A stretch of DNA of 64,000 bases from Ostreococcus lucimarinus (taxonomy: Eukaryota). Positions within the stretch are counted from its first letter, which is position 1; each line of letters starts with the position of its first letter. The position numbers were made by a program, and so were the translations under genes. The DNA is taken from the NCBI GenBank assembly GCA_000092065.1, contig CP000590.1; one strand, written 5' to 3'. A model generated the notes under the pieces. It had not been told where the DNA came from and did not search any database. It saw only the letters and a list, made by a program, of their open reading frames with translations. This document shows positions 1 through 64,000 of the stretch, in pieces.

Positions 1-150
1 CCCTAAACCCTAAACCCTAAACCCTAAACCCTAAACCCTAAACCCTAAACCCTAAACCCTAAACCCTAAACCCTAAACCCTAAACCCTAAACCCTAAACC
101 CTAAACCCTAAACCCTAAACCGAAACCCTAAACCCTAAAAGCATGAGTCT
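1..150. repeat. Telomere repeat array (CCCTAAA)n, about 21 units, with one variant unit CCGAAA at about 121. It is written as the C-rich strand 5'->3', the orientation expected at a left chromosome end.
   Basis: Direct reading: perfect 7-mer tandem array from base 1. The unit is the reverse complement of TTTAGGG, the Arabidopsis-type telomere also used by green algae. Confidence 0.95.
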
Positions 151-777
151 CGGTAGGCGCTTCGGGAGAAGTGCCGTAACCGACCGACTAGCTAATACTT
201 ATTACACCTAACCCTAGGTTCTCTGGGCCGTACTGAGGCATGAAAAGTCACTATCAAACCCGCATCCTTCCTGGGCACCTTCACGACACCCTACGGCCAT
301 CACTCGTCGACCAGCACGGCACCGCAGACTTCCCCCTCGACGCTCCGGACGTCTCCGGACTCTTGCGTCAAAGTTCCTTCTTCAGTGTTCGTGTTGGGCG
401 ACAAACGACCAGTCGTAGTTTGTCCTCTGTGAAAATAATGGAACCCCAAGCACTCCTCTTGCGTGACACACAGTCGATTTGAGTGGAAAGCCTGCGGAAC
501 CCCTAGTTTTTAACCCTAGTATGTAACCCTAGTTTCAGGGAGGCGAGTGCGGGACGCGCGCTGGGCGAGTGTGGGACGCGCGCTGGGAGACGACGCGGGG
601 GCGACGACGGCGACGTGGGTGAATCGTTTCGCATTCTTCTTTCTTCTATTTCTAGGGCGCGATCGTTCATTTGCGCTCCACGTGTGGTTCACACATTTGT
701 ATTGACGCGGGGGCGACGACGGCAGTCGCGTTGGGGTCGCTTGCATTTTACATGTTCGGTTTCTAGTTTCGCCCTAC
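151..777. repeat. Very short subtelomere with degenerate telomere-like units and tandem GC-rich 22-mers
   Basis: ACCCTAG-type degenerate units at about 203-222 and 505-540 (aaccctag x3). Tandem near-identical 22-mers gagtgcgggacgcgcgctgggc / gagtgtgggacgcgcgctggga at 545-590. The motif cgggggcgacgacggc occurs at 596-612 and again at 708-723. The first gene's stop codon is at 778. Confidence 0.55.
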
Positions 778-3700
778 TTAGTTTTTGCCTACTTTTTTCC
801 CTCCCAAGAACGATTTTAAGAATCGTTTAAATACTCGACAATCGTTTGCGCAGGTCTCGTTCGTCAAAAACGCGACCCACTCGCGCTTGTCGGATAGCTT
901 TGTTTTGGGCTTCGGGAAGGCGTCGTCTTCGCCGCCGAGCGCTGCCAACATGACGCCTTGAAATCTCTCGGTGCCATACGTGCTCCAAACGAGGTGCAAA
1001 GCCGCAGAAATATCGGATATCATACTCGGTGGCATCTCGCCGTTTGCTGCTTCGAGGATTTTGCGCACGATTACGACGCTGTGAGATTCCATCGCCGCGG
1101 CGACGGCGTCCGCGACCGGCTTGGCTGAACGTCGATTCCACTCGCACGTCCCTCGCTTTTTGTTACTTTGACCCGAGATCTCCGCCGCTAGACGCCCGAG
1201 ACCGGCGTGCATGGCGCTCGCAGAAGCATTCTTCGCAGTGGACGCCAACTCGGCACTCAACATCACCGGCGCTCGAAGCAAGTCGGTCGCGAATAACAAA
1301 GCCGCCGCCGCGGGTTCGTCGGAGACTCCGCGCAGCGACGCCTGACTGACTTCGACCATCATACGAAGATGCGGAACTATTGCGACACACGCAGTGCGCA
1401 GTGTCGCGCGCGCGAGCGTGAACGCGCTCGTCCACCCTTCGCAATCTTCGAGAGATGCAGGTAAGACGGTCGCCAAGAGCTCGACGACAACGTGACCGAC
1501 GGATTGAAATTTCGTCCCTCCAATCTCAATTCCGCATCGGCTATCGCCATAGAACTCCAGCATAACAGACAACGCATCCAGGTAACACGCGCCGAGACCC
1601 GGTGCTCGCATGTACGCCTCGACTGAAATTCGAACGACAGCTCCCAAGAGCCCATCGACGAAGCGCGCCAGCTCCACGAGAGCCTTCATCGCCCATGCGA
1701 CTTTAAAGCGCTCCTCGACCATTCGATGATCGACAATTCGCAAGCTCGTCTGCTCAACCGCAATCGCGGCGCGCGTTGCCAACCCGGCGAGCACCTCACT
1801 GGGCGATTGAATGTGTTCATACGCGCTCTTCATCGCTCGAAGCACGATATCCAAATCAACCAAACGACGAACATATTCTTCCGAGCTGCCGCGGTGAAGG
1901 GAAACATTCATCGCCTCGATGACGGGCTCGGCGAGCGACGCGCAAGCACTTTCTGTCTGCTCTCGACACTCGCACTTCACATAGAACGTAAGAGCGCGAA
2001 GCAAAACGGTTGATTCGTGTTCTTGACCCAGACGCAAAGTCGGCGACGGCGTCGGCCCACCGCGAACGTGAAGCTCGGCTAAAAGAGACGGTACGTCCGT
2101 GGCGCCAAGTCGCGAAGCTGCAAATTCAGAGAGCTTCATCATCGCCACAGCGGCACCTCGTGCGACAACAAATTCTGAATGGCTCATCGAACGAATCAGC
2201 GCGTGCGAAACGCCAAGAAGAATGTTGTCTTCAAGCTGCGAAATGCACTTGGCGACACCCGCCAGAACCCAACAAGTGGATTCCAAAGTCGCTTTCGGAA
2301 CAACTTCACTCGTCGATAAAGTGCACAAATTTTCAATCAAGATCGCAAAAGACGACTGATTAGCTTCAGCTCGGAAGGATTTCGCTAGTGAGAGCAATAC
2401 GTACAGACGCGCGTTTAGCGTTCTCCATCCACCGCTCTGTGCGGCGGACATCTCCGCGCAGAGGCGCTGATTGAAGTCGCCGAGTATTTCTTCAATCGGC
2501 ACGGCTGAAATGACGTCGCGAAGACAATCAGAAATTTCTTCCTTCACTTGGTCGTCGTCCAGATCGTGCTTGGGCAAGAGTTGAACGTACAGCACTGCGG
2601 CGTGAACGCATCGCTCCGCCACCGGGCGAAGCAACTCCACAAACGAATCCGGCGTGAATGATTTCGCCAGCTTACCCCAAGGTTCCAGCGCCGACGCCAT
2701 GGAGGCACCGACAGAAAGCGCCTCGGATAAGCCATCGAGTGCGAAAAGCAACACTTCTGTGTCGATATCCACGGCGATATTTGTCTTCTGCTTCTGCTCC
2801 GATCGCTGCGTCTTCTTTTGTTGTCTTTGCAAACTTTTGAATTCGGCGTACTTGACATACGTGCGATCGCCAGCCGCATCTGGTCCTGTCGCAAATGGAC
2901 TTTTGGTCGCGTCTTTCTGGTCTCGCAAAGCCTTCATCGCTACGCTCGAAAGTACGTTCACGATCAGCGCGCGACTCTCCTCCGATCTCTCAGCTTTGAC
3001 GACTTCAGCGCGCAACTTTGCTAGACTCGTCGCAAGCAACGCACGAAGCTCAGTGTCACTCGTCCAAACGCACTGCACCAGTGACGCACACGCCGCGCTC
3101 GCGGCGCTTTGTTTGATGTTTGCGTGGTGATCTTCCGAGCACACGATGTGTAGCGCGCCTTCAAGTATGACGCGAGGAAATCTCGGTGTGACGTTTGCGA
3201 TGTCCGCCCACGCCGCGAGAGCATCGAGTATGTACTTGTGTAACAGCGTGTCGCCACTGGCTGACGTCGCGAGCTGCTGGAGCAAGTCCATGACGTCGTT
3301 CGCGGTGCTACGCAAACCAGTCAATACTTGCTCGCGGCGCGCCGGATGTATGGACAACTCTCGGGAACTCGCTTCCTGCGGCACGAACGCCAAAAATGTG
3401 CACAAACACAACAACTTGGCTTCATTCGACACGCGAGCGTCTTCCTGAAACACCTTGATGACGTCTCGCACGACCGCTGTGGGATCCCATGTCGGCATTT
3501 TACACGCCAACGCCGACGTGGCTAGCGCGAGTTGCGTCAGCGTGCTTCTCAAGTCGACCGCACGCGACGCGTTCGACTCGTCGTGCGCGAACGACGAGGA
3601 ATTCACGGCAAAGAGCATCGTCAGCTTCAACACGCGCGAGCGAAGATCGATCCAATCGCGTTCCGTGAACGCCGCGTGCGACGCCTGCGTCCGCTCCTCC

Positions 3701-3918
3701 TTTGCGACGCAGCGACGCAAAAGCACGTGCAGGGTGCGCGCGCAGAACAGTGTTTCGACCGCCGTCGCATCGTCTCGCTCTAACACGCGCAATAGCACGC
3801 TCCAAGATCCATCGCTCTTGCCGAAGCTCGAAAGCGCCGCTTCCGCGTTCGCACGTTCGCTCGCATCCTGACTTTGAAAAAACGAGGCGATGTGCGCGCG
3901 CAGGATGTCTTCGTCCAT
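778..3918 (-). CDS. Importin-beta superfamily nuclear transport receptor (karyopherin; HEAT/ARM repeats), 1046 aa
   Basis: ATG verified (cat at 3916-3918). The N-terminus (IASFFQSQDASERANAEAALSSFGKSDGSWSVLLRVLE) fits the importin-beta N-terminal domain pattern. The rest is predicted long helical repeats, with a size typical of importin-9/13 or transportin. A TGTAA motif on the minus strand lies about 30 nt past the stop. Confidence 0.6.
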   Translation of the reverse strand: MDEDILRAHIASFFQSQDASERANAEAALSSFGKSDGSWSVLLRVLERDDATAVETLFCARTLHVLLRRCVAKEERTQASHAAFTERDWIDLRSRVLKLTMLFAVNSSSFAHDESNASRAVDLRSTLTQLALATSALACKMPTWDPTAVVRDVIKVFQEDARVSNEAKLLCLCTFLAFVPQEASSRELSIHPARREQVLTGLRSTANDVMDLLQQLATSASGDTLLHKYILDALAAWADIANVTPRFPRVILEGALHIVCSEDHHANIKQSAASAACASLVQCVWTSDTELRALLATSLAKLRAEVVKAERSEESRALIVNVLSSVAMKALRDQKDATKSPFATGPDAAGDRTYVKYAEFKSLQRQQKKTQRSEQKQKTNIAVDIDTEVLLFALDGLSEALSVGASMASALEPWGKLAKSFTPDSFVELLRPVAERCVHAAVLYVQLLPKHDLDDDQVKEEISDCLRDVISAVPIEEILGDFNQRLCAEMSAAQSGGWRTLNARLYVLLSLAKSFRAEANQSSFAILIENLCTLSTSEVVPKATLESTCWVLAGVAKCISQLEDNILLGVSHALIRSMSHSEFVVARGAAVAMMKLSEFAASRLGATDVPSLLAELHVRGGPTPSPTLRLGQEHESTVLLRALTFYVKCECREQTESACASLAEPVIEAMNVSLHRGSSEEYVRRLVDLDIVLRAMKSAYEHIQSPSEVLAGLATRAAIAVEQTSLRIVDHRMVEERFKVAWAMKALVELARFVDGLLGAVVRISVEAYMRAPGLGACYLDALSVMLEFYGDSRCGIEIGGTKFQSVGHVVVELLATVLPASLEDCEGWTSAFTLARATLRTACVAIVPHLRMMVEVSQASLRGVSDEPAAAALLFATDLLRAPVMLSAELASTAKNASASAMHAGLGRLAAEISGQSNKKRGTCEWNRRSAKPVADAVAAAMESHSVVIVRKILEAANGEMPPSMISDISAALHLVWSTYGTERFQGVMLAALGGEDDAFPKPKTKLSDKREWVAFLTNETCANDCRVFKRFLKSFLGGKKVGKN

Positions 3919-4121
3919 GACGACGACGCCCGCGCGCGCCGACGGTGATCGCGCGCGAGTTTACTCGCGATAACTCGCGTCCGTCATGGTCTATGCGTCG
4001 CTTTGTGTTCGCGCGCGCGCGCCTCTGAGGTAGGCGACTCGGATGCGTGGCAGAACGCGTCGCGACCGAACGACCCAACGCAGGGGGCGCGCCACCGCCG
4101 CCGCACACGTCCACGCGCGCG

Positions 4122-7100
4122 ATGGGCAAACGAACCAGAGACAAGGCGAAAGCCGAGGTAGAGGACGACGACGATGACGTCGACGCCTCGGCCTTCCCTC
4201 GAGGCGGCGCCGCGAGCGGTGGACGCGGCGATGAAGATGCGTTTCCTCGAGGCGGCGGCGGCGGCGGCGACGGTGACGACGCCGGACGGGGCAGGAAGCG
4301 TCGATCGAGCCAACGAGGCGGTGATGGCGATGGAAGCAATGACGATGACGATGATCCGTTCTCGCGAATCTCACGCGCGGCGAAAGGGGCGAGTTCGAGA
4401 GCGGTGTCTTCGAGCGGCGGCGGGGCGAAGTACGTCGAGACTTTGAAGTACAAGTCGCTACGACCTGGAGCTAAACTTTTGGGCATCATCTCCGAAGTTA
4501 CCGCGCGGGGATTAGTGATGAGTTTACCAGACGGCTTGCGCGGCACCGTGGCGCGCGCGGAAGTTGCTGGCACGTTCGGGAGTAGTCGACGCAACCGCAC
4601 CGCCGCCGCCGACGGCTCGGAATCTTCGGAGGAGGAGTATAGCAGCGACGAGGACGACGATGACGATGACGCAGAGGCGAGCTTGGAGTTGCTGTACGAG
4701 CCCGGGCAAGTGCTTCGATGCGCGGTGGTGAGTTTGGAGAAAGGTAAAACGGGTGGCAAGAGAATCGAGTTGTCTCTCAGACTAGAAAAGGTGTGCGAGG
4801 GCCTCACAAAGGAAAGTCTCACCGAAGGCTCGGTAGCGCCAGCCGTAGTTCAAAGCGTCGAAGATCACGGCTACATCTTGAGTTTTGGTATCGCAGATAC
4901 GAGCGGATTCTTACCGAAGAAAAATGTGGCGAGCGATTTGGGCGAGATTCGTAAAGGCAGAATCATCGATGTAGTCATCACCGGCGCACCAAAGGGCAAT
5001 AAAGGTTATTTTACCGTGACGAGCGATCAGAAGCGAATCAAGACTTCGGTCGCCCACGAGACGTCGGCGACGAATGTCGATACATTGCTTCCGGGGATGC
5101 TCGTAAATTCTAGAATCAAGCAAATACTTTCTGACGGTGTCTCAGTTTCTTTCATGACTTACTTCAGTGGCACCGTGGACTGTTTTCACACTGGGGCTCT
5201 TGCGACGTCGAAAGGGGTTTCGTCCGCGTTTAAAGTAGGGCAACGCATGCGTGCGCGAATCATTTTTGTCGACTCTGCGTCGAAGCGTGTTAGCCTAACC
5301 TTGCTGCCGCATCTGCTTGATTACGCGTCCATCGAACTTCCAAAGCTTGGCAAAACTTTCCAAACTGCCAAGATTGAGCGCGTGGATGCGGGTCAAGGGG
5401 TCGCGCTGAGTATTTCAGATGGTAAGAACGATATCGCTGGATATGCACACGTTTCACAGCTTTCTGACGAACGCGTGGAAAAGGTGGAGAAGAAGTTCAA
5501 AATCGGAAGAAGCGTAAGTGTTCGCGTCATCGGTCATCGTTTGCTCGATGGAGTGGTTAGCGTCAGTTTGAAGTCATCTGTCATGGCTCAACCTTTCTTT
5601 TCATTGGATGAACTCACACCAGGGATGCTTGTGAACGGCGAAGTTCTCGCCGTTGAGCATTACGGAGCCATAGTGAAACTTGCCGAGGGCATTAAAGCGC
5701 TGTGTCCCCCGCTTCACATTTCTGACATTGTCGGCCGAACGACTTCTGCAAAAGTCGCCCCTGGTGCCAAATTGAAGTTCAGAGTATTGAACGTGGATCG
5801 AAATAGCCGGAGAGCGACGGTATCGCATAAAAGAACGCTCATCAAGTCCGAGCTCCCAGTAATTGGTCAGATTGAAGACGCTGTGCCCGGATCAATCACG
5901 CACGGCGTGGTGACGGGCGTGAATGAGTACGGTGTGTTCGTCTCCTTGTACGGTGATTTGAAGGGTCTGGCTGGTTTGAATGACTTGGGTCTTCTGCGAG
6001 ATCAAAAACCGTCCGACGCGTTTGGTGTCGGACAAGTTGTTCGAGTACAGGTTGTTTCAGCCGACACGTCTGGTCGGTTACGTCTTTCGCTCGCGTCTGG
6101 CGACGCGGATGGAAACTCTGCGAGCATGATTATTAATGCGTCCGCAGATGCCTTGAAGCCGGGTCATGTCGTTGAAAAAGCAGTGGTCACGCACGTGGCG
6201 TCGGGCACAGGTAATGTCGAGGTGGTTTTTTCTATGGAAGAAGGCAACATACCAGGCGTCGTGCCGCTCGCCCATTTATCTGACCATCCGCTGACGGCGC
6301 AAGGATTGAGCGCTGTTCTCAATCCCGGTGACGAGATTGGTCCTTTAGTAGTTCTTGAAGGCAAATCAACTCGAGCAGTGATGTCGCGCAAACTTTCACT
6401 CGTGGAAAGCTCGCGAGAAGGGAAGCTTCCAGCGACGGCGAAGGAAGCGACGCTCGGCGCAGTGTTCCCAGGCTACGTCGCATCAGCCACCGCTGCGGGC
6501 GTTTTCGTTCGCTTTTTAGGTCGACTCACCGGTCTTGCACCGCCTTCACAGCTCACAGACGGTACTACGGGAGACGTGCACGAAATGTTTCCGGTAGGTA
6601 AGACTGTCAACGCATTAATACTGTCTGTGGATACGTCCACGCCGACGCCGAGGTTGTCACTCTCATTGAAAGTTTCTGCCACTTCGTCGCCTCTCAGCGA
6701 TGCACCGTTGGTTCGCTCGTTTTTCCAGGATATTGAGTTTCTCGATGACAGAGATGTCGGAGCCGAAGACGTGGGTATATCACCTGAAACCGCAAAGTCG
6801 CTCAAGCCCGGTACGTGGATGGATGTGTCAGTTAACGAAACAAAGGATTACGGCGTTTTGATGGATGTTCCGATCGATTCCAACGTCGTCGGTCTGGTGA
6901 CGCCTCATCAGATACCAGTAGACACGACGTTCACAGCGGGGGATGAGGTAAAAGGTTACGTTTTAGACGTCAGCCGCCGAGAAGGCGTAGTTGACATCGG
7001 CATGCGGGATGGATTGGGCAAATTCAAGCGAAACAAGACGTCGTCTGGCAAAAGTTTGAAGAAGCTTAAGGTGGGAGATCAAGTCTCCGCTGAGGTCGAA

Positions 7101-9980
7101 CTCATAAAGGCTGAGTATGTGGCACTTTCTTTACCAGAGCATAACGGCTTGATAGGTTTCGCTCCTGTGCATCATTTGAACCTTCGTTACGAAGACGCGT
7201 CGGAACGCTTTACGCCGACGCAATGCGTCAAGGCTGTCATCGCACAGCTTCCAGAGGGTGAAATGGGGCGTCTTCTCCTGACGGTTCCCGTTACTAAAGG
7301 AACCACAGCAAGCGGACGAATTGCCGCCGGGACGCTCGTCAAGGGTGTCGTGTCAGAGGTTCAAAATCTGCAGGCATTGGTCGCTTTGCCAAATAACGCT
7401 CGGGGACGACTTTACATTAGCGAGTTCAGCCCCGGTGAAGATACCCCACTGGAGTCTATTTCAGTGGGTTCAACTGTTGAAGCCACTGTGATGGGTCTTG
7501 CTGGAGACCGTGGAGGACTTCTGGACCTGTCGATGCATAGGAAATCCGCGTTTGTGCTTGAAGATGTCTCTGTTGGCGACGACGTGAGCGCGTACGTCGT
7601 TTCCGTAACGGACGATGGGATCAAGGTGACTATCGCTCCCGGAATCACATCCTTCATTCCGAAGATTGAAACGTCGGACAAATCATCTGAGCTCGCCATG
7701 AAGCTGAGCTCTCGCTTCACCGTGGGAGAGCGCGTGTCCGCGATTATCGTTGGAGTTAAGGCGACCAAGAAGCGAGTCGACCTCAGCCTTCGAACGGACG
7801 GCGCATCCGGGTCGTCTCGCGTGTGCGTCGGGGCTAAAGTGCAAGGTATTATTACGCGAGTCGTGGAAAACGTCGGTCTCATGGTTCAACTCGGATCGCA
7901 TTCCGTGGGACGAGTACACTTGACAGACATGGCGGACGAGTACGACGACGATCCGTGCGCCAAGTACGAAGCGGGACAAGTCGTGCAGGTGCGCGTGTTA
8001 AACGCTTCTTCAAACGGAGAACTCGATTTATCTATGCGCGCGTCTCGTTTGAGTAGCAAGCGAACCTCGCCGACGGATCCCGAGATCACGGATATCAGCA
8101 ACCTCGTTCCTGGTCAACGCGTAAAGGGATACGTCAAGGCGACTTCAAAGAAAGGATGCTTCATCGCTCTTTCCCGCGGCATCGACGCTATGTGTAAGCT
8201 GTCAAACCTCGCGGACAGTTTCATCGCGGATCCAGCGAAAACGTTTCCTCCTGGAAAACTTGTCGAAGGACGGATCGTGAGTGCCGATGCGGCTAAAGGA
8301 CGAGTTGAGCTCGCGTTCCGCGAGACGGACGCCACGCAAGGAAATGCAGATGTTTCGACGGTGAAGGTGGGAGACGTGCTCATTGGCACTGTTCGCCGCG
8401 TACAACCGTACGGAGTGTTCGTCAGTCTCGATGGCACGAAGTTATCTGGACTCTGTCACATCTCTATGTTCGCAGACGCTCGAATTAGCGACGATTTGGC
8501 GTCTCACGTGCGCCAAGGCGAAAGGGTGCGAACGAAAGTGTTAGAAATCAACACTGAGACGAACAAGATATCGCTCGGTATCAAGGCTTCGCTCTTTGAA
8601 GACGACGACGGCGACGGAGACGAAGAGATGGCCGACGTCAACACAGCGCACACGTTTGATCCACTGATGGATGTGGATGGTGAAAACGACGGAGAGGACG
8701 ACGACAATGATGGTGAATCCAGCGACGACGACGACGACGACGACGACGACGGCTCCAGCGACGAAGCAAACGCCAGTGAAAGTACGGAGGCGAGTAGCGA
8801 AGAAGGAGAAGAAGAAGAAGAAGAAGAAGAAGAAGAAGAAGAAGAAGAAGAGTCCTCAGAAAGTGGCGAGTCAGACTCCGACATTGACGAAGACGGACCG
8901 CTGCATGCAGACGAGGGCGAATCGACAGACGAGGAATCTGATCCATCTGATTCAGAGGACGCGCCGATCGGCAACGATTTAGGGTTCGATTGGGATGCCG
9001 AAAAAACGGACGCCAGTATGACCGACGTCGCTGATGAAAAGGCGGGTAAGAAGGGTGCCGACAAAGCGCCGTCAAAACGCGAAAAAAAACGATTGAAAGA
9101 GGCGAGGGAGCTCGAAATTTTACAAAAAGAGCAAGAGATGAGAGATGGCGATCATATTCCCGAATCTGCGATGGAGTTTGAAAAGTTACTCATCGCATCG
9201 CCTCGCTCGTCGTTTCTTTGGGTAAGATATATGGCGTTTCACGTCAGCTGTGGCGCGTACGATGAGGCTAAAGAAGTCGCGGAACGAGCTCTCGGAGCGA
9301 TACCCGCCTCGGAAGAGGCTGAGCGCATGAATGTGTGGGCGGCGTATTTGAACTTGGAAAACAAATACGGCACTCCGTCGCCGGAAGAAGCTGTGAAAAA
9401 GCTCTTTACGCGCGCGGTTCAAATCGCCGATGCCAAGCACATGCACTTGACGCTCGTATCGATGTATGAGCGAAACGCTCAAGAGGATGCGCTCGAAGAA
9501 AGCTTGAAGAAGGCGGCCAAAAAGTTTTCGTACAGTGCGAAAATCTGGCTCGCATACATACGCTCTGCTGTGTTGAAAAATGATTCGGAAAAGGCGCGAA
9601 AACTTTTGGATCGCGCGACGCAGTCATTGCCGAAGCACAAACATATAAAGATTCTCACGCGTACGGCTCTCCTCGAGATGAAAGAGGGAAATCCGGAGCG
9701 CGGCCGCACGATGTTTGAGGGTATATTACGAAACTACCCGCGACGTACTGATATTTGGTCAGTGTACATTGATCAAGAAATCAAGCAAGGTGACATTCAA
9801 CGCATCAGAGCATTATTCGAGAGAGCGACGCACCTCGATCTTAACGCAAAGAGCATGAAATTTTTGTTCAAGCGTTACCTGGACTTTGAAAGATCGGAGG
9901 GTGATGACGAACGCATAGCGCACGTGAAGCAAAGAGCGATGGAATACGTTAGCAACAAGTTCGGCTCAGCCGCGGAATGA
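4122..9980 (+). CDS. RRP5: rRNA biogenesis protein RRP5 (PDCD11 homologue): multiple S1 RNA-binding domains plus C-terminal HAT/TPR repeats, about 1950 aa
   Basis: The track ORF opens with GTG at 4047. The first ATG is at 4122 (MGKRTRDKAK). There are N-terminal FPRGG motifs (AFPRGGAASGG, AFPRGGGGG) as in RRP5, more than 10 S1-like repeats (LKPG..V.G.V..V...G..V..), a poly-Glu run encoded by (GAA)n at 8805-8851, and a C-terminal HAT-repeat block (SFLWVRYMAFH...KILTRTALLEMKEGN). Confidence 0.9.
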   Translation: MGKRTRDKAKAEVEDDDDDVDASAFPRGGAASGGRGDEDAFPRGGGGGGDGDDAGRGRKRRSSQRGGDGDGSNDDDDDPFSRISRAAKGASSRAVSSSGGGAKYVETLKYKSLRPGAKLLGIISEVTARGLVMSLPDGLRGTVARAEVAGTFGSSRRNRTAAADGSESSEEEYSSDEDDDDDDAEASLELLYEPGQVLRCAVVSLEKGKTGGKRIELSLRLEKVCEGLTKESLTEGSVAPAVVQSVEDHGYILSFGIADTSGFLPKKNVASDLGEIRKGRIIDVVITGAPKGNKGYFTVTSDQKRIKTSVAHETSATNVDTLLPGMLVNSRIKQILSDGVSVSFMTYFSGTVDCFHTGALATSKGVSSAFKVGQRMRARIIFVDSASKRVSLTLLPHLLDYASIELPKLGKTFQTAKIERVDAGQGVALSISDGKNDIAGYAHVSQLSDERVEKVEKKFKIGRSVSVRVIGHRLLDGVVSVSLKSSVMAQPFFSLDELTPGMLVNGEVLAVEHYGAIVKLAEGIKALCPPLHISDIVGRTTSAKVAPGAKLKFRVLNVDRNSRRATVSHKRTLIKSELPVIGQIEDAVPGSITHGVVTGVNEYGVFVSLYGDLKGLAGLNDLGLLRDQKPSDAFGVGQVVRVQVVSADTSGRLRLSLASGDADGNSASMIINASADALKPGHVVEKAVVTHVASGTGNVEVVFSMEEGNIPGVVPLAHLSDHPLTAQGLSAVLNPGDEIGPLVVLEGKSTRAVMSRKLSLVESSREGKLPATAKEATLGAVFPGYVASATAAGVFVRFLGRLTGLAPPSQLTDGTTGDVHEMFPVGKTVNALILSVDTSTPTPRLSLSLKVSATSSPLSDAPLVRSFFQDIEFLDDRDVGAEDVGISPETAKSLKPGTWMDVSVNETKDYGVLMDVPIDSNVVGLVTPHQIPVDTTFTAGDEVKGYVLDVSRREGVVDIGMRDGLGKFKRNKTSSGKSLKKLKVGDQVSAEVELIKAEYVALSLPEHNGLIGFAPVHHLNLRYEDASERFTPTQCVKAVIAQLPEGEMGRLLLTVPVTKGTTASGRIAAGTLVKGVVSEVQNLQALVALPNNARGRLYISEFSPGEDTPLESISVGSTVEATVMGLAGDRGGLLDLSMHRKSAFVLEDVSVGDDVSAYVVSVTDDGIKVTIAPGITSFIPKIETSDKSSELAMKLSSRFTVGERVSAIIVGVKATKKRVDLSLRTDGASGSSRVCVGAKVQGIITRVVENVGLMVQLGSHSVGRVHLTDMADEYDDDPCAKYEAGQVVQVRVLNASSNGELDLSMRASRLSSKRTSPTDPEITDISNLVPGQRVKGYVKATSKKGCFIALSRGIDAMCKLSNLADSFIADPAKTFPPGKLVEGRIVSADAAKGRVELAFRETDATQGNADVSTVKVGDVLIGTVRRVQPYGVFVSLDGTKLSGLCHISMFADARISDDLASHVRQGERVRTKVLEINTETNKISLGIKASLFEDDDGDGDEEMADVNTAHTFDPLMDVDGENDGEDDDNDGESSDDDDDDDDDGSSDEANASESTEASSEEGEEEEEEEEEEEEEEESSESGESDSDIDEDGPLHADEGESTDEESDPSDSEDAPIGNDLGFDWDAEKTDASMTDVADEKAGKKGADKAPSKREKKRLKEARELEILQKEQEMRDGDHIPESAMEFEKLLIASPRSSFLWVRYMAFHVSCGAYDEAKEVAERALGAIPASEEAERMNVWAAYLNLENKYGTPSPEEAVKKLFTRAVQIADAKHMHLTLVSMYERNAQEDALEESLKKAAKKFSYSAKIWLAYIRSAVLKNDSEKARKLLDRATQSLPKHKHIKILTRTALLEMKEGNPERGRTMFEGILRNYPRRTDIWSVYIDQEIKQGDIQRIRALFERATHLDLNAKSMKFLFKRYLDFERSEGDDERIAHVKQRAMEYVSNKFGSAAE
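8805..8851 (+). repeat. (GAA)n trinucleotide microsatellite encoding poly-Glu inside RRP5
   Basis: Direct reading: gaagaagaagaa... encoding about 16 E residues in an acidic low-complexity segment. Confidence 0.9.
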
Positions 9981-10034
9981 CGAATAGATGAAATTTCTCA
10001 AAACATTTATTACAATTTGAGCAAACAAAGAAAG

Positions 10035-12182
10035 CTAATCTAATTGCGTTGTCCAATCGCACGGCTCGTACATTTTAAGAAATGCTTCCATCTCGTCGCG
10101 CAAAAGCGCCGGGGCAAGCGGTCGCTGCTTTGCATCTGTAAGATGTTCTGGTAAATTTAGAAGCCCGATGAGTATGTTCCGACCGAAATTACGATTCCAC
10201 TTGCTTTCGTCGTCGATAACATGAACGAACCCCCCTTGCATTCCAAACTCGACATGTGTATATGGGAAGTTCGCAGGGATGGTGCTTCTCAGACCTTTTG
10301 GTGGTGCCGTTGACAAGCATTTCTTCGCGTCGTGCGTCGACCATTCAGACTCACACTCATCTATCTCTTTGCGGAAGTACATTTTGGCTTTCTCGCTCAT
10401 CTCCTGCGGTATCGGAATACACTCGACGACGGCGTGCATTCCCCCGTGTCCGAATTTCATCGCCGTCTCGATGAAGCAACAAGCCTTACCCTCTTGCGCG
10501 AACATTCTCACCAAGCACTTTTTGAAGTTTCTCATCTCTTCCCAAACATCTTCATCCACGGCTCGCGAAGACTGCGCATGCGCGATGGGCGCGATGAGGC
10601 AGTGCCCGGGGACGAGTCGGCCATGCGGAGGAAGCATAAGATACGCTAAATTACCGTATGCCACATGCAGGTGCTTCGGTTTGTTGGGTGCATCCATACA
10701 GAACAAGCACTTGTTGTGCAGTGCCTGCGCTCGCTTGAAATCTCGTACAGCCTGCTCCTTTGCGCGAGCCTGCTGCTTCGCGCCGGACCACTTCTTGTTG
10801 CGCGATTCGTACATTTCCAAGCCTCCGTCGTGGTCGTACTCATCGTCGACATCTAACTCTTTACCCCTATATCTCTTGTGACGCGCAATGTTATCCGCCA
10901 AATTGCGATCGTAATCGTTCGTACCCTCGTACTTTTGTTCAGCGACTAAGTCGCGCAACGACTTGCCATCGTCGTCGGCGAAGTATCGTGACCGCTCGCC
11001 ATCGTCAAACCTTTGCGTCGTTTTCGGTGCTCGACGAACCTGTCCTTCGGCGACATTCGCCCCGCCCTTGACCGTGGTGTTCCTACCGAACGCGCCCGGA
11101 GCCGCACGGCCGTCTGCCGTAACCATCGGCAGCGCCTCGATCAAAGCTTCCTCAGTCTTTGCTTGCGATTTGCCGCCAAACAGTCTCGCTTTGAGCGCTG
11201 CCGCAGCGGACATGTTCGTCGAGCCGTGCTGAACCAAGTTTCTACTTTCAGGAACGGGTCGTCTGGTGGGCGGAAGTTCTCGAGCGGCACGTGGAAGCTC
11301 CCGCTCAAAGTTTGTAGGTTTGGCGTCGTACTTCGAAACTTTGTGAAATTCATCCATGAACGATCCATCGGACGCGAACTTGTTCTTCGTCTCGAGCGCC
11401 GAATTGATAAGCTGTTTATCTTCCGCGCGCAACCGCTCAGACTCTTGCGGGCGTCCATCGTCGCGAGGTCTGTGACGCGCGCCGAAAGTCTCTGGCACCT
11501 GCATGCGAGCGCCGTCTTCACCGCCGCCGCGCTGCCTTCCTCCAGCCCTACCTCGGCGGGCGTGTAAATGCGCCTTGCCGTGTGCTGCACTATCACCAAT
11601 ACTACAAACAAGCTCATTCACCGAACCCCAATGTTCGCTTACGACCTCGTTGACGTTTCTACCTTCCGCCGCGGCGCGCTCTTGCGCTCGACGGAGCGCT
11701 TTGAGTCGCCAGCTCGCACCTCCATCGCCCACTACGCTCATAGGCGCCGTGGATGCGACGGGAGCATCGCCACCATCTCCGCGCATTTGTGGATTCAGTT
11801 CGCGCGACGCGACAATCTTCGCCGCTCTTTCCTCCTCCTTGCGCCGCTCGGCCTCTTTGCCTTCATCAGCTCGCGACCTCGCCTTGGACGCGAGCGCTGC
11901 AGAGAAGAAGTCCGACTGCTCGGCTGGCGCGTCCGCGTCCGTCGCCTGTTGTGGCGATATCGGCCGCTCTCGTGCGCCTTCGTGTACCCGTGTGCGCTCT
12001 TCGCTCGCCGATGCGCTCGTCGAATCTCTTCGCCGCCTTTCGGTGGCATCTTCTTCGCTCGCGTCCCGTTCGGCGCGTCTTTGCTTCTTGGACTTGCTCT
12101 CCTTCTTGCGCGATTTCCGGTCGTCACGTTTCCTCTCCTTCCTCGTCTCGCGCTCGTCCGTGAACGCCAGTCCAGACAACAT
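10035..12182 (-). CDS. CWF19L2: CWF19-like protein 2 (CwfJ C-terminal domains 1 and 2; spliceosome-associated), 715 aa
   Basis: ATG verified (cat at 12180-12182). The N-terminus is K/R/E-rich. The C-terminus HLHVAYGNLAYLMLPPHGRLVPGHCLIAPIAHAQS...CCFIETAMKFGHGGMHAVVECIPIP...FPYTHVEFGMQGGFVHVIDDE matches CwfJ_C_1/CwfJ_C_2 (HIT-like). Confidence 0.85.
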   Translation of the reverse strand: MLSGLAFTDERETRKERKRDDRKSRKKESKSKKQRRAERDASEEDATERRRRDSTSASASEERTRVHEGARERPISPQQATDADAPAEQSDFFSAALASKARSRADEGKEAERRKEEERAAKIVASRELNPQMRGDGGDAPVASTAPMSVVGDGGASWRLKALRRAQERAAAEGRNVNEVVSEHWGSVNELVCSIGDSAAHGKAHLHARRGRAGGRQRGGGEDGARMQVPETFGARHRPRDDGRPQESERLRAEDKQLINSALETKNKFASDGSFMDEFHKVSKYDAKPTNFERELPRAARELPPTRRPVPESRNLVQHGSTNMSAAAALKARLFGGKSQAKTEEALIEALPMVTADGRAAPGAFGRNTTVKGGANVAEGQVRRAPKTTQRFDDGERSRYFADDDGKSLRDLVAEQKYEGTNDYDRNLADNIARHKRYRGKELDVDDEYDHDGGLEMYESRNKKWSGAKQQARAKEQAVRDFKRAQALHNKCLFCMDAPNKPKHLHVAYGNLAYLMLPPHGRLVPGHCLIAPIAHAQSSRAVDEDVWEEMRNFKKCLVRMFAQEGKACCFIETAMKFGHGGMHAVVECIPIPQEMSEKAKMYFRKEIDECESEWSTHDAKKCLSTAPPKGLRSTIPANFPYTHVEFGMQGGFVHVIDDESKWNRNFGRNILIGLLNLPEHLTDAKQRPLAPALLRDEMEAFLKMYEPCDWTTQLD

Positions 12183-13431
12183 GGCGACGCGGCGCGGCGT
12201 ATTGTGGATGGTTGCGCCAAATGCGCGCGTCAGACCGACGCGCGCGATGTCGACACCGATCGTCGCGCCGAGCGCCGTGGCGGCACCGTCGAGCAGGTAC
12301 TCGCCTCATCATCGACGCGGGACGAGCGGAGAGGCGGCGAGCACGCGCGCGGCGACGTTCGGGGCGCGACGCGCACGAGCACGTGCGCAACGCGCGACGA
12401 GCACGAGCGCGGCGACGGTGGAGCAGGCGAGAGCGCAAGCGAAAGAAACGACGAGGACGTACGCTCGGTCGTTCTACTGGGCGTCGCAGTTTATGACCAA
12501 GGGGCGCGAGGATGCGTACGCGTTGTACTGCTGGTGTCGCGAACTGGATGAAATCGTCGACGGCGCAGACGGCGCGGACGAGGAGAGACGCGCCAAGCTC
12601 AACCGTTCTGAAGCAAACTTGGAGGCGATGTTTCGAAAAGGAACGCTCACAGAGCCATCGTACGCTGATGTCGCTTTGAGCGATACACTGGCGCGCGTGG
12701 AAGGACTACGTATCGGGCCTTTCAAAGACATGATATCGGGAATGAGACGCGACATCGACGACGCGCGTTTCGAGCGTGTCGAAGACGTCCTGAACTATGC
12801 GTACCAAGTCGCCGGAACTGTCGCGTTGATGATTCTACCGATTTTGACGCTAGGTTCGGTCGACGACGAGCAGAAGGCGGCGAAACGTGAAGAAAGAGGA
12901 GTCGCATTAGGCATCGCGTTGCAGTTGACCAACATCGTGCGAGATGTGGGTGAAGACGCGAGGCAGAGGGGAAGAGTTTATATCGCGGACGAGGATTTGA
13001 AATTATTCGAGCTGACTCGCGACGACGTCCTTAGTATGAAAACGCCGACGACGAATTACATGGCGCTCATAGAGTATCAAATCCAGCGCGCTCTATTCTA
13101 CTATTCGAAAGCGCTCGAAGGCATCGATCTTTTGCCACCACTGGCGCGACCGCCGACGAAGTTAATCGCCGGGCTTTATCAAAGAATTGCATTTGCCGTT
13201 CGCGAAAACGATTACGATAACTTGAGTAAACGAGCGTTTTCTTCAACATACGAGAAGCTTACGTTGACGCCAAAGCTTTTGCTCGACTCATTCTTGCCCG
13301 GAGGCGGCATAAACGAAAGCGACGTGGTTGTTGATTTTAGCGACGCGAGTGCTGAGGCATCCATTTATCGCGCACAGGTGTGCAAACGATTTGTAGCCGC
13401 GAGGGTTGGGACGCGACGAGTGGGATCGTAA
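12181..13431 (+). CDS. PSY: Phytoene synthase (plastid-targeted), about 416 aa
   Basis: The ATG at 12181-12183 is the first in-frame ATG after the antisense-shadow part of track ORF 11503..13431. Motifs YCWCRELDEIVDG and QLTNIVRDVGEDARQRGRVYIADEDL match the PSY signatures (..WCRRTDELVDG.. and ..RDVGEDARRGRVYLP..). The N-terminus is S/A/R-rich and transit-peptide-like. TGTAA lies about 27 nt after the stop. Confidence 0.9.
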   Translation: MATRRGVLWMVAPNARVRPTRAMSTPIVAPSAVAAPSSRYSPHHRRGTSGEAASTRAATFGARRARARAQRATSTSAATVEQARAQAKETTRTYARSFYWASQFMTKGREDAYALYCWCRELDEIVDGADGADEERRAKLNRSEANLEAMFRKGTLTEPSYADVALSDTLARVEGLRIGPFKDMISGMRRDIDDARFERVEDVLNYAYQVAGTVALMILPILTLGSVDDEQKAAKREERGVALGIALQLTNIVRDVGEDARQRGRVYIADEDLKLFELTRDDVLSMKTPTTNYMALIEYQIQRALFYYSKALEGIDLLPPLARPPTKLIAGLYQRIAFAVRENDYDNLSKRAFSSTYEKLTLTPKLLLDSFLPGGGINESDVVVDFSDASAEASIYRAQVCKRFVAARVGTRRVGS

Positions 13432-13489
13432 ATCGTTCGATGGAATTCATAGTCGATGTAACTGAAGCGAAGTGATAATTCGCTAAATT

Positions 13490-14764
13490 CTAAAACGGAA
13501 CAAACTTTCGCGCCACCGCAACAAAGATTCGGGGAATCAGAGGCTTTTCGTCGAACGTATCCTGCAAACGTCGACCAAAAATGCAGTTCGTGATATCATC
13601 GAGCAAGATATCTCGACCAAGGATCGGATCAGTGACGAAAGGGTCGGTGTGCGTCTTGTCCGGGTAGTAGCGCTCGTCCACCGCGATGCCAACATTTTTC
13701 AACGCGCGAGCAAACATCTTTGATTGCTCTGGCGGCGCCGACGTGTCCGCCTCACCGTGACAGAGCATGACGGGCGGTATGATTCTCACGTTTTGTCTCA
13801 CGTCGTACTCGCGTAAGATTGAAACCGGCGACGCGCGAGGAAGAGCCTCCGCAGCGCGTGCGCCTGAAAATCCAGCCTCCATGATTGACCAAAACACGTT
13901 CTTGTACAGGCCTTGACGATGGACGTGCTCGATGAGCGCCTCGTCGTCCGGGGCGTACACGCCGGATATTCCTATGAATTTCGAAATCGCTGCAGGCGAC
14001 CACGAGCACGGCCCGGCGACACCGCCGTCGCGTTGCGACCGCGACGTCCACTCCGTTTGTCGCAACAACGCCGTCGCCGAGATGTGCGCCCCCGCGGATT
14101 GTCCGACGATGACGACGCGTCTCTTATCCCCTCCCAGCGCCTCTAAGCGCTCGAGAACCCAGCCTATACCGTTTCCCACGTCTGCGATCATGTCTCCAAC
14201 CGTACCTTGTGGGAAGTTTCTATAATCTAAGGACGCCACAATCACCCCTCGTCGCGCCAAACGCTGCGCCAGGAGGGCGCCCCACGCCTTGTAACCGATA
14301 ATCCACATTCCACCCGTCACGAAGATCACCACCGGTTTCCGTTCATCTTCGCTCCAATCGTCGTCATCTTGCGTTTTATCTCTCTCGCTTCGCCCGATCG
14401 CGCGTTTCCTCCGTCGTCGTCCTCGCGCTCCGCCATCGTTCGGAAAGTATAAATCCAGCGCGTTTCTCCCCGCGGTTCCGTACGCGACGCCGCGTTCGAT
14501 GTTGGCGTCGGTCAAGTACGTCCACGCGACGCGCACGAAGGCGGGTGACAACACCGCGGCGTACACGATCAATCCCATGAGCTTGAACACCCACGCGATG
14601 GTTGAATATCTCGACAGCCGTATCGTCAGTCGCACGACGAGCGCCAACTGGCGACAAGTTTGCCGCGGTCGACGCGCGATGACGACGAAGAAGACGGCCA
14701 AGGCGAACACGCGCGCGGTGCCGAACGTGGACGTCGACGTCGACGCGGACGCGTTCGTCACCAT
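13490..14764 (-). CDS. ICME: Alpha/beta-hydrolase, isoprenylcysteine alpha-carbonyl methylesterase (ICME)-like, with N-terminal transmembrane segments, about 424 aa
   Basis: The track ORF begins with GTG at 14875. The first ATG is at 14764 (MVTNASAS..). VVIFVTGGMWIIGYKAWGALLAQRLARRGVIVASLDYRNFPQGTVGDMIADVGNGIGWV...RVVIVGQSAGAHISATALL closely resembles plant ICME (GGAWIIGYKAWG..DYRNFPQGT..GQSAGAHI). Confidence 0.75.
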   Translation of the reverse strand: MVTNASASTSTSTFGTARVFALAVFFVVIARRPRQTCRQLALVVRLTIRLSRYSTIAWVFKLMGLIVYAAVLSPAFVRVAWTYLTDANIERGVAYGTAGRNALDLYFPNDGGARGRRRRKRAIGRSERDKTQDDDDWSEDERKPVVIFVTGGMWIIGYKAWGALLAQRLARRGVIVASLDYRNFPQGTVGDMIADVGNGIGWVLERLEALGGDKRRVVIVGQSAGAHISATALLRQTEWTSRSQRDGGVAGPCSWSPAAISKFIGISGVYAPDDEALIEHVHRQGLYKNVFWSIMEAGFSGARAAEALPRASPVSILREYDVRQNVRIIPPVMLCHGEADTSAPPEQSKMFARALKNVGIAVDERYYPDKTHTDPFVTDPILGRDILLDDITNCIFGRRLQDTFDEKPLIPRIFVAVARKFVPF

Positions 14765-15007
14765 CGTGAATCGCTTCACGACCGACGACGGCACCGCGCA
14801 CGCGCGCGCGCGGACGCGTCTCGATGTGATGCGAAGGGTCGCGTTCCAACGCACCCCAATTGGCGCGGCAACCACCCGTCCGCTGACCGTCGTCCACGTC
14901 GTCGTCGTCAGTCCTCGGATCGAAGCGGTTCGTCGTGCATCGCGGCACCGCGAGACGCGCGTCGACGATTCGCTCGAAGATTACCATCGCGACGCGCGTC
15001 GTTCGCG

Positions 15008-15481
15008 ATGTGGACGGCGTACGCGCGCGTCGCGAGCGTCGTCGAGAATGCGCTCGGCATCAACTTTCACGCCTTTGTCGCGTGCGTGACGCTCGTCATC
15101 GCGCTCACGTACCCGAAACTCGCCAAAAGCGTGAGCGATCGTCTAGACAGTCGAGCGATGAACGATCGAGAGCGATTGGAGCGGTATCAAAGAAACCGAC
15201 AGCGCGCGTTGGAGAAGCGAGAGGAAGAGTTGAGACGCGCGGCGAGCGAAACCAAAGGAGGAAAGGCGGAATTGGACCGCGCGGCGGCGTTGGAGGCAAA
15301 ATTGGCCGAAATCGACGCCAAGGCTGCGCGATTGGGGTTGACGGCGAACGGTAAGGGCAGAAAACTGGGTGATAGTGGACCATCGAGGCCGGAGTGGAAT
15401 CCTTTAATGGGCGGCGGCGCTTCGCGAGGATATCGGCCCACTGGGCGACCGAGGCCGGGAGGTGGCGGATGAGGGCGGTAA
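15008..15481 (+). CDS. SELENOS: Selenoprotein S (SELENOS/VIMP) homologue with an in-frame UGA (Sec) at 15470-15472, followed by Gly-Arg and TAA at 15479-15481. About 157 aa including Sec.
   Basis: ATG at 15008 is verified. There is a single TM helix (HAFVACVTLVIALTYPKLAK), a coiled coil (ERLERYQRNRQRALEKREEELRR) and a Gly/Pro/Arg-rich tail WNPLMGGGASRGYRPTGRPRPGGGG-[TGA]-GR-[TAA]. Human SelS ends ..[27 protein letters not shown]. A penultimate or antepenultimate Sec in a GG_G context is the family hallmark. ATGA...AA...GA SECIS-like motifs occur in the 285-nt 3' region but were not folded. Confidence 0.75.
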
Positions 15482-15766
15482 GCCACGACGAGCGACGTCG
15501 TGGCGCCGTGAAACGATGAGGAGGAGGAGACTTAATTCCATGCGAGGTGACGTGACGCTGACGAGCGAAAGATTGAACTTAAATCAGCTCATTGGCCGAT
15601 TACGCTTCGCGAACCGCGACAGGTGTATGGTTTGTATACGATGTAAAACATGAACTTCGACGCCACCGTGCATTCCACGCGATATCTTGACTACTTGCTA
15701 CTTGCTATTCTCGCAATACGGCTATGCTACAACGATTGATGGAGAGAAGAAAAACCTGGGGACGCG

Positions 15767-17395
15767 TCACGTCAACTCTCGATCCGGCGACGCTATCGCC
15801 AAATGTTGAAGTACAGTCTCTGGCGTGCACGGATTCTCGACAAGAATCAGGTGGAAACATCCAACTCCACTATCCCACTCGTCATCCGAGATATCGATGA
15901 CGACGTCGCCGTCGACGATGCGCTCTCGACGACCGCCGACATAGGCGACGTAAAATTCAGGCCTCGGGATTTCGTTTGGACTCAAACCAAGCGTTGCTAT
16001 GCGATCGGCGATGGAGTTCATGGTACCCTCGAACATGGCTTCCCAATCGCGGACGAAGTGCGTGTTAAACGGATTCGCTTGCGTTCTCGGGCGAAGTATG
16101 TGCGTCAACGTGATTGCGGCGCCAAAGTCTATGAGTTCACCGAGCAGGTAGCGAACCCACGCGTCGTCTTCGAGGAAGAGTTCTGTCACGGATGAGGTAA
16201 TTTTCGCAGCGACGTACCAGAAGACCAGTCCTTGCATGCGCCTAAATATAAGCTCTTTTGCCTCCACGACGTGTGCATCTCCCGGATTTTGCGAGTGCGA
16301 GATCATCAAATGTTGCAGCCGCAGCGATTTAAGATTTCTAGTCGCGTTCGCCACCGTCGTGGCGAGCAATCCCGGGTATGCTAGATAAAACCCAATCAAA
16401 ACGAGCGATGAAAACATCGTTCGACACAAAATATTTACCCCAAACATTCCAAAGAAAAAGGTGTTCGTCACGAACACTTCCCATGACTCCATTCGACGCC
16501 GCGTGATGAGCCAACCGTAGGAGACGATTATCCAGGTGCAGAAAAACGTCGACTGATTCAAGGAGAGACAGCCTATGAACATGAGCGCCTCCGTGCCCCC
16601 GCCCGTGGGAGCGTCAAAATTCGATTTCGACAGCGGTAATCCTGCACCCGTGTTCTCGGCGTTTATCCAAAACCTGTTTGCCGCGATGAGCCACACCAGA
16701 CGCGTCACGACTGGCGCCAGCAGCAAGACGTGAAGCCACGTCAACGCGTCTCGTCTCTTCCAAAAGTACGCCCCTTTGACGGCGAACACGATGACCCAAA
16801 TGATGATAAATCCCGCAAACATCCGCGCCGCTGGTGCGTATTCAAACCCCACGTGCCCACTCTTCGGATTCAACTTCACGAACGTCCCCGAGAAATCCAC
16901 CTGCGCGTTGGCGTCGCACAGCACCACAATCGTGACTTCGCGAGACTTTTGCGTCTTCGTGATCCTCACCGTTTGTTGGTTCGACAGTAGCGCGGCTTGA
17001 CACCCACGCGTGGCCACGTAATCCGCCGCTATCATGGCCGCACACGTCTGAGAGCCCAGTCCTCCCGCGTCCAAGGGCGCTTGTAGCTCGCCCTTCGGAC
17101 ACGACACCGCCCACACCTTGGCGCTCGCGGGCGTGATTTCGTGCGCGGTGACGTCCAAGGTCCCACCTTTGGCGAACCCGAACGTCGAGATCTCCGCGCT
17201 CGCCGTCGCGGTCGCGGTCGAGTCTAATCGCACGCCGACGTTCGTGATCAACGCCTCGCACGTCCCGCTCGCGAGCGCCCAACACGCGAAGAAGATTGCC
17301 CCGGCGCGGGCCGTCGCGTTCGACGACGCGCTCGACGACGACGCGCGACGACGACGTCGACGTCGCTCGGAGACGACGACGCGAGCGGCGCGCAT
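15767..17395 (-). CDS. GPR107/GPR108/TMEM87-like (Lung-7TM-receptor / GOST family) protein: signal peptide, luminal domain, 7 TM helices, about 543 aa
   Basis: The first 191 codons of track ORF 15767..17968 are an R/S-rich antisense shadow. The start is taken at the ATG at 17393-17395 (MRAARVV..), which leads into a signal-like segment (AGAIFFACWALASG). A cysteine-containing luminal domain is followed by seven hydrophobic helices (FAGFIIIWVIVFAV..., LLLAPVVTRLVWLIA..., etc.). Confidence 0.6.
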   Translation of the reverse strand: MRAARVVVSERRRRRRRASSSSASSNATARAGAIFFACWALASGTCEALITNVGVRLDSTATATASAEISTFGFAKGGTLDVTAHEITPASAKVWAVSCPKGELQAPLDAGGLGSQTCAAMIAADYVATRGCQAALLSNQQTVRITKTQKSREVTIVVLCDANAQVDFSGTFVKLNPKSGHVGFEYAPAARMFAGFIIIWVIVFAVKGAYFWKRRDALTWLHVLLLAPVVTRLVWLIAANRFWINAENTGAGLPLSKSNFDAPTGGGTEALMFIGCLSLNQSTFFCTWIIVSYGWLITRRRMESWEVFVTNTFFFGMFGVNILCRTMFSSLVLIGFYLAYPGLLATTVANATRNLKSLRLQHLMISHSQNPGDAHVVEAKELIFRRMQGLVFWYVAAKITSSVTELFLEDDAWVRYLLGELIDFGAAITLTHILRPRTQANPFNTHFVRDWEAMFEGTMNSIADRIATLGLSPNEIPRPEFYVAYVGGRRERIVDGDVVIDISDDEWDSGVGCFHLILVENPCTPETVLQHLAIASPDRELT

Positions 17396-17609
17396 CGTCA
17401 CCGTCACCTGCGCGCGCGTCGCGCGTCGCGCGTCGTCCGTCGCGCGTCCGTCGCGACGCCCGCGTTCGCCAGTGACGCGCACCCGCGCGTGACGTCGCAG
17501 CGCGCCACGGCTCGAGCGCGCCACCGCAGACCGCGGCGACGGACACGACGACACGACTCGACGGATTCGCGCGCGCACTCCGACGCGCGCGAGGCCCGGG
17601 TCCCGCGAG

Positions 17610-18353
17610 ATGCGCCCAGAGACGTCGACGACGCGCGATAGATGGACCGTCGCCCTCGAAGACGCCCGCGCGTCGGCGAACGAGTGCGAAGACGCGCTGC
17701 GACGACGCGAGGCTGATGCCGAAGGCGACGACGATGGAGCGTGGTCGAAGCGCACGCTCGAGGCGCGAAGAAGCGTGAGCGGGTTGAAAACAAAACTACG
17801 CGCGTTAGAAGAGATGATCGCGCGCGATCGAACGGTGACGGCGACGACGAGCGAGGTTGAGAGAAGACAAGACGCGCTCAGAGAATTGCAGACGCGCGCG
17901 GAGGAGGCGGCGAGACTCGTGGCGAAAGGAAAGAAAAAGACGCAGCAGAAGAAAAACAACGACGACAATGACGACGGCGCTAGGCGTCGCGATCGCGCGT
18001 CTTCGTCGAATTACGACGAGGAGCGCGCGGTGCGTTCGCCGCAAGAAGTTTTACTGCTTCAACGAGAAATGCTCGACGAACAGGACGAGGCGTTGGACGA
18101 CTTATCCGTGGCGGCGGAGCGAACGAAAGACATCTCACTCGCGGTGAATGACGAGCTCGATCTCCACGCCAAGCTTTTAGACGGTTTAGAGGACGACGTC
18201 GAAGATACGCGCGGTCGTTTGCACTTGGCCTCGCGCGCGGTGAAGCGAATGATGCGACGAGGCTCCAACTGTCGGCAGTATTCCATCGTCGCTCTCGTCC
18301 TCGTCGTGTGCGTGCTCATGCTTTGCTTGATCATCAAATTGCAAGGGCCTTGA
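17610..18353 (+). CDS. Qc-SNARE (syntaxin-6/8 / SYP5-6-like): t-SNARE coiled-coil homology domain plus C-terminal TM anchor, 247 aa
   Basis: ATG at 17610 verified. The SNARE motif is EMLDEQDEALDDLSVAAERTKDISLAVNDELDLHAKLLDGLEDDVEDTRGRLHLASRAVKRMM. It is followed by the TM segment IVALVLVVCVLMLCLII and a short tail. Confidence 0.8.
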   Translation: MRPETSTTRDRWTVALEDARASANECEDALRRREADAEGDDDGAWSKRTLEARRSVSGLKTKLRALEEMIARDRTVTATTSEVERRQDALRELQTRAEEAARLVAKGKKKTQQKKNNDDNDDGARRRDRASSSNYDEERAVRSPQEVLLLQREMLDEQDEALDDLSVAAERTKDISLAVNDELDLHAKLLDGLEDDVEDTRGRLHLASRAVKRMMRRGSNCRQYSIVALVLVVCVLMLCLIIKLQGP

Positions 18354-18546
18354 CTGCTCTCTCTAGAAAGTACATTGTGTAGTAAGACGTAGCGCGTGAT
18401 AGTCCTCTCTGACGCCAACCGACTCGGGCCACTCCAGCCGAGAAAAATGTTCGAAACGACACAGCGACGCGCTCGCACCGCGTGCGGTCGCTCGTCGTCG
18501 AGCAAAGCACACAGAAAAGGCGTTCGAAGTCGTCCACGTCGTCGGC

Positions 18547-21500
18547 ATGCCCGTCGCGAGCGTCGCGCCGTTGCGTACGTCGTTTCGTGGCGTGAACGCG
18601 AACGGGAGCGACGCCACCGGGGAGCGTCGTCGCCTCCTCTCGTTTCGTCGCGCTCCATCGCGCGCGCGCCGCGATGAAGCGGTAAACGCTCGCGTTCGAG
18701 CGAGTGGGACGTCTGTAGAACCGAGTGTGGATGAAGACGATGAAGAAGTCGACGTCACGGTGACGTCTACGTCGGACCGGTTGGAGGCTCTTTTAAACAA
18801 AGCTTCCACGTCGCCGGTGAACGTGCATGACATAGAACAGTTTTACCCGTACGAATTAGATGGATTTCAAGTCGAAGCCACTGAATTATTGCTACGCGGG
18901 TCATCGGTCGTGGTGTCAGCGCCGACGGGGAGCGGGAAAACTTTAGTCGGTGAGACGGCGATTTTAACTGCGCTGGCGCGCGGAGAAAAGGCGATATACA
19001 CGACGCCGTTGAAGGCGTTATCGAATCAAAAGCTCAGAGAGTTTCAAAAGATTTTCGGTAAAAGACGGTGTGGGTTAAAGACTGGTGATGTGGACATCAA
19101 CGGCGATGCTGACGTCATGATTATGACGACAGAAATTTTGAGGAATATGCTCTATTCAAGCGCTGCAGGTGGCCGCGACGACGAGCGACTCGCCGACGTG
19201 AGTATCATCGTTCTCGATGAGGTGCACTATCTCGCAGATAGATCCCGAGGAACAGTGTGGGAAGAAACAATTATTTACTGTCCTTCTCGCATTCAACTTT
19301 TGTGTCTGTCCGCGACAGTCGGTAATCCAGAGGATTTGTCGGGCTGGATTGAGGAAGTTCACGGCGAATGCGAAACCGTCGTGTCAAGTTACAGACCTGT
19401 TCCCCTCACTTGGCAATACAGCATGAAGCCGTCGCGCATGTATCCAGGGTTGGGACCTTTGATGAATTTCAAATCCACGAAAATTCACCACGATCTACGA
19501 CCTTTTACGCGCGAAGGTCTTCAACAAGGATCGTACGGTAACAACGATTGGGCACCGGATGCGCAAAGAGGCGCGAAAGAGTCTGAGCGCGTTCTCAGAA
19601 GGCGCTTCGTGCCTCACGTCGAAACCACGGTACAGCAGCTCATCGCGAGCGATATGATTCCCGCCGTGTGGTTTATTTTTAGTCGTAAAGGTTGCGACCA
19701 ATCTGTCGATTATCTCGTGCAGGCCGGCGGAAATCTCGTGACGAGCAAGGAACGGCGAGAGATTGATGATGCGTTGAAAGAATTTTCGGAGAAGAACAAA
19801 TCTGCTGTGCGAGCAAGCATGGTTGAGCCTCTAAGACGTGGCATAGCGTCACATCACGCCGGGTTGCTTCCAGCGTGGAAAGGTCTAGTAGAGAAATTGT
19901 TTCAGCGAGGACTAATCAAGGTGGTTTTCGCTACGGAAACACTCGCCGCAGGAGTGAACATGCCGGCACGATGTTCCGTGTTAAGTGCGCTTTCCAAGCG
20001 AGATGATCAAGGTCCACGACTACTAACTTCCAATGAGTTCATGCAAATGGCTGGTCGAGCGGGCCGTCGTGGGTTTGACACCGTTGGCCACGTCGTGTGC
20101 TGTCAGTCACCATTTGAGGGCCCGGACGAAGCTTTCGAGCTCGTTCTTGCGCCACCTGAAAACTTGAAGTCGCAATTTTCTATTTCTTACGGTATGGTTT
20201 TGAATTTACTCCAAGGTAGAACGCTCGATCAAGTCAAGGGAATCGTGGAGAGAAGTTTTGGCAACTACCTTGGTGGTAAGGCGCGTTCGATGCGCGAGCG
20301 CGAACTTCTTCGTGTCAATGATCAGATCAGAAAACTGGTGAGCGAGATGGAGACACTCGATGATGATGAAGAAGCCGCGGAGTGGAGACGTTTCGTGAAG
20401 CTGGATGAACGGCTACATGAAGAAAAGCGCTTGCTAAAAATCTTGATTCGGCAATTAGCTGAAATGCGGGCAATTGAAACGCGGGATCAACTACAGTTCG
20501 AGCTCGAACAGACGGGTGCTCCAGTCATCGTTACGATTGATATTGGTGACAACGTTCTCAAACGGCGCAAAGAACGACGATCGGCTACGATCGCTCTATT
20601 TGAAGATGATTCTTTGAAGATGGAGGGTCAAGACTTTGCGGGCGAATGGAGATTGCAAGATATTGGTGGCGACGATGCTCCCGGTTTGGACGAGTTATTC
20701 GGCGATTCCGACGATGAAAGTCAAAACGATGATTTTTTGCAGTCTTTTGACGACGACGACGGTAAGTTCCCCAGAGGTCTCATCACCGCCGCAATCGTCG
20801 AGGCTGTTCCGGCGATGAAAATTGCGGCGACTGCGAGCACAATCGGTAAGCCATATCCGATGGGCGAATTCACCGCCCTAGGAAATGATGGTGTCTGGTA
20901 CCGTTTGTACTCCGATCGAGTAAAATCTATAAGCCTCGGCGCCGATGCGGTGCGCTTGGAAAGTTTTGGCGACATCGGCGTGCCGCCGGCTTCGAGCAGT
21001 CTTCGATGGATCCGCGCGAGCGGCGGAGGTTTGTGGAAGGCGGATGTGTCTAAAAAGACCAAGTTGGTCGCTAATGGGATACCAACTAACTTGAACGACT
21101 TTGAAATGATCGTCGAATCGTCGGATTCGATGGAATTTATCGACGCGCAGAAGTTACAGATTCAAAAGACGCGCGAGGAGATAAACGGCTTGAAAAACAT
21201 CGCCACCTTGCGCCGCGCTGCGAAGCAGCAAAAGCGGGCGGAGACGAAACTGAAAAAGCTAAAAGAAAAACGTGATGGAATTGAAAAACGTATCAAAGAG
21301 TATTCTGCCGCGGGCTGGGACGATTTCTTGAGAGTTGTCGATATTCTTGTCGAGTGCGGCGCGATCGAGAGAGACACCCTAAAATTGTTGGAGTTTGGTG
21401 AGACCTGTGCTGACTTGAGAGGGGAAAATGAATTATGGCTTGGCATGGCTATGTCTTCGCCGAGTATCGAGAATTTGGACGCCGCGACTCTTGCAGGTTT

Positions 21501-21879
21501 TGCAGGGGCGCTCTGTATGGACAACCGTCCGGCTACATGCTACTACGGCGCTTCGCAACACCTCGTCGAAGTGCTTGAAGAGCTCGAACCGGAGATGGGC
21601 GACCTTCAGTACTTGCAACAATCTTCTCGAATCGACATGCCTCTGAGCTTGAGTTTCGAGATCGCGGCGTTGGTAGAGTCATGGGCATCGGGAACGTCGT
21701 GGGACCAGATACGCCGTGATACTTCCTTAGATGAGGGAGACATCGCTAGATTGTTTCGACGAACTGCAGAACTTCTTGCGCAAATTCCGCGCACCGCACA
21801 TCTACCGGAGAGTCTCAAAGCGACTGCAAAGAAGGCGAACGATGTCGTCAATAGACCTCCGATTAGTGATCTTTCTTGA
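18547..21879 (+). CDS. ISE2: Ski2-like DExH-box RNA helicase, ISE2/DExH15-like, probably plastid-targeted, 1110 aa
   Basis: ATG at 18547. The N-terminal 60 aa are R/S/A-rich and transit-peptide-like. Helicase motif I is SAPTGSGKTLVGE, followed by DEVHYL, SAT and QMAGRAGRRG. The C-terminal extension is typical of Ski2/Mtr4-family proteins. Confidence 0.8.
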   Translation: MPVASVAPLRTSFRGVNANGSDATGERRRLLSFRRAPSRARRDEAVNARVRASGTSVEPSVDEDDEEVDVTVTSTSDRLEALLNKASTSPVNVHDIEQFYPYELDGFQVEATELLLRGSSVVVSAPTGSGKTLVGETAILTALARGEKAIYTTPLKALSNQKLREFQKIFGKRRCGLKTGDVDINGDADVMIMTTEILRNMLYSSAAGGRDDERLADVSIIVLDEVHYLADRSRGTVWEETIIYCPSRIQLLCLSATVGNPEDLSGWIEEVHGECETVVSSYRPVPLTWQYSMKPSRMYPGLGPLMNFKSTKIHHDLRPFTREGLQQGSYGNNDWAPDAQRGAKESERVLRRRFVPHVETTVQQLIASDMIPAVWFIFSRKGCDQSVDYLVQAGGNLVTSKERREIDDALKEFSEKNKSAVRASMVEPLRRGIASHHAGLLPAWKGLVEKLFQRGLIKVVFATETLAAGVNMPARCSVLSALSKRDDQGPRLLTSNEFMQMAGRAGRRGFDTVGHVVCCQSPFEGPDEAFELVLAPPENLKSQFSISYGMVLNLLQGRTLDQVKGIVERSFGNYLGGKARSMRERELLRVNDQIRKLVSEMETLDDDEEAAEWRRFVKLDERLHEEKRLLKILIRQLAEMRAIETRDQLQFELEQTGAPVIVTIDIGDNVLKRRKERRSATIALFEDDSLKMEGQDFAGEWRLQDIGGDDAPGLDELFGDSDDESQNDDFLQSFDDDDGKFPRGLITAAIVEAVPAMKIAATASTIGKPYPMGEFTALGNDGVWYRLYSDRVKSISLGADAVRLESFGDIGVPPASSSLRWIRASGGGLWKADVSKKTKLVANGIPTNLNDFEMIVESSDSMEFIDAQKLQIQKTREEINGLKNIATLRRAAKQQKRAETKLKKLKEKRDGIEKRIKEYSAAGWDDFLRVVDILVECGAIERDTLKLLEFGETCADLRGENELWLGMAMSSPSIENLDAATLAGFAGALCMDNRPATCYYGASQHLVEVLEELEPEMGDLQYLQQSSRIDMPLSLSFEIAALVESWASGTSWDQIRRDTSLDEGDIARLFRRTAELLAQIPRTAHLPESLKATAKKANDVVNRPPISDLS

Positions 21880-21941
21880 TCATTATCATTGTTTCTTAGC
21901 ACTTTTGAATCCATGACATAGTGATGTTACAACTGTTTCCT

Positions 21942-24869
21942 CTAGAAGGCTCGTCTCGAGCCTTTCGACACGCGGCGTTTGTTCTTGACAATTTGGCCAC
22001 CTTGTCCTCCAGATTTGAAATCGGCTTCTTGCTTTTCCAAGAATGATAAAATGTCTTTCTGGCGAGCCCCGCGTTCTTCCGCGGCTTGGAACTGTTCCTT
22101 CGAACGAGCATCTGCCATAAATCGATTGTCCTTGCGCAATTCGCGCATGGCGCCGCGAGTTTCTTGTTTGACTTGCTTCTTGAGCTTTCTTGCCTCGGCT
22201 CGTTCGCGATTCGGATCGTAGTCCCGACCTTTTTGATAGCCGTCTTCCTCGTACATGGGATTGAACGTTTTGATTGCCTCCGCCGTCTTGGTGTGGTACG
22301 CCAAAGGCGTTTTGACCGCGCCCACGAGAGCGTCGTCTAACTCCTTGACGAGCTCGTCGCACAACTCTGCTAAACCACCGTTCGACTTTTTCAACGATTT
22401 TCTAAGCGCCTTCACGGAATCACGAACAGGTGAGAGAATCTCAGACGCTGACGCAGTCTTTATCACTGGTTTAGATAGTTGCCTTAAGCAAGAAAGAGCA
22501 GCCCTTAGTGTTGCGGCCGATAACTTCTTCTCTTCGAGTTTTTCGGCGTAAATGCCATCCAACATTTCTGGCAACGTCATGGGTTCCATCGCAGACGTAA
22601 GCGCTGAAGATAACCAGGGTCCGCCAACTTGTTCGACTAGGTGTGTTGACAAACCCGCCGCCCAATTGGTCTTTGATCGCGATGCGCAATGAATCAAAGC
22701 ATTCATGAGAGTGAGGGCTTCAGGAAATATCCTTTCGGCGCCAGTCGAATAAACGCTTGCCATTGTAGAAAGGATGACCGCCAAAGCTGCATCTCTCACT
22801 GATCTGATCGCGCAATGCGCGAGTAAGTTTCCAATATAAAGTGTCGCCGAAGTCATAACTGGGTGTGACTTATCCGTCGTAGGAAAGATGGCGGCGAATA
22901 AAGAAAGGAGCAGAACCGTACGAGAAGGCGGCCATCCCGTCTCCCCGGCACGCAGCGCCTGACGAAGCCGAGTGCTCATCTTTTCTACGCGGGCCTTGGC
23001 TGCGGTTGCAGCGAAAAATGGAACTTGTGTACTCAAGTCTACAATGTGTTTCGATAGAACGTCCAAATGATCTACCGGCAACGGCGCTTGACCGGCTAAA
23101 ATCTCAAACCGTTGTAACAGAAGACCGAGCAAAGTCTGGATTCGCTTTCTATTCTCCGCCGCGAGCGTGGGCGCGTTGCAGGCCCGGATTCGCGTGATGA
23201 TCGTAAACGCATCTTCAGCGTTATGATCACCTAATATAGAATTAAGATCTTCGGCGCTCTCTGGCATGGGGAAAGTGAAGGGGATGTCCGTTCTCGTCGG
23301 CGTAGAAAACTTCTTCTCTTTCGCCGTGGACGCTTCCTTTTGGGAAGATTTGCGCGCTGTGTTCGACGCATCTTCTTTTTCAACGTCTTCCTCGTCTTCA
23401 ATCTCTCGCAAAACATCTGCATGTGCATCTTCTACTTCCTGAGAATCGTCGCTGCCCTCATCGTCGTCGTCTTCATCCTCATCGTCGTCGTCCTCATCGT
23501 CCTCCGAATCCTCAGCCTCGACGCCATCTTGAAGAATACCCAACTTTCGAAGTCGATTCTTACCTTGATCTAATTCTGTATCGACATTTTTTAGCTCAGA
23601 CTTGAGTGACTTGCGCAGACGCGCTGCGTCATCGAGCGCGTCGTCATCTTCTGATTCAGATTCGTCGTCCGACACATCCTCTTCGGAACCCTCGTCCTCG
23701 TTCTCTCCATCGTCATCACTTTCGAGCTGAAAATTCTCGTCCAAATCTTCACCTCCTTCATGCTGCTTGCGATTATTGCCGTGTAATGCGTCGTCTGTTT
23801 CGTCGATGTCACCCTTTTTCACCTTGCGCCTTCGAGCGGCGTATCCTCCCTGAGGGCCGTCGTCGTCGGAACTTTCATCGTCAGAGCCGACGTCGCGCAT
23901 GCGCTTCAACCTCTTGCGTTCGGCTTGCTCTAGCGCGAGCTTTGCTTGCGCCTCAACTTCTTCCTGCGTCTTTGCTCTATCACCCGCCTGACCACGTCTT
24001 TCGAACGCTAAAGTTCGGGCCCACGTGTCGTATTCATCCTTCTGCTCGGGAGCCTTGGTTTGTGCAGCCTTCGCGGCGGTCGGCTTCATGTGCCCGACAG
24101 CTTTTCTCAACGCGCTCGACAATAGTCCACCTTGACTTATCGCCTTAAAATCGGAGTCCAACTTATCCAACATATCTCCATCGTCATCTCGCTGCTTCTG
24201 CTTCTCAGCTTTGTAGAACTTACTCTTGGCTATGAGTTCCTCCATCACATCCTTTTTGCTCTTTCGGCGTTCCGGCGCATCCACATCGTGCTCCCCATCG
24301 CCTCGCTTCAAAGTTGGTTCAAATTCGCCTCCACCGAAATGGAAATTACGCGTGATTTCGTCGTCTAGATTTTCATCGTCTTCCTCGTCCCCGTGCGACG
24401 GTTTCGCGGTTAAATCTCTCTCCCCGAGCGGCTGTCCCAAATGCGTGAGCGTTTTAAAGCCGTCGTCGTCATCGTCTTCATTCAGGGCGAAGGCTTTGGA
24501 TTTCTTATACTGACGCAACCGCGCCTTGGCCAATCTTCCAATATTTTTCTCTTCGACGCTTAAGCCACTGTCGTGTTCACCGAATCGTCGGTCCAAGAAT
24601 GCGTTCGCCTTGCCGTTCGCTTCGTGTTCCACGAGCAGCGTGCGCCGACGTTTTTCAATAGCCTCCGTGCGCGCTTGCAGCACGTTACCTCGCTCGCCCT
24701 TCACCTTGCGACCGAGAATGTCGAATTTTCGTCGATGGCTGACAGTCTCGAACGCGCTCTTCACCGTCACACCGCTCGGGCTGGGACCGCTCGCGTCGCC
24801 ATCGGCGCGGAAAAACTTTCGCTTCGACCCGCTGCCGCCGGGATTGGACGGGCGCTTCTTCTTCGCCAT
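21942..24869 (-). CDS. NOP14: Nucleolar protein NOP14 (SSU processome component), about 975 aa
   Basis: The start is set at the ATG at 24867-24869 (MAKKKRPSNPGGSGSKRKFF..). It has the NOP14-type N-terminus, long acidic D/E stretches and a conserved C-terminus (..TFNPMYEEDGYQKGRDYDPNRERAEARKLKKQVKQETRGAMRELRKDNRFMA). The upstream part of the track ORF lies beyond a plausible promoter. A TTGTAA motif on the minus strand lies in the 62-bp convergent spacer. Confidence 0.8.
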   Translation of the reverse strand: MAKKKRPSNPGGSGSKRKFFRADGDASGPSPSGVTVKSAFETVSHRRKFDILGRKVKGERGNVLQARTEAIEKRRRTLLVEHEANGKANAFLDRRFGEHDSGLSVEEKNIGRLAKARLRQYKKSKAFALNEDDDDDGFKTLTHLGQPLGERDLTAKPSHGDEEDDENLDDEITRNFHFGGGEFEPTLKRGDGEHDVDAPERRKSKKDVMEELIAKSKFYKAEKQKQRDDDGDMLDKLDSDFKAISQGGLLSSALRKAVGHMKPTAAKAAQTKAPEQKDEYDTWARTLAFERRGQAGDRAKTQEEVEAQAKLALEQAERKRLKRMRDVGSDDESSDDDGPQGGYAARRRKVKKGDIDETDDALHGNNRKQHEGGEDLDENFQLESDDDGENEDEGSEEDVSDDESESEDDDALDDAARLRKSLKSELKNVDTELDQGKNRLRKLGILQDGVEAEDSEDDEDDDDEDEDDDDEGSDDSQEVEDAHADVLREIEDEEDVEKEDASNTARKSSQKEASTAKEKKFSTPTRTDIPFTFPMPESAEDLNSILGDHNAEDAFTIITRIRACNAPTLAAENRKRIQTLLGLLLQRFEILAGQAPLPVDHLDVLSKHIVDLSTQVPFFAATAAKARVEKMSTRLRQALRAGETGWPPSRTVLLLSLFAAIFPTTDKSHPVMTSATLYIGNLLAHCAIRSVRDAALAVILSTMASVYSTGAERIFPEALTLMNALIHCASRSKTNWAAGLSTHLVEQVGGPWLSSALTSAMEPMTLPEMLDGIYAEKLEEKKLSAATLRAALSCLRQLSKPVIKTASASEILSPVRDSVKALRKSLKKSNGGLAELCDELVKELDDALVGAVKTPLAYHTKTAEAIKTFNPMYEEDGYQKGRDYDPNRERAEARKLKKQVKQETRGAMRELRKDNRFMADARSKEQFQAAEERGARQKDILSFLEKQEADFKSGGQGGQIVKNKRRVSKGSRRAF

Positions 24870-25190
24870 GTCGCGAAGATGGCGACGCTCGAGAACTCCC
24901 GTCGAGTTTACGAACCAACCCTCGCGCTCGCCTCGTCGAAGTCGCCGTGTGTCGAGGCACACCAGACGAGGCACATTTCGCACCGCCGCCGGCGGCTTTC
25001 CTAAACCCCAACGCGCGCGCCCGGCGACGCCGACGGCGCTCGTTTGGTCGACACGCGCGAACTAAAAAACATCGACACACGCGAATGAATCGATACACGT
25101 TACGATCGTGGCAAATAATGATTATATTAGCACAAAAAGCAATCAATGCGTTGAAGCGAAGCATGGATATTGCCGCGCGACGACGGCAGT

Positions 25191-26875
25191 CTACGTCGCG
25201 TCGATGACTGGAACTGGACGCCACGGCACCGCAGAACCGTCCATGAGACCAACGCCGCGCGCGGAAAGTTCGTCGCGTAAGCGGTCGGACTCCGCAAAGT
25301 CTTTCGCATCGCGCGCCTTATTGCGTTCTTCTATTTTAGCTAAGAGATCGTCCTCAGTCAAGCCCGCGCGGTGCAACGCGCGCGCGCGAAGCTCCGCAAG
25401 AATGACGTTTTCTTCATCCTTGGGCATGCCAACCGCCTCCATTAAACCCTCGACAGTGCTCAACAACGACTGAAGCGCCCCAACACGACCGACTGCTTTC
25501 TTTCCAGCCTTGGTGGTCATGAAATCATTCATTGATTTGAGCGGCGCGGAGAGCGTCGCGATCACTCCGGGCGTGTTCATGTCGTCATTCAAAGCCTCGG
25601 ACACTTGCTTCTCAGCCTCACTCGCGAGCTTCAGCGCATCCGCAACGAGCGGTACCGGCTTTTTAGCTGGCTCTTCCGCCGCGGCATCGCGAAGAATTGC
25701 TCGTACATCGTGAACTGTTTGGTACAAATAGTAAACGCGATCGGAAGCCTCCTCCAGCGCGCGCTGTGTGTAGTTGATGGGCGCTCTGTAGTGCGCGCCA
25801 AGAAGCATGAAACGTAGCACGAACGGATGGTACTTGTCCAACACTTCGCGAATAGTGAAAAAGTTGCCGAGCGACTTGGACATCTTCTCAGAATCCACCT
25901 TGACGAAGCCGTTATGCACCCAGTAACGCACAAACGGATTCTCATCCGCGTGCGCTCCACAACCGCACGCCGCCGAAGACTGCGCCAGCTCGTTTTCGTG
26001 ATGCGGAAAAACTAAGTCTTGGCCTCCACCGTGGATATCAATCGTCGGTCCTAGCATTTTTTCAATCATTGCGCTGCACTCAATGTGCCAGCCCGGTCGT
26101 CCCTCGCCCCACGGACTCGTCCACGTTGGCTCACCCGGTTTTGCAGTCTTCCATAGCGCAAAGTCGGCTGGATTTTTCTTGCGCCCGTCCACGGCCACGC
26201 GCTCACCCGCGCGATTGTCTTCTTGATTTCTCCCTGACAACGCCCCGTATGCGGGCAAGGTGTCGACGGAAAAGTAGACGTCCCCTTCCGTCTCGTACGC
26301 GTTACCTTTGGCGATTAAACGCTCGATGAACGCGATGATGTCATCCACACACTCCGTCGCACGAGGCTCGAGCGTCGGACGCAGGCATCCGAGCGCCGCC
26401 ATGTCTTCGTGGAATGCCTCTATGAATTTATCCGTGAGCGCCTCGCACGTCTCCCCGCTCTCATTTGAGCGCTTGATAATCTTGTCGTCAATGTCGGTGA
26501 AATTTCGGCAATACGTCACGTCGTACCCTAAACGCATCAATTGTCGATATAATACGTCGAACGCGACGTACACGCGCGCGTGACCGATGTGTGAATAGTC
26601 GTACACCGTGACGCCGCACACGTACATTTGCACCTTTTTCCCCGCCGGGTCTCGCGGCGTAAAAATCTCCTTCTTTCGCGTCATCGTGTTCGTGAGCCAA
26701 AGCCTGGAAAGATCTCGTCCTTCGTTTGACGTCTCCACGTCCTCGCTCGCGGTGACGCTCTTCCCATACACCCCTCTCGTCGGCGCGTCGACGCGCACGA
26801 GCGGCGTCCCGTGTCTTCGTCCGGCGTTCGTCCGCGATGGCGTGGACGCGGTGACGACGAGCCCTCTTCTCGCGT

Positions 26876-26911
<36 letters not shown>

Positions 26912-27017
26912 GTATTCTCGCGCGTCCCTGCATCGTTCTGTTCGTGTTCGTCGTCGCCCGTCGCATCCCCATGCGCGTCACCAACGACGACCCTTGCTGC
27001 GAGGCGAGTCGCATCAT
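25191..27017 (-). CDS. CARS: Cysteinyl-tRNA synthetase (class I), organelle-targeted, about 608 aa
   Basis: HIGH-region motif CGVTVYDYSHIGHARVYVAFDVL and KMSKS motif KMSKSLGNFFTIREVL. The start is set at the MM at 27012-27017. Upstream of that, the ORF is the antisense shadow of the NFU gene. The N-terminal extension contains a poly-Thr run encoded by (GTC/GAC)n at 26876-26911. Confidence 0.85.
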
Positions 27018-27225
27018 CCTCGACGACGCCCCGCGACGACGCGCTCGGGACGACGACCGCGAACGGACGACCGCGGTGAGGAAATCGAGCGATCGCGTCG
27101 ACGGCGCGTCGGCGTCTGCCGCGGGGCACACGGCGGGTCCTTCACGAGGCGACGGAGACCCGGCCCCCCGCCCCGCCTCGCCCCGCACCGCACAGCGCGA
27201 CGACTGATTGCGGTGACCCACGACG

Positions 27226-27867
27226 ATGTCGCGCGCGTTCTCGTCCACGAAAGCGTCGACGAGCGTGACGAATGCGTCCCGACAACATCGACGAAGACGC
27301 GCGTCGTCGTCGTCGTCGTCGCGTCGTTCGACGCGCGCGCGCGCGTCGTCGCGACGCGCCGTCGAAGCGCGCGCCGCGTCCGAGGGCTCGCTCACGGATA
27401 CTTTGGAACTCACCGCGGATAACATCGAGAGCGTGCTGGACGAAGTGCGACCGTACTTGATCGCGGACGGTGGTGACGTCGAACTCGTCGAAATCGACGG
27501 ACTGTCGGTGAAGCTGAAGCTCAAGGGCGCGTGCGGATCGTGCCCGTCGAGCACGGTGACCATGCGCATGGGGATAGAGAAGCGCTTGTTGGAAAAGATT
27601 CCAGACATCATGGAAGTCATACAGGTGGAGGAAAAGCTCGAGGGATTGGACCTGAACGAAGAAAACGTGGAGGCAACGTTAGACGAGATCCGACCGTACC
27701 TCGCCGGCACGGGCGGGGGAGAACTCGAACTCATCGACATCGAAGAACCCATCGTCAAGGTGCGCCTGACGGGACCGGCGGCCAAGGTGATGACGGTGCG
27801 CGTCGCGGTGACGCAAAAATTACGCGAAAAAATCCCATCCATCGCCGCCGTCCAATTGACGGAATGA
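27226..27867 (+). CDS. NFU: NifU-like Fe-S cluster scaffold protein, plastid CnfU/NFU type with two tandem NifU C-terminal domains, 213 aa
   Basis: ATG at 27226 verified. The transit peptide is S/R-rich. Domain 1 carries the CxxC motif ([28 protein letters not shown]). Domain 2 is degenerate and lacks CxxC, as in plant NFU1-3. Confidence 0.8.
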
Positions 27868-28102
27868 GCGCCGATTTAATCACCTCGGAATTGATTTCAT
27901 ATTAACTTGTAACCAGCGACGACGCTCGAGACGCGCCACCAACCGCCTCACAACTCGGACGACCAAGCGCGCGAGCAGACGACGAACCGTTCGAGCTATC
28001 GAGCGGTGCGATCTGTTCGTCAACACGACCTCGCGTCTCGCCGTTCACGACGCACGAACAACGAGCGCGGAACCATAGAGGGAAGAGTCGTCTTAGGAGG
28101 CG

Positions 28103-29311
28103 ATGAATCAGCCTGATCGAGGCGGTTTAACGCGTCGAAATGTCGGTCATGGCGGTCAAGACGACGAGTATTCGACACCGAGTAAGCGTATGACGAATAT
28201 ACTCAAAGCGTTGGACGCGAATCCGAAATTAAAGGAGGATTACGTGAGCGAATCGACGTCTGGGGTGATCACTACTTTGGTGTGCGCGGCGTTGTGTTTG
28301 ATTTTGTTCTTTGGCGAATTCTTCTCGTACAAGACGACGAAAATCGTGAGCGAATTGAGAGTAAATCCGCTCGGTGTTCATCAAACGGTGCCCAACGCGG
28401 AAAGACTGAAGATTGACGTCGATATTACCTTTCACAGTCTGGCTTGCAATCTCATCACGCTCGACACCTCGGATAAAGCCGGAGAAGAGCACTACGACGT
28501 GCACGATGGTCACATCGAAAAGAGGAGGATAGACAAGCATGGGAAAGTGATTGATGCTGCGTTTACTTCAGAAAAGCCAAACAAACACAAGGAGATTGAG
28601 CAAGCGCTGCAAAAGATGAACGAGACCGACTCCGCACACGCCGCCGACTCTCATGCCATGGAGCACGTGCAGCCGTTCGGTGGTATGTTTGGTCTACAAA
28701 GTTTATTGCAAGAAGTGTTTCCAGAGGGCGTGGAGCATGCGTTTAGAAACGAGAATCAAGAAGGGTGCGAGGTGAAGGGTTACCTTGAAGTGAATCGGGT
28801 ACCGGGACGGTTTTCCATTTCGCCGGGACGTTCGCTCATGATGGGGATGCAAATGGTCAAGCTAAACGTGCAGACGGCATTAAATTTAACGCATACGATT
28901 CACAGGCTGTCATTTGGGGAAAGCTTTCCCGGTTTGGTGAGTCCACTCGACGGAACGCACCGCTCACTTCCGCCGAACGCGGTGCAGCAATATTTTCTTA
29001 ACGTTGTGTCGACGACATTCGAGCCTTTGGGAGAGAACAAAATCATCAGCACTCATCAGTATAGCGTTACTGAAACTTTCACAAGCTCACAGCGATCAAT
29101 TATGGGGACGTCCAACGGCCGTGATCCGGGCGTCATCTTTACTTACGAAATATCGCCGATTCGCGTCGACTTCAAAGAGACTCGCACGTCGTTTGGTGCA
29201 TTCGTCCTGGGTATCTGTTCCGTCATCGGAGGCGTCGTCACTATGGCGGGTATCACGCAAAATGCCGTTGAGTATATTATTTCTAATCGCAAGACCCTCT
29301 TCGCGTCATAG
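28103..29311 (+). CDS. ERGIC3: ER-Golgi intermediate compartment protein ERGIC/ERV41-46 family (ERGIC_N plus COPII-coated ERV domain), 402 aa
   Basis: ATG at 28103. It has N- and C-terminal TM segments flanking a luminal domain: LKALDANPKLKEDYVSESTSGVITTLVCAALCLILFFGEFFSY ... GAFVLGICSVIGGVVTMAG. The gene lies in the lower-GC island. Confidence 0.75.
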   Translation: MNQPDRGGLTRRNVGHGGQDDEYSTPSKRMTNILKALDANPKLKEDYVSESTSGVITTLVCAALCLILFFGEFFSYKTTKIVSELRVNPLGVHQTVPNAERLKIDVDITFHSLACNLITLDTSDKAGEEHYDVHDGHIEKRRIDKHGKVIDAAFTSEKPNKHKEIEQALQKMNETDSAHAADSHAMEHVQPFGGMFGLQSLLQEVFPEGVEHAFRNENQEGCEVKGYLEVNRVPGRFSISPGRSLMMGMQMVKLNVQTALNLTHTIHRLSFGESFPGLVSPLDGTHRSLPPNAVQQYFLNVVSTTFEPLGENKIISTHQYSVTETFTSSQRSIMGTSNGRDPGVIFTYEISPIRVDFKETRTSFGAFVLGICSVIGGVVTMAGITQNAVEYIISNRKTLFAS

Positions 29312-29469
29312 ACATTAGCAGTTGTAGCGTCCTAGTGTACATCGAGTCACATCAAACCATGAGTTACGTCCTGTAGTCCTCGCGCTCTTCCTCACACTTC
29401 GCCGCAACTACAGATGACCAAAATAAGTATTAGCAATCTTGAATACCTCGTGCGCGCCTTCCTCGGGTG

Positions 29470-32400
29470 ATGACGCGCGTGGTGGCCGTCGGTGCAATTC
29501 TCTTCTCCGTGACCCTGCTCTGTTCTCTCGTCGCGAGCGTGGGTGTATGTTCCAACGACCTCACAGGTGCATCCCTTCTCAATGCTTTGAGCGATATGAG
29601 GATAGGTACAGATACCGACATGAGTTTTGTATTCTTTGCCGCACTCGTAGACGTCGGTCTGCAGTCGTATTGCGGGAATACGCTGCGAAATTTGGGTAGT
29701 GCGTCTGCTCAGACTCTCATTCTCGTTCCCGACAGTGCCTTTGAGAGGGCGTCGATAGTCATGGATAAAGGATTAGAAGAAATAACAAGTGACAGAGTCC
29801 TCGTCTGTGAAATTTTGGAGTCATCCATCGTGCAAGCAGCATTGAACAGCCGCGATGTTCGAGACGGAGACGAGCTCTCTACCGCGTCAATGCGTATGCC
29901 CAAGCTTCGCGTAGACGTCGTTCAAGACATAAACGTTCGCAAATTACGAATTTTCACTGATGTTGGAACAACTATCGCTGATTTATTCGCGACAGATGTC
30001 GCTCTGTGTCCTCGCTTGAGTGCCGTGTTCGCCTCAGAGCTCTTGATACCATTAGTCGAGTCAAACGCTTTTCCCAGTGTGTGGAAGATATCAAAATCAT
30101 TACCAGAGCTTAGCACGAGTGCTGAAGCATTTCGAATCACTGATTCGTTGCGCGTGATATTCGAATCGAGCGAATACGATGGCTACGATGGGACTGTGGG
30201 GAGGTCAAGTTTGCAGACATGTGTCTTTGATGGAACAAATCATGGATTTCGCGCTTATTTCTTACCATCGAATCGCGCCTGGAGACGGTTCTTTCGCAAA
30301 ACTGAGCTCACAAAATCTGCTCTTTTCTCAGATTACTCCCTTCTTCTCAGTATCCTGCTTTACACTGAAGGACAGCTAACGTCGACACAGCAAAGTATTG
30401 ACTTGAAGTCGTACTTGTCGACGAGCCTCGTCCCAGGACAATTGCTACGCCCCGTCGGGGCGTCTACAATTTTGAGTGCCTTTCCAGGACAAGTGGAGAT
30501 TCCAGCTTTGCGAGTGGACGTGGACATATCTAAGGTCAGTTCGCGATACGTTAGAATTTCTGGTGGGAGCACGAGCAGTCGCTTTGATAACACCGCCGTC
30601 GTCGTCGCCGCAGATATTGTTTCATGCACTGGCATCGTCCATATCATCGATGATGTGCTAGTTCCACCAATGTTGACAGCATTTCGTCAGCTCTCATTGC
30701 GTAGCGAGCTGTCTATGTTTACAGATCTGTTACGAGCGCCCGCAATGCATGAGTTGATGCTCGAACTCGATACACCATCCGAAACGAATATATTTGCTGA
30801 CAGCGTCGTTTTCGCGCCAACAAATGTAGCGATTCGACTAACTTTGAATTACATCGGTTGGACGTTCGAAGATTTGTTCCAGAGGGACGCACTGTTGCGA
30901 CAATTTGTCACGTACCACGTCATAAGTACTCGAAGCGCCGAAGGAGCCCCTGAAAGACTCAAATTTCGTCTAGGACTCGGTCCCGAGGAACAGCAGTTTG
31001 CCACGCGCTTGGCATATCCAATCTTAGCGAAGAGCTACGCTAACACGTTCCAAGGCACGCCCATCGCTAAGACAGTGAAAGTACTCTCAACTCGCCGCGG
31101 CGTGAAAAAGTTCTTCACACCCCGCCATGTGCTTCGAGGACGTTTAAACTCTGCACGGTTCATCAAAAGTGACATTCCATCGACGAATGGCGGTATCGCT
31201 ATTATCGATGCGGCGCTCATTCCACCGACGGCGGAATTCGGAGTGACTCTTTACGATAGAATTCTTCGCACACCGACGCTGCGTGTTTTTCGTGAACTTA
31301 CAAGCGTTCTCGGCCTCCAGCGCGAGTTTGACACGCAAGGTTTTGGAAACGGTGACTGTACCGTATTTGCACCGACGGATTCCGCATGGGTTACCTTACT
31401 TGCCGATCTCATGACGACGCAGGAGGAAATCGCAAACCGCGCCACAGCGATGCTGTACGATATTATCATGCTCATGCTCGCCCCTAGAACGGAAGAATTT
31501 CAAGAGATTGAACGCGAACTTTATGACCCATGGCTGTCAAAGGACGCACTGGATGGTGACGAGCTCGTGACCGCGCTCTCGGGGTATACGACGGTGAGAG
31601 TACTTTGATTTAATTATTTCTCGTTTAATTATTTTTCCAAATTTTCCAGCATGCAAACATTATCCATTTCGGCGCATTTGAGAGATGCGTTGGTCAGAGC
31701 TGCACTCCTACGAGCACACTAGTAGCCGTACCTCGAGTTGTGGGTCCAGTGCTGGCGCAATCGTCGTTTACAAGGTAAATATATCGTATTCATCAGTGCA
31801 TCAATTTAATTAATTTCATCAGTACGACCTCATGGAAAAACTATGCAAGAATTATTTCGCCGGTACGCCGATTTTGTGCACGAGATCGCGCTATGAGCTC
31901 TGACAACTCAAGTAGGACATGGCAAGCGGACAACACGCCCTGAACGGCGAGCTTTACGTGGTAAAATAATTAGTTTTGGTCTGAGAAATATTTAATTAAT
32001 TTTCAATGTTCGTCCTGATTTCACAGATAGATACGGTGCTTCTACCGCGCCTTGGCGAGCGTTGCCGCACGGCAGACTTTACATACAACGCGGGCAGCGC
32101 ATTTGAGCTGCGAGATGGGCGCGTTCGACGATATGAGCGTTGTTTAGCACCGCCGTGTTCCTACACTTTACCAGGTGGGAATTATTTTCTCGAATTAATT
32201 TTTAAAACATTTCATTTGCTCCTACACGCGCGCTTTTTGCTGACCTTTGATTTTTCTACCGATCAAACAGGACTTTACGGTCGCGCTGGTGTGCGTATTT
32301 CTGTAGAAGCTTTCGTGACGTACGACGCGTTACCAATTTGCGACTCGTGGTGCGTATTAATTTCTTGGTGGTGGTGTGTTCCGTGCACCGGAGTAGTAGC

Positions 32401-33169
32401 TCAAACTATAGCCACGATCGGTGGATGTGCGCCCTATCAATCTCAGTGCGGTGGTTCCCTCGTTGTTTTCGTCACGGACGCGGGTGAAGTGCGATTTGGC
32501 GTGCAAACGTTCATGGACTCCTACAATAATTTACCGCTCAGTTTGGGCGGTGGTTTGCGCATCGTCGACGTCTCGGTGCCAGGCAAGGGTTTTTTTGCGC
32601 GCGACGGGATCGCGTTCAAAGTGCTCTGCACGTACGATGGCGTTTCGAATACGACAAAGATTTACATCAATGATAAGTTAAGGGGTATAGCAGATCCGTT
32701 CGTCATGGGTCAGTTTTTGTTTCGCCCGTTCCACAACGTATCCGGGAACTTGCACGAGAAGATCACGATTGGCAACAGCATGCACTCGGCTGCTTCCGCC
32801 ACGAACACTTTAACTGACTTTCAAGGTATGCACGAGACGAGTAATGGAACTCCAGATACACGAGATGGCACATTACCGGCAATTGGTCAATTTGCGACCT
32901 ATGACGCCTCGCCGCTCTTCGACGGCTCCCCAACAACGCAATATTTCTTGCCGTGGAGGGGCACGATTCACGAGGTGTACGTGTATTTTGACAACGGACT
33001 ATATCAAGGGATTAGATATCCTTCAACTTGCGTGCACTTAGAGCCCGTCGAACCCGAAGCCGATGATTTTAGTGATTTTGTGACTCGTCGCCGCCGTCTC
33101 CACGAGACGCCGGTTTCCAGAGTGCGCGTTGGCCCTCGGCGGCGTAGTGACATTCGGGCTACTAGCTAG
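29470..33169 (+). CDS. Secreted multi-FAS1 (fasciclin) domain protein with a C-terminal Cys/Trp-rich domain. Proposed 5-exon model, about 1100 aa: join(29470..31593, 31685..31774, 31916..31960, 32027..32174, 32271..33169).
   Basis: The first ATG at 29470 follows the GTG at 29467. There is a signal peptide (VAVGAILFSVTLLCSLVASVG). Three FAS1 domains are complete, with H1/H2 boxes (VVFAPTNVAI, TVFAPTDSAW, GIVHIIDDVLVPP, NGGIAIIDAALIPP). The fourth FAS1 domain is cut by the apparent stop at 31606. Its missing H2 box (ALNGELYVIDTVLLP) opens the next track ORF, 32006..33169. Phase-0 GT..AG introns are proposed at 31594-31684, 31775-31915, 31961-32026 and 32175-32270, all AT-rich and 66-141 nt. They restore ..SGYTT|MRWSELHSYEHTSSRTSSCGSSAGAIVVYK|DMASGQHALNGELYV|IDTVLLP.., which aligns with the pattern of domains 2 and 3 (..GGSTSSRFDNTAVVVAADIVSCTGIVHIID). 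The alternative is two separate genes, 29470..31608 and 31919..33169. Confidence 0.5.
31594..32270 (+). other. Cluster of four short AT-rich spliceosomal introns: 31594..31684, 31775..31915, 31961..32026 and 32175..32270
   Basis: Direct reading: GTGAGA...AG, GTAAAT...AG, GTAAAA...CACAG and GTGGGA...AACAG boundaries. The intron bodies are much more AT-rich than the flanking exons. All are phase 0 in the proposed model, except that the last begins after codon position 1 of GGT (phase 1) and is 96 nt long. In-frame stops inside them (31606 TGA, 31913 TAG) are removed by splicing. Confidence 0.5.
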
Positions 33170-33187
33170 AGGTCGAAACTACACAAA

Positions 33188-36100
33188 CTATAAGACTAAT
33201 GATTTGAGAATGTTTGCCGCGAAAGTCGCTTCCCTACTTTCCTTCCTGTCACCATCAAAGCAACACTCAGGCACGATGGCAGAAACAGGGGGAAGACTGA
33301 CTCGCTGCGATCCAGCCTCGGGCGCGACACTCCAGACTGGAGTGGGAATGTCAACCAAAAGACAGCCACGAGCCGCGGTTGCCATCGAGTATAGCCAAAC
33401 TTCATCACCGTTGACTTTTGCGAAAGCACGCGTTGCGTTCGCTGCGACGAGTCGCAAAGCCTCGTCGTCCTCCATGGCAAGCTTGGCCACGACGGGCACT
33501 GCCGCCCCGAGCAAATCGTGTAGCGCTTGCTTTGATTTTTCGCACGATGCGATGGATTCTAAAGTATCGCATATTTTGATACGGATGCGTCTCGTAAGCT
33601 CTGATGAAATCTCCGACTCAGCGATGAAGCTTGCATCGACGGTATCTGCCAGCGTAAGAAGTTCGAGCGATCGGTGTCGTTTGTCAACGTGACAAACACC
33701 TTGTTGCAAAACGCGCGACAGTATAGGCCATAGATCCGAGTTCATGCGTTTGGCGATGAAATCGCCACCACTTGTCGAAGCCATGGTTCGAAGTAACGAC
33801 AAACTCGCTTCGTACGCTTCAGCTTGAATCGAAATTTGAAATCGGTCGCTGAGCGATGATACCGCATGAGGCCAGATGTTATGGATGTGTGGCAGTACAC
33901 GGGCATCTTTGTAGAGGGAAGCCACATCAAAAGGCGTGGAATTCCTGCCTCCGTAAGCTTTGAGTACTTTTAAGACGTATTTATCATGCGTCAATGCAGA
34001 TTCTGCTGCTGAAAGGCTCTCAAGAGCGAACGAGCAAGCCGTTGCAGATAAACTTCGAACGCCGGCGTAAGGCGACTCCAGCAGCGCGCTGACCGATCTC
34101 AGCAAGTCTATCGCACAACCGACCATGGCCTGAAGGCGACGAACGCGCTCCAAGGACTGAGCCCGGGTGGTTTCAATGTCCTGCGAAAGCACCGAACGCA
34201 TTTCTTCGACAAAGACCTCCGTCAGCTCGTTCTCGTCTTCGCTGTCTGGCTCCTCCGGGTGATACTTTTGTATGCTAGCCACAACACCTCGCGAGTGTGT
34301 CTCTATCTCTCGCACCTCGAGCAACACTGCTGAACAATATTCATTCATTACGAGCAGAAAATCTTCGGAGTGCTCCGCATTTTTTTCTCTATTGACGATC
34401 AAAAATGTGCGCAACGCCAATCGAATCGGCTCTGCGAGAAGCTTCACCATGCTCTTTGCCGCATCAGTCCTCCTCAGAATAGCCGCAAAGAGTCGAGGAG
34501 CGCGTGAGTGCTTATCTAAATGCCGCATTTGTCGAGAAAGCATATCCACAACGTAGTCTGCGTTCGCAACGACAAGACTCGCTATTGGTGAATCATCGGT
34601 TGAATTGTATTCTCCGCTTTGAGCCAACTTGAGCAAAACAAGCGCTGCGGTGTCTCGCACCTCAAGCGATTCTTCACCGAGCTTATCGAGTAATGGACAA
34701 AGTACGTTTGTCAAAAATGCACTTGTTCGTATGTGATCTTTGCCGAGTCCTTCTCCGATGATCCCCATGCCTTCCATCAACACGCGTAGTAAAAGAGCGT
34801 TGTCCGGTTCCGCAGCGTCAAGATTCCACACCTCGCTGCATACGTACTCTTCGACGATCAAACTGGAGACGCGAACAAGATATTCTCTTTCGACTGCTGA
34901 TTCAGTGATGGCGCCAAAAAGCATTTCATTGAGCGCTATCAGGTGGGCTGCCGCGTTTCTTTGCCATGCACCCGCGGTGCCCAATGCGTCGAGCTCTGCA
35001 TCATTTCTCAATGTGCCGAGAAAGTATTGCGCCATTGGCACAAAATACGTTTCCAGTGAAGATTCGTTTGTGATTGATGCCGCTCGACCGAGTAATCTTA
35101 GCATTTTTGCAAAACTTTTGTACATGGATGCGTCGGGGAAGTACTGCAACCTAGGAGGCGCCCGTGGCAACCCTTGCGCCGTCGACACGCTGGCTTCGGT
35201 CAAATCAATTAAACTTATCATCTGCGCGCTGCCATCTCGTCGTTGAGAAGAAAATGTTTCGATGAGCAGACACTCCGCAATGGTAGAGCACAAATGTTCT
35301 CTCGAGCTCGGACGGGCGAATAGCGTTTCTTTCAAGCGCCGAGCGCCGGCGAATTCCAGAGCGATGAGCAAGCGCTGAAGATGCCCGACAGCCTTATCGG
35401 AAGAATCACGCAGCGTGTCTGCTATGTTGGACAAATCGTCTTTTATGATTGCCTCCAAGTCTGCTCGGACGACGTAGCCGAGGTTGTCAAGAGATCTCAA
35501 ATCTTCCAATATGGGCGTCGAGACTTGTGCCCAACTATCTCCCGCGAGCGTGAGTAAGCACTCCATCATTCTACGCCTCGTCTTCGCGCCCAGAACTTTT
35601 GCACAATGTTTTAAGACGCTACTCGCCATTTTTCCAGTCGCAAGTCTCACGGTCGCGCGCTGATGACTCGCTAAGGGTGGAATTGTCGCTAAGAGCGCCG
35701 CTTCAACGCGAGAGCTCGCGAGAGAGAGCCATTCTTTATCTCGAACCACCTTGAGATCTTTACCAGCGTTCGCAGGGGATACGGACGCGTTTTCGTCGTT
35801 CATATCCCTCGACATATTTTTTGCGTTCGATTCCAGCTGATCGTCTATCGATCGAGCGACGAGAGAACCCAGTGCGCTTTGCAACGCATTTGCACCTTCG
35901 CCCTCTGCGGAATCGCCGAGCTCTGATTCGTACAACGAGTCGTTCAGAACGCACGACAGAATGGACGCCATCGAACTCAGGGCAAACTCGACGCCATCTG
36001 CGCCAGTTCCTCCCGGCCCAGCGCCAACGTTTGGGCGAACACCACTCGCCGCGACTAACGCCTTGGTCAACCCAGACACCGTGCCCGGAAGGAAAAACGC

Positions 36101-36847
36101 GAGAGCATCGGCGTCGGCGACAAATCGAATCAAGCAATCGAGCGTGTTCAACGCACTCGAGCGCAGAAGCTTACTCCCTTGCGACCCCGCGCTTGTTTCT
36201 TCGTGCGAAATCGCAAGGAGCGTAGAAATCGTGAACCCGAGCATAGGTGCGATCTCGGAGGCGCCTCGAAATGCTGCTTGCACCTCTGTGGACGCCGCCG
36301 CGCAAAACGCGCGCGTCGCCTCCAAGACTTCCATGCATACCGTCTCGTACTCGCCTCGTCGCGGTAACGACAAGACACCGACAATCCCACTGAATATTCT
36401 CAATCCCATTTCTCGCGTACAGTCTTCCCCGCTTTTCGTCATCGCCTCTCCCGTCGTTCGCAGCGCGCTCTCGAGCAACCGCCGCCGGCGCGCCACATCC
36501 TTCGGCGCCGTCGTCGCTTCAACATCACTCGGCGCGCTCGACTCCTCCATCATTCGCGACACGTTCGCTCGAAGTATCTCCACGCACGGTATCGCGCACA
36601 GTTCCAGCGCGCGTCGCTCGCTCGGTGCTTCCGCGTGCGTCTTCCGTAGGCGCTCCACGGCGTCTCGCGCCTCGTCCGCGAACCGCGCCTCCGCGCGTCC
36701 TCGCGCCGCGCTCACCATCACCGCTCGACTGGCGTCGATGAGCGCATCGGTCGCGCCCGTCGTCGCCGTCGTCGTCGTCGTCGCGTCCCGTTCGTTCGTC
36801 GCTTCCGTCGACATCTCCGCGAAACGAGTTTCGCGCGGCGAATCCAT
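33188..36847 (-). CDS. Large HEAT/ARM-repeat protein, about 1220 aa, of unknown specific family (possibly TTI1-like)
   Basis: The continuous ORF is helical-repeat-like throughout. The start is set at the ATG at 36845-36847 (MDSPRETRFAEMSTEATNERD..). The 5' extension of the track ORF is the antisense of the KEKK repeat plus the (GTTCG)n microsatellite, not coding. The gene spans a GC transition from about 70% at its 5' end to about 45-50% at its 3' end. Confidence 0.55.
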   Translation of the reverse strand: MDSPRETRFAEMSTEATNERDATTTTTATTGATDALIDASRAVMVSAARGRAEARFADEARDAVERLRKTHAEAPSERRALELCAIPCVEILRANVSRMMEESSAPSDVEATTAPKDVARRRRLLESALRTTGEAMTKSGEDCTREMGLRIFSGIVGVLSLPRRGEYETVCMEVLEATRAFCAAASTEVQAAFRGASEIAPMLGFTISTLLAISHEETSAGSQGSKLLRSSALNTLDCLIRFVADADALAFFLPGTVSGLTKALVAASGVRPNVGAGPGGTGADGVEFALSSMASILSCVLNDSLYESELGDSAEGEGANALQSALGSLVARSIDDQLESNAKNMSRDMNDENASVSPANAGKDLKVVRDKEWLSLASSRVEAALLATIPPLASHQRATVRLATGKMASSVLKHCAKVLGAKTRRRMMECLLTLAGDSWAQVSTPILEDLRSLDNLGYVVRADLEAIIKDDLSNIADTLRDSSDKAVGHLQRLLIALEFAGARRLKETLFARPSSREHLCSTIAECLLIETFSSQRRDGSAQMISLIDLTEASVSTAQGLPRAPPRLQYFPDASMYKSFAKMLRLLGRAASITNESSLETYFVPMAQYFLGTLRNDAELDALGTAGAWQRNAAAHLIALNEMLFGAITESAVEREYLVRVSSLIVEEYVCSEVWNLDAAEPDNALLLRVLMEGMGIIGEGLGKDHIRTSAFLTNVLCPLLDKLGEESLEVRDTAALVLLKLAQSGEYNSTDDSPIASLVVANADYVVDMLSRQMRHLDKHSRAPRLFAAILRRTDAAKSMVKLLAEPIRLALRTFLIVNREKNAEHSEDFLLVMNEYCSAVLLEVREIETHSRGVVASIQKYHPEEPDSEDENELTEVFVEEMRSVLSQDIETTRAQSLERVRRLQAMVGCAIDLLRSVSALLESPYAGVRSLSATACSFALESLSAAESALTHDKYVLKVLKAYGGRNSTPFDVASLYKDARVLPHIHNIWPHAVSSLSDRFQISIQAEAYEASLSLLRTMASTSGGDFIAKRMNSDLWPILSRVLQQGVCHVDKRHRSLELLTLADTVDASFIAESEISSELTRRIRIKICDTLESIASCEKSKQALHDLLGAAVPVVAKLAMEDDEALRLVAANATRAFAKVNGDEVWLYSMATAARGCLLVDIPTPVWSVAPEAGSQRVSLPPVSAIVPECCFDGDRKESREATFAANILKSLVL

Positions 36848-37027
36848 CGAAATCTCTCGAATCAATCCAATCGACCCAATCGCTCGCGCGTTCGCGCGTT
36901 CGCGATCGGTGTCCGGCGCGCGCGCGATCGTCGACTCGAGTTCGTCGGTGCGTTCGCGCGCGTCATCGTCCGTCGCGTCCGTCGCGTTGTGCGACGCGCG
37001 TCGTCCGCAGTCGTCCTCGCGCGCGCA

Positions 37028-37097
37028 GTCAGTCAGTCGGTTCGGTCGTTCGGTCGTTCGGTCGTTCGTTCGGTCGTTCGTTCGTTCGTTCGTTCGG
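37028..37097. repeat. (GTTCG)n/(GTTC)n microsatellite in the divergent promoter between the HEAT-repeat gene and the DEAD-box helicase gene
   Basis: Direct reading: cagtcagtcggttcggtcgttcggtcgttcggtcgttcgttcggtcgttcgttcgttcgttcgttcgg. Its reverse complement, (GAAC)n, recurs at 63172-63228 upstream of HSP60. Confidence 0.85.
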
Positions 37098-37150
37098 CGT
37101 CCCCGGTCCCGCCGCCGCCGCCGCGGACGACGCACAACTCGACGACGACG

Positions 37151-38743
37151 ATGGGGAAAGAGGGCAAGAGGGAGAAGAAGAAGGAGAAGAAGGAGAAGAA
37201 GGAGAAGAAGGAGAAGAAGGGCAAGCGCGAGCGCGACGCGAACCGCGACGGCGGCGCGCGGGAGTCGTCGAAACCCACCACGGCGACGAAAAAGGCAAAG
37301 ACGACGCGCGATGACGAGGGACAGACGTTCGGGATGGCGGCGGTGGGCGATCGATCGATCGCACAGTCCGGTGATACGTTTCAACGCGTGTTTTACGACG
37401 CCCCGGCGTCGTTGAAGTCGATGTCGGCGAGCGAGGTGCAGGCGGCGCGAGACGCGTTGGCGGTGACGCAGGTGGACGGTTTGTCGACGGATTTAGCGCC
37501 GGTGTCTTCATTCGCAGATGCGGGGTTTTCGAAGGAGCTGCTGCGAGTGACGGCACAGTTTAAGACGCCGTCACCGATTCAAGCGCAATCTTGGCCGATC
37601 ATCATGAGCGGGCACGACATGGTGGGGATCGCGGCGACGGGTTCCGGGAAGACGCTCGCGTTTGGGATGCCGGCGCTGACGCAGATTCACTCGCAACCAC
37701 CCTGCAAGCCCGGTCAGCCGATCTGTTTAGTGCTCGCACCGACGCGAGAATTGGCGCAACAAACGGCCAAGGTGTTTGACGACGCCGGCGAGGCTTCTGG
37801 GGTGAGGTGCGTATGCGTGTACGGGGGCGCTCCCAAGTACGAACAAAAGGCACAGATGAAGGCGGGCGGCGGAGCCGCGGTCATCGTCGCGACACCGGGT
37901 CGTCTTCGAGATTTCATGGAAGAGGGCGTGATTAAACTTGATAGAGTGACGATGTTAGTGCTCGATGAGGCCGATCGCATGCTGGATTTGGGTTTTGAGC
38001 CTGAAATTCGCGCCATCGCCGGCGCCACGCGCGCCGATCGACAAACCGTGATGTTTTCTGCGACGTGGCCTCAGAGTGTGCAAAGCCTCGCTTCGGAGTT
38101 TATGTGCAATCCTATCAAGGTTCGCATCGGTGCCGAAGGTTTGAAAGCTTCTCAAAGCATAACTCAAATCGTCGAAGTCGTCGAGCCGCAGGACAAGGAT
38201 AGACATTTGGCGCGAGTCATGAAGCAATATTTGGGCAAAGGCAAAGAGGTGCCTCGAACCCTCATTTTCGGTTTGTACAAGAAAGAGTGCGCAAATTTGC
38301 ACCAAAGACTTAGCCGTGAATGGCCAGCAGTGTGTATTCACGGCGACATGTCTCAGCATGATCGTGAAAAGTCGGTCGATGCGTTCAAGAAAGGCACGTC
38401 TCGAATCTTGATTGCCACCGACGTCGCCGCCCGAGGTCTCGACATTAAAGAGGTGGAGTATGTCATCAATTATACGTTTCCTCTCACCACGGAGGACTAT
38501 GTTCACAGAATCGGTCGTACCGGTCGCGCTGGTGCAACGGGCTTGGCTCACACATTTTTTACATTGCACGACAAGGCGAGAGCGGGCGAACTCGTCAACG
38601 TGTTACGAAAAGCTGGCGCAGAAGTTCCAGAAGAACTCACTAAGTTCGGCACGCACGTGAAGAAGAAAGAAAGTAAGTTGTATGGCGCGCATTTCAAGGA
38701 CGTGGACATGTCGGTGAAGGCTACGAAGATCACGTTCGATTAA
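37151..38743 (+). CDS. DEAD-box ATP-dependent RNA helicase (Dbp3/DDX5-like) with an N-terminal K/E-rich tail, 530 aa
   Basis: ATG at 37151 (MGKEGKREKKKEKKEKK.., encoded by the (GAGAAGAAG)n repeat at 37171-37215). Helicase motifs are present: Q-motif FKTPSPIQAQSWP, AATGSGKTLAF, PTRELAQQ, DEAD (LVLDEADRMLD), SAT (MFSATWP) and HRIGRTGRAG. Confidence 0.88.
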   Translation: MGKEGKREKKKEKKEKKEKKEKKGKRERDANRDGGARESSKPTTATKKAKTTRDDEGQTFGMAAVGDRSIAQSGDTFQRVFYDAPASLKSMSASEVQAARDALAVTQVDGLSTDLAPVSSFADAGFSKELLRVTAQFKTPSPIQAQSWPIIMSGHDMVGIAATGSGKTLAFGMPALTQIHSQPPCKPGQPICLVLAPTRELAQQTAKVFDDAGEASGVRCVCVYGGAPKYEQKAQMKAGGGAAVIVATPGRLRDFMEEGVIKLDRVTMLVLDEADRMLDLGFEPEIRAIAGATRADRQTVMFSATWPQSVQSLASEFMCNPIKVRIGAEGLKASQSITQIVEVVEPQDKDRHLARVMKQYLGKGKEVPRTLIFGLYKKECANLHQRLSREWPAVCIHGDMSQHDREKSVDAFKKGTSRILIATDVAARGLDIKEVEYVINYTFPLTTEDYVHRIGRTGRAGATGLAHTFFTLHDKARAGELVNVLRKAGAEVPEELTKFGTHVKKKESKLYGAHFKDVDMSVKATKITFD

Positions 38744-38777
38744 ATCTCTAGTGTGAACGCTACGTAATACGGGTATG

Positions 38778-40886
38778 CTATTGTTGTATGAGTGGTCGAA
38801 ACCCTCCATTAACTTCTATCAACGAATCCTTTCCTAGCAAATCTCTAATCACTTTTTCTGGATCTCTCGATCCCCCGTGTCGCAATAATTTGTCACGAAG
38901 ACTCTCCGCCGCGCCCGCCGCGAGGCTGTCGCCCTCAAAGTAACGCTTCCAAATGTCATCGGCCAGGACATCGGCGTACAGGTACGAGTAATATGTCGCT
39001 CCGTAGCCGACAAAGTGACCAAATCTAAGCTCCCAATTCGTACCGGACACAGGTTTGAACATACTGTGCTCGTTTTGAATCGTTGCAGCGAGATCAGCGA
39101 TCGATTTTGACGATAGTTCGGATGTTTGGTTGTGAAGCTCGAGATCGGTCAACGCGAAGACAACCTGTTGTTGCGACTCAATCGAACGAAATATATTCCT
39201 CGACTTGCGCAACGCGGAAATCATGGCGTCAGGTATGGGCTCGTGCGTCATGTAGTGTTTTCCAAGAAGCTTCAAAGCACTTGGATCCCACGCAAAGTGC
39301 TCGAATAAATGACTCGGAACCTCAACGATGTCCATTGGCGCTCGAGTTCCAGACAAATGTTGGAATTCTGTATCCGAAAGCACAGAGTGCATGGCGTGAC
39401 CAAACTCGTGTAAAAACGTTTCCACTTCTCCGTGACTTAACAAAGATCGCCCTTTGCCCGATACGGGAGGGAAGTTACACACGAGAGCGACCGATGGGTG
39501 CTGCCGTTCTGTGGGCGACACCATGCGGCTACACCGAATGACAAAGTGTGCGGCGTGATTAAACTTTCCCGGCCTCGGGAGCAAGTCCAAATAAATCGTC
39601 CCTCGCATGTCTCCATCACGAGTCTTCACCACTAGTTTCTTCAGGTCATTCGTCCATCCTTCGCCAGGTGCCAACTCCTGCAGTTCGATGCGTAAACCGA
39701 GAACTCTCGCAAGAAGCTCGCCGATGCCGACGATGACGCCTTCCAAAGGGAAATACTCCGCAATCGCGGCCGAATTGAATTCGCACTCGTGTCCACGCGC
39801 TTGTGCCATCGCGTAAGTTTTGTCCCACACCGATATGTGTTTGCCGTGATTATACTTTTCAATGACGGCGTACTCGTCCTTTGCGCTCTGCCGAAGGACA
39901 TCCGATAGACTCAACAAGAACTCGCGAACGGCGTCGGGTGATCGAGCAAGCAACGGTGCGGTGGCATATTTGGCATATGTTTCGAATCCTAGAGAATGCG
40001 CGACACCAGCACGAGAAGATATGAGGTTGGCCAAAACGTCTTTGTTTGGCTCGGGTCCAGTGTTCGCCGCTATGAAGACGTCTCGGCGCGCGTTTGAATC
40101 CCTCAGGTGTCTCAACATCAACGACGAGTTCGATGAATCTACCAACCCCGTCCATAGCTTACCATCATTACTTCGAAACTGGTCTCGCACTGTCTTCGGG
40201 AGCGAACTCAGCGTGCTCTTGTCGAGCGATACTCTGCTCGCTAACTCTGGGCGCAACAAATTCCGTTGAAACTCCATCCCGAGCTCAAGACTTCGCGACA
40301 AGCTCCCGTCGAAATCCCGTCGCCTCGCCGGGTCGAGATGAATACCTCCGCGTTCAAAATCTTCTTGCAAAGTAAGCGCCACGCGCGCGCCCTCGTCGCT
40401 CAAATTCTTTGCGTCCCTCTCTCGCGCGCTCCGCAACGCCTCGTACAAGTCGCCGTCGGCGTTCAAGCTTGCAACGTAATCTTGTAGTCGCACGTACGCC
40501 TTCTCCGCCGCGATGACGTATTCGCGCGAAGGATGCGTGTGACGACACACCTCCGCGACGTCCACGACTCGACAGACCTCATCAGATATCTCATCCAACG
40601 CCCCGACGCTCGCCGCGCTCGGCGCCGCCGCCTTGAGCGCGCGCGCCATCGCCTCGCACTTCGATATCGTCTCTCGCGCCAAGCGATCGAAATCTTCGGG
40701 CGCGCGCAAACCTTGAAGATCGTATAACCCCTGAGCGCTCGCCGTCGCCGTCGATCGCGCGCGATGCTCCGTCCACGGTCGACGAAACCCGTCGTGCGCG
40801 CCCAACGACCCATCGCCGTGTGACACATACTCGACCGTCCACGCGCGCGCGCGCCGCGTGAGACCGGTCCACGCGCGCCGCACCAT
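38778..40886 (-). CDS. MIP: M3-family zinc metallopeptidase (mitochondrial intermediate peptidase / thimet-oligopeptidase-like), about 702 aa
   Basis: The track ORF opens with GTG at 40901. The first ATG is at 40884-40886 (MVRRAWTGLTRRARAWT, presequence-like). It has the HEXXH zinc motif HEFGHAMHSVLS and the overall M3A architecture. Only 34 bp separate its stop from the DEAD-box gene's stop. Confidence 0.75.
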   Translation of the reverse strand: MVRRAWTGLTRRARAWTVEYVSHGDGSLGAHDGFRRPWTEHRARSTATASAQGLYDLQGLRAPEDFDRLARETISKCEAMARALKAAAPSAASVGALDEISDEVCRVVDVAEVCRHTHPSREYVIAAEKAYVRLQDYVASLNADGDLYEALRSARERDAKNLSDEGARVALTLQEDFERGGIHLDPARRRDFDGSLSRSLELGMEFQRNLLRPELASRVSLDKSTLSSLPKTVRDQFRSNDGKLWTGLVDSSNSSLMLRHLRDSNARRDVFIAANTGPEPNKDVLANLISSRAGVAHSLGFETYAKYATAPLLARSPDAVREFLLSLSDVLRQSAKDEYAVIEKYNHGKHISVWDKTYAMAQARGHECEFNSAAIAEYFPLEGVIVGIGELLARVLGLRIELQELAPGEGWTNDLKKLVVKTRDGDMRGTIYLDLLPRPGKFNHAAHFVIRCSRMVSPTERQHPSVALVCNFPPVSGKGRSLLSHGEVETFLHEFGHAMHSVLSDTEFQHLSGTRAPMDIVEVPSHLFEHFAWDPSALKLLGKHYMTHEPIPDAMISALRKSRNIFRSIESQQQVVFALTDLELHNQTSELSSKSIADLAATIQNEHSMFKPVSGTNWELRFGHFVGYGATYYSYLYADVLADDIWKRYFEGDSLAAGAAESLRDKLLRHGGSRDPEKVIRDLLGKDSLIEVNGGFRPLIQQ

Positions 40887-40980
40887 GTCGAGCGAACGCA
40901 CGGGCGTCGACGAGCGGCGCGGGCGCTCGCGCGTGCCCCCGCGCGCGGCGCTGTGCCGTTTGACGCGCGTCGATCGAAGT

Positions 40981-41022
40981 GTACATATAAATACATATAA
41001 ATACTGATGATAGTACCATCAG
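40981..41022. promoter_or_regulatory. Duplicated TATA-like element (tacatataaatacatataaatac) followed by a perfect 6-bp-stem inverted repeat, CTGATG-atagtac-CATCAG, in the MIP / JmjC divergent promoter
   Basis: Direct reading of the 340-bp divergent intergenic region. It is the only strongly AT-rich element there. A partial telomere-like motif, agggttaa, sits at about 41030. Confidence 0.4.
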
Positions 41023-41228
41023 AAAAGTCAGGGTTAATGTCATAAACATCCCGACACCCCGAACTCGCGCGAAAATGCACGGTCGCGTCGTCGTTTTCCT
41101 CGATCGAACGACGAGCGTTACTGCGAAACGGCCGACGCAGGACAGCACAGGCTGGCGCGACGGGGCGACGCGAGGCGCCACGGTGGACGACGCGCGCGGC
41201 CGGATCGTTTCATCAGACGTCCGTCGCG

Positions 41229-42875
41229 ATGGTCGACGACGCAAAGACGGTGACGCGCGCGCCCGCGTCGACGAAAGATTGTCGATTCGGTCGAGGTGTG
41301 GTCAAGGCGAGACGAGGACGTGCGAGGCGAGGCGAAGATGGGAGCGCGACGTCCGCGCTCGCGGTGATCGCACCGTTAGAAAAGGTGTTTCGCATGGATT
41401 TGATGTCGACTGAGGATGGAATGGGGCAGGAGCGCGACGATGATCCGCCGGCACGGTTTCCCGCTTCGACGGCGCCCGGGGGCGCTCGAGCGAGGCGCGA
41501 TTTTAAATCAATGAACGCCAGGGAGCATCACGAGTGCATGGGAGAGATGATGCGAAGTCAACCGATCGCACTCGCGAAAACTGGAGTTTTGGGGGACGTG
41601 AGCTCTAGATACGTCGCCGATCGCGTCGAAGGGTTAGAGCAAACGTGGGATTTTGACCGAGTCGCGTCGTCGCTCGGCTCGAGCGAGTGGGAGTGTTTGA
41701 TGTGTCCTTCAACCGAGCACAAATTTACGGTGTGCGACGACAGTAAGAACGCACACGGTTCTTATTATCACATACGTGAGCCCGCGGTTGAAAAGATGCT
41801 GTGTAAATTCAAAGACTTCGCGCAGTGCGCTCGAAGCTGGAGAGAAAAGTCAATCTTATTCGACGCAGAAATATTGCGCCCCGTGGCGAAGACGGGAGAG
41901 GACGGCGAGCGGCGAGACGATCTTCCGCTTGAAAGCGATTTTAATGGGAACTGTCCTAAGGACTTTATCGATGACATTCGTAAAGGTATCAATTGGAAGT
42001 GGTTGAACTCGCTGATTCGAGCGCAGCGCTTTGGCCGCCTGCTGTCTATGCGACTCGTCGCCGGCCATCGAGACGGCTTGACGCCGGCTCGATATATCTT
42101 GGAAGACTCAATTCATCTTCAAGTACACGGACGAAGGCGGATTTTATTGATTTCTCCAGAATACTCGTTTAAGGGTATGTATCCATACCCGGTAGCGCAT
42201 CCTTACGACGGCTACAGCATGGTTGACCTCGACGACGTCAATTACGGCCAGACGCCGGCGTTTGCTGCGGTGCGCGGTCAAAGCTTCATACTCGAGCCTG
42301 GAGACTTACTGTACATTCCACGCGGGTGGTGGAGACACGAGCAAGGATTATCAAAAGAGCACATATCGCTCGATTTGAGGTTCTCTCCCGGTAAACGAGC
42401 GCGAGATCGCCATGTCGCGGTACTTCCAGTTTCTCGCGACATCGAGGAACGACTGGCGAGAACCGAGGGCGTCGAGCAGATCAAACATTGGATCAAAGTA
42501 ATCGCAGAAGCGGATGATGCGAATTGGATAGACTTGAGCACTGTCAAGGGACACAGGCGTATTGTGATGGCCCAAATGGTGCGAGACGAAGTGGATTTGA
42601 GTCTTGGCCGAGGGACTTGGCAGGCGTTCCTTCGCACCGTCATCGACGGTAGACTCGACCCGACGCCTTGGTTGAACATCTCATTCAGAGAGCCGCTATA
42701 CCTGTCAGACAAACCCGTTCACGTCCCAGACACGCGAAGTGATCTCGAGAGCGAATTTCCAGAGTTCTTCGTCGCTAAGCTGAAAAAAGAAGGGTACAAC
42801 GTCGATTATACGCCCGTATCGGTTTTCAATCCAAATCATCCCGATACCATTGCGAAGGTCCCGCCGCCGCGATAG
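41229..42875 (+). CDS. JmjC/cupin-domain protein (JMJD5/JMJD7/HSPBAP1-like 2OG-oxygenase fold), 548 aa
   Basis: ATG at 41229. The C-terminal half carries the JmjC core: ..SIHLQVHGRRRILLISPEYSFKGMYPYPVAHPYDGYSMVDLDDVNYGQTPAFAAVRGQSFILEPGDLLYIPRGWWRHEQ.. The (L)YIPxGWWH signature is present. Confidence 0.65.
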   Translation: MVDDAKTVTRAPASTKDCRFGRGVVKARRGRARRGEDGSATSALAVIAPLEKVFRMDLMSTEDGMGQERDDDPPARFPASTAPGGARARRDFKSMNAREHHECMGEMMRSQPIALAKTGVLGDVSSRYVADRVEGLEQTWDFDRVASSLGSSEWECLMCPSTEHKFTVCDDSKNAHGSYYHIREPAVEKMLCKFKDFAQCARSWREKSILFDAEILRPVAKTGEDGERRDDLPLESDFNGNCPKDFIDDIRKGINWKWLNSLIRAQRFGRLLSMRLVAGHRDGLTPARYILEDSIHLQVHGRRRILLISPEYSFKGMYPYPVAHPYDGYSMVDLDDVNYGQTPAFAAVRGQSFILEPGDLLYIPRGWWRHEQGLSKEHISLDLRFSPGKRARDRHVAVLPVSRDIEERLARTEGVEQIKHWIKVIAEADDANWIDLSTVKGHRRIVMAQMVRDEVDLSLGRGTWQAFLRTVIDGRLDPTPWLNISFREPLYLSDKPVHVPDTRSDLESEFPEFFVAKLKKEGYNVDYTPVSVFNPNHPDTIAKVPPPR

Positions 42876-42947
42876 TCCTCGCGATAGTCCTCAGCTGACG
42901 GTAGCGTTGAATTATAATGTACATTACAACAAAAATGTCACATCGTT

Positions 42948-45032
42948 TCATGAGTCGTGGCGCGATCGTGTCACGTCTCCTTGGGGGGGGCGAATTCTTT
43001 CATCGGCCCAGAAATCGACATATTCGTCAAACTTGGGGCAGCAGCGATGATGTCGAAACATTCCTGTTTCTTTTTCGAGTCGCTTGTAGACTTCGTTCAC
43101 TTCCTCCGCCGCGGGTTTCCAGTCCATGTACGCAAAGTTGACCGCAGCTTTCCAGCCGTCGCCCAAATTCACGCCCCAGTGAACGGATCCGTAGTCGGTG
43201 ACGACGTATTCGCCCGCTCTTTGAACGTGTCGATAAACATGGATCTTCTCTTCGCCATTCACGCGCTTTGAATTCCAATCCTGGATCCGCGCCGGATCGA
43301 GCCAAAGCCTGCGCATCTCGAGAATGTCAACCGTGTATTCCGCGCCGAGCGTTTCTTGCAAATACGTGTGCAGCAAGTACAGATCGGATCGAGGAATACT
43401 ATACCAAACGACCGCCGAATGCGAGTCCGGACGAGCCAAGATGACATTTGCCGAAGCGAACGCGTAGTCCTCGAAATGCAAGGGGAAAATAGACCCGACA
43501 CCCATGTAGTAAAGCCAAGGAGACACGATGCCGACGCCCCAGAGTCGAGTCTCGCTCGCCTTCTCCGTGGCCATCTCGGCGGCTTCTAAGACGGCGGCTT
43601 CTATCACAGTACCAGCGGAGCTGTGCTTTTTGCCCTTCTTCTTATCTTCTCGCCGTTCGATTCTCCGTTGAACGGCAGATTGGTCTACTTTCGTAACCAC
43701 TCCGCCCGTTCGCCCTTTCTCCTCCGCTCGGGCCTCCTCCGCCGACTGCGGCGTTGCGCAGTCCAGGGCGGCGTCGAGAGACAGCCTCTTATTCACCACG
43801 TTCTGGGTTTCACACAGCTCCAAACACCGTCGTAACACACTTGGCTTTCTCTGACCCAGTAATCGAGGATCCCAAGGATGGGTTTGGGGCGTTTCAGACG
43901 CGTCCACGGCTCGAACATTCTTCATGAGTGCCTCCATCGCGATGCCTTGAAGGTATGGAAACTGGAGTGGAAAACCAGAATGAATTTGCTGTAAGAACCA
44001 GCATTCACGAGCGTTGACGTCCATGAGTCTAAACTGATCGGCGTGCGTACGACATCGCTCTTGAAAATCTTCCACAAAGGCGCCGATTTCCATGTTGGAG
44101 TCCACGTCATTCATCGCTCGAAACGGCTCGAGCAGGCCCGTCTTTCTGTCCGGCAAGTTTTGTCTAATGTACTGATAGTCGGGTCCAAGGGTGCGGAGCT
44201 TGATGGATTTGGTGCCGACCCAAGACAAGTCACACAGCGCGCTCGTATCGTCTAAGATGTCCCACCCATCGCTAATCTTGATCACCATCGCCCCTTGCTT
44301 GCCGAACTCGCTCCACCACGCTTTGTCTTCGCCTTGCAACAGTTGCTCTGGCGTCACGCCTAGATTCATGCAACTGTACACCGTGGGCAGCGTCGACGTG
44401 TCGTTTTTCCGCATGCTTTTGTGCGTGCGCAGCTCGCACAGTTTGATCGATTCGGGCCCAGTTCGCGAGGGCTTGGACGTCACCGGGGGTGGCGTTCGTC
44501 CGCTCGTCGTCTCGTGTCGCAAGTGCACCGCCGTCTCCTCGCTCGAGTTCGCCCCTGAGCTCGAGTGGTGGTCGTGATCGCCGCTAACGATGGCATCCTC
44601 AAACGTCGCACCTTTACCGTCCCAAATCCCGCGCGCGCGCGCCGGCTCCTCGTACCTGTACGCCGGCTCTGGACTCAACTCGCCCGCCGCGAATTTCGCC
44701 GCGAATCTCGCCCTCTTCTCCTCAAAGTCTCGCTTCTCCTCCATCTCGTGCGGCTCCATCCGTTCGCGTTCACCGTTATCGCACACGTTCAACGCCCGAT
44801 GCGGTCGCTCGGCGTGATATCGCCGCATCGCTCGCTTCGCCGCGTCGTTCCCTCGCCGCCGCTTCCCGCGTCGGCGTTCGCCTTCGCGTTCGCGTCCCGC
44901 CGCCTCCTTCCCTCGCCGCGCCCCCTCGCCGCGCCTTCCCGTCGTCCGTCGACGCGCGTTCGCCTCCGCGCTTTCGCACCATCTCGTCGCCGATCCCGGG
45001 CCGTCGTCTTCGCGCGCGCGCTCCCACGCCAT
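42948..45032 (-). CDS. JmjC-domain protein with a C-terminal KDM4/KDM5-type JmjC domain (putative histone lysine demethylase), about 694 aa. The 5' end is uncertain.
   Basis: The JmjC core is ..PWLYYMGVGSIFPLHFEDYAFASANVILARPDSHSAVVWYSIPR...YRHVQRAGEYVVTDYGSVHWGVNLGDGWKAAVNFA (H-x-E ... H Fe-ligand pattern). The start is set at the ATG at 45030-45032 (MAWERARE..). The upstream 1 kb of the track ORF is R-rich low complexity and overlaps exon 1 of the opposite-strand RING gene. Confidence 0.55.
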   Translation of the reverse strand: MAWERAREDDGPGSATRWCESAEANARRRTTGRRGEGARRGKEAAGREREGERRRGKRRRGNDAAKRAMRRYHAERPHRALNVCDNGERERMEPHEMEEKRDFEEKRARFAAKFAAGELSPEPAYRYEEPARARGIWDGKGATFEDAIVSGDHDHHSSSGANSSEETAVHLRHETTSGRTPPPVTSKPSRTGPESIKLCELRTHKSMRKNDTSTLPTVYSCMNLGVTPEQLLQGEDKAWWSEFGKQGAMVIKISDGWDILDDTSALCDLSWVGTKSIKLRTLGPDYQYIRQNLPDRKTGLLEPFRAMNDVDSNMEIGAFVEDFQERCRTHADQFRLMDVNARECWFLQQIHSGFPLQFPYLQGIAMEALMKNVRAVDASETPQTHPWDPRLLGQRKPSVLRRCLELCETQNVVNKRLSLDAALDCATPQSAEEARAEEKGRTGGVVTKVDQSAVQRRIERREDKKKGKKHSSAGTVIEAAVLEAAEMATEKASETRLWGVGIVSPWLYYMGVGSIFPLHFEDYAFASANVILARPDSHSAVVWYSIPRSDLYLLHTYLQETLGAEYTVDILEMRRLWLDPARIQDWNSKRVNGEEKIHVYRHVQRAGEYVVTDYGSVHWGVNLGDGWKAAVNFAYMDWKPAAEEVNEVYKRLEKETGMFRHHRCCPKFDEYVDFWADERIRPPQGDVTRSRHDS

Positions 45033-45370
45033 GTCGAGATTCGCGTCTCCGACGACCGACGCTCGTCGACGACGCGCGCGCGGATCGCGGCGCGTCGACG
45101 CGCGTCGACGCGGCGCGCGAAGCGCCGAGAACGTCGACGAGCGTTCGCGTCGGAGCGCGTCGGACGCCGCGCTCTGACGCGCGCTGACGCGCGCTGACGC
45201 CGACGAATGACGATTCGTCGACGCCGAGACGCGACCGCGACGACGGACGCGCGCCGAGACGAACGCGCGCGTCGCGGGCGACGACGCGATTCGGGGCGTC
45301 GGCGTGCGTCGGCGTGCGTGGGTTCTCTCATGGCGTTCACGACGCGTTGAATGCGGAAACGTGACGGGTA

Positions 45371-45382
45371 TAATTAGGGTTG
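45371..45382. promoter_or_regulatory. Telo-box-like motif, aTTAGGGTTg (8/9 match to TTAGGGTTT), next to a TATAAT-like element in the JmjC / RING-PB1 divergent promoter
   Basis: Direct reading: gggtataattagggttgcgacgg. Confidence 0.35.
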
Positions 45383-45689
45383 CGACGGCATCACCGGACG
45401 GGACGCCAGGCTTTCTTCCCGACGCGACCGGCGCGACCGGCGCTCCGGCGCGTCGGCACTCGTCGACGCGATGGGCGGACGCGTGCGACGATCGAACGAT
45501 CGCGCGCGCGCGAACGACGCGACGCGCGCGGACGAAGAGATGGGCGACGCGGACGCCGCGCGGGCGAACGCGAACGCGAACGCGAACGACGCGACGACGG
45601 CGCCGCGCGGTGAAGGTGCGGGGAAAAATCGCGCGATTCGTTCGATTGATTGTCGCGTCGCGTCGACGCGTCGTGCGTTGGCGAGTTCG

Positions 45690-46739
45690 ATGAGACTGAC
45701 GAGGGCGCGCGCGCGCGGACGCACAGACGATCAGTGCTGGATTTGCCTGGACGGGGACACCGCGGACAGAGAGGTGCGCGCGCGACGACGCGCGACGACG
45801 CGCGCGACTCGATCGCCAAGATAGGCTTTTCCCATACAAATGTGACTTTTTGGGCGAAAATATCTTTCGCGCGAGATCCCGCGTTTTTGGTGGCGTGTGT
45901 GTAAACAAACGGTCGGACCGGGACCGGGACCGGTTCGCGTCGGACGCGTCCGGAGCGCCCGGAGCGCGACACGGGGGGTGGGCCGGAGCGATGAGACTGA
46001 CCGATGATCGCGCGTTCGCCTCGCGCAGTTGTATCATCCGTGCGCGTGTCCGCGATGGGCGCACGCCAAGTGCGTGGCGCGATGGCAGTTGCAGTGCTCG
46101 GGGAAGCCGGAGGAGGTGACGTGCAAATTTTGCGCGTCCAGACTGCCGGATTGGCGAGCGACGCTGTTCAAAGACGTAGTGCGCGCGAGTGACGACGCTG
46201 TGGTGCCGACGTCGACGAGTGGATCGAAGAAGAGAAACAGTATGGATGAACGTTTACTACGCAGTTCCGCGGACGGAGACGACCAAGAAGCGGGGACGCC
46301 CGGCGACGAAGAGACGGACCACAAAGACGGACCGGGAGAAATCAAGGGCGATATCATCGTCAAGTTTAATAATATCTCGTTCCGATGCCAAGTTCGCACC
46401 GGGCCGGATGGATTGGCGGATTTCATGCGGCAAATCAGAGAACGTTGCGGGATACCGGAGGAGAAGATGAAATCGCTCAACCTCACGTATCGGTGCAAGG
46501 ATCCGAACAACGGGATGCCGATGACGTTGGAAGGGCTGAACGAGAGCGCTTTCGATGCCGCGGTTTTATGCTCGGCGGTTCAAGATAAGATCAAGCATCA
46601 AGCTCGCGTCGATTCGGCGGTAAAGTCTTCTCGAACTACCGAAATTACGTCTAGATCCAATAGAAGGCGTTCCGGTGACCGCAACTCCTTCGAGGAAGGT
46701 CGCCGTGAACAAGTCTCAGCGTTTCGACGATTCGAATGA
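45690..46739 (+). CDS. C4HC3 zinc-finger (RING-CH/PHD-like) plus PB1-domain protein. Two exons: join(45690..45773, 46029..46739), about 265 aa.
   Basis: Exon 1 (MRLTRARARGRTDDQCWICLDGDTADRE) supplies the first Cys pair. Exon 2 (track ORF 46029.., which starts at TTG) supplies LYHPCACPRWAHAKCVARWQLQCSGKPEEVTCKFC, completing a C-x2-C-x13-C-x-C-x4-H-x2-C-x16-C-x2-C finger. The GC-rich intron 45774-46028 runs GTGCGC...CGCAG, is 255 nt long (a multiple of 3) and is phase 0. The C-terminal region GDIIVKFNNISFRCQVRTGPDGLADFMRQIRERCGIPE..LNLTYRCKDPNNGMPMTLEGLNESAFDAAV is PB1-like. Two TGTAA motifs lie in the 3' region. Confidence 0.6.
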
Positions 46740-46944
46740 GGACCCGTAAGGAGCTTTCGTTGTCAACATCGTTCAAGACGAGTGGAATTTTTGTACACGA
46801 CGCAGCGATACGAGCTGTTTTTTTGTATTAAGCGCAAACTTTTGTACCGCGTATGTGCGGCGGTCGTTCTGTAATAAACGATCGTGTAACATTATGAATA
46901 AAATACTACAACCATGCACGCAAAAAACACGCTCAATCAAATTC

Positions 46945-48040
46945 CTAAAACATTTCCGCCACCATGCTCGCCGCGTCGTTTTGCCCTTGGAATCCGCTGA
47001 GCTCGGCGAGCTTTTCGAGCGTCTGTTCGCCTTCTAGTTTCTTCCCATTGATCACCCACGTCGGGAACCCCTCCACTTTCGCCGCATCACACGCCGTAGC
47101 CACGGGCGTGCCTCGTTCCCACCCATCTGGGAAGCACTCCACGTACGGAATCTGCGCCCCAGCGCCGAACGTCTCCTTTTGTTCGATGCAGTGCGAGCAC
47201 CAAAACGCGCCGTACATCTTCGCTCCGGTCTCTGCGAGATGTTTCGCGAGTGCGCGAGAGTATGCCGTAGACGTTTGCTCCAACTGCGCGGGCGCGTAGG
47301 CTAGTTTCAACCCTTGAGTGTTTTTCGCGTCCGGGCTCTCCGTGAGCACGATGCTCATCGTCAAAACCGTGACGACGTACAACGCGATGGCCGGCGGGAA
47401 CGCGTTGGCGCTCTCTCTCGAACTCAGACCCGCGAAACCGACGCCAAAAAGCGTGAGCGACAGAGCGGCGGACGTCAAGCAGTACAAGCACTCCACACCA
47501 CCGAGCTTGAAGGCTAAAACAAAAAGTAAATACGACGACACGCCGGCTAATCCCGTGGCGCCGAAGAAGAGTAACACGCGCGCCTTGCCGTAGGATGACT
47601 CCAAATCCTTATCGCGTCCGTCGTCGCCTTGCTTCACGAGCTCGTCTTGCATACCCGCCCCCCACCACGCCAGCGCGGCGACCAAACCGTACGCCACCGC
47701 CCCGAACGCGGACAGCGGAATCCCAAACAACTCGGCGTATCCGCTATTCAACGCCGTCTGACACCCGCCCACGGGACACGCCACTTCCCCCCCCGTGAGC
47801 TTTTGCACCGCCAAATACGTCGATTCTAACGCCCCGAATCCCGCTAACCCGGCCATCACGCGCAGAGGCGGACGCGGGAGCGGTCCGGGCGGCAGACTCG
47901 GAGCCGGTTTCGGCTTCGCCTTCGTCTCCGTCGCCGGCTCATCCGTCAGCGCCGGCGCGCTCGCGGGTTCACCGTTCTCCGCCTCGACGACGACCCGCGC
48001 GCGTCGTTCGCGCGCGTCGCGCGCGTCCCATCGTCTCGTT

Positions 48041-48081
<41 letters not shown>

Positions 48082-48144
48082 TCGTCGCGTCCATCGTCCT
48101 CGACGCACCGACGCGCGCGCACCGATCGTCCCCGTCGCCAACAT
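46945..48144 (-). CDS. LTO1: VKOR (vitamin-K-epoxide-reductase-like) membrane domain fused to a thioredoxin-like domain; LTO1-type thylakoid thiol oxidoreductase with a transit peptide, 399 aa
   Basis: ATG verified (cat at 48142-48144). The VKOR core has loop cysteines (..GEVACPVGGCQ..) and a membrane CxxC (GVECLYCL). The C-terminal Trx-like domain carries WCSHC (YGAFWCSHCIEQKETFG). The transit peptide contains a poly-Thr run encoded by (GTC)n at 48044-48081. Confidence 0.8.
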
Positions 48145-48446
48145 CGCGCGCCGCCGTTCGCGTCCGCGCTCGCGTCGCGCGCGTCGAGCCCTCGACCGCG
48201 CCGCGCGCCGGCGTCACCGTCCTCGCGCGCGCGCGTCCGCGTCGTCGCCGCTCGCGCGCGCGTCGGATTTTGCGGATAACGCGTCGTCGATTCGTCGATT
48301 CGTCGATTCGCTCGACGCGGCACTCGCGCGCGCCGCGTCGCGCGCGACTCGCGTCGATGCGCGGCGCGGCTCGCGCGCGCGCGCGCGCGAGCCCCGCGCG
48401 CGCGTCGCCTCGCGCGCGTCGCGCGAGGGCGTCGACGACGCGCGCG

Positions 48447-49361
48447 ATGGCGTCCCCGTTCGGCGACGCGGGCGCGGCGAAAACGAGCGTCGATCCGTTC
48501 GCGTCGTCGGCGTCGCGGTCGCGGACGTCCGAGGCGACGACGACGCGCGCGAAAAATGCCGTCGACGCGACGCCGCGGGCGCGCGCGCCCGCGTACAGAG
48601 CGTGGGACGACGTCGAGGTGTTTGAAGTGCCGGAGACGCTGCGGCGAGACGGCGCGGCGCGAAACGAACGCTTCGTCGAACACGTCTCGCTCGAGGGATT
48701 GTTCGGCGCGACGTTCGCCGACGCGTTTCACGACGACGCATCGTTTCGCACGGACGTGCGACGCGCGATGCGGAAGGATTTGTTCGTGCCGGATGAAAAT
48801 TTAAGCGCCGAGGCGAACGCGGCGATGTCGGCGCTCTCGAGCTCGGTGCACGTCAACTGGTTTGAATCCCGCACGGGGTACGCGGCGCTGAGCGCGCTGT
48901 TCGCGTCGCGCGGAATCGAAGACGTCACCGGTGAGCGCTTCATTCGCGCGCTCGGTGGGTTGTGCGGCGAGCCTCGTCACGGCACGCTCATCGACATCGC
49001 GAGCCCCGTCGGCGCGCGAAAGATTTCTCACTCCTGGCACCAAGACTCTGGATACGACCGCCTCACCGTCATGCTCGGTTTCCCCGCCGCCGCGCCGAGC
49101 GAATCCATGGGTTTACCCTCCGGCGTCGGCGTCTTCTCGCACGCCGTGAAGCTCTCGCACGCGTTGCGTCGTCCCTCCCCTCCCGGCGCCGTGCTTCAGT
49201 GGGAAGACGTCGCCTCCGCGCGCGACGTCCGTCTCGACGCCCGTTTCGTCGCCCGTCCCGCGTTCGCGCGCCATCGCGAGATCATCGTCTATCGCGATTC
49301 ATCCATCCTGCACTCCGCGCCCGACGTCGCGCATCGCGAGGCCGTGTGGCGTTTCATGTAA
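48447..49361 (+). CDS. Hypothetical protein, possibly a PhyH-like 2OG-Fe(II) oxygenase (WHQD motif), about 304 aa
   Basis: The first ATG after the R-rich leader is at 48447 (MASPFGDAG..). The motif ..ISHSWHQDSGY.. and a later His (FSHAV) weakly resemble phytanoyl-CoA-dioxygenase-family iron ligands. There is no strong family match. Confidence 0.4.
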   Translation: MASPFGDAGAAKTSVDPFASSASRSRTSEATTTRAKNAVDATPRARAPAYRAWDDVEVFEVPETLRRDGAARNERFVEHVSLEGLFGATFADAFHDDASFRTDVRRAMRKDLFVPDENLSAEANAAMSALSSSVHVNWFESRTGYAALSALFASRGIEDVTGERFIRALGGLCGEPRHGTLIDIASPVGARKISHSWHQDSGYDRLTVMLGFPAAAPSESMGLPSGVGVFSHAVKLSHALRRPSPPGAVLQWEDVASARDVRLDARFVARPAFARHREIIVYRDSSILHSAPDVAHREAVWRFM

Positions 49362-49508
49362 TCAATCTCTCAAATCACTCATTCGCGCATCTTTCCGCGT
49401 ATTTAACGCCGGGTCTGGGTCGACGCGCCGGTGACGCCGTGGATTCGATCTCGAACCCGCCGTGCATTAATGTCCGCACTAGTGCGCGCGTCGCCGCGAA
49501 GACGCCCG

Positions 49509-50471
49509 ATGGTGAAGCTCTCGGCGCTGTGTCGCCGCGCCGACGCGCACGACGACGCCGCTCTGTCGCTCGCGTGGTGCGTCGACGCCGCGTCGCCCGA
49601 TCGCGTCGCCCTGCTCACGGGATCGCTCGACGAGAGCGTCAAGCGATGGATGCCCGGCGACGGCGAGGCGCGACCGAGCGATTTAACGCGCGTCCACGCG
49701 TACGTGGGACACACGCTGGGGGCGTGCGCGCTGGACGCGAACGCCGCGGGCTCGGTCGCGGCGTCGGCGCTGGACGGCGTCGTCCGCGCGTGGGACGCGA
49801 AGACGGGGGAGACGAGCGCGGCGATGGAGAGCGCGCCGGGGGAATCGTGGGGGGTGAAATTCGACCCGAGCCCGGGATCGACGCTGCTCGCGATCGGTGG
49901 AGGAACGTCGCAGAGCGTGCGCGTGCACGACGCGCGCGATGGGGAGAGGAAACAGACGCTGGAGCTGCCGGCGACGACGGCGGAGACGCCGAAAAACGGA
50001 CGCTTCGCGCAGAGCGTGGCGTATTCGCCGGATGGGAAACGCATCGCGTGCGGGGCGATGGACGGTACCGTGGCGGTGTTCGACGTGAAAACGGGCAAGT
50101 GCGCGCACACGCTCGCCGGACACGTCGCGCCCGTGCGCGACGTCACGTTTTCTCCGGACGGGAAGACGTTGTACACGGCGAGCGACGACGGGTACGCGCA
50201 CGTCTACGACGCCCATAATAAATCATTGATCGAGTCCCTGAGCGGGCACAAGAGCTGGGTGCTGTCTCTCACCGCCTCTCCCGACGGCACCGCCCTCGTC
50301 ACCGGCTCCTCCGACGCCACGATCAAGCTTTGGGATTTAAAAACGCGCTCGTGCGCGCAAACCATGACGGATCACTCCGACGCCGTGTGGTGCGTTCGAT
50401 TTTCCCCCGACGGCGCCGCGCTCGCCGCCGCCTCCGCCGATCGCTCGGTCTCGCTGTTCAATTTCGCGTGA
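49509..50471 (+). CDS. WDR61: WD40-repeat protein WDR61/SKI8 (SKI and PAF complex subunit), 320 aa
   Basis: ATG at 49509 (MVKLSAL..). [36 protein letters not shown] matches the human WDR61 N-terminus (AHDDAIWSVAWG...VVTGSLDDLVKVW). Seven WD repeats follow, with ..[35 protein letters not shown].. and ..[32 protein letters not shown].. Confidence 0.88.
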
Positions 50472-50904
50472 GCGCGCGCCGCGCCGCGCGCCGCGTAGAA
50501 CGTACGTTTGTGCGATAATAAAACTAGCTCGTAGGTCGACGGGCGGCGCCGCCCGGTTTCTTTCTTCTCGCGCTTTTCTCGGTTCACGACTCGTCCCGAC
50601 CCCCCTCGACGACGGCCGGTCCTTCGAGCAGGCCGCGACGTCACCGCGGGGCATCGCGTCGCCATTCCGAGTCGCGCGCGTCGTCGACGACGCGTGTGCG
50701 CGCGCTCGCTCGCTCGAGGTGCGCTCGAGGTGCGCGCGCGCATCGCTCGCCGCGTCCCGAGCGCGTCGTCGTCGCGCGCGCGCGTCGCGACGCCGCGACG
50801 CGCGCGCCGCGTCGCACCGCCGCCTTTCGCGACTGGATAAAGCGACGACGACCGAAGGATCGACTGACGAACGACCGGGACTCGCAGGCGGACGACGGAC
50901 GAAG

Positions 50905-52161
50905 ATGTCGCAGTATGCGATGTGCCAGATGTGCCAGACGACGAGCGCGAGCGCGAGCGCGAGCGCGAGCGCGAGGCTGAGCTCGCGAAGGACGACGGCG
51001 GCGCTTCGGGACGGGACGGCGACGTCTCGACGACGAACGCGCGTGGTGACGATGGCGGGGCGGGATTACTACGACGTCTTGGGCGTGTCGCGATCCGCGG
51101 ACGGAAAAGAGTTGAAGCGAGCGTACAGACAGCTGGCGCGAAAGTTTCACCCGGACGTGAACAAGGAGCCGGACGCGGAGCAAAAGTTTAAGGAAATTTC
51201 CAACGCGTACGAGGTGCTGAGCGACGACCAGAAGAAGGCTATATACGATCGATTCGGGGAAGACGGGTTGAAGGGCGGCATGGGCGGCATGGGTGGTATG
51301 GGCGGCATGGGCGGCGACCCGTTCAGCAATCCGTTTGATTTGTTCGAATCCTTCTTCGGCGGCGGCATGGGCGGCGGCATGGGCGGCATGGGCGGCATGG
51401 GTGGACAGCGCCAAGCGCGTAACCGTCCAACGCAGGGCGATGACGAGAGATACGATCTTGAAATCGACTTCCTTGAGGCCGTTTTCGGGGTCGAGAAAGA
51501 GCTCGACACCATGCGCCTTGAAAATTGCGACAAGTGTTCCGGGAGCGGCGTCAAGGCTGGCACCAAGCCTGTGACGTGCGGGACGTGCGGCGGGCAAGGC
51601 CAAGTCGTCGCCACCGTGCGCACGCCGCTCGGTAACTTCCAGCAAGTCACTGGATGCCAAGCGTGCGGTGGGACCGGTCAGTCGTCGACACCGTGCCCCG
51701 CGTGCTCTGGAGACGGCCGCGTGCGACGCAGCAAGAAGATTCAACTTCGCGTACCGCCGGGTGTGGACAAGGGCTCGCGCTTGCGCGTTCGAGGCGAGGG
51801 TAACGCCGGCCGGCGCGGTGGACCGCCGGGTGATCTGTACGTGTTTATCAACGTGCGCGATGATCCGGAGTTGAAGCGTTTCGAAAACGTCAACATTAGC
51901 TCCACGGCGACCATTCCGTACACCAAGGCGATTCTCGGGTGCACCGTCAAGGTGCGCACCGTGGACGGGCCGGTGGATCTCAAGATCCCTCCTGGCGTGC
52001 AACCGGGAAGCACGCTTCTCATGGCGAAGCGAGGCGTCCCGAGACTCGGCAACGATTCCATTCGCGGCGATCATTACGTCACCGTGAAGGTCACCATCCC
52101 CGCCAAGCTCGGCGACGACGAACGCGCGTTGATCGAACAGCTCGACGCCAAGCAAAAGTAA
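50905..52161 (+). CDS. DNAJ: Type I DnaJ/Hsp40 chaperone of bacterial type (J domain, G/F-rich region encoded by a (GGCATG)n repeat, 4x CxxCxGxG zinc finger, C-terminal domain), organelle-targeted, 418 aa
   Basis: ATG at 50905. The J domain is [54 protein letters not shown], with HPD. The (GGM)n linker is encoded by (GGCATG)n at about 51278-51320 and 51365-51405. Zinc-finger repeats are [24 protein letters not shown] and CPACSGDG. Confidence 0.9.
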
Positions 52162-52163
52162 GC

Positions 52164-52200
<37 letters not shown>

Positions 52201-52444
52201 GCATCATCGCGGCAAAAATAAGATTAGCGTTTATATCGGCAAGATCTCTTTCCTTCTTTCCTCTTACAAATACACCTCGTCCCTCTAACGCAATCGGATC
52301 TATCCGCTCGCTCGCCGCCGCGCTCACGCCGAGCCCCACGCGAGGCGAACTCGACGCGCGATCGCGATCGCGAGCGCCAGCACCACGCTCGCGCACGCGT
52401 ACGCGCGCGCGACATCTCCCATCGTCCGTCGTTTCGTCGTCCCT

Positions 52445-52475
<31 letters not shown>

Positions 52476-52630
52476 CGCGCGTCGTCGCGCCGTCCTCGAC
52501 GCCGTCCCCATCTTTCCCATCTTTCGCGCCCTCGCGCGTCTCCCGTCGCTTGCGGCGCCGCCGCGGGAGCTCCGACCCCGCGAGTCCGATTCCCACCGCC
52601 TCGCCGTCCTCGATCTCGGTCAATCGCGCC

Positions 52631-53574
52631 ATGGCGACGGACGTCGGCGCGCGCCGCGGTGTCCCGACACTTCGCGTCGCGTCGACGACGACGACGACGA
52701 CGATGGCGACGCGCGTCCTCGGCGTCGTCCGTCGCGCGGCGCGCGCGATGTCGAGCGCGATGCGTCGACGCGAACCGCGCGCGCGCGCGACGGTGACGAC
52801 GCGCGCGTGGACGACGACGCTCGAGCGCGCGAACGTTCGAGCGCGCGCGTGGACGACGCCGGCGCGGAGGACGTACGCGCGCGAGCGCGGACGCGCGAGC
52901 GAGGGAGGGAAAAATCGACCGCGCGCGAACGATGAGGTGGGTCGAGGGCGCGGACGGCGAGGCGAGGCGAGGCGAGGCGAGGCGAGGCGACGCGACGGGC
53001 GAGCGCGCGGGACGCGCGGGACTGACGACGAGACGGGCGCGCGAACGAACGATAGATTAAAGCGAAAGTCGTTCGATTGGTGCGAGATGGGGAAGAGGGG
53101 GCGTCGGCGCACGAGGTGATGGCGCTGGAAGAGGCGATGGCGGCGGCGAAAGCGGCGGGAATGGATTTGGTTGAGGTGAACGGAAACGCGTCGCCGCCGG
53201 TGTGTCGAATATTGGATTACGAACGAGTGCGGTACGACATCAGGAAGCGGGCGAAAGAGCAGAAAAAGGCGGTCAGCGCGGCGCAAAAGCGGGACGTGAT
53301 AAAGGAGTTGCGATTGACGGCGAAAATCGACGTGCACGATTTGAATGTGAAGATAAATGGCGCAAAAAAGTTTCTCGACGCGGGAAATCGAGTGACGTTT
53401 CGAATCATGTTTAAGAACTCGGACGGAATAGCGCAGGACAAGCGCGCGACGCGCGGCGCAGAGATCATGGATAACATCATATCGATGCTTGAGGACGTTG
53501 AGGTCGTTCTCAAACCGAAAATGGTGGGTGCAAATCACATGACATGTTCTCTTAAACGACCGACGAAGAAGTGA
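52631..53574 (+). CDS. infC: Organellar (bacterial-type) translation initiation factor IF-3. Two exons: join(52631..52936, 53056..53574), about 275 aa.
   Basis: Exon 2 (the track ORF that starts at TTG 53077) encodes IF3_N/IF3_C (..VRLVRDGEEGASAHEVMALEEAMAAAKAAGMDLVEVNGNASPPVCRILDYERVRY..TFRIMFKNSDG..). A TAG stop at 53053 lies just upstream in the same frame. The intron 52937-53055 (GTGGGT...GATAG, 119 nt, phase 0, containing a (GAGGCG)n run) joins the transit-peptide exon. The junction then reads ..PRANDE|IKAKVVRLVRDGE, matching the IF3 N-domain opening INEEIRAxEVRLIxxDG. Confidence 0.7.
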
Positions 53575-53642
53575 GAATGTTGTGTTGCGGCTTGCTCGCT
53601 CGCGAGTTGTAGTATTACAGTATATTAAGTAGAGATGAGAAA

Positions 53643-56600
53643 TCACCGCGGCTGCGAACGATCTTTCTTCTTGCGCCAGATTGCAAAGTCTTGTCCAGAA
53701 AGCACGCAATCCCACGCGTCGTCTGCATGAAAATGACCAGGTCCAATTTTCATCAAAAGTCGGTCATCGATGACGGCGGCGTACACGCTCTGCTCGCACT
53801 TGACGATTTTCACTTCGCTCCGGCAGTGAATACCGGACTGTTTGCGAATACGAATCATGTCTTCGATGGGTTTGTGCAAATGTCCCCAGTTGTTGTCAAA
53901 GATGTGATCCCAGAAGATTGTCGGCGTGCCCGGGTGGGTCAGGATGTACGCGTATCCTTGAAGCTCTTTGTCGCGAGGAAACCGCCAGTGGCCTTGCGTC
54001 GATCCAGTGTCGTGATTTTCTATGAAAGTCACCGCTCGACTAGGCCACCAACCCATGACACCCGGAGCCTTGCCTGCTTTATCCGATAAGCGCCAATACT
54101 CTTGGCGTTCAAATACGGCGTGCAGGATGCCCTTGGTGGTAACGTCGAACGCGCCGGCGTTTCCGCCGGCGGCGTTGAGCCAGTTCACGATCCGTTGTCG
54201 ATGACCATCTTGGTTGTAATCCAGAGCATCCATGTTATAGGCCAACGAATCCCAGTACTCACCGACCGCGAACTGCGGATTCGTCGCCTCCATGTAATCC
54301 TTCACGTGACCACCCCAGAAACCTCTCACGTAATCGAGTCGCCAACCGTCGTAGCCGACTTCTCGCATGAGCCAGCTCATCCAATCTTCGAGATCAGCCT
54401 TGACGAAAGCTTGATTATGGTCGATATTAGGAGCTGCATGGAACATTTCACCATCGGCTTTGTTTCCTCGGCCATGAAAATTGGGATCGTCTGCCACGAT
54501 GGCTGTCGCGTCCCACGGTAACTTGCCTCCAAACTTGTTGTACGTGCCGGGTACGTCGCCTATGAAATGGGCGCATCGATGGTTAAGCACGGCATCACCG
54601 AGCGCCATCACACCATTATCGTGCAAAGCCTTGATGGCGCCCTTTAATTCTTCCTTTGTGCCGTATCGAGAGTCCAAGTTATAATAATCCAGAGGCATGT
54701 AACCTTGCTCGCTGACGCTCGATGTCGGCGGAGGCAACCAAACCACCGTGAATCCTAGTTCCGCAATGGTGGGTGCAAGTCGCTCGACGGCTTGGTACCA
54801 TGGAGCCTTGCAAGACTCCCAGTTGAAGCCTTGAAGCAAAACTTCCCGACCGTTACCGACGGCTGATTTCTGAGGCTTTTGAATTCGCTCCGCCGGAGCA
54901 AAGTCGTCTTCGCTCAGTGGTGGAGTCGCCACCTCGTACTCGACTTGCATATTCATATCAAGCTCCTTCTCTTCGACTTCATCCATGGAGTCGAGATGCA
55001 ACTCCGCCGCACGAAACGCAGCGGCTGTGGCGACGTCTATCGCTTCCTTAGTCCGCTCACCAGTGAGATCGAGCGTGGTGCTTGCGTACGCCGGCTCGGG
55101 CATGGGAATGACAAAATCGTCGCCATTGCGATCAAGCCACCGTCCTTCTCCACCATTTTCTTTGAGAACAAACCGCATCGCAGTGGGTGCGTTTCCGAGC
55201 TGAAGCTCCGCATAACTCATCTGAATCCGATCGGACAGCGGGTTCTCGCATTTCTTCATGGGAGTCTCGCACGCTTTGCCCGTGTCCCCGACCACTGAAC
55301 CTTCTGGGCGCCATTGTTCCGGAGGCAACGTCCAAACATCCGCACGCGCGCCGCGAGGAACAATACCCCAATGCAAAACAATATTCCACGGAAGTTCAGC
55401 TTCTACACGCACCAAGACTCCACCACCCTCGACGTTCTTTTCCACTACGGCGCCAACTCTATAACTCACTTCTTTCTCGCGAATCAACTTTTCTTCAATG
55501 GTGTTCGTAGTGAGCCAAGGACCCTCCACCAACTTCACCGGCAGCGGTTCATCTATCGACTTAGTGATAGTGCGGGACTTTGTTACCATCCTCTTCACCT
55601 TTCGCATCCCAGTTTTGAGCGTCTTCGGCTTTTCCATGGGAGCCGCTTTGGCCAGTTCAAGTTCCGGTTCAGAGTCCTCATCCTCAGGCGGTCCTTCATC
55701 TCGCGCGGCGATTGGCTTGATAGATGTCAAACCGTTCGAACCAGCGCCAAAAAGTGACTCAACTAAGGCGTTAATATTCTCGTCTTTCGTGTCGAACGGC
55801 TTGGGGTCCACAGGCGGGGTTAGAAGACGTTTCCACGCGTTTGCCGGCTCGGAGATTTCTGACGACGCTGCTGAGACGACTTCCTCCTTGACGGGAGAGC
55901 TCGCGCGCGCGTTCAAATCGATGTTCACTTCGACCACTGATGAAAGTGAGGCGAGAGATTCGTCCAACTCTTGCTCCTCTTGTTCCTCTTCGTATTCTTC
56001 GTCCTCTTCAATCTCTTCCTCATAATCTTCCAGCATAGTAATCGTACGCGTCACTAACTCAGGTTCCGGCGGCTGTGGTATCGGCACGTGCCAATCTCTT
56101 CCGTTCGTGTTATGAATCCAGCGATCTTTCTTTGGTTCTTTGAACAGGAAGTTGATTGCGTAAAAGCCGTCCGCTACGTCACCTTCGATCGTAGCCGTGA
56201 GCGTGGGGCTCAAGCGTGACGACGTCGGCGTCATGCGCGTTTGACATACCCCCGTGGTTTCAATCGTAAACGGCGGTCTAATTTTTACTGGAGGTGTCTC
56301 CATGTTATCCCACGTTTCCTTACTAGTCGCCACGCCCCAATGCATGCGCAAATCTTGCCCTTCGGCGTCCATGTCCGTTTCCACGGTGACCTTGTACTTA
56401 ACACCATTCGTCTCGACCCGAACTTTCACAGAGGCTTCCACGCGCTCGCGCGCCTTGACGACGAAACTTTTCGTGTAAAACTCATCCTTGGCGAATTCAG
56501 CGGCGGCTTCGAGTTCAATCGTCGCCCCTCCCGCTTCTCCTCCGCTCATCGCTCGCGTCGTCGTCGTGGTCCCTCGCGGCATCTGTAAACTCTTTGTCCT

Positions 56601-56819
56601 CTTCGACTCCCCGAGCTCGAGTCTATCGTCACCGTCCCGTTCACCGACCGTCACCGATCGCGCGCGCGCAAACGTTCGACACCTCGCCCGCGTCGTCGTC
56701 GCGCATCGCGCGCCGCGTCGTCCATCTCTCTCCGCCTTCGCCTTCGCCTTCGCCTTCGTCCCGCCGCGTCCCCGCGCGTCGCGCGTCGTTCCCGCGACGT
56801 TCGCGCGCATCGACTCCAT
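53643..56819 (-). CDS. AMY3: Plastidial alpha-amylase of AMY3 type: two N-terminal CBM45 starch-binding domains plus a GH13 catalytic domain, about 1058 aa
   Basis: ATG verified (cat at 56817-56819); internal starts are possible. The CBM45-like repeats are ..LRMHWGVATSKETWDN..DGFYAINFLF..DRWIHNTNGRDWHVPIP and ..VLHWGIVPRGARADVWTLPPEQW..RFVLKENGGEGRWLDRNGDDFVIPMP. The GH13 core carries GREVLLQGFNWES, GFTVVWLPPP, GVMALGDAVLNHR, GYDGWRLDYVRGF and FIENHDT. A TGTAA motif on the minus strand lies in the 68-bp spacer after the stop. Confidence 0.88.
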   Translation of the reverse strand: MESMRANVAGTTRDARGRGGTKAKAKAKAERDGRRGARCATTTRARCRTFARARSVTVGERDGDDRLELGESKRTKSLQMPRGTTTTTRAMSGGEAGGATIELEAAAEFAKDEFYTKSFVVKARERVEASVKVRVETNGVKYKVTVETDMDAEGQDLRMHWGVATSKETWDNMETPPVKIRPPFTIETTGVCQTRMTPTSSRLSPTLTATIEGDVADGFYAINFLFKEPKKDRWIHNTNGRDWHVPIPQPPEPELVTRTITMLEDYEEEIEEDEEYEEEQEEQELDESLASLSSVVEVNIDLNARASSPVKEEVVSAASSEISEPANAWKRLLTPPVDPKPFDTKDENINALVESLFGAGSNGLTSIKPIAARDEGPPEDEDSEPELELAKAAPMEKPKTLKTGMRKVKRMVTKSRTITKSIDEPLPVKLVEGPWLTTNTIEEKLIREKEVSYRVGAVVEKNVEGGGVLVRVEAELPWNIVLHWGIVPRGARADVWTLPPEQWRPEGSVVGDTGKACETPMKKCENPLSDRIQMSYAELQLGNAPTAMRFVLKENGGEGRWLDRNGDDFVIPMPEPAYASTTLDLTGERTKEAIDVATAAAFRAAELHLDSMDEVEEKELDMNMQVEYEVATPPLSEDDFAPAERIQKPQKSAVGNGREVLLQGFNWESCKAPWYQAVERLAPTIAELGFTVVWLPPPTSSVSEQGYMPLDYYNLDSRYGTKEELKGAIKALHDNGVMALGDAVLNHRCAHFIGDVPGTYNKFGGKLPWDATAIVADDPNFHGRGNKADGEMFHAAPNIDHNQAFVKADLEDWMSWLMREVGYDGWRLDYVRGFWGGHVKDYMEATNPQFAVGEYWDSLAYNMDALDYNQDGHRQRIVNWLNAAGGNAGAFDVTTKGILHAVFERQEYWRLSDKAGKAPGVMGWWPSRAVTFIENHDTGSTQGHWRFPRDKELQGYAYILTHPGTPTIFWDHIFDNNWGHLHKPIEDMIRIRKQSGIHCRSEVKIVKCEQSVYAAVIDDRLLMKIGPGHFHADDAWDCVLSGQDFAIWRKKKDRSQPR

Positions 56820-57190
56820 CGCGCGCGAAACACCCGCGCTTTCGTCGACGCTCGCGCGTCCGTCGCGCGCTCGTCGCGACGCGCGCCGAACCGAACGCGC
56901 GCGTCGTTCGATCGGTCGTCGTTCGCGCCAACGCTGTCACGATCGGCGTCGCGTCGTCGCGCGCGCGCTGCGGTGCGGTGCGGTGTCGCTCGCGACGACG
57001 CGCGCGCGCGACGATCGTCGTTCGTCGCGCGCGCTCGCGTGCGGCTCGGGCGTTCGACGCCGCGCGGCGCGAGGGCCAAGATGTGCCGAGGCGCCGGGGC
57101 GGTCGCCGCGCGCGCGTGTTTGAAATGGAGCGCGGGTCGGAGGTCGCGAGCGGTGTTGCGTGCTTACAAGCGAGCGGAAGCGTGATTAGT

Positions 57191-58990
57191 TTAAATAGTC
57201 GGGAAATCGAAGAGAATGTCTTCGTCGTTGACGTCGGCGTGGACGTTCGCTTTGATGGGCTCGTCGTCGAAGGACATGCGCGCGGTGGCGACGGAGACGG
57301 GGTGTTCGAAACCGGCGGACGCGTCGCGAGAGGGCGATTGTCGGACGCCGCCGGCCCGGTTTTGACTGACGTAAAGCTGTAAATCGCGGGATAGCTCTTG
57401 GTGCTTTTTCTGGAGGTCGTGGATCTCGGCCTCGAGGGCAACTTGCTCGCGGAGGTAGTCGCCCTGACTTGCGCCCGGAGCCTGGACCATGGAGACGTTG
57501 CACAGACGAAGCTTGACGTTTGCGTCGTGGAGATGCGCCACGGTGTGCGAGATTGCTTTTCGTAAAGACGCGAGCTTGGACGTATCCGGTAAGCACGCGG
57601 ACTGCTGCGTCATTTGATCGTCGTAACGGGCGAGTCGCTGATTCTGAAGCATCTCCAACCGCAACTGTTCGTTGGCGAGGTGCAGCGAGTTGCCCCAAGC
57701 CATGTCCGTGCTACTGTGCGCTCTCGCCCCGTTCTGGTGCTGCATGAATTGCGAGATGAAGTTGTCCGGATCGGTTTCATCGAATACACGTCTGAAGCCG
57801 TTTTCTTGTCGTTCCGCTTCTGTGAGTTTTCTTCTACCACTCGCCTTCGACGCCGGTTTCTGCTCCGCCGACTCGATGGGCTTCCTCTTCATCACCGTAC
57901 CTTTCACCGACATGGGCTTCAACTTGCTCACTCGCTCTCGGATCTGTGTTTGACGCTCACGCGATTGATTTTCCGGGCGCAGCAAACACGATTTTGGCGC
58001 CGTTTCAGTGCCGCACTTGCCCTTCTTACTGCGCTTGCAGACGTCGCATTTGAACGATGCCACGCGGCTGCGGCCAACCCTGGCGGACGTCACCGCGCCG
58101 CTCGGAGGACGCGTGGCGGTTTTCGGGCCAGCGTTTTTGAAGTCATTGAGACTTTTCATCCCAGGTGGTGCGTCGCACGAGTCGTCGTCCGATGCGTCGC
58201 TAAACTTGTTCAATCCTTGCGCCCGCCAAGTCGTGGTGAACATCAGCTCGGCTAAATCGCACAGCTTTCTCATTCTGCTAGACGACGGGTAACAGGACCG
58301 ACAGTTGGACCAAATCGAATTGCACGCTTTCCAAACCTCTCGAGACGACGCAAAGGCGTTCATTCTAAGTTTGTTCAGCACGATCGTCAGACCCATGGGC
58401 TCTTCCACCACGGACCCGTAATTCGCGCGCTCCACCGTCTGCGGATCGATGGGATCCCGGAAGTTCAACGCCTCGGGTTGATTTATGAAGTTTTCGAGTA
58501 AATGCTTGCATTTCTCCAGCTCCAATTGATTTTGAACGCGCTCATTCGCGAGCGCAACATCTGATCTAGGGAATAAATCCTTATCTTCCCGTCCTAACCC
58601 AACCTGCGTCGTGTTCGCGCCATCCGATCCCGCGCTCGTCGCAGCCGTGGAATCGAGCGAAAGCACGCTCGCAGATTTCGGCATCTCGAGCGCCTCCCGC
58701 GATATTCCCACGCTCGGAATGCACACTAACCCCCCAAGCTCGCCGATTCCTCTCGAGGTCCATTTATCGTCGAAATACGCGCGAACGACCCGAACGGCGT
58801 CTAGCCTCGACGTCGCTCCCTCCCTCGTCCACTTGTCTTCTAAAAACGCCCACGTGCGCTCCACGTCCACTTTGTAATCATCCGTCGTGTCGTACTTCCT
58901 ATCGTACGCCCGCTTGATCACCCACTCCAATCGTCCGCTCGGTCCATCGCCGTGCTCTCGTTCGATCTCCTCCGCTCGAACCGATCGCAC
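57191..58990 (-). CDS. Bromodomain-containing protein with a C-terminal coiled coil, about 599 aa. The 5' end is unresolved.
   Basis: Bromodomain-like core: FRDPIDPQTVERANYGSVVEEPMGLTIVLNKLRMNAFASSREVWKACNSIWSNCRSCY. The track ORF opens with GTG at 58990, and the first in-frame ATG is at 58684 (codon 103). Yet the first 100 residues (WVIKRAYDRKYDTTDDYKVDVERTWAFLEDKW..) look like real protein. This suggests an upstream exon or a non-AUG start. Confidence 0.6.
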   Translation of the reverse strand: MRSVRAEEIEREHGDGPSGRLEWVIKRAYDRKYDTTDDYKVDVERTWAFLEDKWTREGATSRLDAVRVVRAYFDDKWTSRGIGELGGLVCIPSVGISREALEMPKSASVLSLDSTAATSAGSDGANTTQVGLGREDKDLFPRSDVALANERVQNQLELEKCKHLLENFINQPEALNFRDPIDPQTVERANYGSVVEEPMGLTIVLNKLRMNAFASSREVWKACNSIWSNCRSCYPSSSRMRKLCDLAELMFTTTWRAQGLNKFSDASDDDSCDAPPGMKSLNDFKNAGPKTATRPPSGAVTSARVGRSRVASFKCDVCKRSKKGKCGTETAPKSCLLRPENQSRERQTQIRERVSKLKPMSVKGTVMKRKPIESAEQKPASKASGRRKLTEAERQENGFRRVFDETDPDNFISQFMQHQNGARAHSSTDMAWGNSLHLANEQLRLEMLQNQRLARYDDQMTQQSACLPDTSKLASLRKAISHTVAHLHDANVKLRLCNVSMVQAPGASQGDYLREQVALEAEIHDLQKKHQELSRDLQLYVSQNRAGGVRQSPSRDASAGFEHPVSVATARMSFDDEPIKANVHADVNDEDILFDFPTI

Positions 58991-59406
58991 CGCGAGCGCC
59001 CTCGAGTCCTCCCCGTCCTCGCTCGATTTCCCGCTCGTCGACGTCGGTTCGCTCGATCGCTCGAACGCCTCTCGCGCTCGCGCGTGTCTCAGCGCATCAA
59101 GCGTACACTACGATAAAATCGCGCGTCACGCGCGCGCGCGTCGTCAGTCACGTCGTCCCGATCGTTTCCTTCCCTCTTCCTCCGCTCGGCGTCGAGATAT
59201 TTCCTTCTATCCACAACCGCCTCGGCGTTTGAACCATCGTCCCGTCCTTCGCCGTCGTCCGCGCGTCCTCGCCGACCCTCTCTCTCGCTCGCGCGCGTCG
59301 CGCAACCTCCCCGCGCGTCGTTCATCGCGCGCCGTTCGCCCGCCTTCGCCTCGCGCGCGCGCCTCGGCTCGATAATCCATCGCCCCGCGTTCGATCGATC
59401 GTCCCT

Positions 59407-59447
<41 letters not shown>

Positions 59448-59703
59448 TCGCGCGCGTCGCGGCGCCTCGCGCGCGCGCCGCGACGCGCCGCGCGATCGTC
59501 GCGCCGAAGTCGCACCTCTATCGCCAGGCGTATCGCGCCCCCGCGCGCGAGCGCGTCGCCGTCCGCGCGCATCGCTGTGCGGTGCCGCGCGACGCGGCCG
59601 ACGCCCTCGCGGGTTCCGCGCGAACAACGGGCGCGAGACGGCGCAGAGTACGCGTCGTCGATCGGGTCGAGTGTTTATGCACACGGGGATTCGTTCGTAT
59701 TGT

Positions 59704-59724
59704 AGTTAGGGTCGTTAGGGTTTA
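59704..59724. promoter_or_regulatory. Tandem telo-box motifs (TTAGGGT-cg-TTAGGGTTT) in the divergent promoter between the bromodomain gene and the SEC-C protein gene
   Basis: Direct reading: gtagttagggtcgttagggtttatg. TTAGGGTTT is the exact reverse complement of the plant telo box AAACCCTAA. It lies about 100 bp upstream of the 59830 ATG and more than 700 bp from the bromodomain ORF. Confidence 0.5.
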
Positions 59725-59829
59725 TGAAAAGGCCGCGACGCGCCGGCGACCGCGCCGGGACGCGCGCGCGCGGCGTCGCACGCCGACGCGCGCGGCGCTC
59801 GAGCGCCGTCTTCGCGTCCGTCTCGCGCG

Positions 59830-60498
59830 ATGCGCGTCGCGTCGACGCGCGCGCGCGCGGGCGTCGCGGCGCCGCGAACGCGCGACGCGCGAGACCGCGG
59901 ACGCCGCCGGGACGCGACCGCGCGCGCGCGACGCGGGATGCTGGGCGACGCGATGCGCGAGCGCGACGACGCGAGCGAGGAGAGAACGGGGAAACAACGC
60001 GGCGCGTCGGGGTGCGCGTGCGGGAAAGACGCGAGCGTGGCGTACGAGGCGTGCTGCGGGCGGGCGCACGGGGACGCGAACGCGGCGGCGGCGCTCGCCG
60101 CCGAGGACGTGATGCGCGCGAGATTCACGGCGTACGTCGTCGGCGACGCGCAATATATCGTGAGCTCGACGCACGAAGAGTCCAAAGATCGCGCGCGGGA
60201 GTCCCTGCTGAGGGACGCGGAGAACACGATCAAGCGAATACGATTCCACTCGTTTCGAGCGAAGCGGTCGAGCGAGAAAGACGGCGAGGCGTACGTGACG
60301 TACGAGGCGGATTACACCCAAGGAAAGGGAAGGGGAAAGATGAAAACGTTAGCCGAACGCGCGCGCTTGCGAAGAGACGCGGAGACCGGAGGGTGGAAAT
60401 TTGTGGACGCCGTGGCGTTGGGCGCGAACGCGTCGCTCGACGACGCGGGCGACGCCGCCGCGCCGGGCGCGCCCGATCCCAGCCGCCGACCGATGTGA
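59830..60498 (+). CDS. SEC-C-motif protein of the YchJ/UPF0225 family (NTF2-like fold flanked by Cys-rich SEC-C motifs), 222 aa
   Basis: ATG at 59830; an internal ATG at about 59938 (MLGDAMRER) is also possible. ..GCACGKDASVAYEACCGRAH..RARFTAYVVGDAQYIVSSTH..IKRIRFHSF..EAYVTYEADYTQ..GGWKFVD fits the YchJ pattern. Confidence 0.55.
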   Translation: MRVASTRARAGVAAPRTRDARDRGRRRDATARARRGMLGDAMRERDDASEERTGKQRGASGCACGKDASVAYEACCGRAHGDANAAAALAAEDVMRARFTAYVVGDAQYIVSSTHEESKDRARESLLRDAENTIKRIRFHSFRAKRSSEKDGEAYVTYEADYTQGKGRGKMKTLAERARLRRDAETGGWKFVDAVALGANASLDDAGDAAAPGAPDPSRRPM

Positions 60499-60644
60499 CG
60501 ACGCGACGACGGACGCGTCTTCCGCTTGTGATGTAATGCACTCGATATTTGGTGCGCCCGCGCGATCCGCGACGCACCTCGAAACGTCTCCGCAGACGCC
60601 CGCGGCGCCGCACTTTGCGACGCGCTCGCGTCGATCGGTCCATC

Positions 60645-61331
60645 ATGTCCACGCCATCGCTCCGTCGCGCCTCCGCCGCGGTCGCGCGCGCGGCGTCGTC
60701 GGCGCTCGCGACGACGCGCGTGTCGTCGTCGCCCGCGATCTCGATCGCGCGCCGGGCGTTCGTCACCGCGCCGCGTCGCGACGATTTCTTTGACGCCGCC
60801 GTGAAATCGTCGTCGACGACGACGTCGTTCGCGGCGTCTCTCTCGCTCTCGCGCGCGTACGCGAGCAAGGGAAAGAAAGCGTCCAAGTCCAAGTCGTCGC
60901 AGGGCAAACGGACGAAAGGCAAGGGCATGGGCGCGCTCCCGATCAGCGCCAAGGCTGAGCACACGACCAAGGGCAATAAAAACACGTACCTCGAGGCGCT
61001 GACGAAGCTGGACGCGACGGAAATCGAGGAAAACCTGACGCCCGAGGAGCTCGCGGAGTACGAAGCGCGAGCGAAGGCGTACTCTCGAGAGAAGATGCGG
61101 GCAGAGCGCGCGTTTGCCGCAGATATTAACGAAAAGATTAGGATTAAAAAGGCGGCGATTGCGGCGTTGCCCGCGGGGGCGACGCGAGACGCGGCGATGG
61201 TGGAGGATGAAGATTTGTTTCCGTTGAAGCGTAAACTGCCCATGTACACGCCCGCGATTCCTGGGTTCTACGAGGATAAACAGAGGTTAGCCGAAGAGGC
61301 GGTGAGCGGTGGGGCGGCTTTGAAAAAGTAG
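60645..61331 (+). CDS. Hypothetical K/A-rich protein with a mitochondrial-presequence-like N-terminus (possibly a mitoribosomal protein), about 228 aa
   Basis: The start is set at the ATG at 60645 (MSTPSLRRASAAVARAASSALATTR..). The 5' part of track ORF 60549.. is R-rich. The C-terminal part is a basic, coiled-coil-like segment. No confident family assignment is possible. Confidence 0.4.
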   Translation: MSTPSLRRASAAVARAASSALATTRVSSSPAISIARRAFVTAPRRDDFFDAAVKSSSTTTSFAASLSLSRAYASKGKKASKSKSSQGKRTKGKGMGALPISAKAEHTTKGNKNTYLEALTKLDATEIEENLTPEELAEYEARAKAYSREKMRAERAFAADINEKIRIKKAAIAALPAGATRDAAMVEDEDLFPLKRKLPMYTPAIPGFYEDKQRLAEEAVSGGAALKK

Positions 61332-61495
61332 AAGCGAAAACGCGAGAACGTTGCGATGAAGAATATTACTCATAGATTAGATTTCAACTTGCAGATCGGC
61401 GACAATACTAACGAGCACCAGCTTCCATCGCCGTAGTCTCCTATTCTCGTTTTCGTGTTTGTGCTATAATTGAATTCAGACGTTCTCGCGAACAT

Positions 61496-62836
61496 CTAAA
61501 TGTTCTCGCGAAGGACCTTGACGACGGACTTGAACGCGAACCACTCTGGAATGTCCTCGCCGCCTCTCAACATTTGGCGGAACTTGGTGCCGCTGAGCTT
61601 CTTGATGTTGAGACCCTTCTCCTTGGCGACATCGGCGGTGACGTAGCCTTCTTCTTCGGTGTACACGACGTTCAAGCTCGGGACGGTTTTCATGCCGAGC
61701 TCAGCCGCGTTCGCCTTGGCCAAGTCTTGGGCGTCGTACGCGCCGTAAAAGTCTTCTCCGTCGAGGGAAGACTTGGAACCAGCCATATCGCGACCGATGA
61801 TGAAGTGCGTGCAGCCGTAGTTCTTACGAATGATCATGTGCTGAATAGCTTCGCGCGGACCCGCCATGTGCATGGAGTACGGGAGGTAGGCCCAGCGAAT
61901 TTGCGGGTTCTTCACCTCTTCCGCGAGGACGACGTACGTCTTGTATCGCACCAAGCCCGAGATGTCGTCGTCTTGGGTCGGACCCATGGTCGGGTGAACG
62001 AGGCACACGGCGTCCTTACCGACGTTTTCCGCGTGCAAAGCGCGAGTGAAGAGCTCGTAGTGCGCGCGGTGCACCGGGTTGCGGCACTGGAACGCCACGA
62101 CATCCTTACCCGCGGGCAACCCCGCGCGCACCTCGGCGGGCGTCGGGCACGGAAACGGTCGCTGCGGAATGTTCAAACCCTCAATCTTACCACCGATGTA
62201 ATACTTGCGACGCTCCATGGAGATCATCGCCACGCCGGGATGCTCGATGGAGCTCGTCCCGTAGCACATCTTCGCCTCTTTCGGCTTATTCGGCTTCCAC
62301 TTCGACTCCACCGTCAGCACGCCGACGTCCTTGCCCTGATACTTGAGCAACACTCTGTCGCCCGCCTTGGTGTCCTCGCAATTCGTGTCCAACACGATCG
62401 GCAGCCCGAACAACAGCTCGCTCCCCTTCAACCGCATCGTCTCCACGCAGTGTTCGTACTCGTCCTCGTTCATGAACCCTCGCAGCGGCGAGAACCCCCC
62501 CGCGCTCAGCAGCTCGACGTCGCACGCGTTTCGATCCGACAGCTCGAGCGCCCGCGTGCACGACGCGATCGCCCTCGCCTTCGCCCCGTCGTCCTCGAGC
62601 ATCAGATTCACCAGCGCGCCGCCGTGCGGCGCGATCAACCCTTCGCTCTGCGACGCGAACGTCCGCTCGCGCGCCGTCATCGCGCGTCGCGCCGTCGCCG
62701 TCGCCGTCGCCGTCGAACCCTGAGGCGTCGTCGCCGCCGTCGCGAGCGCGTCGCGCGGCGCCCCCGGCGCGGGCCGCGTCACCGCGCATCGCGCGCGACG
62801 CAGCGCATCGCGCGCGAGTCTCGCGCGCATCGCCAT
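61496..62836 (-). CDS. ATPS: ATP sulfurylase (sulfate adenylyltransferase), plastid-targeted, 446 aa
   Basis: ATG verified (cat at 62834-62836). QCRNPVHRAHYELFTRA (the PP-motif region), ..VCLVHPTMGPTQDDDISGLVRYKTYVVL.., ..GCTHFIIGRDMAG.. An S/T/A-rich transit peptide precedes the catalytic core. Confidence 0.88.
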   Translation of the reverse strand: MAMRARLARDALRRARCAVTRPAPGAPRDALATAATTPQGSTATATATARRAMTARERTFASQSEGLIAPHGGALVNLMLEDDGAKARAIASCTRALELSDRNACDVELLSAGGFSPLRGFMNEDEYEHCVETMRLKGSELLFGLPIVLDTNCEDTKAGDRVLLKYQGKDVGVLTVESKWKPNKPKEAKMCYGTSSIEHPGVAMISMERRKYYIGGKIEGLNIPQRPFPCPTPAEVRAGLPAGKDVVAFQCRNPVHRAHYELFTRALHAENVGKDAVCLVHPTMGPTQDDDISGLVRYKTYVVLAEEVKNPQIRWAYLPYSMHMAGPREAIQHMIIRKNYGCTHFIIGRDMAGSKSSLDGEDFYGAYDAQDLAKANAAELGMKTVPSLNVVYTEEEGYVTADVAKEKGLNIKKLSGTKFRQMLRGGEDIPEWFAFKSVVKVLRENI

Positions 62837-62977
62837 CGTCCGTCGTCGCGCCGTCGTCGTGTGTCGCGCCGCGCGCGCGGCGGCGATCGATCGCGGCCCG
62901 CGCCGCGTCGCCGTTCGAGCGTTTCTATTTAGACATCCACCTACCCGGAATACGCGCCGAATGGAGATATCAGAGCG

Positions 62978-63012
62978 ATCCTAAACCCTAAACCGATCCT
63001 CAACCCTAAACA
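62978..63012. promoter_or_regulatory. Interstitial telomere-like / telo-box cluster (cCTAAACCCTAAACC ... AACCCTAAAC) in the ATP-sulfurylase / HSP60 divergent promoter
   Basis: Direct reading: gatcctaaaccctaaaccgatcctcaaccctaaacaccc. It is in the C-strand orientation and contains exact AAACCCTAA. It lies about 140 bp from the ATPS ATG and about 320 bp from the HSP60 ATG. Confidence 0.5.
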
Positions 63013-63169
63013 CCCGGGCGTGGAAAAAGGCCCCCGACGCGACGCGTCCCACATCGCCACGCGACGACGCGACGAACGGCGCGATGCGACGACACGCGAC
63101 GCGCGCGATGCGAGCGCTCACGCGGTACGACGACGACGACGACGACGAACGCGTGCGATGCGCGCGAGC

Positions 63170-64000
<831 letters not shown>

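Follow-up and report, generated by a model that had tools for sequence, protein, structure and literature searches.

The window analysed here, a stretch of 64,000 nucleotides from Ostreococcus lucimarinus, contains on its plus strand an ATG at 15008 that opens a frame running from MWTAYARV to RPRPGGGG. This frame meets a TGA (15470–15472), which is followed by two sense codons, GGG and CGG, and then by TAA (15479–15481). The question raised by this locus is whether the TGA ends the protein or is read as selenocysteine (Sec). A first-pass annotation of the DNA had proposed the latter and had assigned the product to the selenoprotein S family (SelS, SELENOS). Its placing of the TGA, of the two codons beyond it and of the TAA was confirmed, and translation gave the C-terminal peptide ending in ...GGGG-U-GR as it had been quoted. 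The human SelS tail set beside this peptide agrees both with the Sec peptide given in PMC6844570 and with the supplementary alignment of PMC2375036.

Up to the TGA, the 154 residues of the product are the same as those of ABO98168.1 / XP_001419875.1, deposited for Ostreococcus lucimarinus CCE9901 as a ‘predicted protein’. The GenBank model XP_001419875.1 stops at 154 amino acids, i.e. it is truncated at the TGA, and the same 154-residue sequence bears the name ‘Selenoprotein S’ in UniRef100_A4S389. The gene and its Sec residue have been known since 2007. Lobanov et al. (2007; Genome Biol 8:R198, PMC2375036) reported 29 selenoprotein genes in O. lucimarinus. Table 2 of that paper (PMC2375036) lists SelS as a selenoprotein in both O. 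tauri and O. lucimarinus, and its Additional file 2 prints ‘O.lucimarinus 142 YRPTGRPRPGGGGUGR’, aligned with human SelS (end GGUG). Their SelS is the same gene as the one described here, and nothing essential differs. The 75Se labelling in the same study (PMC2375036) was done on O. tauri, and the labelled bands were not assigned to SelS. SELENOS is moreover among the algal selenoprotein families found almost only in the Sec form (PMC7539508). The earlier statement that standard gene callers miss the recoding is therefore correct for the GenBank and metagenome models, which are truncated, but the recoding was not overlooked, since it was published in 2007 with Sec and the UniRef entry is named accordingly.

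The gene lies between an alpha/beta-hydrolase gene upstream (13490–14875, minus strand) and a convergent minus-strand open reading frame downstream, whose TGA stop is the complement of 15767–15769 and for which no Pfam match was found. An alpha/beta-hydrolase is also located upstream of SelS in related metagenomic contigs. The spacer between the SelS TAA and the stop of the convergent frame (15482–15766) is 285 nt long. The sole tRNA in the 64-kb window is a tRNA-Ala(CGC); tRNA-Sec was not found there. The features of the locus are collected in Table 1.

Table 1. Coordinates of the features of the SelS locus within the window, with the evidence for each where given.
Feature	Position	Strand	Evidence
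SelS (SELENOS) full-length CDS	15008–15481	+	Translation; 157 codons including Sec155; end ...GGGG-U-G-R-stop
Predicted single hydrophobic (transmembrane) helix, codons of ~residues 15–35	15050–15112	+	Kyte-Doolittle hydropathy; start of AlphaFold2 helix
In-frame TGA, almost certainly Sec155	15470–15472	+	TGA in 47/47 orthologous loci while flanking Gly codons vary; Cys-type homologues end GGGCG
Post-Sec codons GGG (Gly), CGG (Arg) and stop TAA	15473–15481	+	TAA/TAG 1–2 codons on in all orthologues
Proximal stem-loop, 14 bp with AA bulge	15475–15509	+	Folding; hairpin at same position in 8/8 lineages
Type II SECIS element	15542–15610	+	Covariation; folding; match to published description of Ostreococcus SECIS elements
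SECIS helix I	15542–15549 with 15603–15610	+	
SECIS core GUGA	15552–15555	+	
SECIS helix II	15557–15566 with 15587–15596	+	
Unpaired AAA, 12 nt after GUGA core	15568–15570	+	
SECIS mini-stem, 4 bp	15571–15574 with 15582–15585	+	
Opposing CGA of SECIS core	15597–15599	+	
TGTAA, putative poly(A) signal downstream of SECIS	15642–15646	+	Position conserved across lineages

In the window alone, 29 of the 60 open reading frames of at least 150 amino acids end in TGA, and two of these 29 have a further in-frame stop within two codons. The pattern of a TGA followed by a second stop is therefore within chance in a single sequence, and its significance rests on the comparison of orthologues. A protein search returned 26 homologues, and every called product ended in ...PGGGG. 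The contigs of the homologues were compared together with 36 further metagenomic loci; the orthologous loci compared number 47 and come from at least six distinct Mamiellales lineages. The codon after GGGG is TGA in 47/47 loci, and in every one no more than one or two sense codons (encoding G, R, GR, AR or RR) separate it from a TAA or TAG. The Gly codons ahead of the TGA drift freely among GGA, GGC, GGT and GGG, while the TGA is invariant. The codons found between the two stops are GGG/GGA/GGC, GCG/GCC and CGG/AGG. Within clades, we observed the changes GGG to GGA, GGG to GGC, GCG/GCC and, twice independently, CGG to AGG. All five are synonymous, for which a rough reckoning gives a probability of ~0.007 under neutral single-base change. 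The conservation of CGG/AGG could partly stem from an overlapping hairpin, described below, and not from the protein. The first-pass annotation had stated that orthologues ending at GGGG with a conserved stop and a terminus free of Cys and Sec would speak against its proposal; alignment of the orthologue C-termini revealed no conserved non-TGA stop at this place in the 47 loci, and distant homologues carry Cys.

These comparisons bear on the simplest alternative, namely that TGA 15470–15472 is an ordinary stop, that the protein ends in ...PGGGG as in XP_001419875.1 and that the stem-loops are unrelated structures of the 3′UTR. The deposited gene model and every automatic metagenome gene call retrieved give this same ending, and TGA is the commonest stop among the long open reading frames of the window (29/60). 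A truncated form of SelS that lacks Sec is also known in humans (PMC3628699), so that some termination beside recoding is plausible. However, an ordinary stop is difficult to reconcile with a TGA that is invariant in all the loci while its neighbouring codons drift, with a second stop conserved one or two codons further on, and with the restriction of changes between the two stops to synonymous ones. The presence of Cys at the TGA position of homologues and of a covarying SECIS element at a conserved distance, both presented below, argue in the same direction. We consider it very unlikely that the TGA serves simply as a terminator.

If the UGA is recoded, the 285-nt 3′ region should hold a SECIS element, as the first-pass annotation had pointed out. 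We identified in this region a type II element (Table 1) that folds in five lineages and covaries; a foldable SECIS in the 3′UTR, the lack of which had been named as evidence against recoding, is hence present and conserved. A non-Watson-Crick quartet is predicted from the GUGA opposite GA. In this respect the earlier proposal of ATGA-type cores was not borne out, since the actual core is GUGA (15552–15555) and neither of the two suggested candidates lies in a conserved helix context. The first candidate (15519–15560) covers the 5′ half of the SECIS only; an ATGA does occur at 15516–19, outside the conserved helix context. The second (15722–15766) is unsupported and is not a SECIS. The structure agrees with what is known of the organism, as G precedes the UGA core in all but one of the SECIS elements of O. 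lucimarinus (PMC2375036), and those of Ostreococcus characteristically have a long mini-stem (PMC2375036). The SECIS sequence itself was not found in the supplement text of that paper that was searched.

The element was subjected to a covariation test with 10 distinct Ostreococcus-type SECIS sequences, and the divergent lineages were folded separately. Alignment of all 13 SECIS sequences with MAFFT misaligned the two most distant lineages, and covariation was hence restricted to the 10. RNAalifold recovered both helices from these sequences, with compensatory changes in 8 of 17 pairs. When the structure was specified (22 pairs), 88.8% of cells were paired, compared with 27–50% when the partners were slid by one to three columns. 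Seven pairs change on both sides, e.g. those of columns 23/62 (C-G to U-A) and 28/57 (G-C to A-U), and the observed covariation score was reached by none of 500 shuffles. Independent folds of the five lineages gave the same topology. This includes the most divergent GUGA type (lineage L002) and a lineage with a canonical AUGA core and the ending U-G-stop as in human (L016), both of which fold alike. The mini-stem is missing in the L005/L010 lineage, and the z-scores from single-sequence folding are modest (−0.6 to −2.8).

A covariance model built from the 10 sequences found the SECIS of the window as the only strong match in 64 kb, with a score of 86.5 bits that is circular; the next match scored 13.2. 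The same model found the expected site in the L002 clade weakly (14 bits, E 0.027) and missed the AUGA-type element of L016. A second SECIS was not found in the 64-kb window with this model. Its best non-self match (15738–15786, minus strand) was dismissed, as it overlaps the TGA stop of the neighbouring frame and has no helix II. Searches with the Rfam SECIS families gave no match at E <= 10 on 14500–16500 or on the 294 nt of 15473–15766, where only chance miRNA/sRNA matches were obtained; a possible reason is that SECIS elements of Ostreococcus have a G-type core and a long mini-stem.

The SECIS core is located on the same strand as the UGA, ~80 nt after it in the window and 82–115 nt after it across lineages. 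A SECIS is expected to lie at least ~50–110 nt from its UGA. In every lineage with enough sequence, a TGTAA, the putative green-algal poly(A) signal, occurs 30–107 nt after the 3′ core of the SECIS, and none is present between that element and the UGA; the background frequency of TGTAA is 0.42 per kb.

A second RNA structure starts much closer to the UGA. The proximal hairpin begins 3 nt after it, and its 5′ strand takes in the last sense codon, CGG, and the TAA. A stretch of 62 nt starting at the UGA folds with −23.5 kcal/mol (z −4.4), and none of 200 shuffles was as stable. Hairpins at the same position were obtained in 8/8 lineages folded, whose sequences are unrelated in this region; the z-scores of the other seven are −4.1, −0.9, −2.9, −5.1, −4.2, −1.8 and −3.1. 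As a control, the 62 nt that begin at the stop codon were folded for 25 other long open reading frames of the window, which gave a mean z of +0.22 and a minimum of −2.56, with 0/25 at z <= −3. Within-clade changes checked by hand keep the pairing: A-U to G-U (L009), U-G to C-G (L004) and A-U to G-C (L030). The G-U pairs and the wobble-preserving changes speak for the plus-strand RNA as the folded species.

A strong hairpin immediately 3′ of the UGA might suggest that the codon is read through by a near-cognate or suppressor tRNA (Trp, Cys or Arg), stimulated by the hairpin and without selenocysteine. In some genes, both viral and cellular, ordinary read-through is stimulated by structures directly 3′ of the stop codon. 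Read-through of this kind would leave unexplained the conserved element of kink-turn type, in which (G/A)UGA faces GA and an unpaired AA lies at the canonical spacing. Furthermore, the homologous position of the family is Sec in animals, and 29 selenoprotein genes are documented in O. lucimarinus (PMC2375036). We regard read-through by such a tRNA as extremely unlikely.

The next question is whether the protein belongs to the SelS family. On its own, the window protein scored 9.3–9.6 bits against Pfam PF06936 (Selenoprotein_S), for which the cut-off is 29.8, with an alignment over the C-terminal half of the model. Since the direct scan was below the cut-off, a profile–profile route was needed to establish family membership. 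A profile was made from 15 algal orthologues (the window protein and 14 others) and searched against 1.84 billion representative proteins, among which 49 were matched. The window protein and 36 of these matches were aligned; 26 of the 37 sequences match PF06936 at E <= 0.01 (best E 3e-41), and 10 profile-matched proteins, when tested individually, pass the PF06936 gathering score. Comparison of the algal profile with the alignment of those ten by hhalign gave a probability of 98.8% (E 5.6e-17). The match extends over both the helical region and the tail and includes the common motif (D/E)(Y/W)NPLMG...GYRP..R...GGG. A profile search of PDB sequences gave no meaningful match, the best being an arabinofuranosidase (E 0.36). 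Membership of the window protein in the SelS family is thus supported by the profile–profile comparison.

Eight of the ten proteins that pass the gathering score end in ...GGCG, ...KKCG or ...GSCG, mostly as GGGCG, which places a Cys at the position of the algal TGA. Such an arrangement in distant homologues, judged from their alignment, is the classical Sec/Cys pairing, and it speaks against the TGA as an ordinary stop. These Cys-type homologues (…C-x-GGG-C-G) share the architecture and the C-terminal motif of the algal protein, with the Cys aligned to the UGA position. They differ in that they need no SECIS and in having a second Cys 4–6 residues upstream, which is missing in the algal Sec form.

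SELENOK (SelK) is a sister family of small single-pass membrane selenoproteins of ~90–100 amino acids with a Gly-rich tail, and human SelK ends in G-U-G-R. This is the same C-terminus as that of the algal protein, and proteins of both families have one membrane helix and a tail rich in Gly, which raises the possibility that the algal protein is of the SelK type. Unlike SelK, however, the algal protein is 157 amino acids long and has a 90-residue helix and the NPLMG...GYRP motif, the last two being of SelS type. No SelK Pfam family was matched at E <= 10 by the window protein or by the 14 orthologues, the algal profile retrieves SelS (PF06936) proteins, and separate SelK and SelS genes are listed for O. 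lucimarinus (PMC2375036). The chance that this is a SelK-type selenoprotein is extremely small.

Taken together, the UGA at 15470–15472 almost certainly encodes selenocysteine, and we are highly confident that 15008–15481 on the plus strand is the selenoprotein S gene of O. lucimarinus, with a UGA-Sec codon and a GUGA-type SECIS. The actual insertion of Sec into O. lucimarinus SelS is what the comparative evidence leads us to infer. By analogy with other eukaryotes, the SECIS would recruit SBP2, eEFSec and Sec-tRNA(Sec), and this type II element ~80 nt downstream, with its GUGA core, AA bulge and mini-stem, would direct the recoding of the UGA. After Sec, translation would add Gly-Arg and stop at the TAA (15479–15481) to give a protein of 157 residues.

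The architecture of this protein was also investigated. The first-pass annotation had described one transmembrane helix, a coiled coil and a Gly/Pro/Arg tail, and the hydropathy maximum, the long predicted helix and the composition of the tail support this description, with the qualification that the coiled coil corresponds to a long predicted helix. The Kyte-Doolittle maximum for a 19-residue segment is 2.13, at residues 15–33. AlphaFold2, run on the window protein with the 37-sequence alignment, predicted a short N-terminal helix, then one continuous helix from residue 19 to 108 (pLDDT >90), and an unstructured tail (residues 109–154) without secondary structure, at pLDDT 54–69. The last 47 residues contain 14 Gly, 6 Pro and 7 Arg. 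The model suggests that algal SelS has one N-terminal membrane helix that runs straight into a long cytosolic helix, followed by a disordered Gly/Pro/Arg-rich tail; the membrane topology is likewise derived from prediction. By analogy with animals, its role may be in ER quality control and/or as a reductase.

Human and vertebrate SELENOS (SelS, VIMP) proteins are alike in having a single N-terminal membrane helix, a long helix and a disordered Gly-rich tail. They also share the motif NPL-G...(W/Y)RP..R...GG-U-G, with the Sec adjoining the C-terminus, a type II SECIS with AA in the bulge, and a stem-loop that starts ~3 nt beyond the coding region. With 157 amino acids, the algal protein is shorter than human SelS (189), and its Sec is antepenultimate (U-G-R), whereas that of the human protein is penultimate (U-G). 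The SECIS core is GUGA in O. lucimarinus SelS and AUGA in human. The distance from the UGA to the SECIS is ~80 nt in the alga, whereas the human SelS SECIS begins beyond nucleotide 335 of the 3′UTR (PMC6844570). In addition, a VIM-like motif, a functional feature described for human SelS, was not found at the homologous position in the algal protein. The VCP/p97-interacting motif (VIM) of the cytosolic helix is defined as R-x5-AA-x2-R. Neither the window protein nor 9 of the 14 other orthologues contain the pattern R.{5}AA.{2}[RK], and the five matches in the remainder are at a non-homologous position.

A further difference concerns the chemistry of the tail. A selenenylsulfide between Cys174 and Sec188 has been proposed for human SelS (PMC3628699), and the algal tail has no equivalent of human Cys174. 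The last 60 residues are free of Cys in all 15 Mamiellales orthologues, and the sole Cys of the window protein, C26, is in the membrane helix. A selenenylsulfide of the Cys174–Sec188 type therefore cannot form within one chain of algal SelS. A protein that passes the PF06936 cut-off and ends in ...AAGGG (P0091) also lacks a tail Cys, which indicates that the resolving Cys is not universal in the SelS family. The absence of this residue is already visible in the published alignment. It is possible that the chemistry of algal SelS differs from the Cys174–Sec188 model and relies on an intermolecular partner or on a diselenide between the chains of a dimer, a proposal that we put forward jointly with a functional role for the hairpin and hold only tentatively.

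With regard to the hairpin, the mammalian SelS proximal stem-loop (SL1/PSL) and the SRE of SelN are alike in being stable hairpins a few nucleotides 3′ of a UGA-Sec codon, in which structure and not sequence is conserved. The algal hairpin differs from both in that the last sense codon and the stop codon fall within its 5′ strand. The mammalian SelS stem-loop promoted Sec insertion in vitro (PMC3628699), and in cells it was found to be dispensable or to act as a spacer (PMC6844570). The stem-loop sequence set of PMC3628699 comprises 32 sequences from mammals and 4 from non-mammals, with Ciona and Xenopus named among the latter, and algae are not mentioned in PMC6844570. By analogy with what is thought for the mammalian SelS stem-loop, the algal hairpin probably influences recoding or serves to set the spacing. 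The fuller reading, in which the hairpin at 15475–15509 belongs functionally to the recoding signal of SelS as the counterpart of the mammalian proximal stem-loop, and in which the chemistry of the tail differs as well, is plausible, and we attach to it a probability below even.

Because the gene and its Sec were published in 2007, the biological addition made here is small. To the description of Lobanov et al. we add the exact coordinates, the comparative support from 47 loci, the stop-proximal hairpin and the differences of the SECIS between lineages, i.e. the lack of a mini-stem in L005/L010 and the AUGA core of L016. The position-conserved UGA-proximal hairpin is the only part that may be new. 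The recoding event can be recognised from raw sequence, while GenBank and metagenome calls still truncate the protein. For those who study selenoproteins, the mRNAs of picoalgal SelS have a UGA-proximal hairpin conserved in position, as in mammals, where its function is disputed, and algal SelS lacks the cysteine for the selenenylsulfide proposed for the human enzyme. If the proposed role of the hairpin is true, a structure close to the UGA would be an ancient, or repeatedly selected, feature of SelS genes from green algae to mammals.

A stable hairpin begins 3 nt past the UGA-Sec codon of the selenoprotein S (SelS) gene, and a hairpin is found at the same position in the picoalgal orthologue loci L001, L002, L005, L006, L009, L010 and L016. 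Across all SelS orthologue lineages examined it is this position that is kept, and not the hairpin sequence; no comparable structure was seen in 25 control stop-codon regions of the window. The algal UGA-proximal hairpin is similar to SL1/PSL of mammalian SelS mRNA.

Features in the window and in orthologous loci
Feature	Sequence	Position	Strand	Remark
Stable hairpin	window	15475-15509	+	after UGA-Sec codon
Putative poly(A) signal	window	15642-15646	+	TGTAA
Convergent neighbour ORF	window	15767-17968	-	733 aa from first start codon
tRNA-Ala(CGC)	window	56957-57036	+	sole tRNA gene in window
SECIS	L005	2029-2095		mini-stem absent
SECIS	L010	2059-2125		mini-stem absent
SECIS	L016	about 110-156 nt past TGA		canonical AUGA core

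The C-terminal tail of the protein (residues 109-157 of the 15008-15481 product) contains no cysteine, and none occurs in the tails of 15 Mamiellales SelS orthologues. Cys-type homologues, in contrast, carry two (C-x-GGG-C-G). An intramolecular selenenylsulfide like that of human SelS is therefore impossible here. The coding end of L016 reads U-G-stop, as in human SelS.

The form of the SelS SECIS is not uniform across picoalgal lineages. Ostreococcus clades use GUGA as the core. The mini-stem is lost in the L005/L010 clade, where the AA lies in a simple, type I-like apical loop. When the window was searched with a covariance model built from Ostreococcus-type SelS SECIS elements, the top non-self match was 15738-15786 (-), at 13.2 bits (E 0.17). 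GACGUGAC is part of this match, and the TGA stop of the convergent ORF (542/733 aa) falls within it. The match lacks helix II and was rejected as a SECIS, being judged a chance hit.

The shorter length of this convergent ORF is obtained from an internal ATG. Its product has no Pfam match; read by eye, the translation contains multiple hydrophobic segments, and the product may be a membrane protein with no assigned family. No tRNA-Sec gene lies within the 64-kb window, whose G+C content is markedly uneven (0.48-0.52 around 28-36 kb versus 0.65-0.70 around 44-52 kb, as drawn between 28001-36000 and 44001-52000).

Downstream of the SECIS, TGTAA is probably the poly(A) signal of the SelS transcript. 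The motif, with a background frequency of 0.42 per kb, occurs 30-107 nt beyond the 3' core of the SECIS in each lineage whose available sequence extends far enough. If TGTAA does serve as the poly(A) signal, about 100 nt would separate the signals of the two convergent transcripts.

What the first reader, a model, noticed from the sequence alone, without database searches (positions are those of the whole stretch)
28100..35750. A lower-GC compositional island of about 7.5 kb whose edge falls inside a gene
Sampled 60-nt windows give about 45-53% GC between 28.1 and 35.7 kb, against about 65-70% elsewhere (examples: 28261-28320 about 47%, 34501-34560 about 45%, 36001-36060 about 70%). The upstream edge is sharp, at the NFU/ERGIC intergenic region. 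The downstream transition occurs inside the single continuous 1220-codon HEAT-repeat ORF at about 35.7-36.0 kb, so the island is not a cleanly inserted cassette. The island holds ERGIC, the FAS1 gene and the only short AT-rich introns in the window. It resembles in miniature the low-GC intron-rich 'outlier' regions described in Mamiellophyceae chromosomes, but those are far larger.
Basis: seen in the sequence. Interest (0 to 1): 0.55.

Follow-up and report, generated by a model that had tools for sequence, protein, structure and literature searches.

The report
Gene-body GC trough, not an island
The ~50% GC stretch is real, but it is the normal gene-body composition of this Ostreococcus lucimarinus chromosome, found wherever DNA lies more than about 1 kb from a head-to-head promoter pair, so it is the longest gap between promoter-centred CpG/GC peaks and not an inserted or 'outlier' island.

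Summary
The window is Ostreococcus lucimarinus CCE9901: its NifU protein is identical to XP_001419878.1, on a 613,585-bp record. GC at 28.1-35.75 kb is 50.1%, as reported. The claimed 65-70% background is wrong. The rest of the window averages 58.2%, and 42% of outside bins are at or below 55%. Five other stretches have the same composition (50.9-53.3% GC, same CpG and TpG ratios). The real features are 1-2 kb GC peaks (65-76%), mostly at head-to-head promoters. They decay to a ~51% plateau within about 1.2 kb. GC3 falls from 0.77 to 0.57 along genes. The 'edge inside TTI1' is this ordinary gradient, and the DEAD-box gene across the same promoter mirrors it. The trough is the longest in the window because its two flanking bidirectional promoters are 9.9 kb apart, and the ERGIC and FAS1 starts between them have no peak. 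Gene order and GC3 profile are conserved in six other Mamiellales lineages despite near-saturated synonymous sites. The peaks' GC excess is almost entirely CpG. The most likely cause is promoter-focused, CpG-favouring biased gene conversion; this is inferred, not shown. Side result: 'FAS1' and the 'unknown' ORF are one gene with five short introns, four of them AT-rich and conserved.

The parts
26700..27450 (.). GC/CpG peak (0.64-0.73) centred on the head-to-head CysRS(-)/NifU(+) promoter. It forms the upstream 'edge' of the finding.
   Evidence: 150-bp profile. The divergent spacer 27021-27225 is 0.76 GC. It contains a (TCG)n microsatellite at 26876-26912.
27226..27867 (+). NifU/NFU gene, 213 aa. 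It lies wholly inside the promoter-proximal GC zone (GC3 0.76-0.78).
   Evidence: Pfam NifU in metagenome gene calls. Exact match to XP_001419878.1 of O. lucimarinus CCE9901. GC3 values.
28001..36000 (.). The low-GC run itself (0.503). It is a plateau between two promoter peaks and the longest of six such runs in the window.
28103..29311 (+). ERGIC/ERV-family gene, 402 aa, intronless ORF. Tandem orientation. Its start has no GC peak (0.53 within +-250 bp; GC3 0.50-0.66).
   Evidence: Pfam ERGIC_N + COPIIcoated_ERV. Same 90% cluster as XP_001419879.1. GC values.
29470..33169 (+). One fasciclin-domain gene of 1126 aa in six exons: 29470-31593, 31650-31774, 31823-31862, 31916-31960, 32027-32174, 32271-33169. 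Its start has no GC peak (0.51) and GC3 is flat at ~0.50.
   Evidence: The spliced frame is open end to end and rebuilds the FAS1 end motif NGELYV|IDTVLLP across an exon junction. The C-terminal module follows Fasciclin domains in four longer homologues. The exons are conserved in six lineages. No transcript evidence is available.
31594..31649 (+). Intron 1, 56 nt, 25% GC, GTGAGA..CAG, contains TTTAATTATTT.
   Evidence: An AT-rich segment sits at the same place in all seven lineages.
31775..31822 (+). Intron 2, 48 nt, 25% GC, GTAAAT..CAG, contains TTTAATTAATTT.
31863..31915 (+). Intron 3, 53 nt, 51% GC, GTACGC..TAG, with a CTGAC branch-point-like motif. It is inferred from the reading frame only.
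   Evidence: Without it the frame closes at 31941-31943.
31961..32026 (+). Intron 4, 66 nt, 26% GC, GTAAAA..CAG, contains TTTAATTAATTTT.
32175..32270 (+). Intron 5, 96 nt, 35% GC, GTGGGA..CAG, contains GAATTAATTTTT and CTGAC. It is in frame and stop-free, so mechanical ORF lists read through it.
   Evidence: The frame breaks exactly here in L010 and L013.
33188..36847 (-). TTI1 (TELO2-interacting protein 1) gene, 1219 aa. GC3 runs 0.78, 0.78, 0.72, 0.66, 0.64, 0.62, 0.58, 0.54 and then ~0.50 in 50-codon bins from the 5' end.
   Evidence: Pfam TPR_TTI1_N, TTI1, TPR_TTI1_C. GC3 values. The same gradient is seen in L007, L008, L010, L011 and L012, and is weaker in L013.
35700..36847 (-). The 'edge inside a gene': the 5' ~1.15 kb of TTI1, where GC decays from ~0.70 to ~0.52.
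   Evidence: It is mirrored in the DEAD-box gene on the other side of the promoter.
36400..37600 (.). GC/CpG peak (0.63-0.73) centred on the head-to-head TTI1(-)/DEAD-box(+) promoter. The spacer 36848-37150 is 0.68 GC and carries (GTTCG/GTTCGGTC)n.
37151..38743 (+). DEAD-box helicase gene. GC3 is 0.85 in the first 100 codons and 0.57 after codon 300, a mirror image of the TTI1 gradient.

Best explanation
Shown. In this O. lucimarinus chromosome segment, composition is set by distance from promoters, mainly head-to-head ones.
- GC is ~0.68 at a divergent promoter, ~0.60 at 400 bp and ~0.56 at 1 kb. Beyond ~1.2 kb it sits on a plateau of ~0.51.
- The decay affects third codon positions, first and second positions, and non-coding spacers alike.
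- The finding is the plateau between the CysRS|NifU promoter (27.1 kb) and the TTI1|DEAD promoter (37.0 kb).
- It is the longest trough because these two promoters are 9.9 kb apart. It is also long because the two co-oriented genes between them, ERGIC and a 3.7-kb fasciclin gene, are the only gene starts of ~30 in the window without a GC-rich zone.
- The transition 'inside a gene' is the ordinary 5'-to-3' gradient of TTI1.
- The landscape is old and actively maintained. Seven Mamiellales lineages keep the same gene order and the same GC3 profile, although their four-fold sites are close to saturation.
- The peaks' GC excess is almost entirely extra CpG dinucleotides. Synonymous sites are chosen so as to create CpG, about twice as strongly near promoters as in gene bodies.

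Inferred.
- Mutation in Ostreococcus is strongly GC-to-AT biased, with an equilibrium GC of ~37%.
- Something therefore pushes GC, and CpG in particular, upward everywhere and hardest near promoters.
- The most likely agent is GC-biased gene conversion with short tracts initiated at open promoter chromatin. Its CpG specificity could come from T:G mismatch repair in a heavily CG-methylated genome.
- On this reading the trough is DNA that conversion tracts rarely reach.
- My confidence that the stretch is an ordinary trough is ~0.9. My confidence that gBGC is the main driver is ~0.5.
For: Identity: the NifU protein is an exact match to XP_001419878.1, and ERGIC falls in the same 90% cluster as XP_001419879.1.

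Composition:
- Searches show alternating peaks and ~0.50 stretches.
- One search finds six low runs: the finding at 0.503, the others at 0.509-0.533.
- One search shows the same dinucleotide ratios in all troughs.
- One search shows that only 16% of outside bins reach 0.65.

Gradient:
- Searches give the per-gene GC3 decay.
- aggregates 14 genes: GC3 falls from 0.77 to 0.57, with lambda = 156 codons.
- One search gives the distance profile, with a plateau of 0.51 from 1.2 kb and symmetry around the TTI1|DEAD promoter.
- fits GC = 0.515 + 0.19*exp(-d/610 bp), where d is the distance to the nearest divergent promoter. R2 is 0.51 over 0-45 kb. The finding's residual is -0.041, within the -0.011 to -0.042 range of the other troughs.
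- One search also gives spacer GC: divergent 0.62-0.76, tandem 0.49-0.58, convergent 0.26-0.44.

Peakless starts: one search gives start +-250 bp GC of at least 0.60 for all genes except ERGIC (0.53) and FAS1 (0.51).

Conservation:
- In one search the GC3 bin profiles correlate at r = 0.40-0.69 between distant lineages. Four-fold identity is only 0.33-0.45, against 0.25-0.28 expected from composition.

CpG:
- 41.8% of bases lie in CpG in the peaks, 18.5% in the troughs and 17.5% in the finding. GC outside CpG is 0.445, 0.397 and 0.395.
- C at a four-fold site is used 0.47 of the time before G and 0.13 otherwise in the peak zone. In the trough zone the figures are 0.38 and 0.21.

Literature:
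- Equilibrium GC is 36.8% against an observed 59% in O. tauri (PMC5455958).
- The site frequency spectrum is compatible with gBGC, chromosome GC rises with recombination rate, and LD is halved within 2 kb (PMC5498103).
- Loss of gBGC is the accepted explanation for the low GC of the non-recombining BOC1/mating-type region (PMC8557840, PMC13298755).
Against: - No direct evidence of recombination or of a W-to-S fixation bias at the peaks. The seven same-species contigs differ at only 0.01-0.12% of sites, and the next relatives are too diverged to polarise changes.
- Plain gBGC does not predict that nearly all the excess GC is CpG. A methylation- or chromatin-linked process is an equally natural reading.
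- 'Divergent promoters only' is not the whole rule. The tandem genes WD40, DnaJ, IF3 and amylase have GC-rich starts. Over the whole window 'all starts' fits better than 'divergent only' (R2 0.40 against 0.31). The divergent-versus-tandem difference is not significant (p = 0.11-0.21).
- Why ERGIC and FAS1 lack peaks is unexplained.
- Gene models at 45-64 kb are approximate.
Confidence: 0.8

Rival explanations
1. Methylation- or chromatin-based origin. The peaks are CpG-island-like promoter zones and the troughs are CG-methylated gene bodies. Either methylated bodies lose CpG by deamination, or CpG density is selected near transcription starts, for example for methylated-linker nucleosome positioning, which has been described for this very species (Huff & Zilberman 2014, from memory; the paper could not be read here). 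On this view recombination is not needed.
For: - The GC excess of the peaks is nearly all CpG.
- CpG o/e is 1.80 in the peaks and 1.45 in the troughs. TpG/CpA o/e goes the opposite way, 0.66 against 0.97.
- Synonymous sites favour CpG-creating bases.
- About one third of WIN-L007 differences are CpG transitions.
- The literature reports dense CpG methylation and phased nucleosomes downstream of transcription starts in O. lucimarinus (10.1101/2025.04.21.649811, PMC13298755).
Against: - CpG is still 1.3-1.5-fold over-represented in the troughs. Deamination decay is therefore not dominant anywhere, and a CpG-creating force is needed in any case.
- No clear nucleosome-scale periodicity of CpG appears in this 64 kb. 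There are only weak bumps near 166 and 330-360 bp.
- BOC1, which does not recombine, has both lower GC and lower methylation (PMC13298755). That fits recombination as the upstream cause.
Confidence: 0.3
2. The stretch is a genuine micro-domain of long-term low recombination, a miniature BOC1-like region or a piece anciently moved from it. This is essentially the first reader's idea. It would explain the two peakless promoters and the BOC1-type introns.
For: - It is the longest and marginally the lowest trough (0.503).
- ERGIC and FAS1 are the only starts without a GC zone, and this is conserved across lineages for FAS1.
- Four introns of 48-96 nt and 25-35% GC resemble the short AT-rich introns described for chromosome 2/BOC1 (PMC2367439, PMC3879977). 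The genome's mean intron is 187-188 bp.
Against: - Its composition cannot be told apart from five other troughs.
- There are no transposons or dispersed repeats.
- Gene order is perfectly conserved in seven lineages. BOC1 is rearranged between species.
- ERGIC and TTI1 have no such introns.
- LD in O. tauri decays within 2-10 kb (PMC5498103), so an 8-kb cold domain has little meaning as a non-recombining unit.
- The host record is 613,585 bp, probably not chromosome 2 (an inference from the gene counts in PMC2367439).
Confidence: 0.07
3. Selection on coding sequence. GC3-rich codons would be favoured at 5' ends or in highly expressed short genes. ERGIC, FAS1 and the distal part of TTI1 would be weakly expressed or constrained by hydrophobic, T-rich amino-acid content.
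For: - Short housekeeping genes are GC3-rich throughout: WD40 0.86, DnaJ 0.76, NifU 0.76.
- ERGIC and FAS1 encode membrane or secreted proteins. The segment has GC skew near 0 and a negative AT skew.
Against: - Non-coding divergent spacers are as GC-rich as the adjoining coding DNA, at 0.62-0.76. Codon selection cannot explain that.
- The gradient runs through conserved domains (DEAD and TTI1 TPR).
- Gene length and overall GC3 are not significantly correlated in this window (rho = -0.22, p = 0.24).
Confidence: 0.08
4. The stretch is foreign or recently inserted DNA, such as a horizontal transfer or a mobile-element remnant.
For: Only the lower GC.
Against: - The genes are core eukaryotic genes: ERGIC/ERV, a fasciclin protein and TTI1.
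- They sit in the same order in seven lineages whose TTI1 identity falls as low as 49%.
- There are no flanking repeats, integrase or tRNA.
- One boundary lies inside a gene.
Confidence: 0.01

Closest known systems
5'-to-3' GC (GC3) gradients and promoter-centred GC peaks, attributed to GC-biased gene conversion at stable promoter-associated recombination hotspots. Known from grasses and other plants, budding yeast, birds and dogs (general knowledge; gBGC across eukaryotes including Ostreococcus: PMC5635611).
   Same: - GC3 is highest at the start codon and decays over a few hundred codons to a plateau.
- Non-coding DNA near the promoter shares the enrichment.
- Peak positions are conserved between species.
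- The genome's GC is far above its mutational equilibrium.
   Different: - The excess here is almost wholly CpG, and the whole genome has CpG o/e above 1.3.
- The scale is very small (lambda ~0.5-0.6 kb) in a genome with ~2 kb per gene.
- Recombination at these sites has not been measured.
- I found no description of this fine-scale pattern for Mamiellales in the searched library.
Mamiellophyceae low-GC outlier regions: BOC1 (the candidate mating-type region) and SOC1.
   Same: - GC is lower than the chromosome average.
- It holds short AT-rich introns.
- On the gBGC reading the cause is the same: DNA that gene conversion does not reach.
   Different: - Outlier regions are hundreds of kb (393-1,681 kb).
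- They lie on chromosomes 2 and 18 in O. lucimarinus.
- They are enriched in transposons and/or introns in most genes.
- They are rearranged between species, less methylated and more highly expressed.
- This stretch is 8 kb, collinear in seven lineages and repeat-free. It is one of six equivalent troughs in 64 kb.
Vertebrate CpG islands at promoters.
   Same: The peaks are promoter-centred, 1-2 kb long, CpG-dense and often bidirectional.
   Different: - In vertebrates the background is CpG-depleted (o/e ~0.2) and islands merely escape decay.
- Here the background is itself CpG-enriched (o/e 1.3-1.5) and the peaks are more so (1.8).
- The methylation status of these peaks was not tested.
BOC1-type introns of Mamiellophyceae: under 75 nt, under 43% GC, no clear branch point (PMC3879977).
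   Same: - Four introns of the fasciclin gene are 48-96 nt long and 25-35% GC.
- They use GT..AG.
- They show a sharp GC drop at the splice sites.
- Their positions are conserved between lineages.
   Different: - They sit in one gene on a standard chromosome, whereas BOC1 introns are defined by location.
- One is 96 nt long.
- Two introns of the gene carry the canonical CTGAC branch motif: the 96-nt AT-rich intron 5 and the 51%-GC intron 3.
- All four share a TTAATTAA-like core. I did not find such a core in the descriptions of BOC1 introns that I read.

Membership tests
Mamiellophyceae low-GC outlier region (BOC1/SOC1) | Size of hundreds of kb (393-1,681 kb for the mating-type regions, PMC13298755). 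| tested here: not met
   The low run is 8.0 kb.
Mamiellophyceae low-GC outlier region (BOC1/SOC1) | GC ~9-17% below the rest of the chromosome, with a sharp boundary (PMC8557840). | tested here: not met
   GC is 0.501 inside and 0.582 outside, but equal to five other troughs at 0.509-0.533. The boundaries are ~1 kb decays, mirrored on the other side of each promoter.
Mamiellophyceae low-GC outlier region (BOC1/SOC1) | Lies on the big or small outlier chromosome (chr 2 or chr 18 in O. lucimarinus). | tested here: inconclusive
   The host record is 613,585 bp and carries XP_001419878.1/XP_001419879.1. The chromosome number is not given by the tools. Chromosome 2 has 489 predicted genes (PMC2367439), which is hard to fit in 613 kb at the gene density seen here. 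This is an inference.
Mamiellophyceae low-GC outlier region (BOC1/SOC1) | Most genes carry several short AT-rich introns, and transposons are enriched. | tested here: not met
   One gene of three has such introns. ERGIC and TTI1 are single ORFs. There are no dispersed repeats in 26-38 kb.
Mamiellophyceae low-GC outlier region (BOC1/SOC1) | Reduced synteny and species-specific content between species. | tested here: not met
   The order Cupin8-M3-DEAD-TTI1-FAS1-ERGIC-NifU-CysRS-Nop14 is identical in seven lineages.
Mamiellophyceae low-GC outlier region (BOC1/SOC1) | Suppressed recombination, lower CpG methylation and higher expression. | not testable with these tools
   Same-species contigs differ at only 0.01-0.12% of sites. 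No methylation or RNA data are available here.
Promoter-proximal GC gradient of the gBGC type | GC3 declines with distance from the start codon in most genes. | tested here: met
   The aggregate of 14 genes falls from 0.77 to 0.57, with lambda 156 codons. The exceptions are ERGIC and FAS1.
Promoter-proximal GC gradient of the gBGC type | Non-coding DNA in the zone shares the enrichment, so it is not codon selection. | tested here: met
   Divergent spacers are 0.62-0.76 GC and convergent spacers 0.26-0.44.
Promoter-proximal GC gradient of the gBGC type | The landscape is stable between species beyond shared ancestry of the sites. | tested here: met
   GC3 bin profiles correlate at r = 0.40-0.69 between distant lineages. 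Four-fold identity is 0.33-0.45 against 0.25-0.28 expected.
Promoter-proximal GC gradient of the gBGC type | Recombination or gene-conversion hotspots, and a W-to-S fixation bias, at the peaks. | not testable with these tools
   There is too little polymorphism. Unpolarised WIN-L007 divergence is higher in the peaks (6.3% against 4.4%), but this is confounded by lower constraint there.
Promoter-proximal GC gradient of the gBGC type | The enrichment acts on G+C in general, not on one dinucleotide. | tested here: not met
   GC outside CpG differs by only 0.445 against 0.397. The share of bases in CpG is 0.418 against 0.185. A CpG-specific variant, or a different process, is needed.
CpG island (promoter-associated, unmethylated) | High CpG o/e and high GC over at least 200 bp at a promoter. 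| tested here: met
   The peaks have CpG o/e 1.80 and GC 0.66-0.68 at gene starts. The usual thresholds do not discriminate here, because the troughs also have o/e 1.3-1.5.
CpG island (promoter-associated, unmethylated) | Unmethylated, against a methylated and CpG-depleted background. | not testable with these tools
   There are no methylation data. The background is not CpG-depleted, which already differs from the vertebrate case.
BOC1-type introns | Short (under 75 nt) and AT-rich (under 43% GC) (PMC3879977). | tested here: met
   Three introns of 56, 48 and 66 nt are 25-26% GC. A fourth is 96 nt at 35% GC. A fifth is 53 nt at 51% GC and does not qualify.
BOC1-type introns | Located in the BOC1 low-GC region. 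| tested here: not met
   They lie in a gene flanked by ordinary collinear genes on a 613,585-bp record. They therefore resemble BOC1 introns but are not members by definition.
Horizontally acquired genomic island | Absent from relatives, with mobility genes, repeats or a tRNA at the borders. | tested here: not met
   The stretch is present and collinear in seven lineages. No integrase, border repeat or tRNA was found.

The most novel reading that the evidence does not exclude
The ERGIC-fasciclin segment may be a conserved micro cold-spot for gene conversion. It holds two consecutive promoters that have lacked the CpG/GC zone since before the Ostreococcus lineages split. It also holds a gene that keeps four BOC1-type AT-rich introns with a shared TTAATTAA core on a standard chromosome. 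That would mean the promoter peaks are fossil records of recombination initiation in an alga whose sex has never been observed. It would also mean that some promoters are permanently exempt, or that this gene came from the mating-type region long ago.
Probability: 0.1. Interest if true: 0.5.

Novelty: new member of a known kind. Interest (0 to 1): 0.22.

Why it matters
The finding as stated does not matter much. It is a normal trough and should not be filed as an outlier region or an island.

What lies behind it is of moderate interest to people who study base-composition evolution.
- In one of the most compact free-living eukaryote genomes, composition at the 1-kb scale is organised around promoters.
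- The pattern is conserved across lineages whose synonymous sites are nearly saturated.
- The excess is CpG-specific, in a genome whose mutation bias runs the other way.

If the peaks are conversion hotspots, their positions give a sequence-only map of where recombination starts in a group where meiosis has never been seen.

There is also a practical lesson. Sampled 60-nt windows in such a genome mislead, and ORF lists over-extend genes in the stop-poor GC peaks.

Tried and rejected
- Polymorphism test for W-to-S bias. Six same-species metagenome contigs plus the window are 99.88-99.99% identical over 21 kb, which is too few SNPs. The 95%-identical L007 gives ~750 differences, but these cannot be polarised because the next relatives are near saturation.
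- Head-to-head versus tandem promoters as the sole rule. The difference is not significant (Mann-Whitney p = 0.21 for GC3 and 0.11 for flank GC). The tandem genes WD40, DnaJ, IF3 and amylase have GC-rich starts.
- Nucleosome-scale periodicity of CpG. Only weak bumps appear near 166 and 330-360 bp, so the result is inconclusive.
- A four-intron fusion of FAS1 with the downstream ORF gave a closed frame. A fifth, GC-normal intron at 31863-31915 was needed. An exact look-up of the resulting 1126-aa protein found nothing, so the model rests on frame, motif and homologue architecture, not on an annotated protein or transcript.
- Taxon assignment from best named hits was misleading at first. The M3 peptidase's best named hit was an oomycete at 38%. 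A divergent phytoene synthase was ~40% identical to cryptophyte, euglenid and Micromonas sequences alike. Exact and cluster look-ups settled it.
- Rfam found nothing in the window.
- Huff & Zilberman 2014 could not be retrieved. What I say about it is from memory.
- Horizontal transfer and mobile-element explanations were rejected on synteny and the lack of repeats.

Full report
WHAT THE WINDOW IS

The window's NifU protein (27226-27864, + strand) is letter-for-letter XP_001419878.1/ABO98171.1, 'predicted protein [Ostreococcus lucimarinus CCE9901]', on a 613,585-bp record. The neighbouring ERGIC protein falls in the same 90% cluster as XP_001419879.1.

The segment is gene-dense and almost intron-free. 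The genes around the finding are listed below, from Pfam hits and metagenome gene calls:
- Mtr4-like helicase, 18547-21879 (+)
- Nop14, 21942-24983 (-)
- CysRS, 25191 to ~27020 (-)
- NifU, 27226-27867 (+)
- ERGIC/ERV, 28103-29311 (+)
- a fasciclin gene, 29470-33169 (+)
- TTI1, 33188-36847 (-)
- DEAD-box helicase, 37151-38743 (+)
- M3 peptidase, 38778-40886 (-)
- Cupin8/JmjC, 41229-42875 (+)

THE OBSERVATION

The stated background of 65-70% does not.
- The window mean is 0.572 and the mean outside the finding is 0.582.
- Only 16% of outside 400-bp bins reach 0.65, and 42% are at or below 0.55.
- With 400-bp bins below 0.565 there are six low runs:

| Run | Mean GC |
|---|---|
| 4801-11200 | 0.522 |
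| 18801-24400 | 0.509 |
| 28001-36000 (the finding) | 0.503 |
| 38001-40400 | 0.516 |
| 41601-44400 | 0.533 |
| 53201-56400 | 0.527 |

- Dinucleotide ratios are the same in all of them. CpG o/e is 1.40 in the finding and 1.32-1.46 in the others. TpG/CpA o/e is 1.03 against 0.92-1.03.

The finding is the longest and marginally the lowest trough, not a different kind of DNA.

WHAT THE REAL FEATURES ARE

The discrete features are the GC peaks.
- In the first 45 kb, where gene models are firm, all seven peaks sit on head-to-head gene pairs: Xpo1|RRP5, CwfJ|PSY, hydrolase|unk178, unk542|unk192, CysRS|NifU, TTI1|DEAD and M3|Cupin8.
- Mean GC against distance from those promoter midpoints is 0.68 at 0 bp, 0.60 at 400 bp and 0.56 at 1 kb. 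It is flat at ~0.51 from 1.2 kb onwards.
- A single curve, GC = 0.515 + 0.19*exp(-d/610 bp), explains 51% of the variance of 200-bp GC over 0-45 kb. The finding's mean residual (-0.041) lies within the range of the other troughs (-0.011 to -0.042).
- Trough length tracks the spacing of divergent promoters. The promoters flanking the finding are 9.9 kb apart, the widest spacing in the window.
- Along coding sequences, GC3 averaged over 14 genes falls from 0.77 to a baseline of 0.57, with a decay constant of 156 codons.
- The decay is not a codon effect. Divergent spacers are 0.62-0.76 GC, tandem spacers 0.49-0.58 and convergent spacers 0.26-0.44.
- The gradient runs through conserved domains, namely the DEAD domain and the TTI1 TPR domain.

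THE TWO EDGES

The 'edge inside a gene' is the TTI1 gradient. In 50-codon bins from the 5' end, GC3 is 0.78, 0.78, 0.72, 0.66, 0.64, 0.62, 0.58, 0.54 and then ~0.50. In 250-bp steps from the TTI1|DEAD promoter, GC runs 0.66, 0.68, 0.62, 0.60, 0.53 into TTI1. It runs 0.64, 0.65, 0.61, 0.58, 0.53 into the DEAD-box gene on the other side. The upstream 'sharp edge' is the same decay from the CysRS|NifU promoter: 0.72, 0.59, 0.59, 0.56, 0.48. NifU, at 213 aa, lies entirely within the GC zone.

WHAT IS PARTICULAR ABOUT THIS TROUGH

Of ~30 gene starts in the window, all have GC of at least 0.60 within +-250 bp, except ERGIC (0.53) and the fasciclin gene (0.51). So two consecutive co-oriented promoters contribute no peak.

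Tandem orientation alone does not explain this. The tandem genes WD40, DnaJ, IF3 and amylase have GC-rich starts. The divergent-versus-tandem contrast is not significant (p = 0.11-0.21). Over the whole window 'all starts' fits better than 'divergent only' (R2 0.40 against 0.31). I have no tested explanation for the two peakless starts.

CONSERVATION

TTI1 homologues were found only in metagenomes, at 99, 94, 60, 57, 54, 53, 51 and 49% identity, plus one distant hit at 27%. I fetched the loci around six of them.
- All six keep the order Cupin8-M3-DEAD-TTI1-FAS1-ERGIC-NifU-CysRS-Nop14.
- All keep the same GC landscape and the same GC3 profiles. TTI1 falls from 74-84% to ~50% (weaker in L013). 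FAS1 is flat at ~50% in every lineage, and NifU is mostly 70-85% (52-66% in L012).
- GC3 in 50-codon aligned bins correlates at r = 0.40-0.69 between distant lineages (p between 2e-3 and 1e-13). Four-fold-site identity is only 0.33-0.45, against 0.25-0.28 expected from composition.

The landscape is therefore maintained by a persistent position-specific force, not inherited passively.

NATURE OF THE PEAKS

The GC excess of the peaks is nearly all CpG.

| Region | Share of bases in CpG | GC outside CpG |
|---|---|---|
| Peaks | 41.8% | 0.445 |
| Troughs | 18.5% | 0.397 |
| The finding | 17.5% | 0.395 |

- CpG is over-represented everywhere (o/e 1.3-1.8).
- Synonymous sites are used so as to create CpG. 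At four-fold sites in the first 150 codons, C is used 0.47 of the time before G and 0.13 otherwise. Beyond codon 350 the figures are 0.38 and 0.21, and in ERGIC + FAS1 they are 0.42 and 0.21.
- G after a second-position C is used 0.73 against 0.30 otherwise in the peak zone, and 0.42 against 0.19 in the trough zone.
- The peaks also hold CG-rich microsatellites, (TCG)n at 26876-26912 and (GTTCG)n at 37032-37103.

MECHANISM

Established background:
- Mutation in Mamiellophyceae is GC-to-AT biased, with equilibrium GC of 36.8% against an observed 59% in O. tauri (PMC5455958).
- Polymorphism spectra fit gBGC, chromosome GC rises with recombination rate, and LD is halved within 2 kb (PMC5498103).
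- The low GC of the non-recombining BOC1/mating-type region is attributed to loss of gBGC (PMC8557840, PMC13298755).

Even the ~50% plateau is well above the mutational equilibrium.

My best reading is that short gene-conversion tracts initiated at open, mostly bidirectional promoter chromatin push GC up locally, and that the troughs are DNA they rarely reach. The CpG specificity could come from T:G mismatch repair in a densely CG-methylated genome. That last step is inference only.

The main rival is a methylation- or chromatin-based origin of CpG-dense promoter zones. It is favoured by the CpG specificity. It is weakened because CpG remains in excess in the troughs, and because I saw no clear nucleosome-scale CpG periodicity. 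The two rivals make opposite predictions for BOC1 promoters, which I could not examine.

Tests with the data at hand were uninformative. Same-species contigs are 99.88-99.99% identical. WIN-L007 divergence is higher in the peaks (6.3% against 4.4%), but this is confounded by weaker constraint there.

COMPARISON WITH OUTLIER REGIONS

BOC1/SOC1 regions are hundreds of kb long. They lie on chromosomes 2 and 18 and are 9-17% lower in GC. They are enriched in transposons and/or short introns, rearranged between species, less methylated and more highly expressed (PMC8557840, PMC13298755, 10.1101/2025.04.21.649811). The present stretch fails on size, contrast, repeats and synteny. It resembles them only in having low GC and one gene with short AT-rich introns.

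THE FASCICLIN GENE AND ITS INTRONS

The 'FAS1' ORF (29467-31608) and the 'unknown' ORF (32006-33169) are one gene. Removing five GT..AG introns gives an uninterrupted 1126-aa frame: 31594-31649, 31775-31822, 31863-31915, 31961-32026 and 32175-32270. The exon 4/5 junction rebuilds the fasciclin end motif NGELYV|IDTVLLP.
- The exons are conserved in the other lineages in the predicted frames, and frame breaks fall at intron 5 in L010 and L013.
- In four longer homologues the C-terminal module follows Fasciclin domains.
- Four of the introns are 48-96 nt long and 25-35% GC.
- Those four lie at the same positions in all seven lineages and share a TTAATTAA-like core.
- O. lucimarinus introns average 187-188 bp. 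Short 40-65 bp ones are described for chromosome 2 (PMC2367439, PMC3879977).
- There is no transcript evidence, and the exact protein is not in the collection.

Whether other canonical GC-normal introns exist elsewhere in the window was not tested. Fragmentary calls for IF3 and a CCT subunit near 53 and 63.5 kb suggest that they may.

VERDICT

The measurement is right and the contrast is wrong. The stretch is an ordinary, conserved gene-body trough in a promoter-centred CpG/GC landscape. Interest in the finding itself is low. The underlying landscape and the odd introns are modestly interesting leads.

Noticed in passing
window 29470-33169 (+); introns 31594-31649, 31775-31822, 31863-31915, 31961-32026, 32175-32270: The 'FAS1' ORF and the downstream 'unknown' ORF form one 1126-aa fasciclin gene with five short introns. 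Four are AT-rich (25-35% GC), share a TTAATTAA-like core and are conserved in position in seven lineages. They look like BOC1-type introns but lie on a standard chromosome. The motif supplies stop codons in two frames and also contains the TAATTA homeodomain core. Its role is unknown.
   Followed up: partly
whole window; peaks e.g. 26700-27450 and 36400-37600: CpG is 1.3-1.8-fold over-represented everywhere, and synonymous sites are chosen so as to create CpG. C at a four-fold site before G is 0.47 against 0.13 otherwise near gene starts. NCG codons are 0.73 against 0.30. Nearly all of the peaks' GC excess is CpG.
   Followed up: partly
window 56957-57036 (+): A tRNA-Ala(CGC) gene of 80 nt lies in the GC peak between the alpha-amylase 5' end and the bromodomain gene 3' end. 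It is the only RNA gene detected.
   Followed up: no
window 26876-26912, 37032-37103, 37147-37237: CG-rich or purine-rich microsatellites lie inside the two promoter peaks. (TCG)12 sits at 26876-26912, ~110-145 bp inside the 5' end of the approximate CysRS model (25191 to ~27020). (GTTCG/GTTCGGTC)n sits in the TTI1|DEAD spacer. (GAAGAAGGA)n encodes a Lys/Glu-rich N-terminus of the DEAD-box protein.
   Followed up: no
window 47600-53200 and 56400-64000: These blocks stay at 60-76% GC because they are packed with short genes: VKOR, WD40 (GC3 0.86), DnaJ (0.76), IF3, YchJ-like and ATP sulfurylase. Almost every base there is within ~1 kb of a gene start.
   Followed up: partly
window 35961-37415 (+), 36989-37150 (+), 25191-27842 (-) and similar: Stop-poor GC peaks generate long spurious or over-extended ORFs on both strands. 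Examples are a 484-aa ATG ORF antisense to the TTI1 5' end, and the CysRS ORF extended to 883 aa over the NifU promoter. Prokaryote-style gene callers on the metagenome contigs make the same errors.
   Followed up: partly
window 23257-39411 versus L007: Divergence from the 95%-identical sister lineage is higher in the GC peaks (9.1% at 27-28 kb and 6.3-6.9% at 36-38 kb) than in the troughs (about 4-5%). Roughly one third of all differences are CpG transitions. Relaxed constraint and a higher substitution rate cannot be separated here.
   Followed up: partly
window 12181-13431 (+): A phytoene-synthase-family gene is only ~40% identical to named algal and plant PSYs, including Micromonas. This may be the divergent second PSY class of prasinophytes (from memory).
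   Followed up: no
window 53643-56819 (-): An alpha-amylase carries N-terminal glucan-water-dikinase-type Ig-like (CBM45-like) domains, as in plant AMY3.
   Followed up: no
whole window, CpG autocorrelation: Weak bumps in CpG autocorrelation appear at ~166 bp and ~330-360 bp. They could reflect the nucleosome-linker CG clustering reported for this species, but they are too weak in 64 kb to call.
   Followed up: partly

Follow-up and report, generated by a model that had tools for sequence, protein, structure and literature searches.

The stretch at positions 29470-33169 on the plus strand of the window, by which we mean the entire 64,000-nucleotide segment of contig CP000590.1 from Ostreococcus lucimarinus CCE9901 that was analyzed, most probably represents a single six-exon gene with five short spliceosomal GT-AG introns and a predicted product of 1126 residues, a reading to which we assign a probability of about 85% from the sequence comparisons described below. 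The two open reading frames (ORFs) in this stretch were exact matches to two neighboring annotated proteins on the same 613,585-bp record, the upstream ORF to ABO98173/XP_001419880.1 (712 amino acids, FAS1) and the downstream ORF to ABO98174/XP_001419881.1 (387 amino acids). A first-pass annotation, made from the DNA alone, had suggested that both ORFs belong to a single fasciclin gene, which is interrupted by short GT..AG introns, and this central idea was borne out by seven orthologous loci and by intronless homologs. The boundaries of both ORFs were also as described there: the first ORF (29467/29470-31608) ends with ...LSGYTTVRVL* and the second spans 32006-33169. The five predicted introns are all located within 700 nucleotides (Table 1).

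The reference annotation, as well as any ORF track, would cut such a gene into XP_001419880.1 and XP_001419881.1 because intron 1 contains an in-frame stop codon and intron 4 contains an ATG (32006) that opens the long ORF annotated as the 387-residue protein. This ORF would continue across intron 5 because the latter is free of stop codons and a multiple of three nucleotides in length.

Table 1. Predicted exons and introns of the FAS1 gene and copies of the AT-rich motif, with positions in the window.
Feature	Position	Strand	Description
Exon 1	29470-31593	+	2124 nt; ends ..ALSGYTT; ORF identical to XP_001419880.1 as far as the intron
Exon 1, content	29470-31593	+	N-terminus resembling a signal peptide, degenerate FAS1-like region, two FAS1 domains detected by Pfam
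Exon 1, 3' part	ends 31593	+	N-terminal two thirds of the last FAS1 domain
Intron 1	31594-31649	+	56 nt; GC 0.25; phase 0; GTGAGA...TTCCAG; in-frame TGA at codon 5
Exon 2	31650-31774	+	125 nt; phase 2 end; encodes HANIIHFGAFERCVGQSCTPTSTLVAVPRVVGPVLAQSSFT
Intron 2	31775-31822	+	48 nt; GC 0.25; GTAAAT...CATCAG; contains TTTAATTAATTT; orthologs 47-59 nt
Exon 3	31823-31862	+	40 nt; encodes (S)TTSWKNYARIISP
Intron 3	31863-31915	+	53 nt; GC 0.51, not AT-rich; GTACGC...AAGTAG
Exon 4	31916-31960	+	45 nt; encodes DMASGQHALNGELYV, first half of the FAS1 H2 box
Intron 4	31961-32026	+	66 nt; GC 0.26; GTAAAA...TCACAG; contains TTTAATTAATTTT; in-frame TAA at codon 3
Exon 5	32027-32174	+	148 nt; phase 1 end; encodes IDTVLLPRLGERCRTADFTY...CLAPPCSYTLP(G)
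Intron 5	32175-32270	+	96 nt; GC 0.35; GTGGGA...AAACAG; CGAATTAATTTTT near the 5' end
Exon 6	32271-33169	+	899 nt including the TAG stop; Cys-rich segment CDSWC..WWWCVPCTG..GGCAPYQ
Exon 6, 3' part	ends 33169	+	Beta-rich C-terminal domain (uncertain fold), then basic tail
AATTAATT copies	31808-31815 (intron 2), 31994-32001 (intron 4), 32193-32200 (intron 5)	.	Exact matches
TTAATTA variants	~31610 and ~31625 (intron 1)	.	Variants of AATTAATT

Splice models were built by hand and checked by script in the seven orthologous loci, which ranged from 43% to 100% in protein identity. The gene order, with an ERGIC gene followed by the FAS ORF, an ORF of 200 to 300 amino acids and TTI1, was conserved, and all of the homologous FAS1 ORFs (11/11) ended within a few codons past the conserved ..LS.Y.. 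site. A single six-exon GT-AG model was open in 7/7 loci with the same phases. Exons 2, 3, 4, and 5 were 122 to 125, 28 to 40, 45, and 148 nucleotides long in the orthologs, and introns 1 to 5 measured 49 to 63, 47 to 59, 53 to 57, 56 to 67, and 86 to 97 nucleotides, respectively. GT..AG ends were present in 35/35 introns, and the acceptors were nearly all of the type YAG. It is this conservation that establishes the predicted exon positions, phases, and reading frames. It also upheld much of the earlier proposal, in which all splice coordinates were of the GT..AG type and from which the spliced peptide was reproduced exactly; the donor after ..GYTT (31594) was correctly placed, and the exon at 31916-31960, the intron at 31961-32026, the exon at 32027-32174, and the intron at 32175-32270 were retained in position, phase, and length in the seven loci.

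The part of the earlier model that did not stand is the region between intron 1 and exon 4. For the gene, five rather than six exons had been proposed, with exon 2 at 31685-31774, read in the frame MRWSELHSY..VVYK, and 31775-31915 as one intron of 141 nucleotides. In this arrangement every junction is GT..AG, a frame of 1101 amino acids is open, and the Fasciclin HMM covers profile positions 4 to 123 in one stretch with 27.7 bits; we nevertheless consider it highly unlikely. The proposed exon is indeed open in its frame, but the other loci do not conserve the MRWSELHSY.. frame, in which the third codon positions are those that change the least (10, 8, and 2 changes at codon positions 1, 2, and 3). 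The frame HANIIHFGAFERCVGQSCTP..PRVVGP of the longer exon at 31650-31774 was the only one without stop codons in 7/7 loci, with 0 to 5 stops in the other two frames, and it displayed the conserved pattern N.I.F...C.G..C...PR..GP. Compared to a relative with 85% identity, the substitutions in this exon were distributed as 13, 4, and 13 over the three codon positions. The divergence of exon 2 at these positions was 0.51, 0.49, and 0.65, respectively; the exon evolves rapidly and has a weak codon-position signal. The acceptor of intron 1 is accordingly placed not at 31684, where gagAG lacks a conserved upstream signal, but at 31649, where ttttccAG aligns with the other loci.

The supposed AT-rich intron of 141 nucleotides, the 3' part of which has a GC content of 0.51, was resolved into an intron of 48, an exon of 40, and an intron of 53 nucleotides. 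Retention of the first of these, intron 2, would give an immediate stop (AGG TAA). The peptide encoded by the small exon 3, N[FY]A[RQG]II[SA]P followed by GT, was kept in 7/7 loci; the exon was 28, 37, or 40 nucleotides long in the orthologs, each length being 1 modulo 3, and the peptide matches NVAQIIPP in Micromonas and the consensus of the protein's own repeats, NsAkviasD. The five-exon arrangement would delete NYARIISP, even though it is retained in the seven loci, in Micromonas and in the repeats. We also considered a microexon of 13 nucleotides (AATTATTTCGCCG, acceptor gcaAG, 31849) as exon 3, and rejected it because the other loci lack this AG and because the N[FY]A that precedes it belongs to conserved coding sequence. 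In a search with an HMM constructed from the ends of the FAS1 domains encoded by exon 1, the six-exon product obtained 13.3 bits, the five-exon product 10.1 bits and the microexon variant 6.3 bits, the lowest of the scores. The Pfam profile did not separate the two main models, either with the whole proteins or with domain 4 (28.9 bits for six exons vs. 27.7 bits for five in the latter case). Since the acceptors at 31684 and 31849, the latter with the exon 3 of 13 nucleotides, are also frame-compatible in this species alone, alternative 3' splice sites may be used in O. lucimarinus.

The downstream half of the model was examined against homologs without introns. Five intronless proteins of the Micromonas type aligned to 31916-32698 in tblastn searches with E values of 1e-70 to 1e-76, and the gaps in the alignments corresponded to exactly 22 and 32 codons at the positions of introns 4 and 5, in agreement with the first-pass coordinates. 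The annotated M. pusilla protein aligned to the end of exon 1 as well (tblastn), and was 39% identical to the six-exon product over 308 aligned columns, which spanned all junctions; in BLASTP, the six-exon model scored 192 bits and the earlier five-exon model 178 bits against this protein. The continuity of the predicted protein is established by such intronless or annotated relatives, and the five introns are presumably spliced. The sequences of exons 4 and 5 were conserved as expected for coding segments: exon 4, which also aligned to the Micromonas proteins, was 45 nucleotides long in 7/7 loci with a divergence of 0.17, 0.12, and 0.52 at the three codon positions, and exon 5, which encodes the end of FAS1 domain 4 and a cysteine-containing linker, was 148 nucleotides long in 7/7 loci with values of 0.30, 0.22, and 0.63. 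A start codon was absent from exon 5 in most of the orthologs.

The domain content of the protein bears on the possibility that the reference annotation is right, and that the locus consists of two independent single-exon genes for a FAS1 protein of 712 amino acids and a protein of 387 amino acids, with non-coding DNA in between. The match of PF02469 to the whole protein was 77.9 to 79.5 bits, above the gathering score, and Pfam identified three FAS1 domains with 31, 31.6, and 28.9 bits, the last of which is domain 4 in its spliced form. The first-pass annotation had described a fourth FAS1 domain that is cut at the end of the upstream ORF; the last domain is incomplete in the ORF, but only three are detected by Pfam, the "first" (residues 26-205) being recognizable by motifs only. 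In the unspliced ORF, domain 4 covered profile positions 3 to 53 only, with 21.4 bits, under the Pfam cut-off of 22, and splicing raised the score to between 27.7 and 28.9 bits. The domain is complete, with the H2 region (..NG.vhvID.VL.P) included, only after splicing: ..ALNGELYVIDTVLLP. The missing H2 box had been thought to begin the second ORF. The H2 region is located downstream, but the 387-residue ORF begins with MFVLISQIDTVLLP, the first seven residues of which are a translation of intron 4, and the H2 box would itself be split by an intron because ALNGELYV is encoded by the separate upstream block of 45 nucleotides at 31916-31960.

The reading as two genes corresponds to the current annotation at NCBI and UniProt, both ORFs have an ATG start, and the spliced protein is not on record. 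We nevertheless regard it as extremely unlikely. The product of 712 residues would end within a FAS1 domain, and the blocks that correspond to exons 2 to 5 are conserved as coding sequences, most of them without start codons. Furthermore, the first seven residues of the 387-residue ORF and its insert of 32 residues were missing or interrupted in every relative, and the start of the downstream ORF varied among the relatives, resulting in lengths of 200 to 304 amino acids. Finally, FAS1 domains and the C-terminal domain were found in single polypeptides of M. pusilla, Pycnococcus, Bathycoccus, and Diacronema. Among the long distant relatives with the C-terminal domain, seven of nine also had Fasciclin domains N-terminal to it, and annotated proteins from Pycnococcus, Pseudoscourfieldia, Bathycoccus, and Diacronema were among those with both types of domains. 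No spliced form of the 1126-residue protein was identified in a collection of 15 billion proteins; a junction-spanning search returned no such form, and the cluster members that were read were all genomic ORF fragments.

With the same confidence as in the gene model as a whole, the product is predicted to be a secreted or surface protein whose signal peptide is followed by FAS1 repeats, a linker rich in Cys and, at the C-terminus, a beta-rich domain. For the C-terminal region, weak matches to Laminin_G_3 were obtained for five of the 20 members of the family (E value of 0.043 at best), and a profile search of PDB gave no match. The AlphaFold models obtained for the exon 6 product and the M. 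pusilla protein were of insufficient quality for comparing folds, with pLDDT values of 46.7 and 34.2. If the six-exon model is correct, the RefSeq/UniProt entries A4S397 and A4S398 need to be combined as a single protein of 1126 residues. The annotation error also spreads, in that related truncations are seen in ORF calls from metagenomes and in the M. pusilla gene model. The outcome is mainly a correction of the annotation; what is new is the re-annotation together with an unexplained intron motif, and the novelty is modest.

The introns might also have a regulatory function, such that a single gene yields a FAS1-only isoform of 712 residues, or a target for NMD, by retention of intron 1, beside the full-length protein. 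In the window, in-frame stops are located near the donors of introns 1, 2, and 4 and intron 3 shifts the frame, and five introns within 700 nucleotides are unusual for an intron-poor genome. Intron 1 was found at the same position in the seven loci, and in the 85% identical relative it was free of stops and a multiple of three nucleotides in length. Yet, AT-richness alone predicts stops in short introns, and a regulatory function would be an addition to the six-exon explanation rather than an alternative to it; we consider it improbable. As for intron 5, its retention would leave the frame open in O. lucimarinus, whereas the other six loci contained either an in-frame stop (L001, L008, L009, and L010) or a length that is not a multiple of three (L005 and L007).

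The AT-rich blocks reported in the first-pass annotation are real and exceptional: four regions, at 31590-31670, 31766-31845, 31950-32034, and 32162-32229, contained the sole 40-nucleotide stretches with a GC content of at most 0.20 in the 64-kb window, in which the other genes are long unbroken ORFs without such blocks. The sequence AATTAATT occurred three times in the 64 kb, always in these introns (0.33 matches expected), and intron 1 contained two copies of TTAATTA. Among the 35 orthologous introns, TAATTA was present in 21 (2.9 expected), including intron 1 in 7/7 loci, and AATTAATT in 16 (0.8 expected), including intron 4 in six of the seven loci; neither count was reached in any of 1000 shuffles. 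The (AATT)n / TAATTA motif was confined to introns in every locus, and no TAATTA motif was found in intron 3. The branch motif GACTGACG was found elsewhere in the window and was absent from the five introns. Intron 3, which was 53 nucleotides long in six loci and 57 in one, has CTCTGAC 12 nucleotides upstream of the acceptor, and intron 5 has TGCTGAC 33 nucleotides upstream.

We suggest that introns 1, 2, 4, and 5 would be of the small AT-rich type known from the big outlier chromosome of the Mamiellales, that such introns are presumably recognized mostly via the sharp drop in GC content relative to the exons, and that intron 3, and partly intron 5, may have retained a TGAC branch-like site. 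The (AATT)n motif may play a role in intron recognition. It is tentatively proposed, as a rather doubtful possibility, that introns of this type, here called BOC1 introns, also occur off the big outlier chromosome and carry a selectively maintained palindromic element, (AATT)n / CGAATTAATTT. Such an element might act as a redundant UUAAU site for branching or recognition, or it might be a cassette of TAA stops in three frames against intron retention or a binding site for a protein. An Rfam search of 29000-33600 identified no RNA family.

The closest known counterparts of the protein are the multi-FAS1 surface proteins M. pusilla MICPUCDRAFT_54765, Pycnococcus provasolii XRA99647.1 and Bathycoccus prasinos CAL6298523.1, in which the FAS1 repeats precede ..CR..DF..PC.Y.PGLYGRAG..CDPWC..WWC.PCTG..GGCAPYQ and then a beta-rich domain. 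They differ in that the Micromonas-type genes are intronless in this region, in that the lengths and the numbers of FAS1 repeats vary, and in that the annotation of O. lucimarinus has two genes in its place. Canonical introns of the Mamiellales have the donor AG|GTGCGT, the branch point NCTGAC / GACTGACG and a mean length of about 187 nucleotides in O. lucimarinus, and are few per gene. The introns described here share the GT-AG ends, some donors are GTGCG or GTACG, and a TGAC-type site is present in intron 3 (GTACGC..CTCTGAC..TAG) and intron 5 (TGCTGAC), but they are much shorter, strongly AT-rich in four of five cases and without an extended GACTGACG, and there are five of them in one gene. 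Introner elements (IE-A to IE-D) of Micromonas are repeat introns, and elements of GC-rich regions. The likeness consists in introns specific to the Mamiellophyceae with a hint of clustered gain, whereas the five introns share AT-rich cores of 13 to 30 nucleotides only and no repeat similarity at the family level. Introner elements have been reported to be absent from the published mamiellophycean genomes except Micromonas (PMC3879977).

The name BOC1 introns refers to small introns rich in AT that occur in the low-GC part of the big outlier chromosome in Mamiellophyceae (Moreau et al. 2012, PMC3491373; PMC3879977). They are defined as shorter than 75 nucleotides, with less than 43% GC and located in the BOC1 region, on chromosome 2 in Ostreococcus (Verhelst et al. 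2013, PMC3879977). The introns of the six-exon gene resemble them in taxon, in their GT-AG ends, in the presence of several introns in each host gene, in positions conserved between species and in the lack of a canonical extended branch point. Introns 1 to 4 (48 to 66 nucleotides) are below the length limit, and introns 1, 2, 4, and 5 have 25% to 35% GC, a sharp drop compared to the exons; introns 3 and 5 fall outside the published definition because of 51% GC and a length of 96 nucleotides, respectively. BOC1 introns have been reported to be restricted to the BOC1 region and to lack any recognizable conserved motif or branch point (PMC3879977). By contrast, the introns examined here share (AATT)n / TAATTA, with TGAC-type sites in introns 3 and 5, and the gene appears to be located on an ordinary chromosome of 613,585 bp, probably chromosome 9 rather than chromosome 2, as suggested by its EukProt protein index (4522-4524) and the gene counts per chromosome (4122-4535 for chromosome 9; Table 1 in PMC2367439). 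Short AT-rich introns that are thought to mark the outlier chromosome could then sit, conserved, on an ordinary one. If the tentative proposal holds, the selected motif would contradict the published view of BOC1 introns as devoid of a sequence signal, and the cluster of five would be an old, conserved outpost of the BOC1 class in at least seven Ostreococcus-like lineages, absent from Micromonas. The locus offers a compact test case of five introns with a candidate motif for the recognition of signal-poor introns.

The 713-aa FAS1 ORF and the 387-aa ORF downstream of it had exact matches in a protein look-up to two accessions of Ostreococcus lucimarinus CCE9901 (see table), and they are therefore annotated as two neighbouring single-exon genes in the reference annotation. 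The four 40-nt stretches with the highest AT content in the 64-kb window were located between the two ORFs and within the start of the second, with GC contents of 0.15 to 0.20; no other stretch in the window was at or below 0.20. The first-pass annotation had read this region as a single fasciclin gene of five exons. All of its splice coordinates had GT..AG ends and its spliced peptide was reproduced, and with the AT-rich blocks this shows that the raw observation was real and not due to chance.

The FAS1 ORF belonged to a set of 11 homologous ORF clusters with 43% to 100% identity, all of which ended within a few codons of a common ..LS.Y.. site, and the DNA of seven of the 11 lineages was compared. 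The gene order was kept, with Nop14, CysRS, NifU, ERGIC, the FAS ORF and a same-strand ORF of 200 to 304 aa, followed by TTI1, which is encoded on the other strand. When the sequence separating the two ORFs was translated in three frames, four coding blocks proved to be conserved; exons 3, 4, and 5 of the five-exon model corresponded to three of them. The fourth, HANIIHFGAFERCVGQSCTP..PRVVGP.., began directly after ttttccAG at 31649, in a frame other than that of the previously proposed exon 2 (31685-31774). What had been taken as a single 141-nt intron (31775-31915) contained an additional conserved block, with the pattern N[FY]A[RQG]II[SA]P and then GT, and a conserved 40-nt exon had been overlooked there.

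Gene models built by hand and verified by script in the 7 loci had an identical structure of 6 exons and 5 GT-AG introns, with identical phases. The product of this revised model is 1,126 aa long, and an exact look-up in a collection of 15 billion proteins gave no entry for it. We infer from these sequence comparisons that the five introns are spliced. A single split fasciclin gene was borne out by the 7-locus model, the intronless homologues and the spliced fourth FAS1 domain, and three junction pairs of the five-exon structure were right, but its exon 2 and its exon number were not.

Features of the fasciclin gene and its surroundings (exon and intron length ranges are over the 7 loci)
Feature	Position	Strand	Exon range (nt)	Next intron (nt; range)	Remarks
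NifU gene					exact match XP_001419878.1
ERGIC-like gene (ERGIC/COPII-ERV ORF)	28103-29311	+			402 aa; match XP_001419879.1
FAS1 ORF	29467/29470-31608	+			713 aa; C-terminal end ..ALSGYTTVRVL, then stop; exact match XP_001419880.1 / ABO98173 / A4S397, 712 aa
Downstream ORF	32006-33169	+			387 aa; 3' of FAS1 ORF; exact match XP_001419881.1 / ABO98174 / A4S398, 387 aa
Exon 1	29470-31593	+		56; 49-63	
Exon 2	31650-31774	+	122-125	48; 47-59	
Exon 3	31823-31862	+	28-40	53; 53-57	
Exon 4	31916-31960	+	45	66; 56-67	
Exon 5	32027-32174	+	148	96; 86-97	
Exon 6	32271-33169	+			last exon
Palindromic (AATT)n / TAATTA enrichment	31594-32270				also intron zones of related loci L001, L005, L007-L010
TTI1 homologue	33188-37384	-			1398-aa ORF

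The revised frame of exon 2 was the sole frame without stops in all 7 loci, which the frame proposed earlier was not. Substitutions relative to the 85%-identical relative at codon positions 1, 2, and 3 numbered 13, 4, and 13 in the revised frame and 10, 8, and 2 in the earlier frame; third positions would therefore be the most conserved in the latter, which is wrong for a coding sequence. Divergence at the three positions was 0.17/0.12/0.52 for exon 4, 0.30/0.22/0.63 for exon 5, and 0.51/0.49/0.65 for exon 2, which evolves rapidly.

Among the homologues of exon 6, MICPUCDRAFT_54765, which is annotated in Micromonas pusilla, and several ORFs from metagenomes were uninterrupted through the region. 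In tblastn searches against the window, five of them gave a single alignment from 31916/31925 to 32680/32698 (E 1e-70 to 1e-76), with query gaps of exactly 22 and 32 codons that equal introns 4 and 5, and the M. pusilla protein additionally aligned with the end of exon 1. BLASTP scores against this protein were 192 bits for the revised model and 178 bits for the five-exon model, and NYARIISP paired with NVAQIIPP. A repeat HMM, trained solely on those ends of FAS1 domains 2 and 3 that exon 1 encodes in the 11 homologues, scored the revised model at 13.3 bits, the five-exon model at 10.1 and a variant with a 13-nt microexon at 6.3; its consensus, NsAkviasD..nGvvhiiDdvLIP, fits NYARIISPD..NGELYVIDTVLLP of the revised model. 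The Pfam Fasciclin score for domain 4 was 21.4 bits when truncated (cut-off 22), 27.7 in the five-exon model and 28.9 in the revised model, so that splicing is needed but no choice between the two spliced models is provided.

The gene was split in the ORF track and the annotation because intron 1 has an in-frame TGA at its codon 5, because the ATG at 32006 that starts the 387-aa ORF lies inside intron 4, and because intron 5, at 96 nt a multiple of 3 without in-frame stop in O. lucimarinus, is read through. Retention of intron 5 would break the frame in all six relatives, by an in-frame stop in 4 and a length not divisible by 3 in 2, and their downstream ORF calls begin later, consistent with this. 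It was also noted that in the 85%-identical relative intron 1 is stop-free and a multiple of 3, so that the ORF (L004, 1640-3955; P0002) continues into exon 2 to give a 771-aa call.

A full HMMER search identified 60 representatives of the C-terminal domain, and 7 of the 9 long ones had Fasciclin domains on its N-terminal side, including annotated proteins of Pycnococcus provasolii, Pseudoscourfieldia marina, Bathycoccus prasinos, and Diacronema lutheri. The domain itself gave a weak Laminin_G_3 hint and no match in PDB, and the AlphaFold models were of poor quality. The M. pusilla region homologous to exons 2 to 6 is without introns. The annotated M. pusilla protein (P0034, 511 aa) has its first residue within the final FAS1 domain (..GDASVFAAVDIAW..), so an N-terminal part is probably missing from this model.

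Further features of the window and of the related loci were seen. The TTI1 ORF has a low-complexity start of poly-L and poly-R (GC-rich, 36-37.4 kb), and since its relatives are 1149 to 1220 aa long it is probably over-extended at the 5' end. Only 18 nt (33169-33188) separate the stop codons of the convergent fasciclin and TTI1 genes, and their 3' UTRs must therefore overlap. Relatives of the ERGIC ORF are 380 to 407 aa long, and the annotated XP_001419879.1 (373 aa) may be another imperfect gene model. Cysteinyl-tRNA synthetase was encoded by 519-aa and 154-aa ORFs at 1509-3498 (-) in locus L003 and by one 657-aa ORF in L001 and L002; a frameshift or an assembly difference could account for the split. 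At the 1-kb scale the window is a GC mosaic (mean 0.57 vs about 0.60 for the genome), with many gene bodies at 0.49 to 0.52 (e.g. 19-24, 28-36, and 38-40 kb) and patches of 0.68 to 0.72 at 17-18, 45-46, 48-53, and 59-61 kb.

A palindromic motif is strongly enriched in the fasciclin introns. All 3 copies of AATTAATT in the 64 kb (0.33 expected) were located in introns 2, 4, and 5. Among the 35 orthologous introns, which are non-independent samples, TAATTA was found in 21 and AATTAATT in 16, compared with 2.9 and 0.8 expected from dinucleotide shuffles, and neither count was reached in any of 1,000 shuffles. The top k-mers were all of the (AATT)n class, frequently lengthened to CGAATTAAT or TTTAATTAATTTTC. 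In each 10-14-kb locus, AATTAATT was essentially limited to the fasciclin intron zone, with a single exception in L009, located in exon 6. Between the lineages, third codon positions have nearly reached saturation, which makes passive retention of the 8-mer unlikely. The motif could represent overlapping UUAAU branch sites, although its 5'-proximal location in intron 5 weakens this reading. It is also possible that it supplies TAA stops in several frames as protection against intron retention, that it is a palindrome to which a protein binds, or that it arose by neutral tetranucleotide slippage within AT-rich DNA.

Two intron classes have been described in Mamiellales: canonical introns, with the donor AG|GTGCGT and the branch point NCTGAC / GACTGACG, and small AT-rich BOC1 introns of 40 to 65 nt, or by definition <75 nt with <43% GC, reportedly limited to the low-GC region of the big outlier chromosome (PMC3491373, PMC3879977, PMC2367439). 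A search of the window for the extended form of the canonical Ostreococcus branch point, GACTGACG, found it in none of the fasciclin introns. Its sites at 8427(-), 14631(-), 14913(-), 45694(+), 50862(+), 53020(+), 57364(+), and 59149(-) suggest that other genes in the window contain canonical introns. The fasciclin gene seems not to be located on chromosome 2, because its record is 613,585 bp, because EukProt indices 4522-4524 fall within chromosome 9 by the gene counts per chromosome in PMC2367439, and because the remaining genes in the window are all long uninterrupted ORFs.

The outcome is a sound re-annotation of a gene of a known kind whose introns, too, are of a known kind. Introns 1, 2, and 4 resemble BOC1 introns in size and composition, whereas intron 5 is AT-rich yet 96 nt long, and intron 3 is short yet has 51% GC and a CTCTGAC close to the acceptor. 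Furthermore, BOC1 introns are described as having no conserved motif, whereas the fasciclin introns share (AATT)n / TAATTA; this conserved motif and the apparent location off the outlier chromosome are modestly new.

Follow-up and report, generated by a model that had tools for sequence, protein, structure and literature searches.

Short words copied from the telomere repeat recur in promoter regions at one chromosome end of the green alga Ostreococcus lucimarinus, and the question is whether they serve as regulatory elements, as the telo-box does in plants, or are residues of mutation or of a former telomere. The telo-box (AAACCCTAA) is a classic plant promoter element that genes of Arabidopsis and rice carry in their promoters and 5' UTRs, where TRB proteins and AtPur-alpha bind it. 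The one comparative study found treats its link to ribosomal-protein genes as specific to land plants, having detected it neither in Chlamydomonas nor in Ectocarpus (PMC3212954). About 10% of Arabidopsis promoters carry the motif, roughly between -60 and +140 with respect to the transcription start (PMC2576244). In the literature searched, I found no report of telo-boxes in promoters of Ostreococcus or Micromonas (the phylogenetic footprinting of Ostreococcus by Piganeau et al. 2009 lay outside that search).

The window, meaning the whole 64-kb stretch of DNA that was analysed, comprises the first 64 kb of a chromosome from the O. lucimarinus clade, and starts with the telomere itself, (CCCTAAA)n. 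This array, at 1..138 on the plus strand, contains 18 phased AAACCCTAA matches (5 to 138), and degenerate copies extend to about 531, with ACCCTA matches at 211, 288, 513 and 526. The array identifies the window as a chromosome end and provides the unit of which the interstitial motifs are copies; the telo-box sequence AAACCCTA(A) is identical to about 1.3 repeats of its host's telomere, and this holds in the window. Intergenic DNA makes up 13% of the window; the gene map, built from ORFs, is approximate, and a NifU gene (about 27.2-27.9 kb) is absent from it, as are some small first exons.

Telomere-like words in the window

Two sites contain several telomere units. Strong site 1 (59706..59724, minus strand) lies between a bromodomain gene (57191-58990, minus strand) and a YchJ_M-like gene of the SEC-C family (59830-60498, plus strand). 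On the plus strand it reads TTAGGGT-cg-TTAGGGTTTA, and on the minus strand TAAACCCTAA-cg-ACCCTAA, the parts being TTAGGGT at 59706-59712, cg at 59713-14 and TTAGGGTTT(A) at 59715-59723(4). The ATG of the YchJ-like gene follows 106 bp downstream, and the bromodomain ORF is more than 700 bp off. Telo-box units at 59706-59723 between these two genes were already noted in a sequence-only reading of this DNA, with which both the coordinates and the Pfam assignments agree. Strong site 2 (62980..63011, plus strand) consists of four degenerate telomere units, CCTAAACCCTAAACC-gatcctc-AACCCTAAAC, with CCTAAACCCTAAACC at 62980-62994 and AACCCTAAAC at 63002-63011. It is situated 144 bp upstream of the ATG of the ATP sulfurylase (ATPS) gene (61496-62836, minus strand) and 316 bp upstream of that of mitochondrial HSP60 (Cpn60; from 63327, plus strand). 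Pfam confirms both genes; the range given before, 62979-63011, starts one base off.

Two further sites are single, weaker matches. The first, TTAGGGTT at 45374..45381 (minus strand), is found in the region between a JmjC gene (42948-45032, minus strand) and a divergent RING-type gene (plus strand), 90 bp upstream of the RING-type ATG at 45471. The second, CCTAAACCC at 25000..25008 (plus strand; to 25009 with a trailing C), reads GGGTTTAGG on the strand of its gene, NOP14 (Pfam Nop14, minus strand), and is located 131 bp upstream of the ATG at 24869. Individually, such 8-9-mers are at about chance level, and comparable single matches occur within coding sequence (8978, 21376, 25443 and 26525), yet both sites are intergenic and persist in sister strains. 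The sequence-only reading had listed them as near-matches, placing the second at 25001, and had described the promoters as bidirectional. That description fits three of the four sites; the two genes that flank the NOP14 site share a strand.

Chance expectations were taken from 300 order-3 Markov simulations of the window minus its first 700 bp. Telomere-phase runs of 9 bases or more were observed six times versus 0.40 expected, those of 10 or more three times versus 0.09, and same-strand clusters twice versus 0.02; the observed values were reached in none of the 300 simulations. Compared with composition-matched k-mers, the excess is 14 versus 1.95 for nine-base words and 8 versus 0.48 for ten-base words. 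Outside the telomere, an exact AAACCCTAA is present only at 59715 (minus strand) and 62983 (plus strand), where 0.17 would be expected over the whole window. The two multi-unit sites are not a chance occurrence.

The location of these words is biased as well. Within the 64-kb window, the intergenic 13% holds all eight ten-base words in telomere phase, 12 of the 14 nine-base words and 6 of the 17 runs of at least 7 bases. The intergenic regions concerned are 58-72% GC, a composition that disfavours so AT-rich a word, and within promoter regions that are otherwise very rich in GC the sites occupy the AT-richer core. All four are located 90-316 bp upstream of the nearest ATGs (these being distances to the ATG, not to the transcription start), none in AT-rich 3' intergenic DNA between convergent genes, and their orientation with respect to the nearest gene is inconsistent. 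With the weak sites counted, promoter regions that carry such a motif number about 4 out of the window's roughly 22. A potential shared partner, GGAAA(A)GCC (at 24994 and 63022), is not general, as only two of its five matches in the window are intergenic.

Persistence among strains and turnover between lineages

In a strain that is 96% identical (contig_16783 = L005, L101, L103), a telomere-like word is kept at all four sites; at about 4% divergence, such persistence counts as weak evidence. Strong site 1 is unchanged in L006 and L007, and in L005 its proximal unit TTAGGGTTTA is intact and its distal unit is mutated to TTGAGGGT. In the strain alignment, the proximal AACCCTAAA(C) of strong site 2 is present in every O. 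lucimarinus-clade contig that is readable there (L007 has a run of N), and in L005 this unit is kept despite indels and rearranged, unalignable flanks. The distal 15-mer at 62980 is restricted to the window and L006 among the aligned strains and is the product of a tandem duplication of an 18-nt unit, CGATCCT[A/C]AACCCTAAAC. The same alignment places strong site 2 in the most indel-prone part of the ATPS-HSP60 intergenic region, so that a mutational hotspot fits as well.

The weak sites show turnover. At the JmjC/RING promoter, L102 retains TTAGGGTT although its flanks have diverged, L103 carries AGGGTTT in the corresponding position together with a new GGGTTTAGG 85 bp upstream, and L104 has only the latter word; each of the four haplotypes thus carries at least one telomere-like word, at two different positions. 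The NOP14 promoter of strain L101 contains a closer match than the window itself, AGGGTTTAGG, that of L099 contains AGGGTTT at -200, and in L100 TAGGGT precedes the ATG by about 20 bp, so that an AGGGT(TT) word is present in the NOP14 promoters of four Ostreococcus lineages (as a 6-mer in one).

Beyond the species clade the picture is different. The sequence-only reading had named absence from orthologous promoters in sister strains as evidence against itself; the word is kept in sister strains at four of four sites, but neither strong site is present in the orthologous promoters of O. tauri or of four further Mamiellales lineages (L009/L010, L011, L012 and L013), which argues against conservation beyond the clade. 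Strong sites number three in all Mamiellales sequence examined, and 22 kb of Ostreococcus DNA surrounding RPS23 contain none. O. tauri independently has the same architecture, TAGGGTT-gaacgc-TAGGGTTTAG, situated 35-58 bp before the ATG of a DUF1138 gene, in a divergent promoter shared with Dna2. Other, unrelated tandem repeats occur in Ostreococcus promoters too.

A proposed promoter element and its competitors

The persistence of the motifs among sister strains makes them look like a promoter element, and I put the probability at roughly one half that the four sites represent a fast-turnover element bound by a putative telomere-repeat-binding factor. The sites are short interstitial tracts of 1 to 4 units of TTTAGGG, the telomere repeat of the organism itself, and would act as promoter-proximal binding sites for a protein that recognizes double-stranded telomere repeats, most plausibly of the Myb or 'telobox' type. 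This protein, its binding and any effect on transcription are what I infer here. The motif is present in a minority of promoters, is not confined to translation genes, and evolves fast, as sites are gained, lost and moved and units undergo small tandem duplication; in consequence, the O. lucimarinus clade retains it, but different Ostreococcus species do not share it. The excess over chance, the intergenic location, the persistence in the 96%-identical strain, the positional turnover at JmjC/RING, the O. tauri case and the conserved word in RPS23 intron 1 speak for such an element; the absence of the strong sites beyond the clade, their sparseness, the indel-prone setting of strong site 2, the inconsistent orientation and the streptophyte origin reported for TRB speak against it. 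As Ostreococcus promoters are very short and the organism is transformable, these predictions are open to direct testing.

Alternatively, the words may be neutral by-products of slippage, small tandem duplication or telomerase-assisted break repair, which survive where insertions are tolerated, in intergenic DNA, and which have no regulatory role. Such an origin has been proposed for the short interstitial telomeric sequences of mammals, and those of vertebrates are insertions of a few repeats at repaired breaks. The Ostreococcus sites resemble the vertebrate ones in having few exact units, lineage-specific occurrence, syntenic flanks and copy numbers that differ between relatives, and the strain-polymorphic duplication at 62980, the indel-rich core around strong site 2, the five other lineages without the motif, the unrelated tandem repeats mentioned above and the lack of a common function among the flanking genes all point the same way. 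However, unlike the vertebrate sequences, the Ostreococcus sites are confined to 5' intergenic regions and are lacking in the AT-rich convergent 3' DNA, where insertions should be tolerated at least equally. Moreover, one perfect unit is kept in every strain between ATPS and HSP60, even where the flanks are scrambled, the JmjC/RING haplotypes gained words independently at two positions of the same promoter, and AGGGT(TT) recurs in the NOP14 promoters of four lineages. I regard neutrality as possible, but lean against it; if it is correct, these sites would still be a clean example of how a very compact genome gains and loses telomere-like tracts.

A narrower version of the promoter-element reading is that the sites form a plant-type telo-box regulon, marking genes for ribosomal proteins, translation, ribosome biogenesis and chaperones. 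The motif sequences in plants and Ostreococcus are identical because both have TTTAGGG telomeres, and the likeness extends to the 1-3 units, the position close upstream of coding sequence and the minority of promoters affected. The NOP14 promoters fit such a regulon, as do HSP60 next to strong site 2, the word conserved in RPS23 intron 1 of Micromonas and one Ostreococcus lineage, and AGGGTTT 23 bp upstream of RRP5 (L099; AGGGT(TT) is present at RRP5 in two of three Ostreococcus lineages) and 63 bp upstream of CysRS (L100). However, 6-7-mers such as those in the sister lineages are expected often enough by chance, at roughly 0.1-0.8 per promoter. The RRP5 promoter in the window has no run of at least 7 bases, and neither do the regions upstream of MTR4, SPB4, MRP-L28-like, IF3, organellar S17, DnaJ and RPS23 exon 1 in the lineages sampled; RPS23, searched with an approximate Arabidopsis sequence, is the entire sample of cytosolic ribosomal-protein genes. 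The HSP60 promoters of five other lineages are without the motif. In contrast to the plant telo-box, which co-occurs with site II or tef1 elements, the sites are inconsistently oriented and are not accompanied by site II (TGGGCY/RGCCCA), which is absent within 150 bp of all four and of whose words only 1 of 19 in the window is intergenic. The genes at the two strong sites (bromodomain, YchJ-like, ATP sulfurylase and HSP60) share no common function and are not ribosomal-protein or translation genes, and the published ribosomal-protein link is, as stated above, confined to land plants. I consider this regulon unlikely, and the ribosomal and translational logic proposed in the sequence-only reading is not supported by this small sample, which leaves its regulatory interpretation partly supported.

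That the repeats are a relict of an ancient telomere, left by a chromosome fusion or a healed end, is very improbable. All sites are within 64 kb of a chromosome end, and a telomere comes as near as about 8 kb to the ATPS-HSP60 pair of L012; that telomere, however, lies beyond HSP60 and not between the two genes. The tracts are of 2-4 units on a single strand, not head-to-head, and the ATPS-HSP60 adjacency is ancestral, with no synteny break at the repeats: it is found in five further lineages that lack them (O. tauri, L009, L011 and L012 among them). The repeats are therefore a derived gain inside an old intergenic region, and I reject a relict fusion, as had been anticipated from the sequence alone.

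Least credible of all is a telomerase RNA gene with its template region at one of the sites, which I reject: a C-strand run of 10-15 nt does fit the size of a template and a plant-type upstream element (USE) word, TCCCACATCG, is present at 63037-63046, but this word is downstream of the run and missing in L001, L002, L004 and L005, the 15-mer is itself polymorphic between strains, the intergenic spaces leave too little room and serve two promoters as it is, Rfam has no match at the sites, and the USE of O. lucimarinus telomerase RNA, CCCRTAA (PMC8287931, Table 1), was not seen by eye within 200 nt upstream of either run.

Possible readers of telomere repeats beyond the land plants

The promoter-element reading has its closest parallel in fungi. 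Tbf1 of budding yeast and Candida and Teb1 of fission yeast are TTAGGG-binding Myb proteins that occupy non-telomeric promoters, such as those of snoRNA, ribosomal-protein and histone genes. The snoRNA link of Tbf1 is cited in PMC7671301. Common to both systems are the reuse of telomere-type repeats in promoters, a compact unicellular genome and a fast turnover of sites between species, whereas in Ostreococcus the binder is putative and the sampled target genes form no coherent class. The plant TRB family reportedly is of streptophyte origin, having arisen in the Klebsormidiophyceae, and is absent outside the streptophytes (PMC10167121), so any binder in Ostreococcus must be a different protein; a functional element would accordingly imply a reader other than TRB. 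If the element is functional in Ostreococcus and Micromonas, this logic either dates to the base of the green lineage or evolved more than once.

A bolder proposal, about which I am doubtful, is that the reuse of telomere repeats as transcriptional elements predates both land plants and the TRB family, with a putative telomere-repeat-binding factor of the prasinophytes Ostreococcus and Micromonas reading TAGGGTT-type sites in RPS23 intron 1 as well as in promoters such as those of NOP14, RRP5, HSP60/ATPS and JmjC/RING. If true, proteins that bind telomeres would be tied to the expression of growth-related genes in all green plants. In RPS23 intron 1, TTTTAGGGTTC/TCTAGGGTTC is conserved in M. 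pusilla-like, M. commoda-like and other lineages, which shows that the word is under constraint somewhere in this class. Rfam contains no RNA family matching this intron, and the signal could act at the RNA level. The word is present in 7 of the 11 lineage introns (about 70% GC), as frequently as the branch-point word.

Telomere-like tracts in the window

About 19 CCCTAAA repeats in phase occupy 1-138, which places the start of the window at a chromosome end. Proteins identical to the window's ATP sulfurylase (61496-62836, minus strand) are encoded by metagenome contigs of marine and estuarine origin, and it shares a 90% cluster with proteins from O. lucimarinus CCE9901 and O. tauri. Identity to the window is 96-99.9% for seven contigs from sister strains or haplotypes (L001-L007); for O. 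tauri chromosome 10 (L008, 49.8-71 kb) it is about 85% in coding sequence, the intergenic DNA being unalignable. The telomere array and these identities mark the window as the terminal 64 kb of a chromosome from the O. lucimarinus clade.

In an ORF map built on codon usage there are about 35 genes, and intergenic DNA makes up 8.3 kb (13%). This map put the region at about 27200-27870 (plus strand) into the Cys-tRNA synthetase gene or intergenic DNA; it is the counterpart of a NifU-domain gene that, in the sister contigs L099-L101, has the ERGIC gene on one side and the Cys-tRNA synthetase gene on the other. Intergenic regions with promoters have a very high GC content (up to 0.80, and in most cases over the mean of 0.57 for the window), most convergent 3' intergenic regions are rich in AT (8 out of 10 have a GC of 0.26-0.44), and small AT-richer islands inside the GC-rich promoters house telomere-like words. 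ARAGORN calls an 80-nt tRNA-Ala(CGC) at 56957-57036, in GC-rich DNA that separates the alpha-amylase gene from the bromodomain gene; Rfam at gathering threshold finds no tRNA at this place, and the call may be a false positive.

All sequences quoted in the sequence-only reading are found in the window, with coordinates correct to within one base, and Pfam confirms the flanking genes it named (bromodomain, YchJ_M-like of the SEC-C family, ATP sulfurylase, Cpn60, Nop14 and JmjC). Beyond position 700, there are two exact AAACCCTAA matches (0.17 expected). Telomere-phase runs of at least 9 bases are observed six times and those of at least 10 bases three times, versus 0.40 and 0.09 expected, and there are two same-strand clusters versus 0.02 expected; none of 300 simulations under an order-3 Markov model attained any observed value. 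Composition-matched k-mers give a similar picture (9-mers, 14 observed vs. 1.95 expected; 10-mers, 8 vs. 0.48). As they are far above both expectations, the multi-unit sites at 59706-59724 (bromodomain/YchJ) and 62980-63011 (ATP sulfurylase/HSP60) are real telomere-like tracts. The near-matches proposed at 45374 and 25000 are present as words, but as single 8-9-mers each is unremarkable when taken alone, because comparable single matches occur in coding sequence (8978, 21376, 25443 and 26525). The intergenic 13% of the window contains all ten-base telomere-phase words and 6 of the 17 runs of at least 7 bases, in regions of 58-72% GC, a composition unfavourable to the telomere-like word.

Persistence and turnover among sister strains

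The most likely reading, to which I give a probability of about one half, is that the motifs are a real, sparse, fast-turnover promoter element read by a putative telomere-repeat-binding factor. Its main rival, a possible but rather doubtful one, is that neutral telomere-like micro-insertions or duplications arose in indel-prone promoter cores. At the ATP sulfurylase/HSP60 site, only the window and sister contig L006 have the distal 15-mer, which is explained by tandem duplication of the 18-nt unit CGATCCT[A/C]AACCCTAAAC. In L005, from a 96%-identical sister strain, 90 bp around the motif are rearranged, with the proximal AACCCTAAA(C) unit and ACACCCGGGC as the only recognisable remnants. This proximal unit is found in all O. 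lucimarinus-clade contigs readable there, L007 having a run of N at the site. At the bromodomain/YchJ site, L005 retains TTAGGGTTTA and has the distal unit mutated. The JmjC/RING promoter has at least one telomere-like word in four out of four haplotypes, at two different positions overall: TTAGGGTT in the window and L102; in L103 both AGGGTTT, at the aligned position, and GGGTTTAGG, 85 bp upstream; and in L104 GGGTTTAGG alone. This pattern among strains resembles binding-site turnover under stabilising selection, which at about 4% divergence is suggestive rather than conclusive.

Gene classes near the motifs and the RPS23 intron

A plant-like regulon of ribosomal and translation genes, as proposed in the sequence-only reading, is improbable. 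Such a regulon would be expected to cover well over half of the roughly 80 cytosolic ribosomal protein genes, as in Arabidopsis. The strong sites adjoin genes of other classes (the bromodomain gene, the YchJ-like gene, ATP sulfurylase and mitochondrial HSP60), the motif is absent from the SPB4 and MTR4 promoters in all lineages sampled, and the site II word, the partner of the telo-box in plants, does not occur within 150 bp of any of the sites. Within the window, no run of at least 7 bases lies upstream of RRP5 or the MTR4-like helicase, DEAD-box helicase, MRP-L28-like, IF3 and DnaJ genes, and the intergenic DNA of a 22-kb Ostreococcus region, which includes RPS23 and a gene for organellar S17, is free of telomere-like runs. 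The NOP14 promoter contains GGGTTTAGG in the window, the closer match AGGGTTTAGG in L101, from the same sister strain as L005, AGGGTTT in L099 and TAGGGT in L100, both from other lineages; AGGGTTT is also located 23 bp upstream of RRP5 in L099 and 63 bp upstream of CysRS in L100, all to be read against a chance rate of roughly 0.1-0.8 per promoter for words of 6-7 bases. The link between telo-box and ribosomal protein genes is given as land-plant-specific (PMC3212954), and the origin of the telo-box binding TRB proteins is placed in streptophytes (PMC10167121). The literature searched contained no description of telo-boxes from Ostreococcus or Micromonas.

Searching metagenome contigs with an Arabidopsis RPS23 sequence, I obtained 80 loci. 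By their neighbouring proteins, L016 is a M. pusilla-like and L021 a M. commoda-like genome; judging from GC content and protein similarity, other loci resemble Ostreococcus (58% GC) and Bathycoccus (48% GC). The gene has a tiny exon 1 (ATGGG) and an intron 1 of 370-570 nt. The 400 bp upstream of exon 1 hold no run of at least 7 bases in any lineage. Within intron 1, TTTTAGGGTTC or TCTAGGGTTC is found 100-140 nt ahead of the 3' splice site, upstream of exon 2, in the M. pusilla-like, the M. commoda-like, three other Micromonas-like and one Ostreococcus-like lineage. Loci with the conserved word are L016, L017, L018, L019, L021 (at 4870-4880), L023, L024, L028 and L030. Most Micromonas-like lineages have GTATTTTT(N)CCGC after it, and four of the lineages with the word carry AGGG[C/T]T as a second copy close to the 5' splice site. 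Of the 11 lineage introns (about 70% GC), 7 contain TAGGGTT, which equals the branch-point word GCTGACC and exceeds all other non-CG-rich words. The telomere-like word in this intron is a genuine footprint. Because GTATTTTT follows, it could act as DNA, for example as an internal promoter or an enhancer within the intron; alternatively, it could belong to an intronic RNA. In O. tauri, introns contain 72 snoRNAs (PMC7671301), and an Rfam search of the RPS23 intron gave no match.

Other species and rejected readings

HSP60 loci were compared in O. tauri and four further lineages, with HSP60 identities of 89% (L009/L010), 93% (L011), 87% (L012, 67% GC, with a telomere at the contig end) and 79% (L013). 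ATP sulfurylase and HSP60 are neighbours in O. tauri and the first three of these, and their intergenic region contains no telomere-phase 8-mer, so that the strong site is not conserved in the orthologous promoters of other species. Since the adjacency is common to lineages without the repeats, the site is a gain of one clade inside an old intergenic region; deep conservation is therefore absent, and a relict telomere fusion, already discounted in the sequence-only reading, is contradicted by this synteny and ruled out. In L013, two tandem Cpn60 genes (7808-12008) are without an ATP sulfurylase neighbour. In L012 only about 8 kb separate the pair from a (TTTAGGG)n telomere (18616-18733) on the HSP60 side, and the block is thus subtelomeric in several lineages, arranged differently.

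O. tauri has a two-unit site of its own, TAGGGTT-gaacgc-TAGGGTTTAG, in the divergent promoter shared by Dna2 and DUF1138, 35-58 bp ahead of the ATG of DUF1138. The O. lucimarinus ortholog is without it, so the same architecture recurs at different genes in different species. Direct repeats in tandem, with a unit length of about 33-62 bp and unrelated between species, also occur in Ostreococcus promoter regions, at L008 9470-9830 (O. tauri HSP60/ATP sulfurylase intergenic) and at L006 1990-2300 and L005 2200-2400 (Dna2/DUF1138 intergenic); examples are gtacgtattccacgcc.cattgtcccatgtgtg in four copies and a 45-bp unit in three copies in O. tauri.

A telomerase RNA template was rejected, as the plant-type snRNA USE (upstream sequence element), a perfect TCCCACATCG at 63037-63046, is downstream of the telomere-like run and polymorphic, and Rfam gives no match. 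The USE reported for O. lucimarinus is CCCRTAA (PMC8287931), which I did not see upstream of either run on inspection by eye. The window, L003 and L006 have TCCCACATCG, and another sequence takes its place in L001, L002, L004 and L005; the element is therefore probably fortuitous. Strains differ in the length of an (ACGA/GAACGAAT)n microsatellite at 63170-63225, in the 5' region of HSP60.
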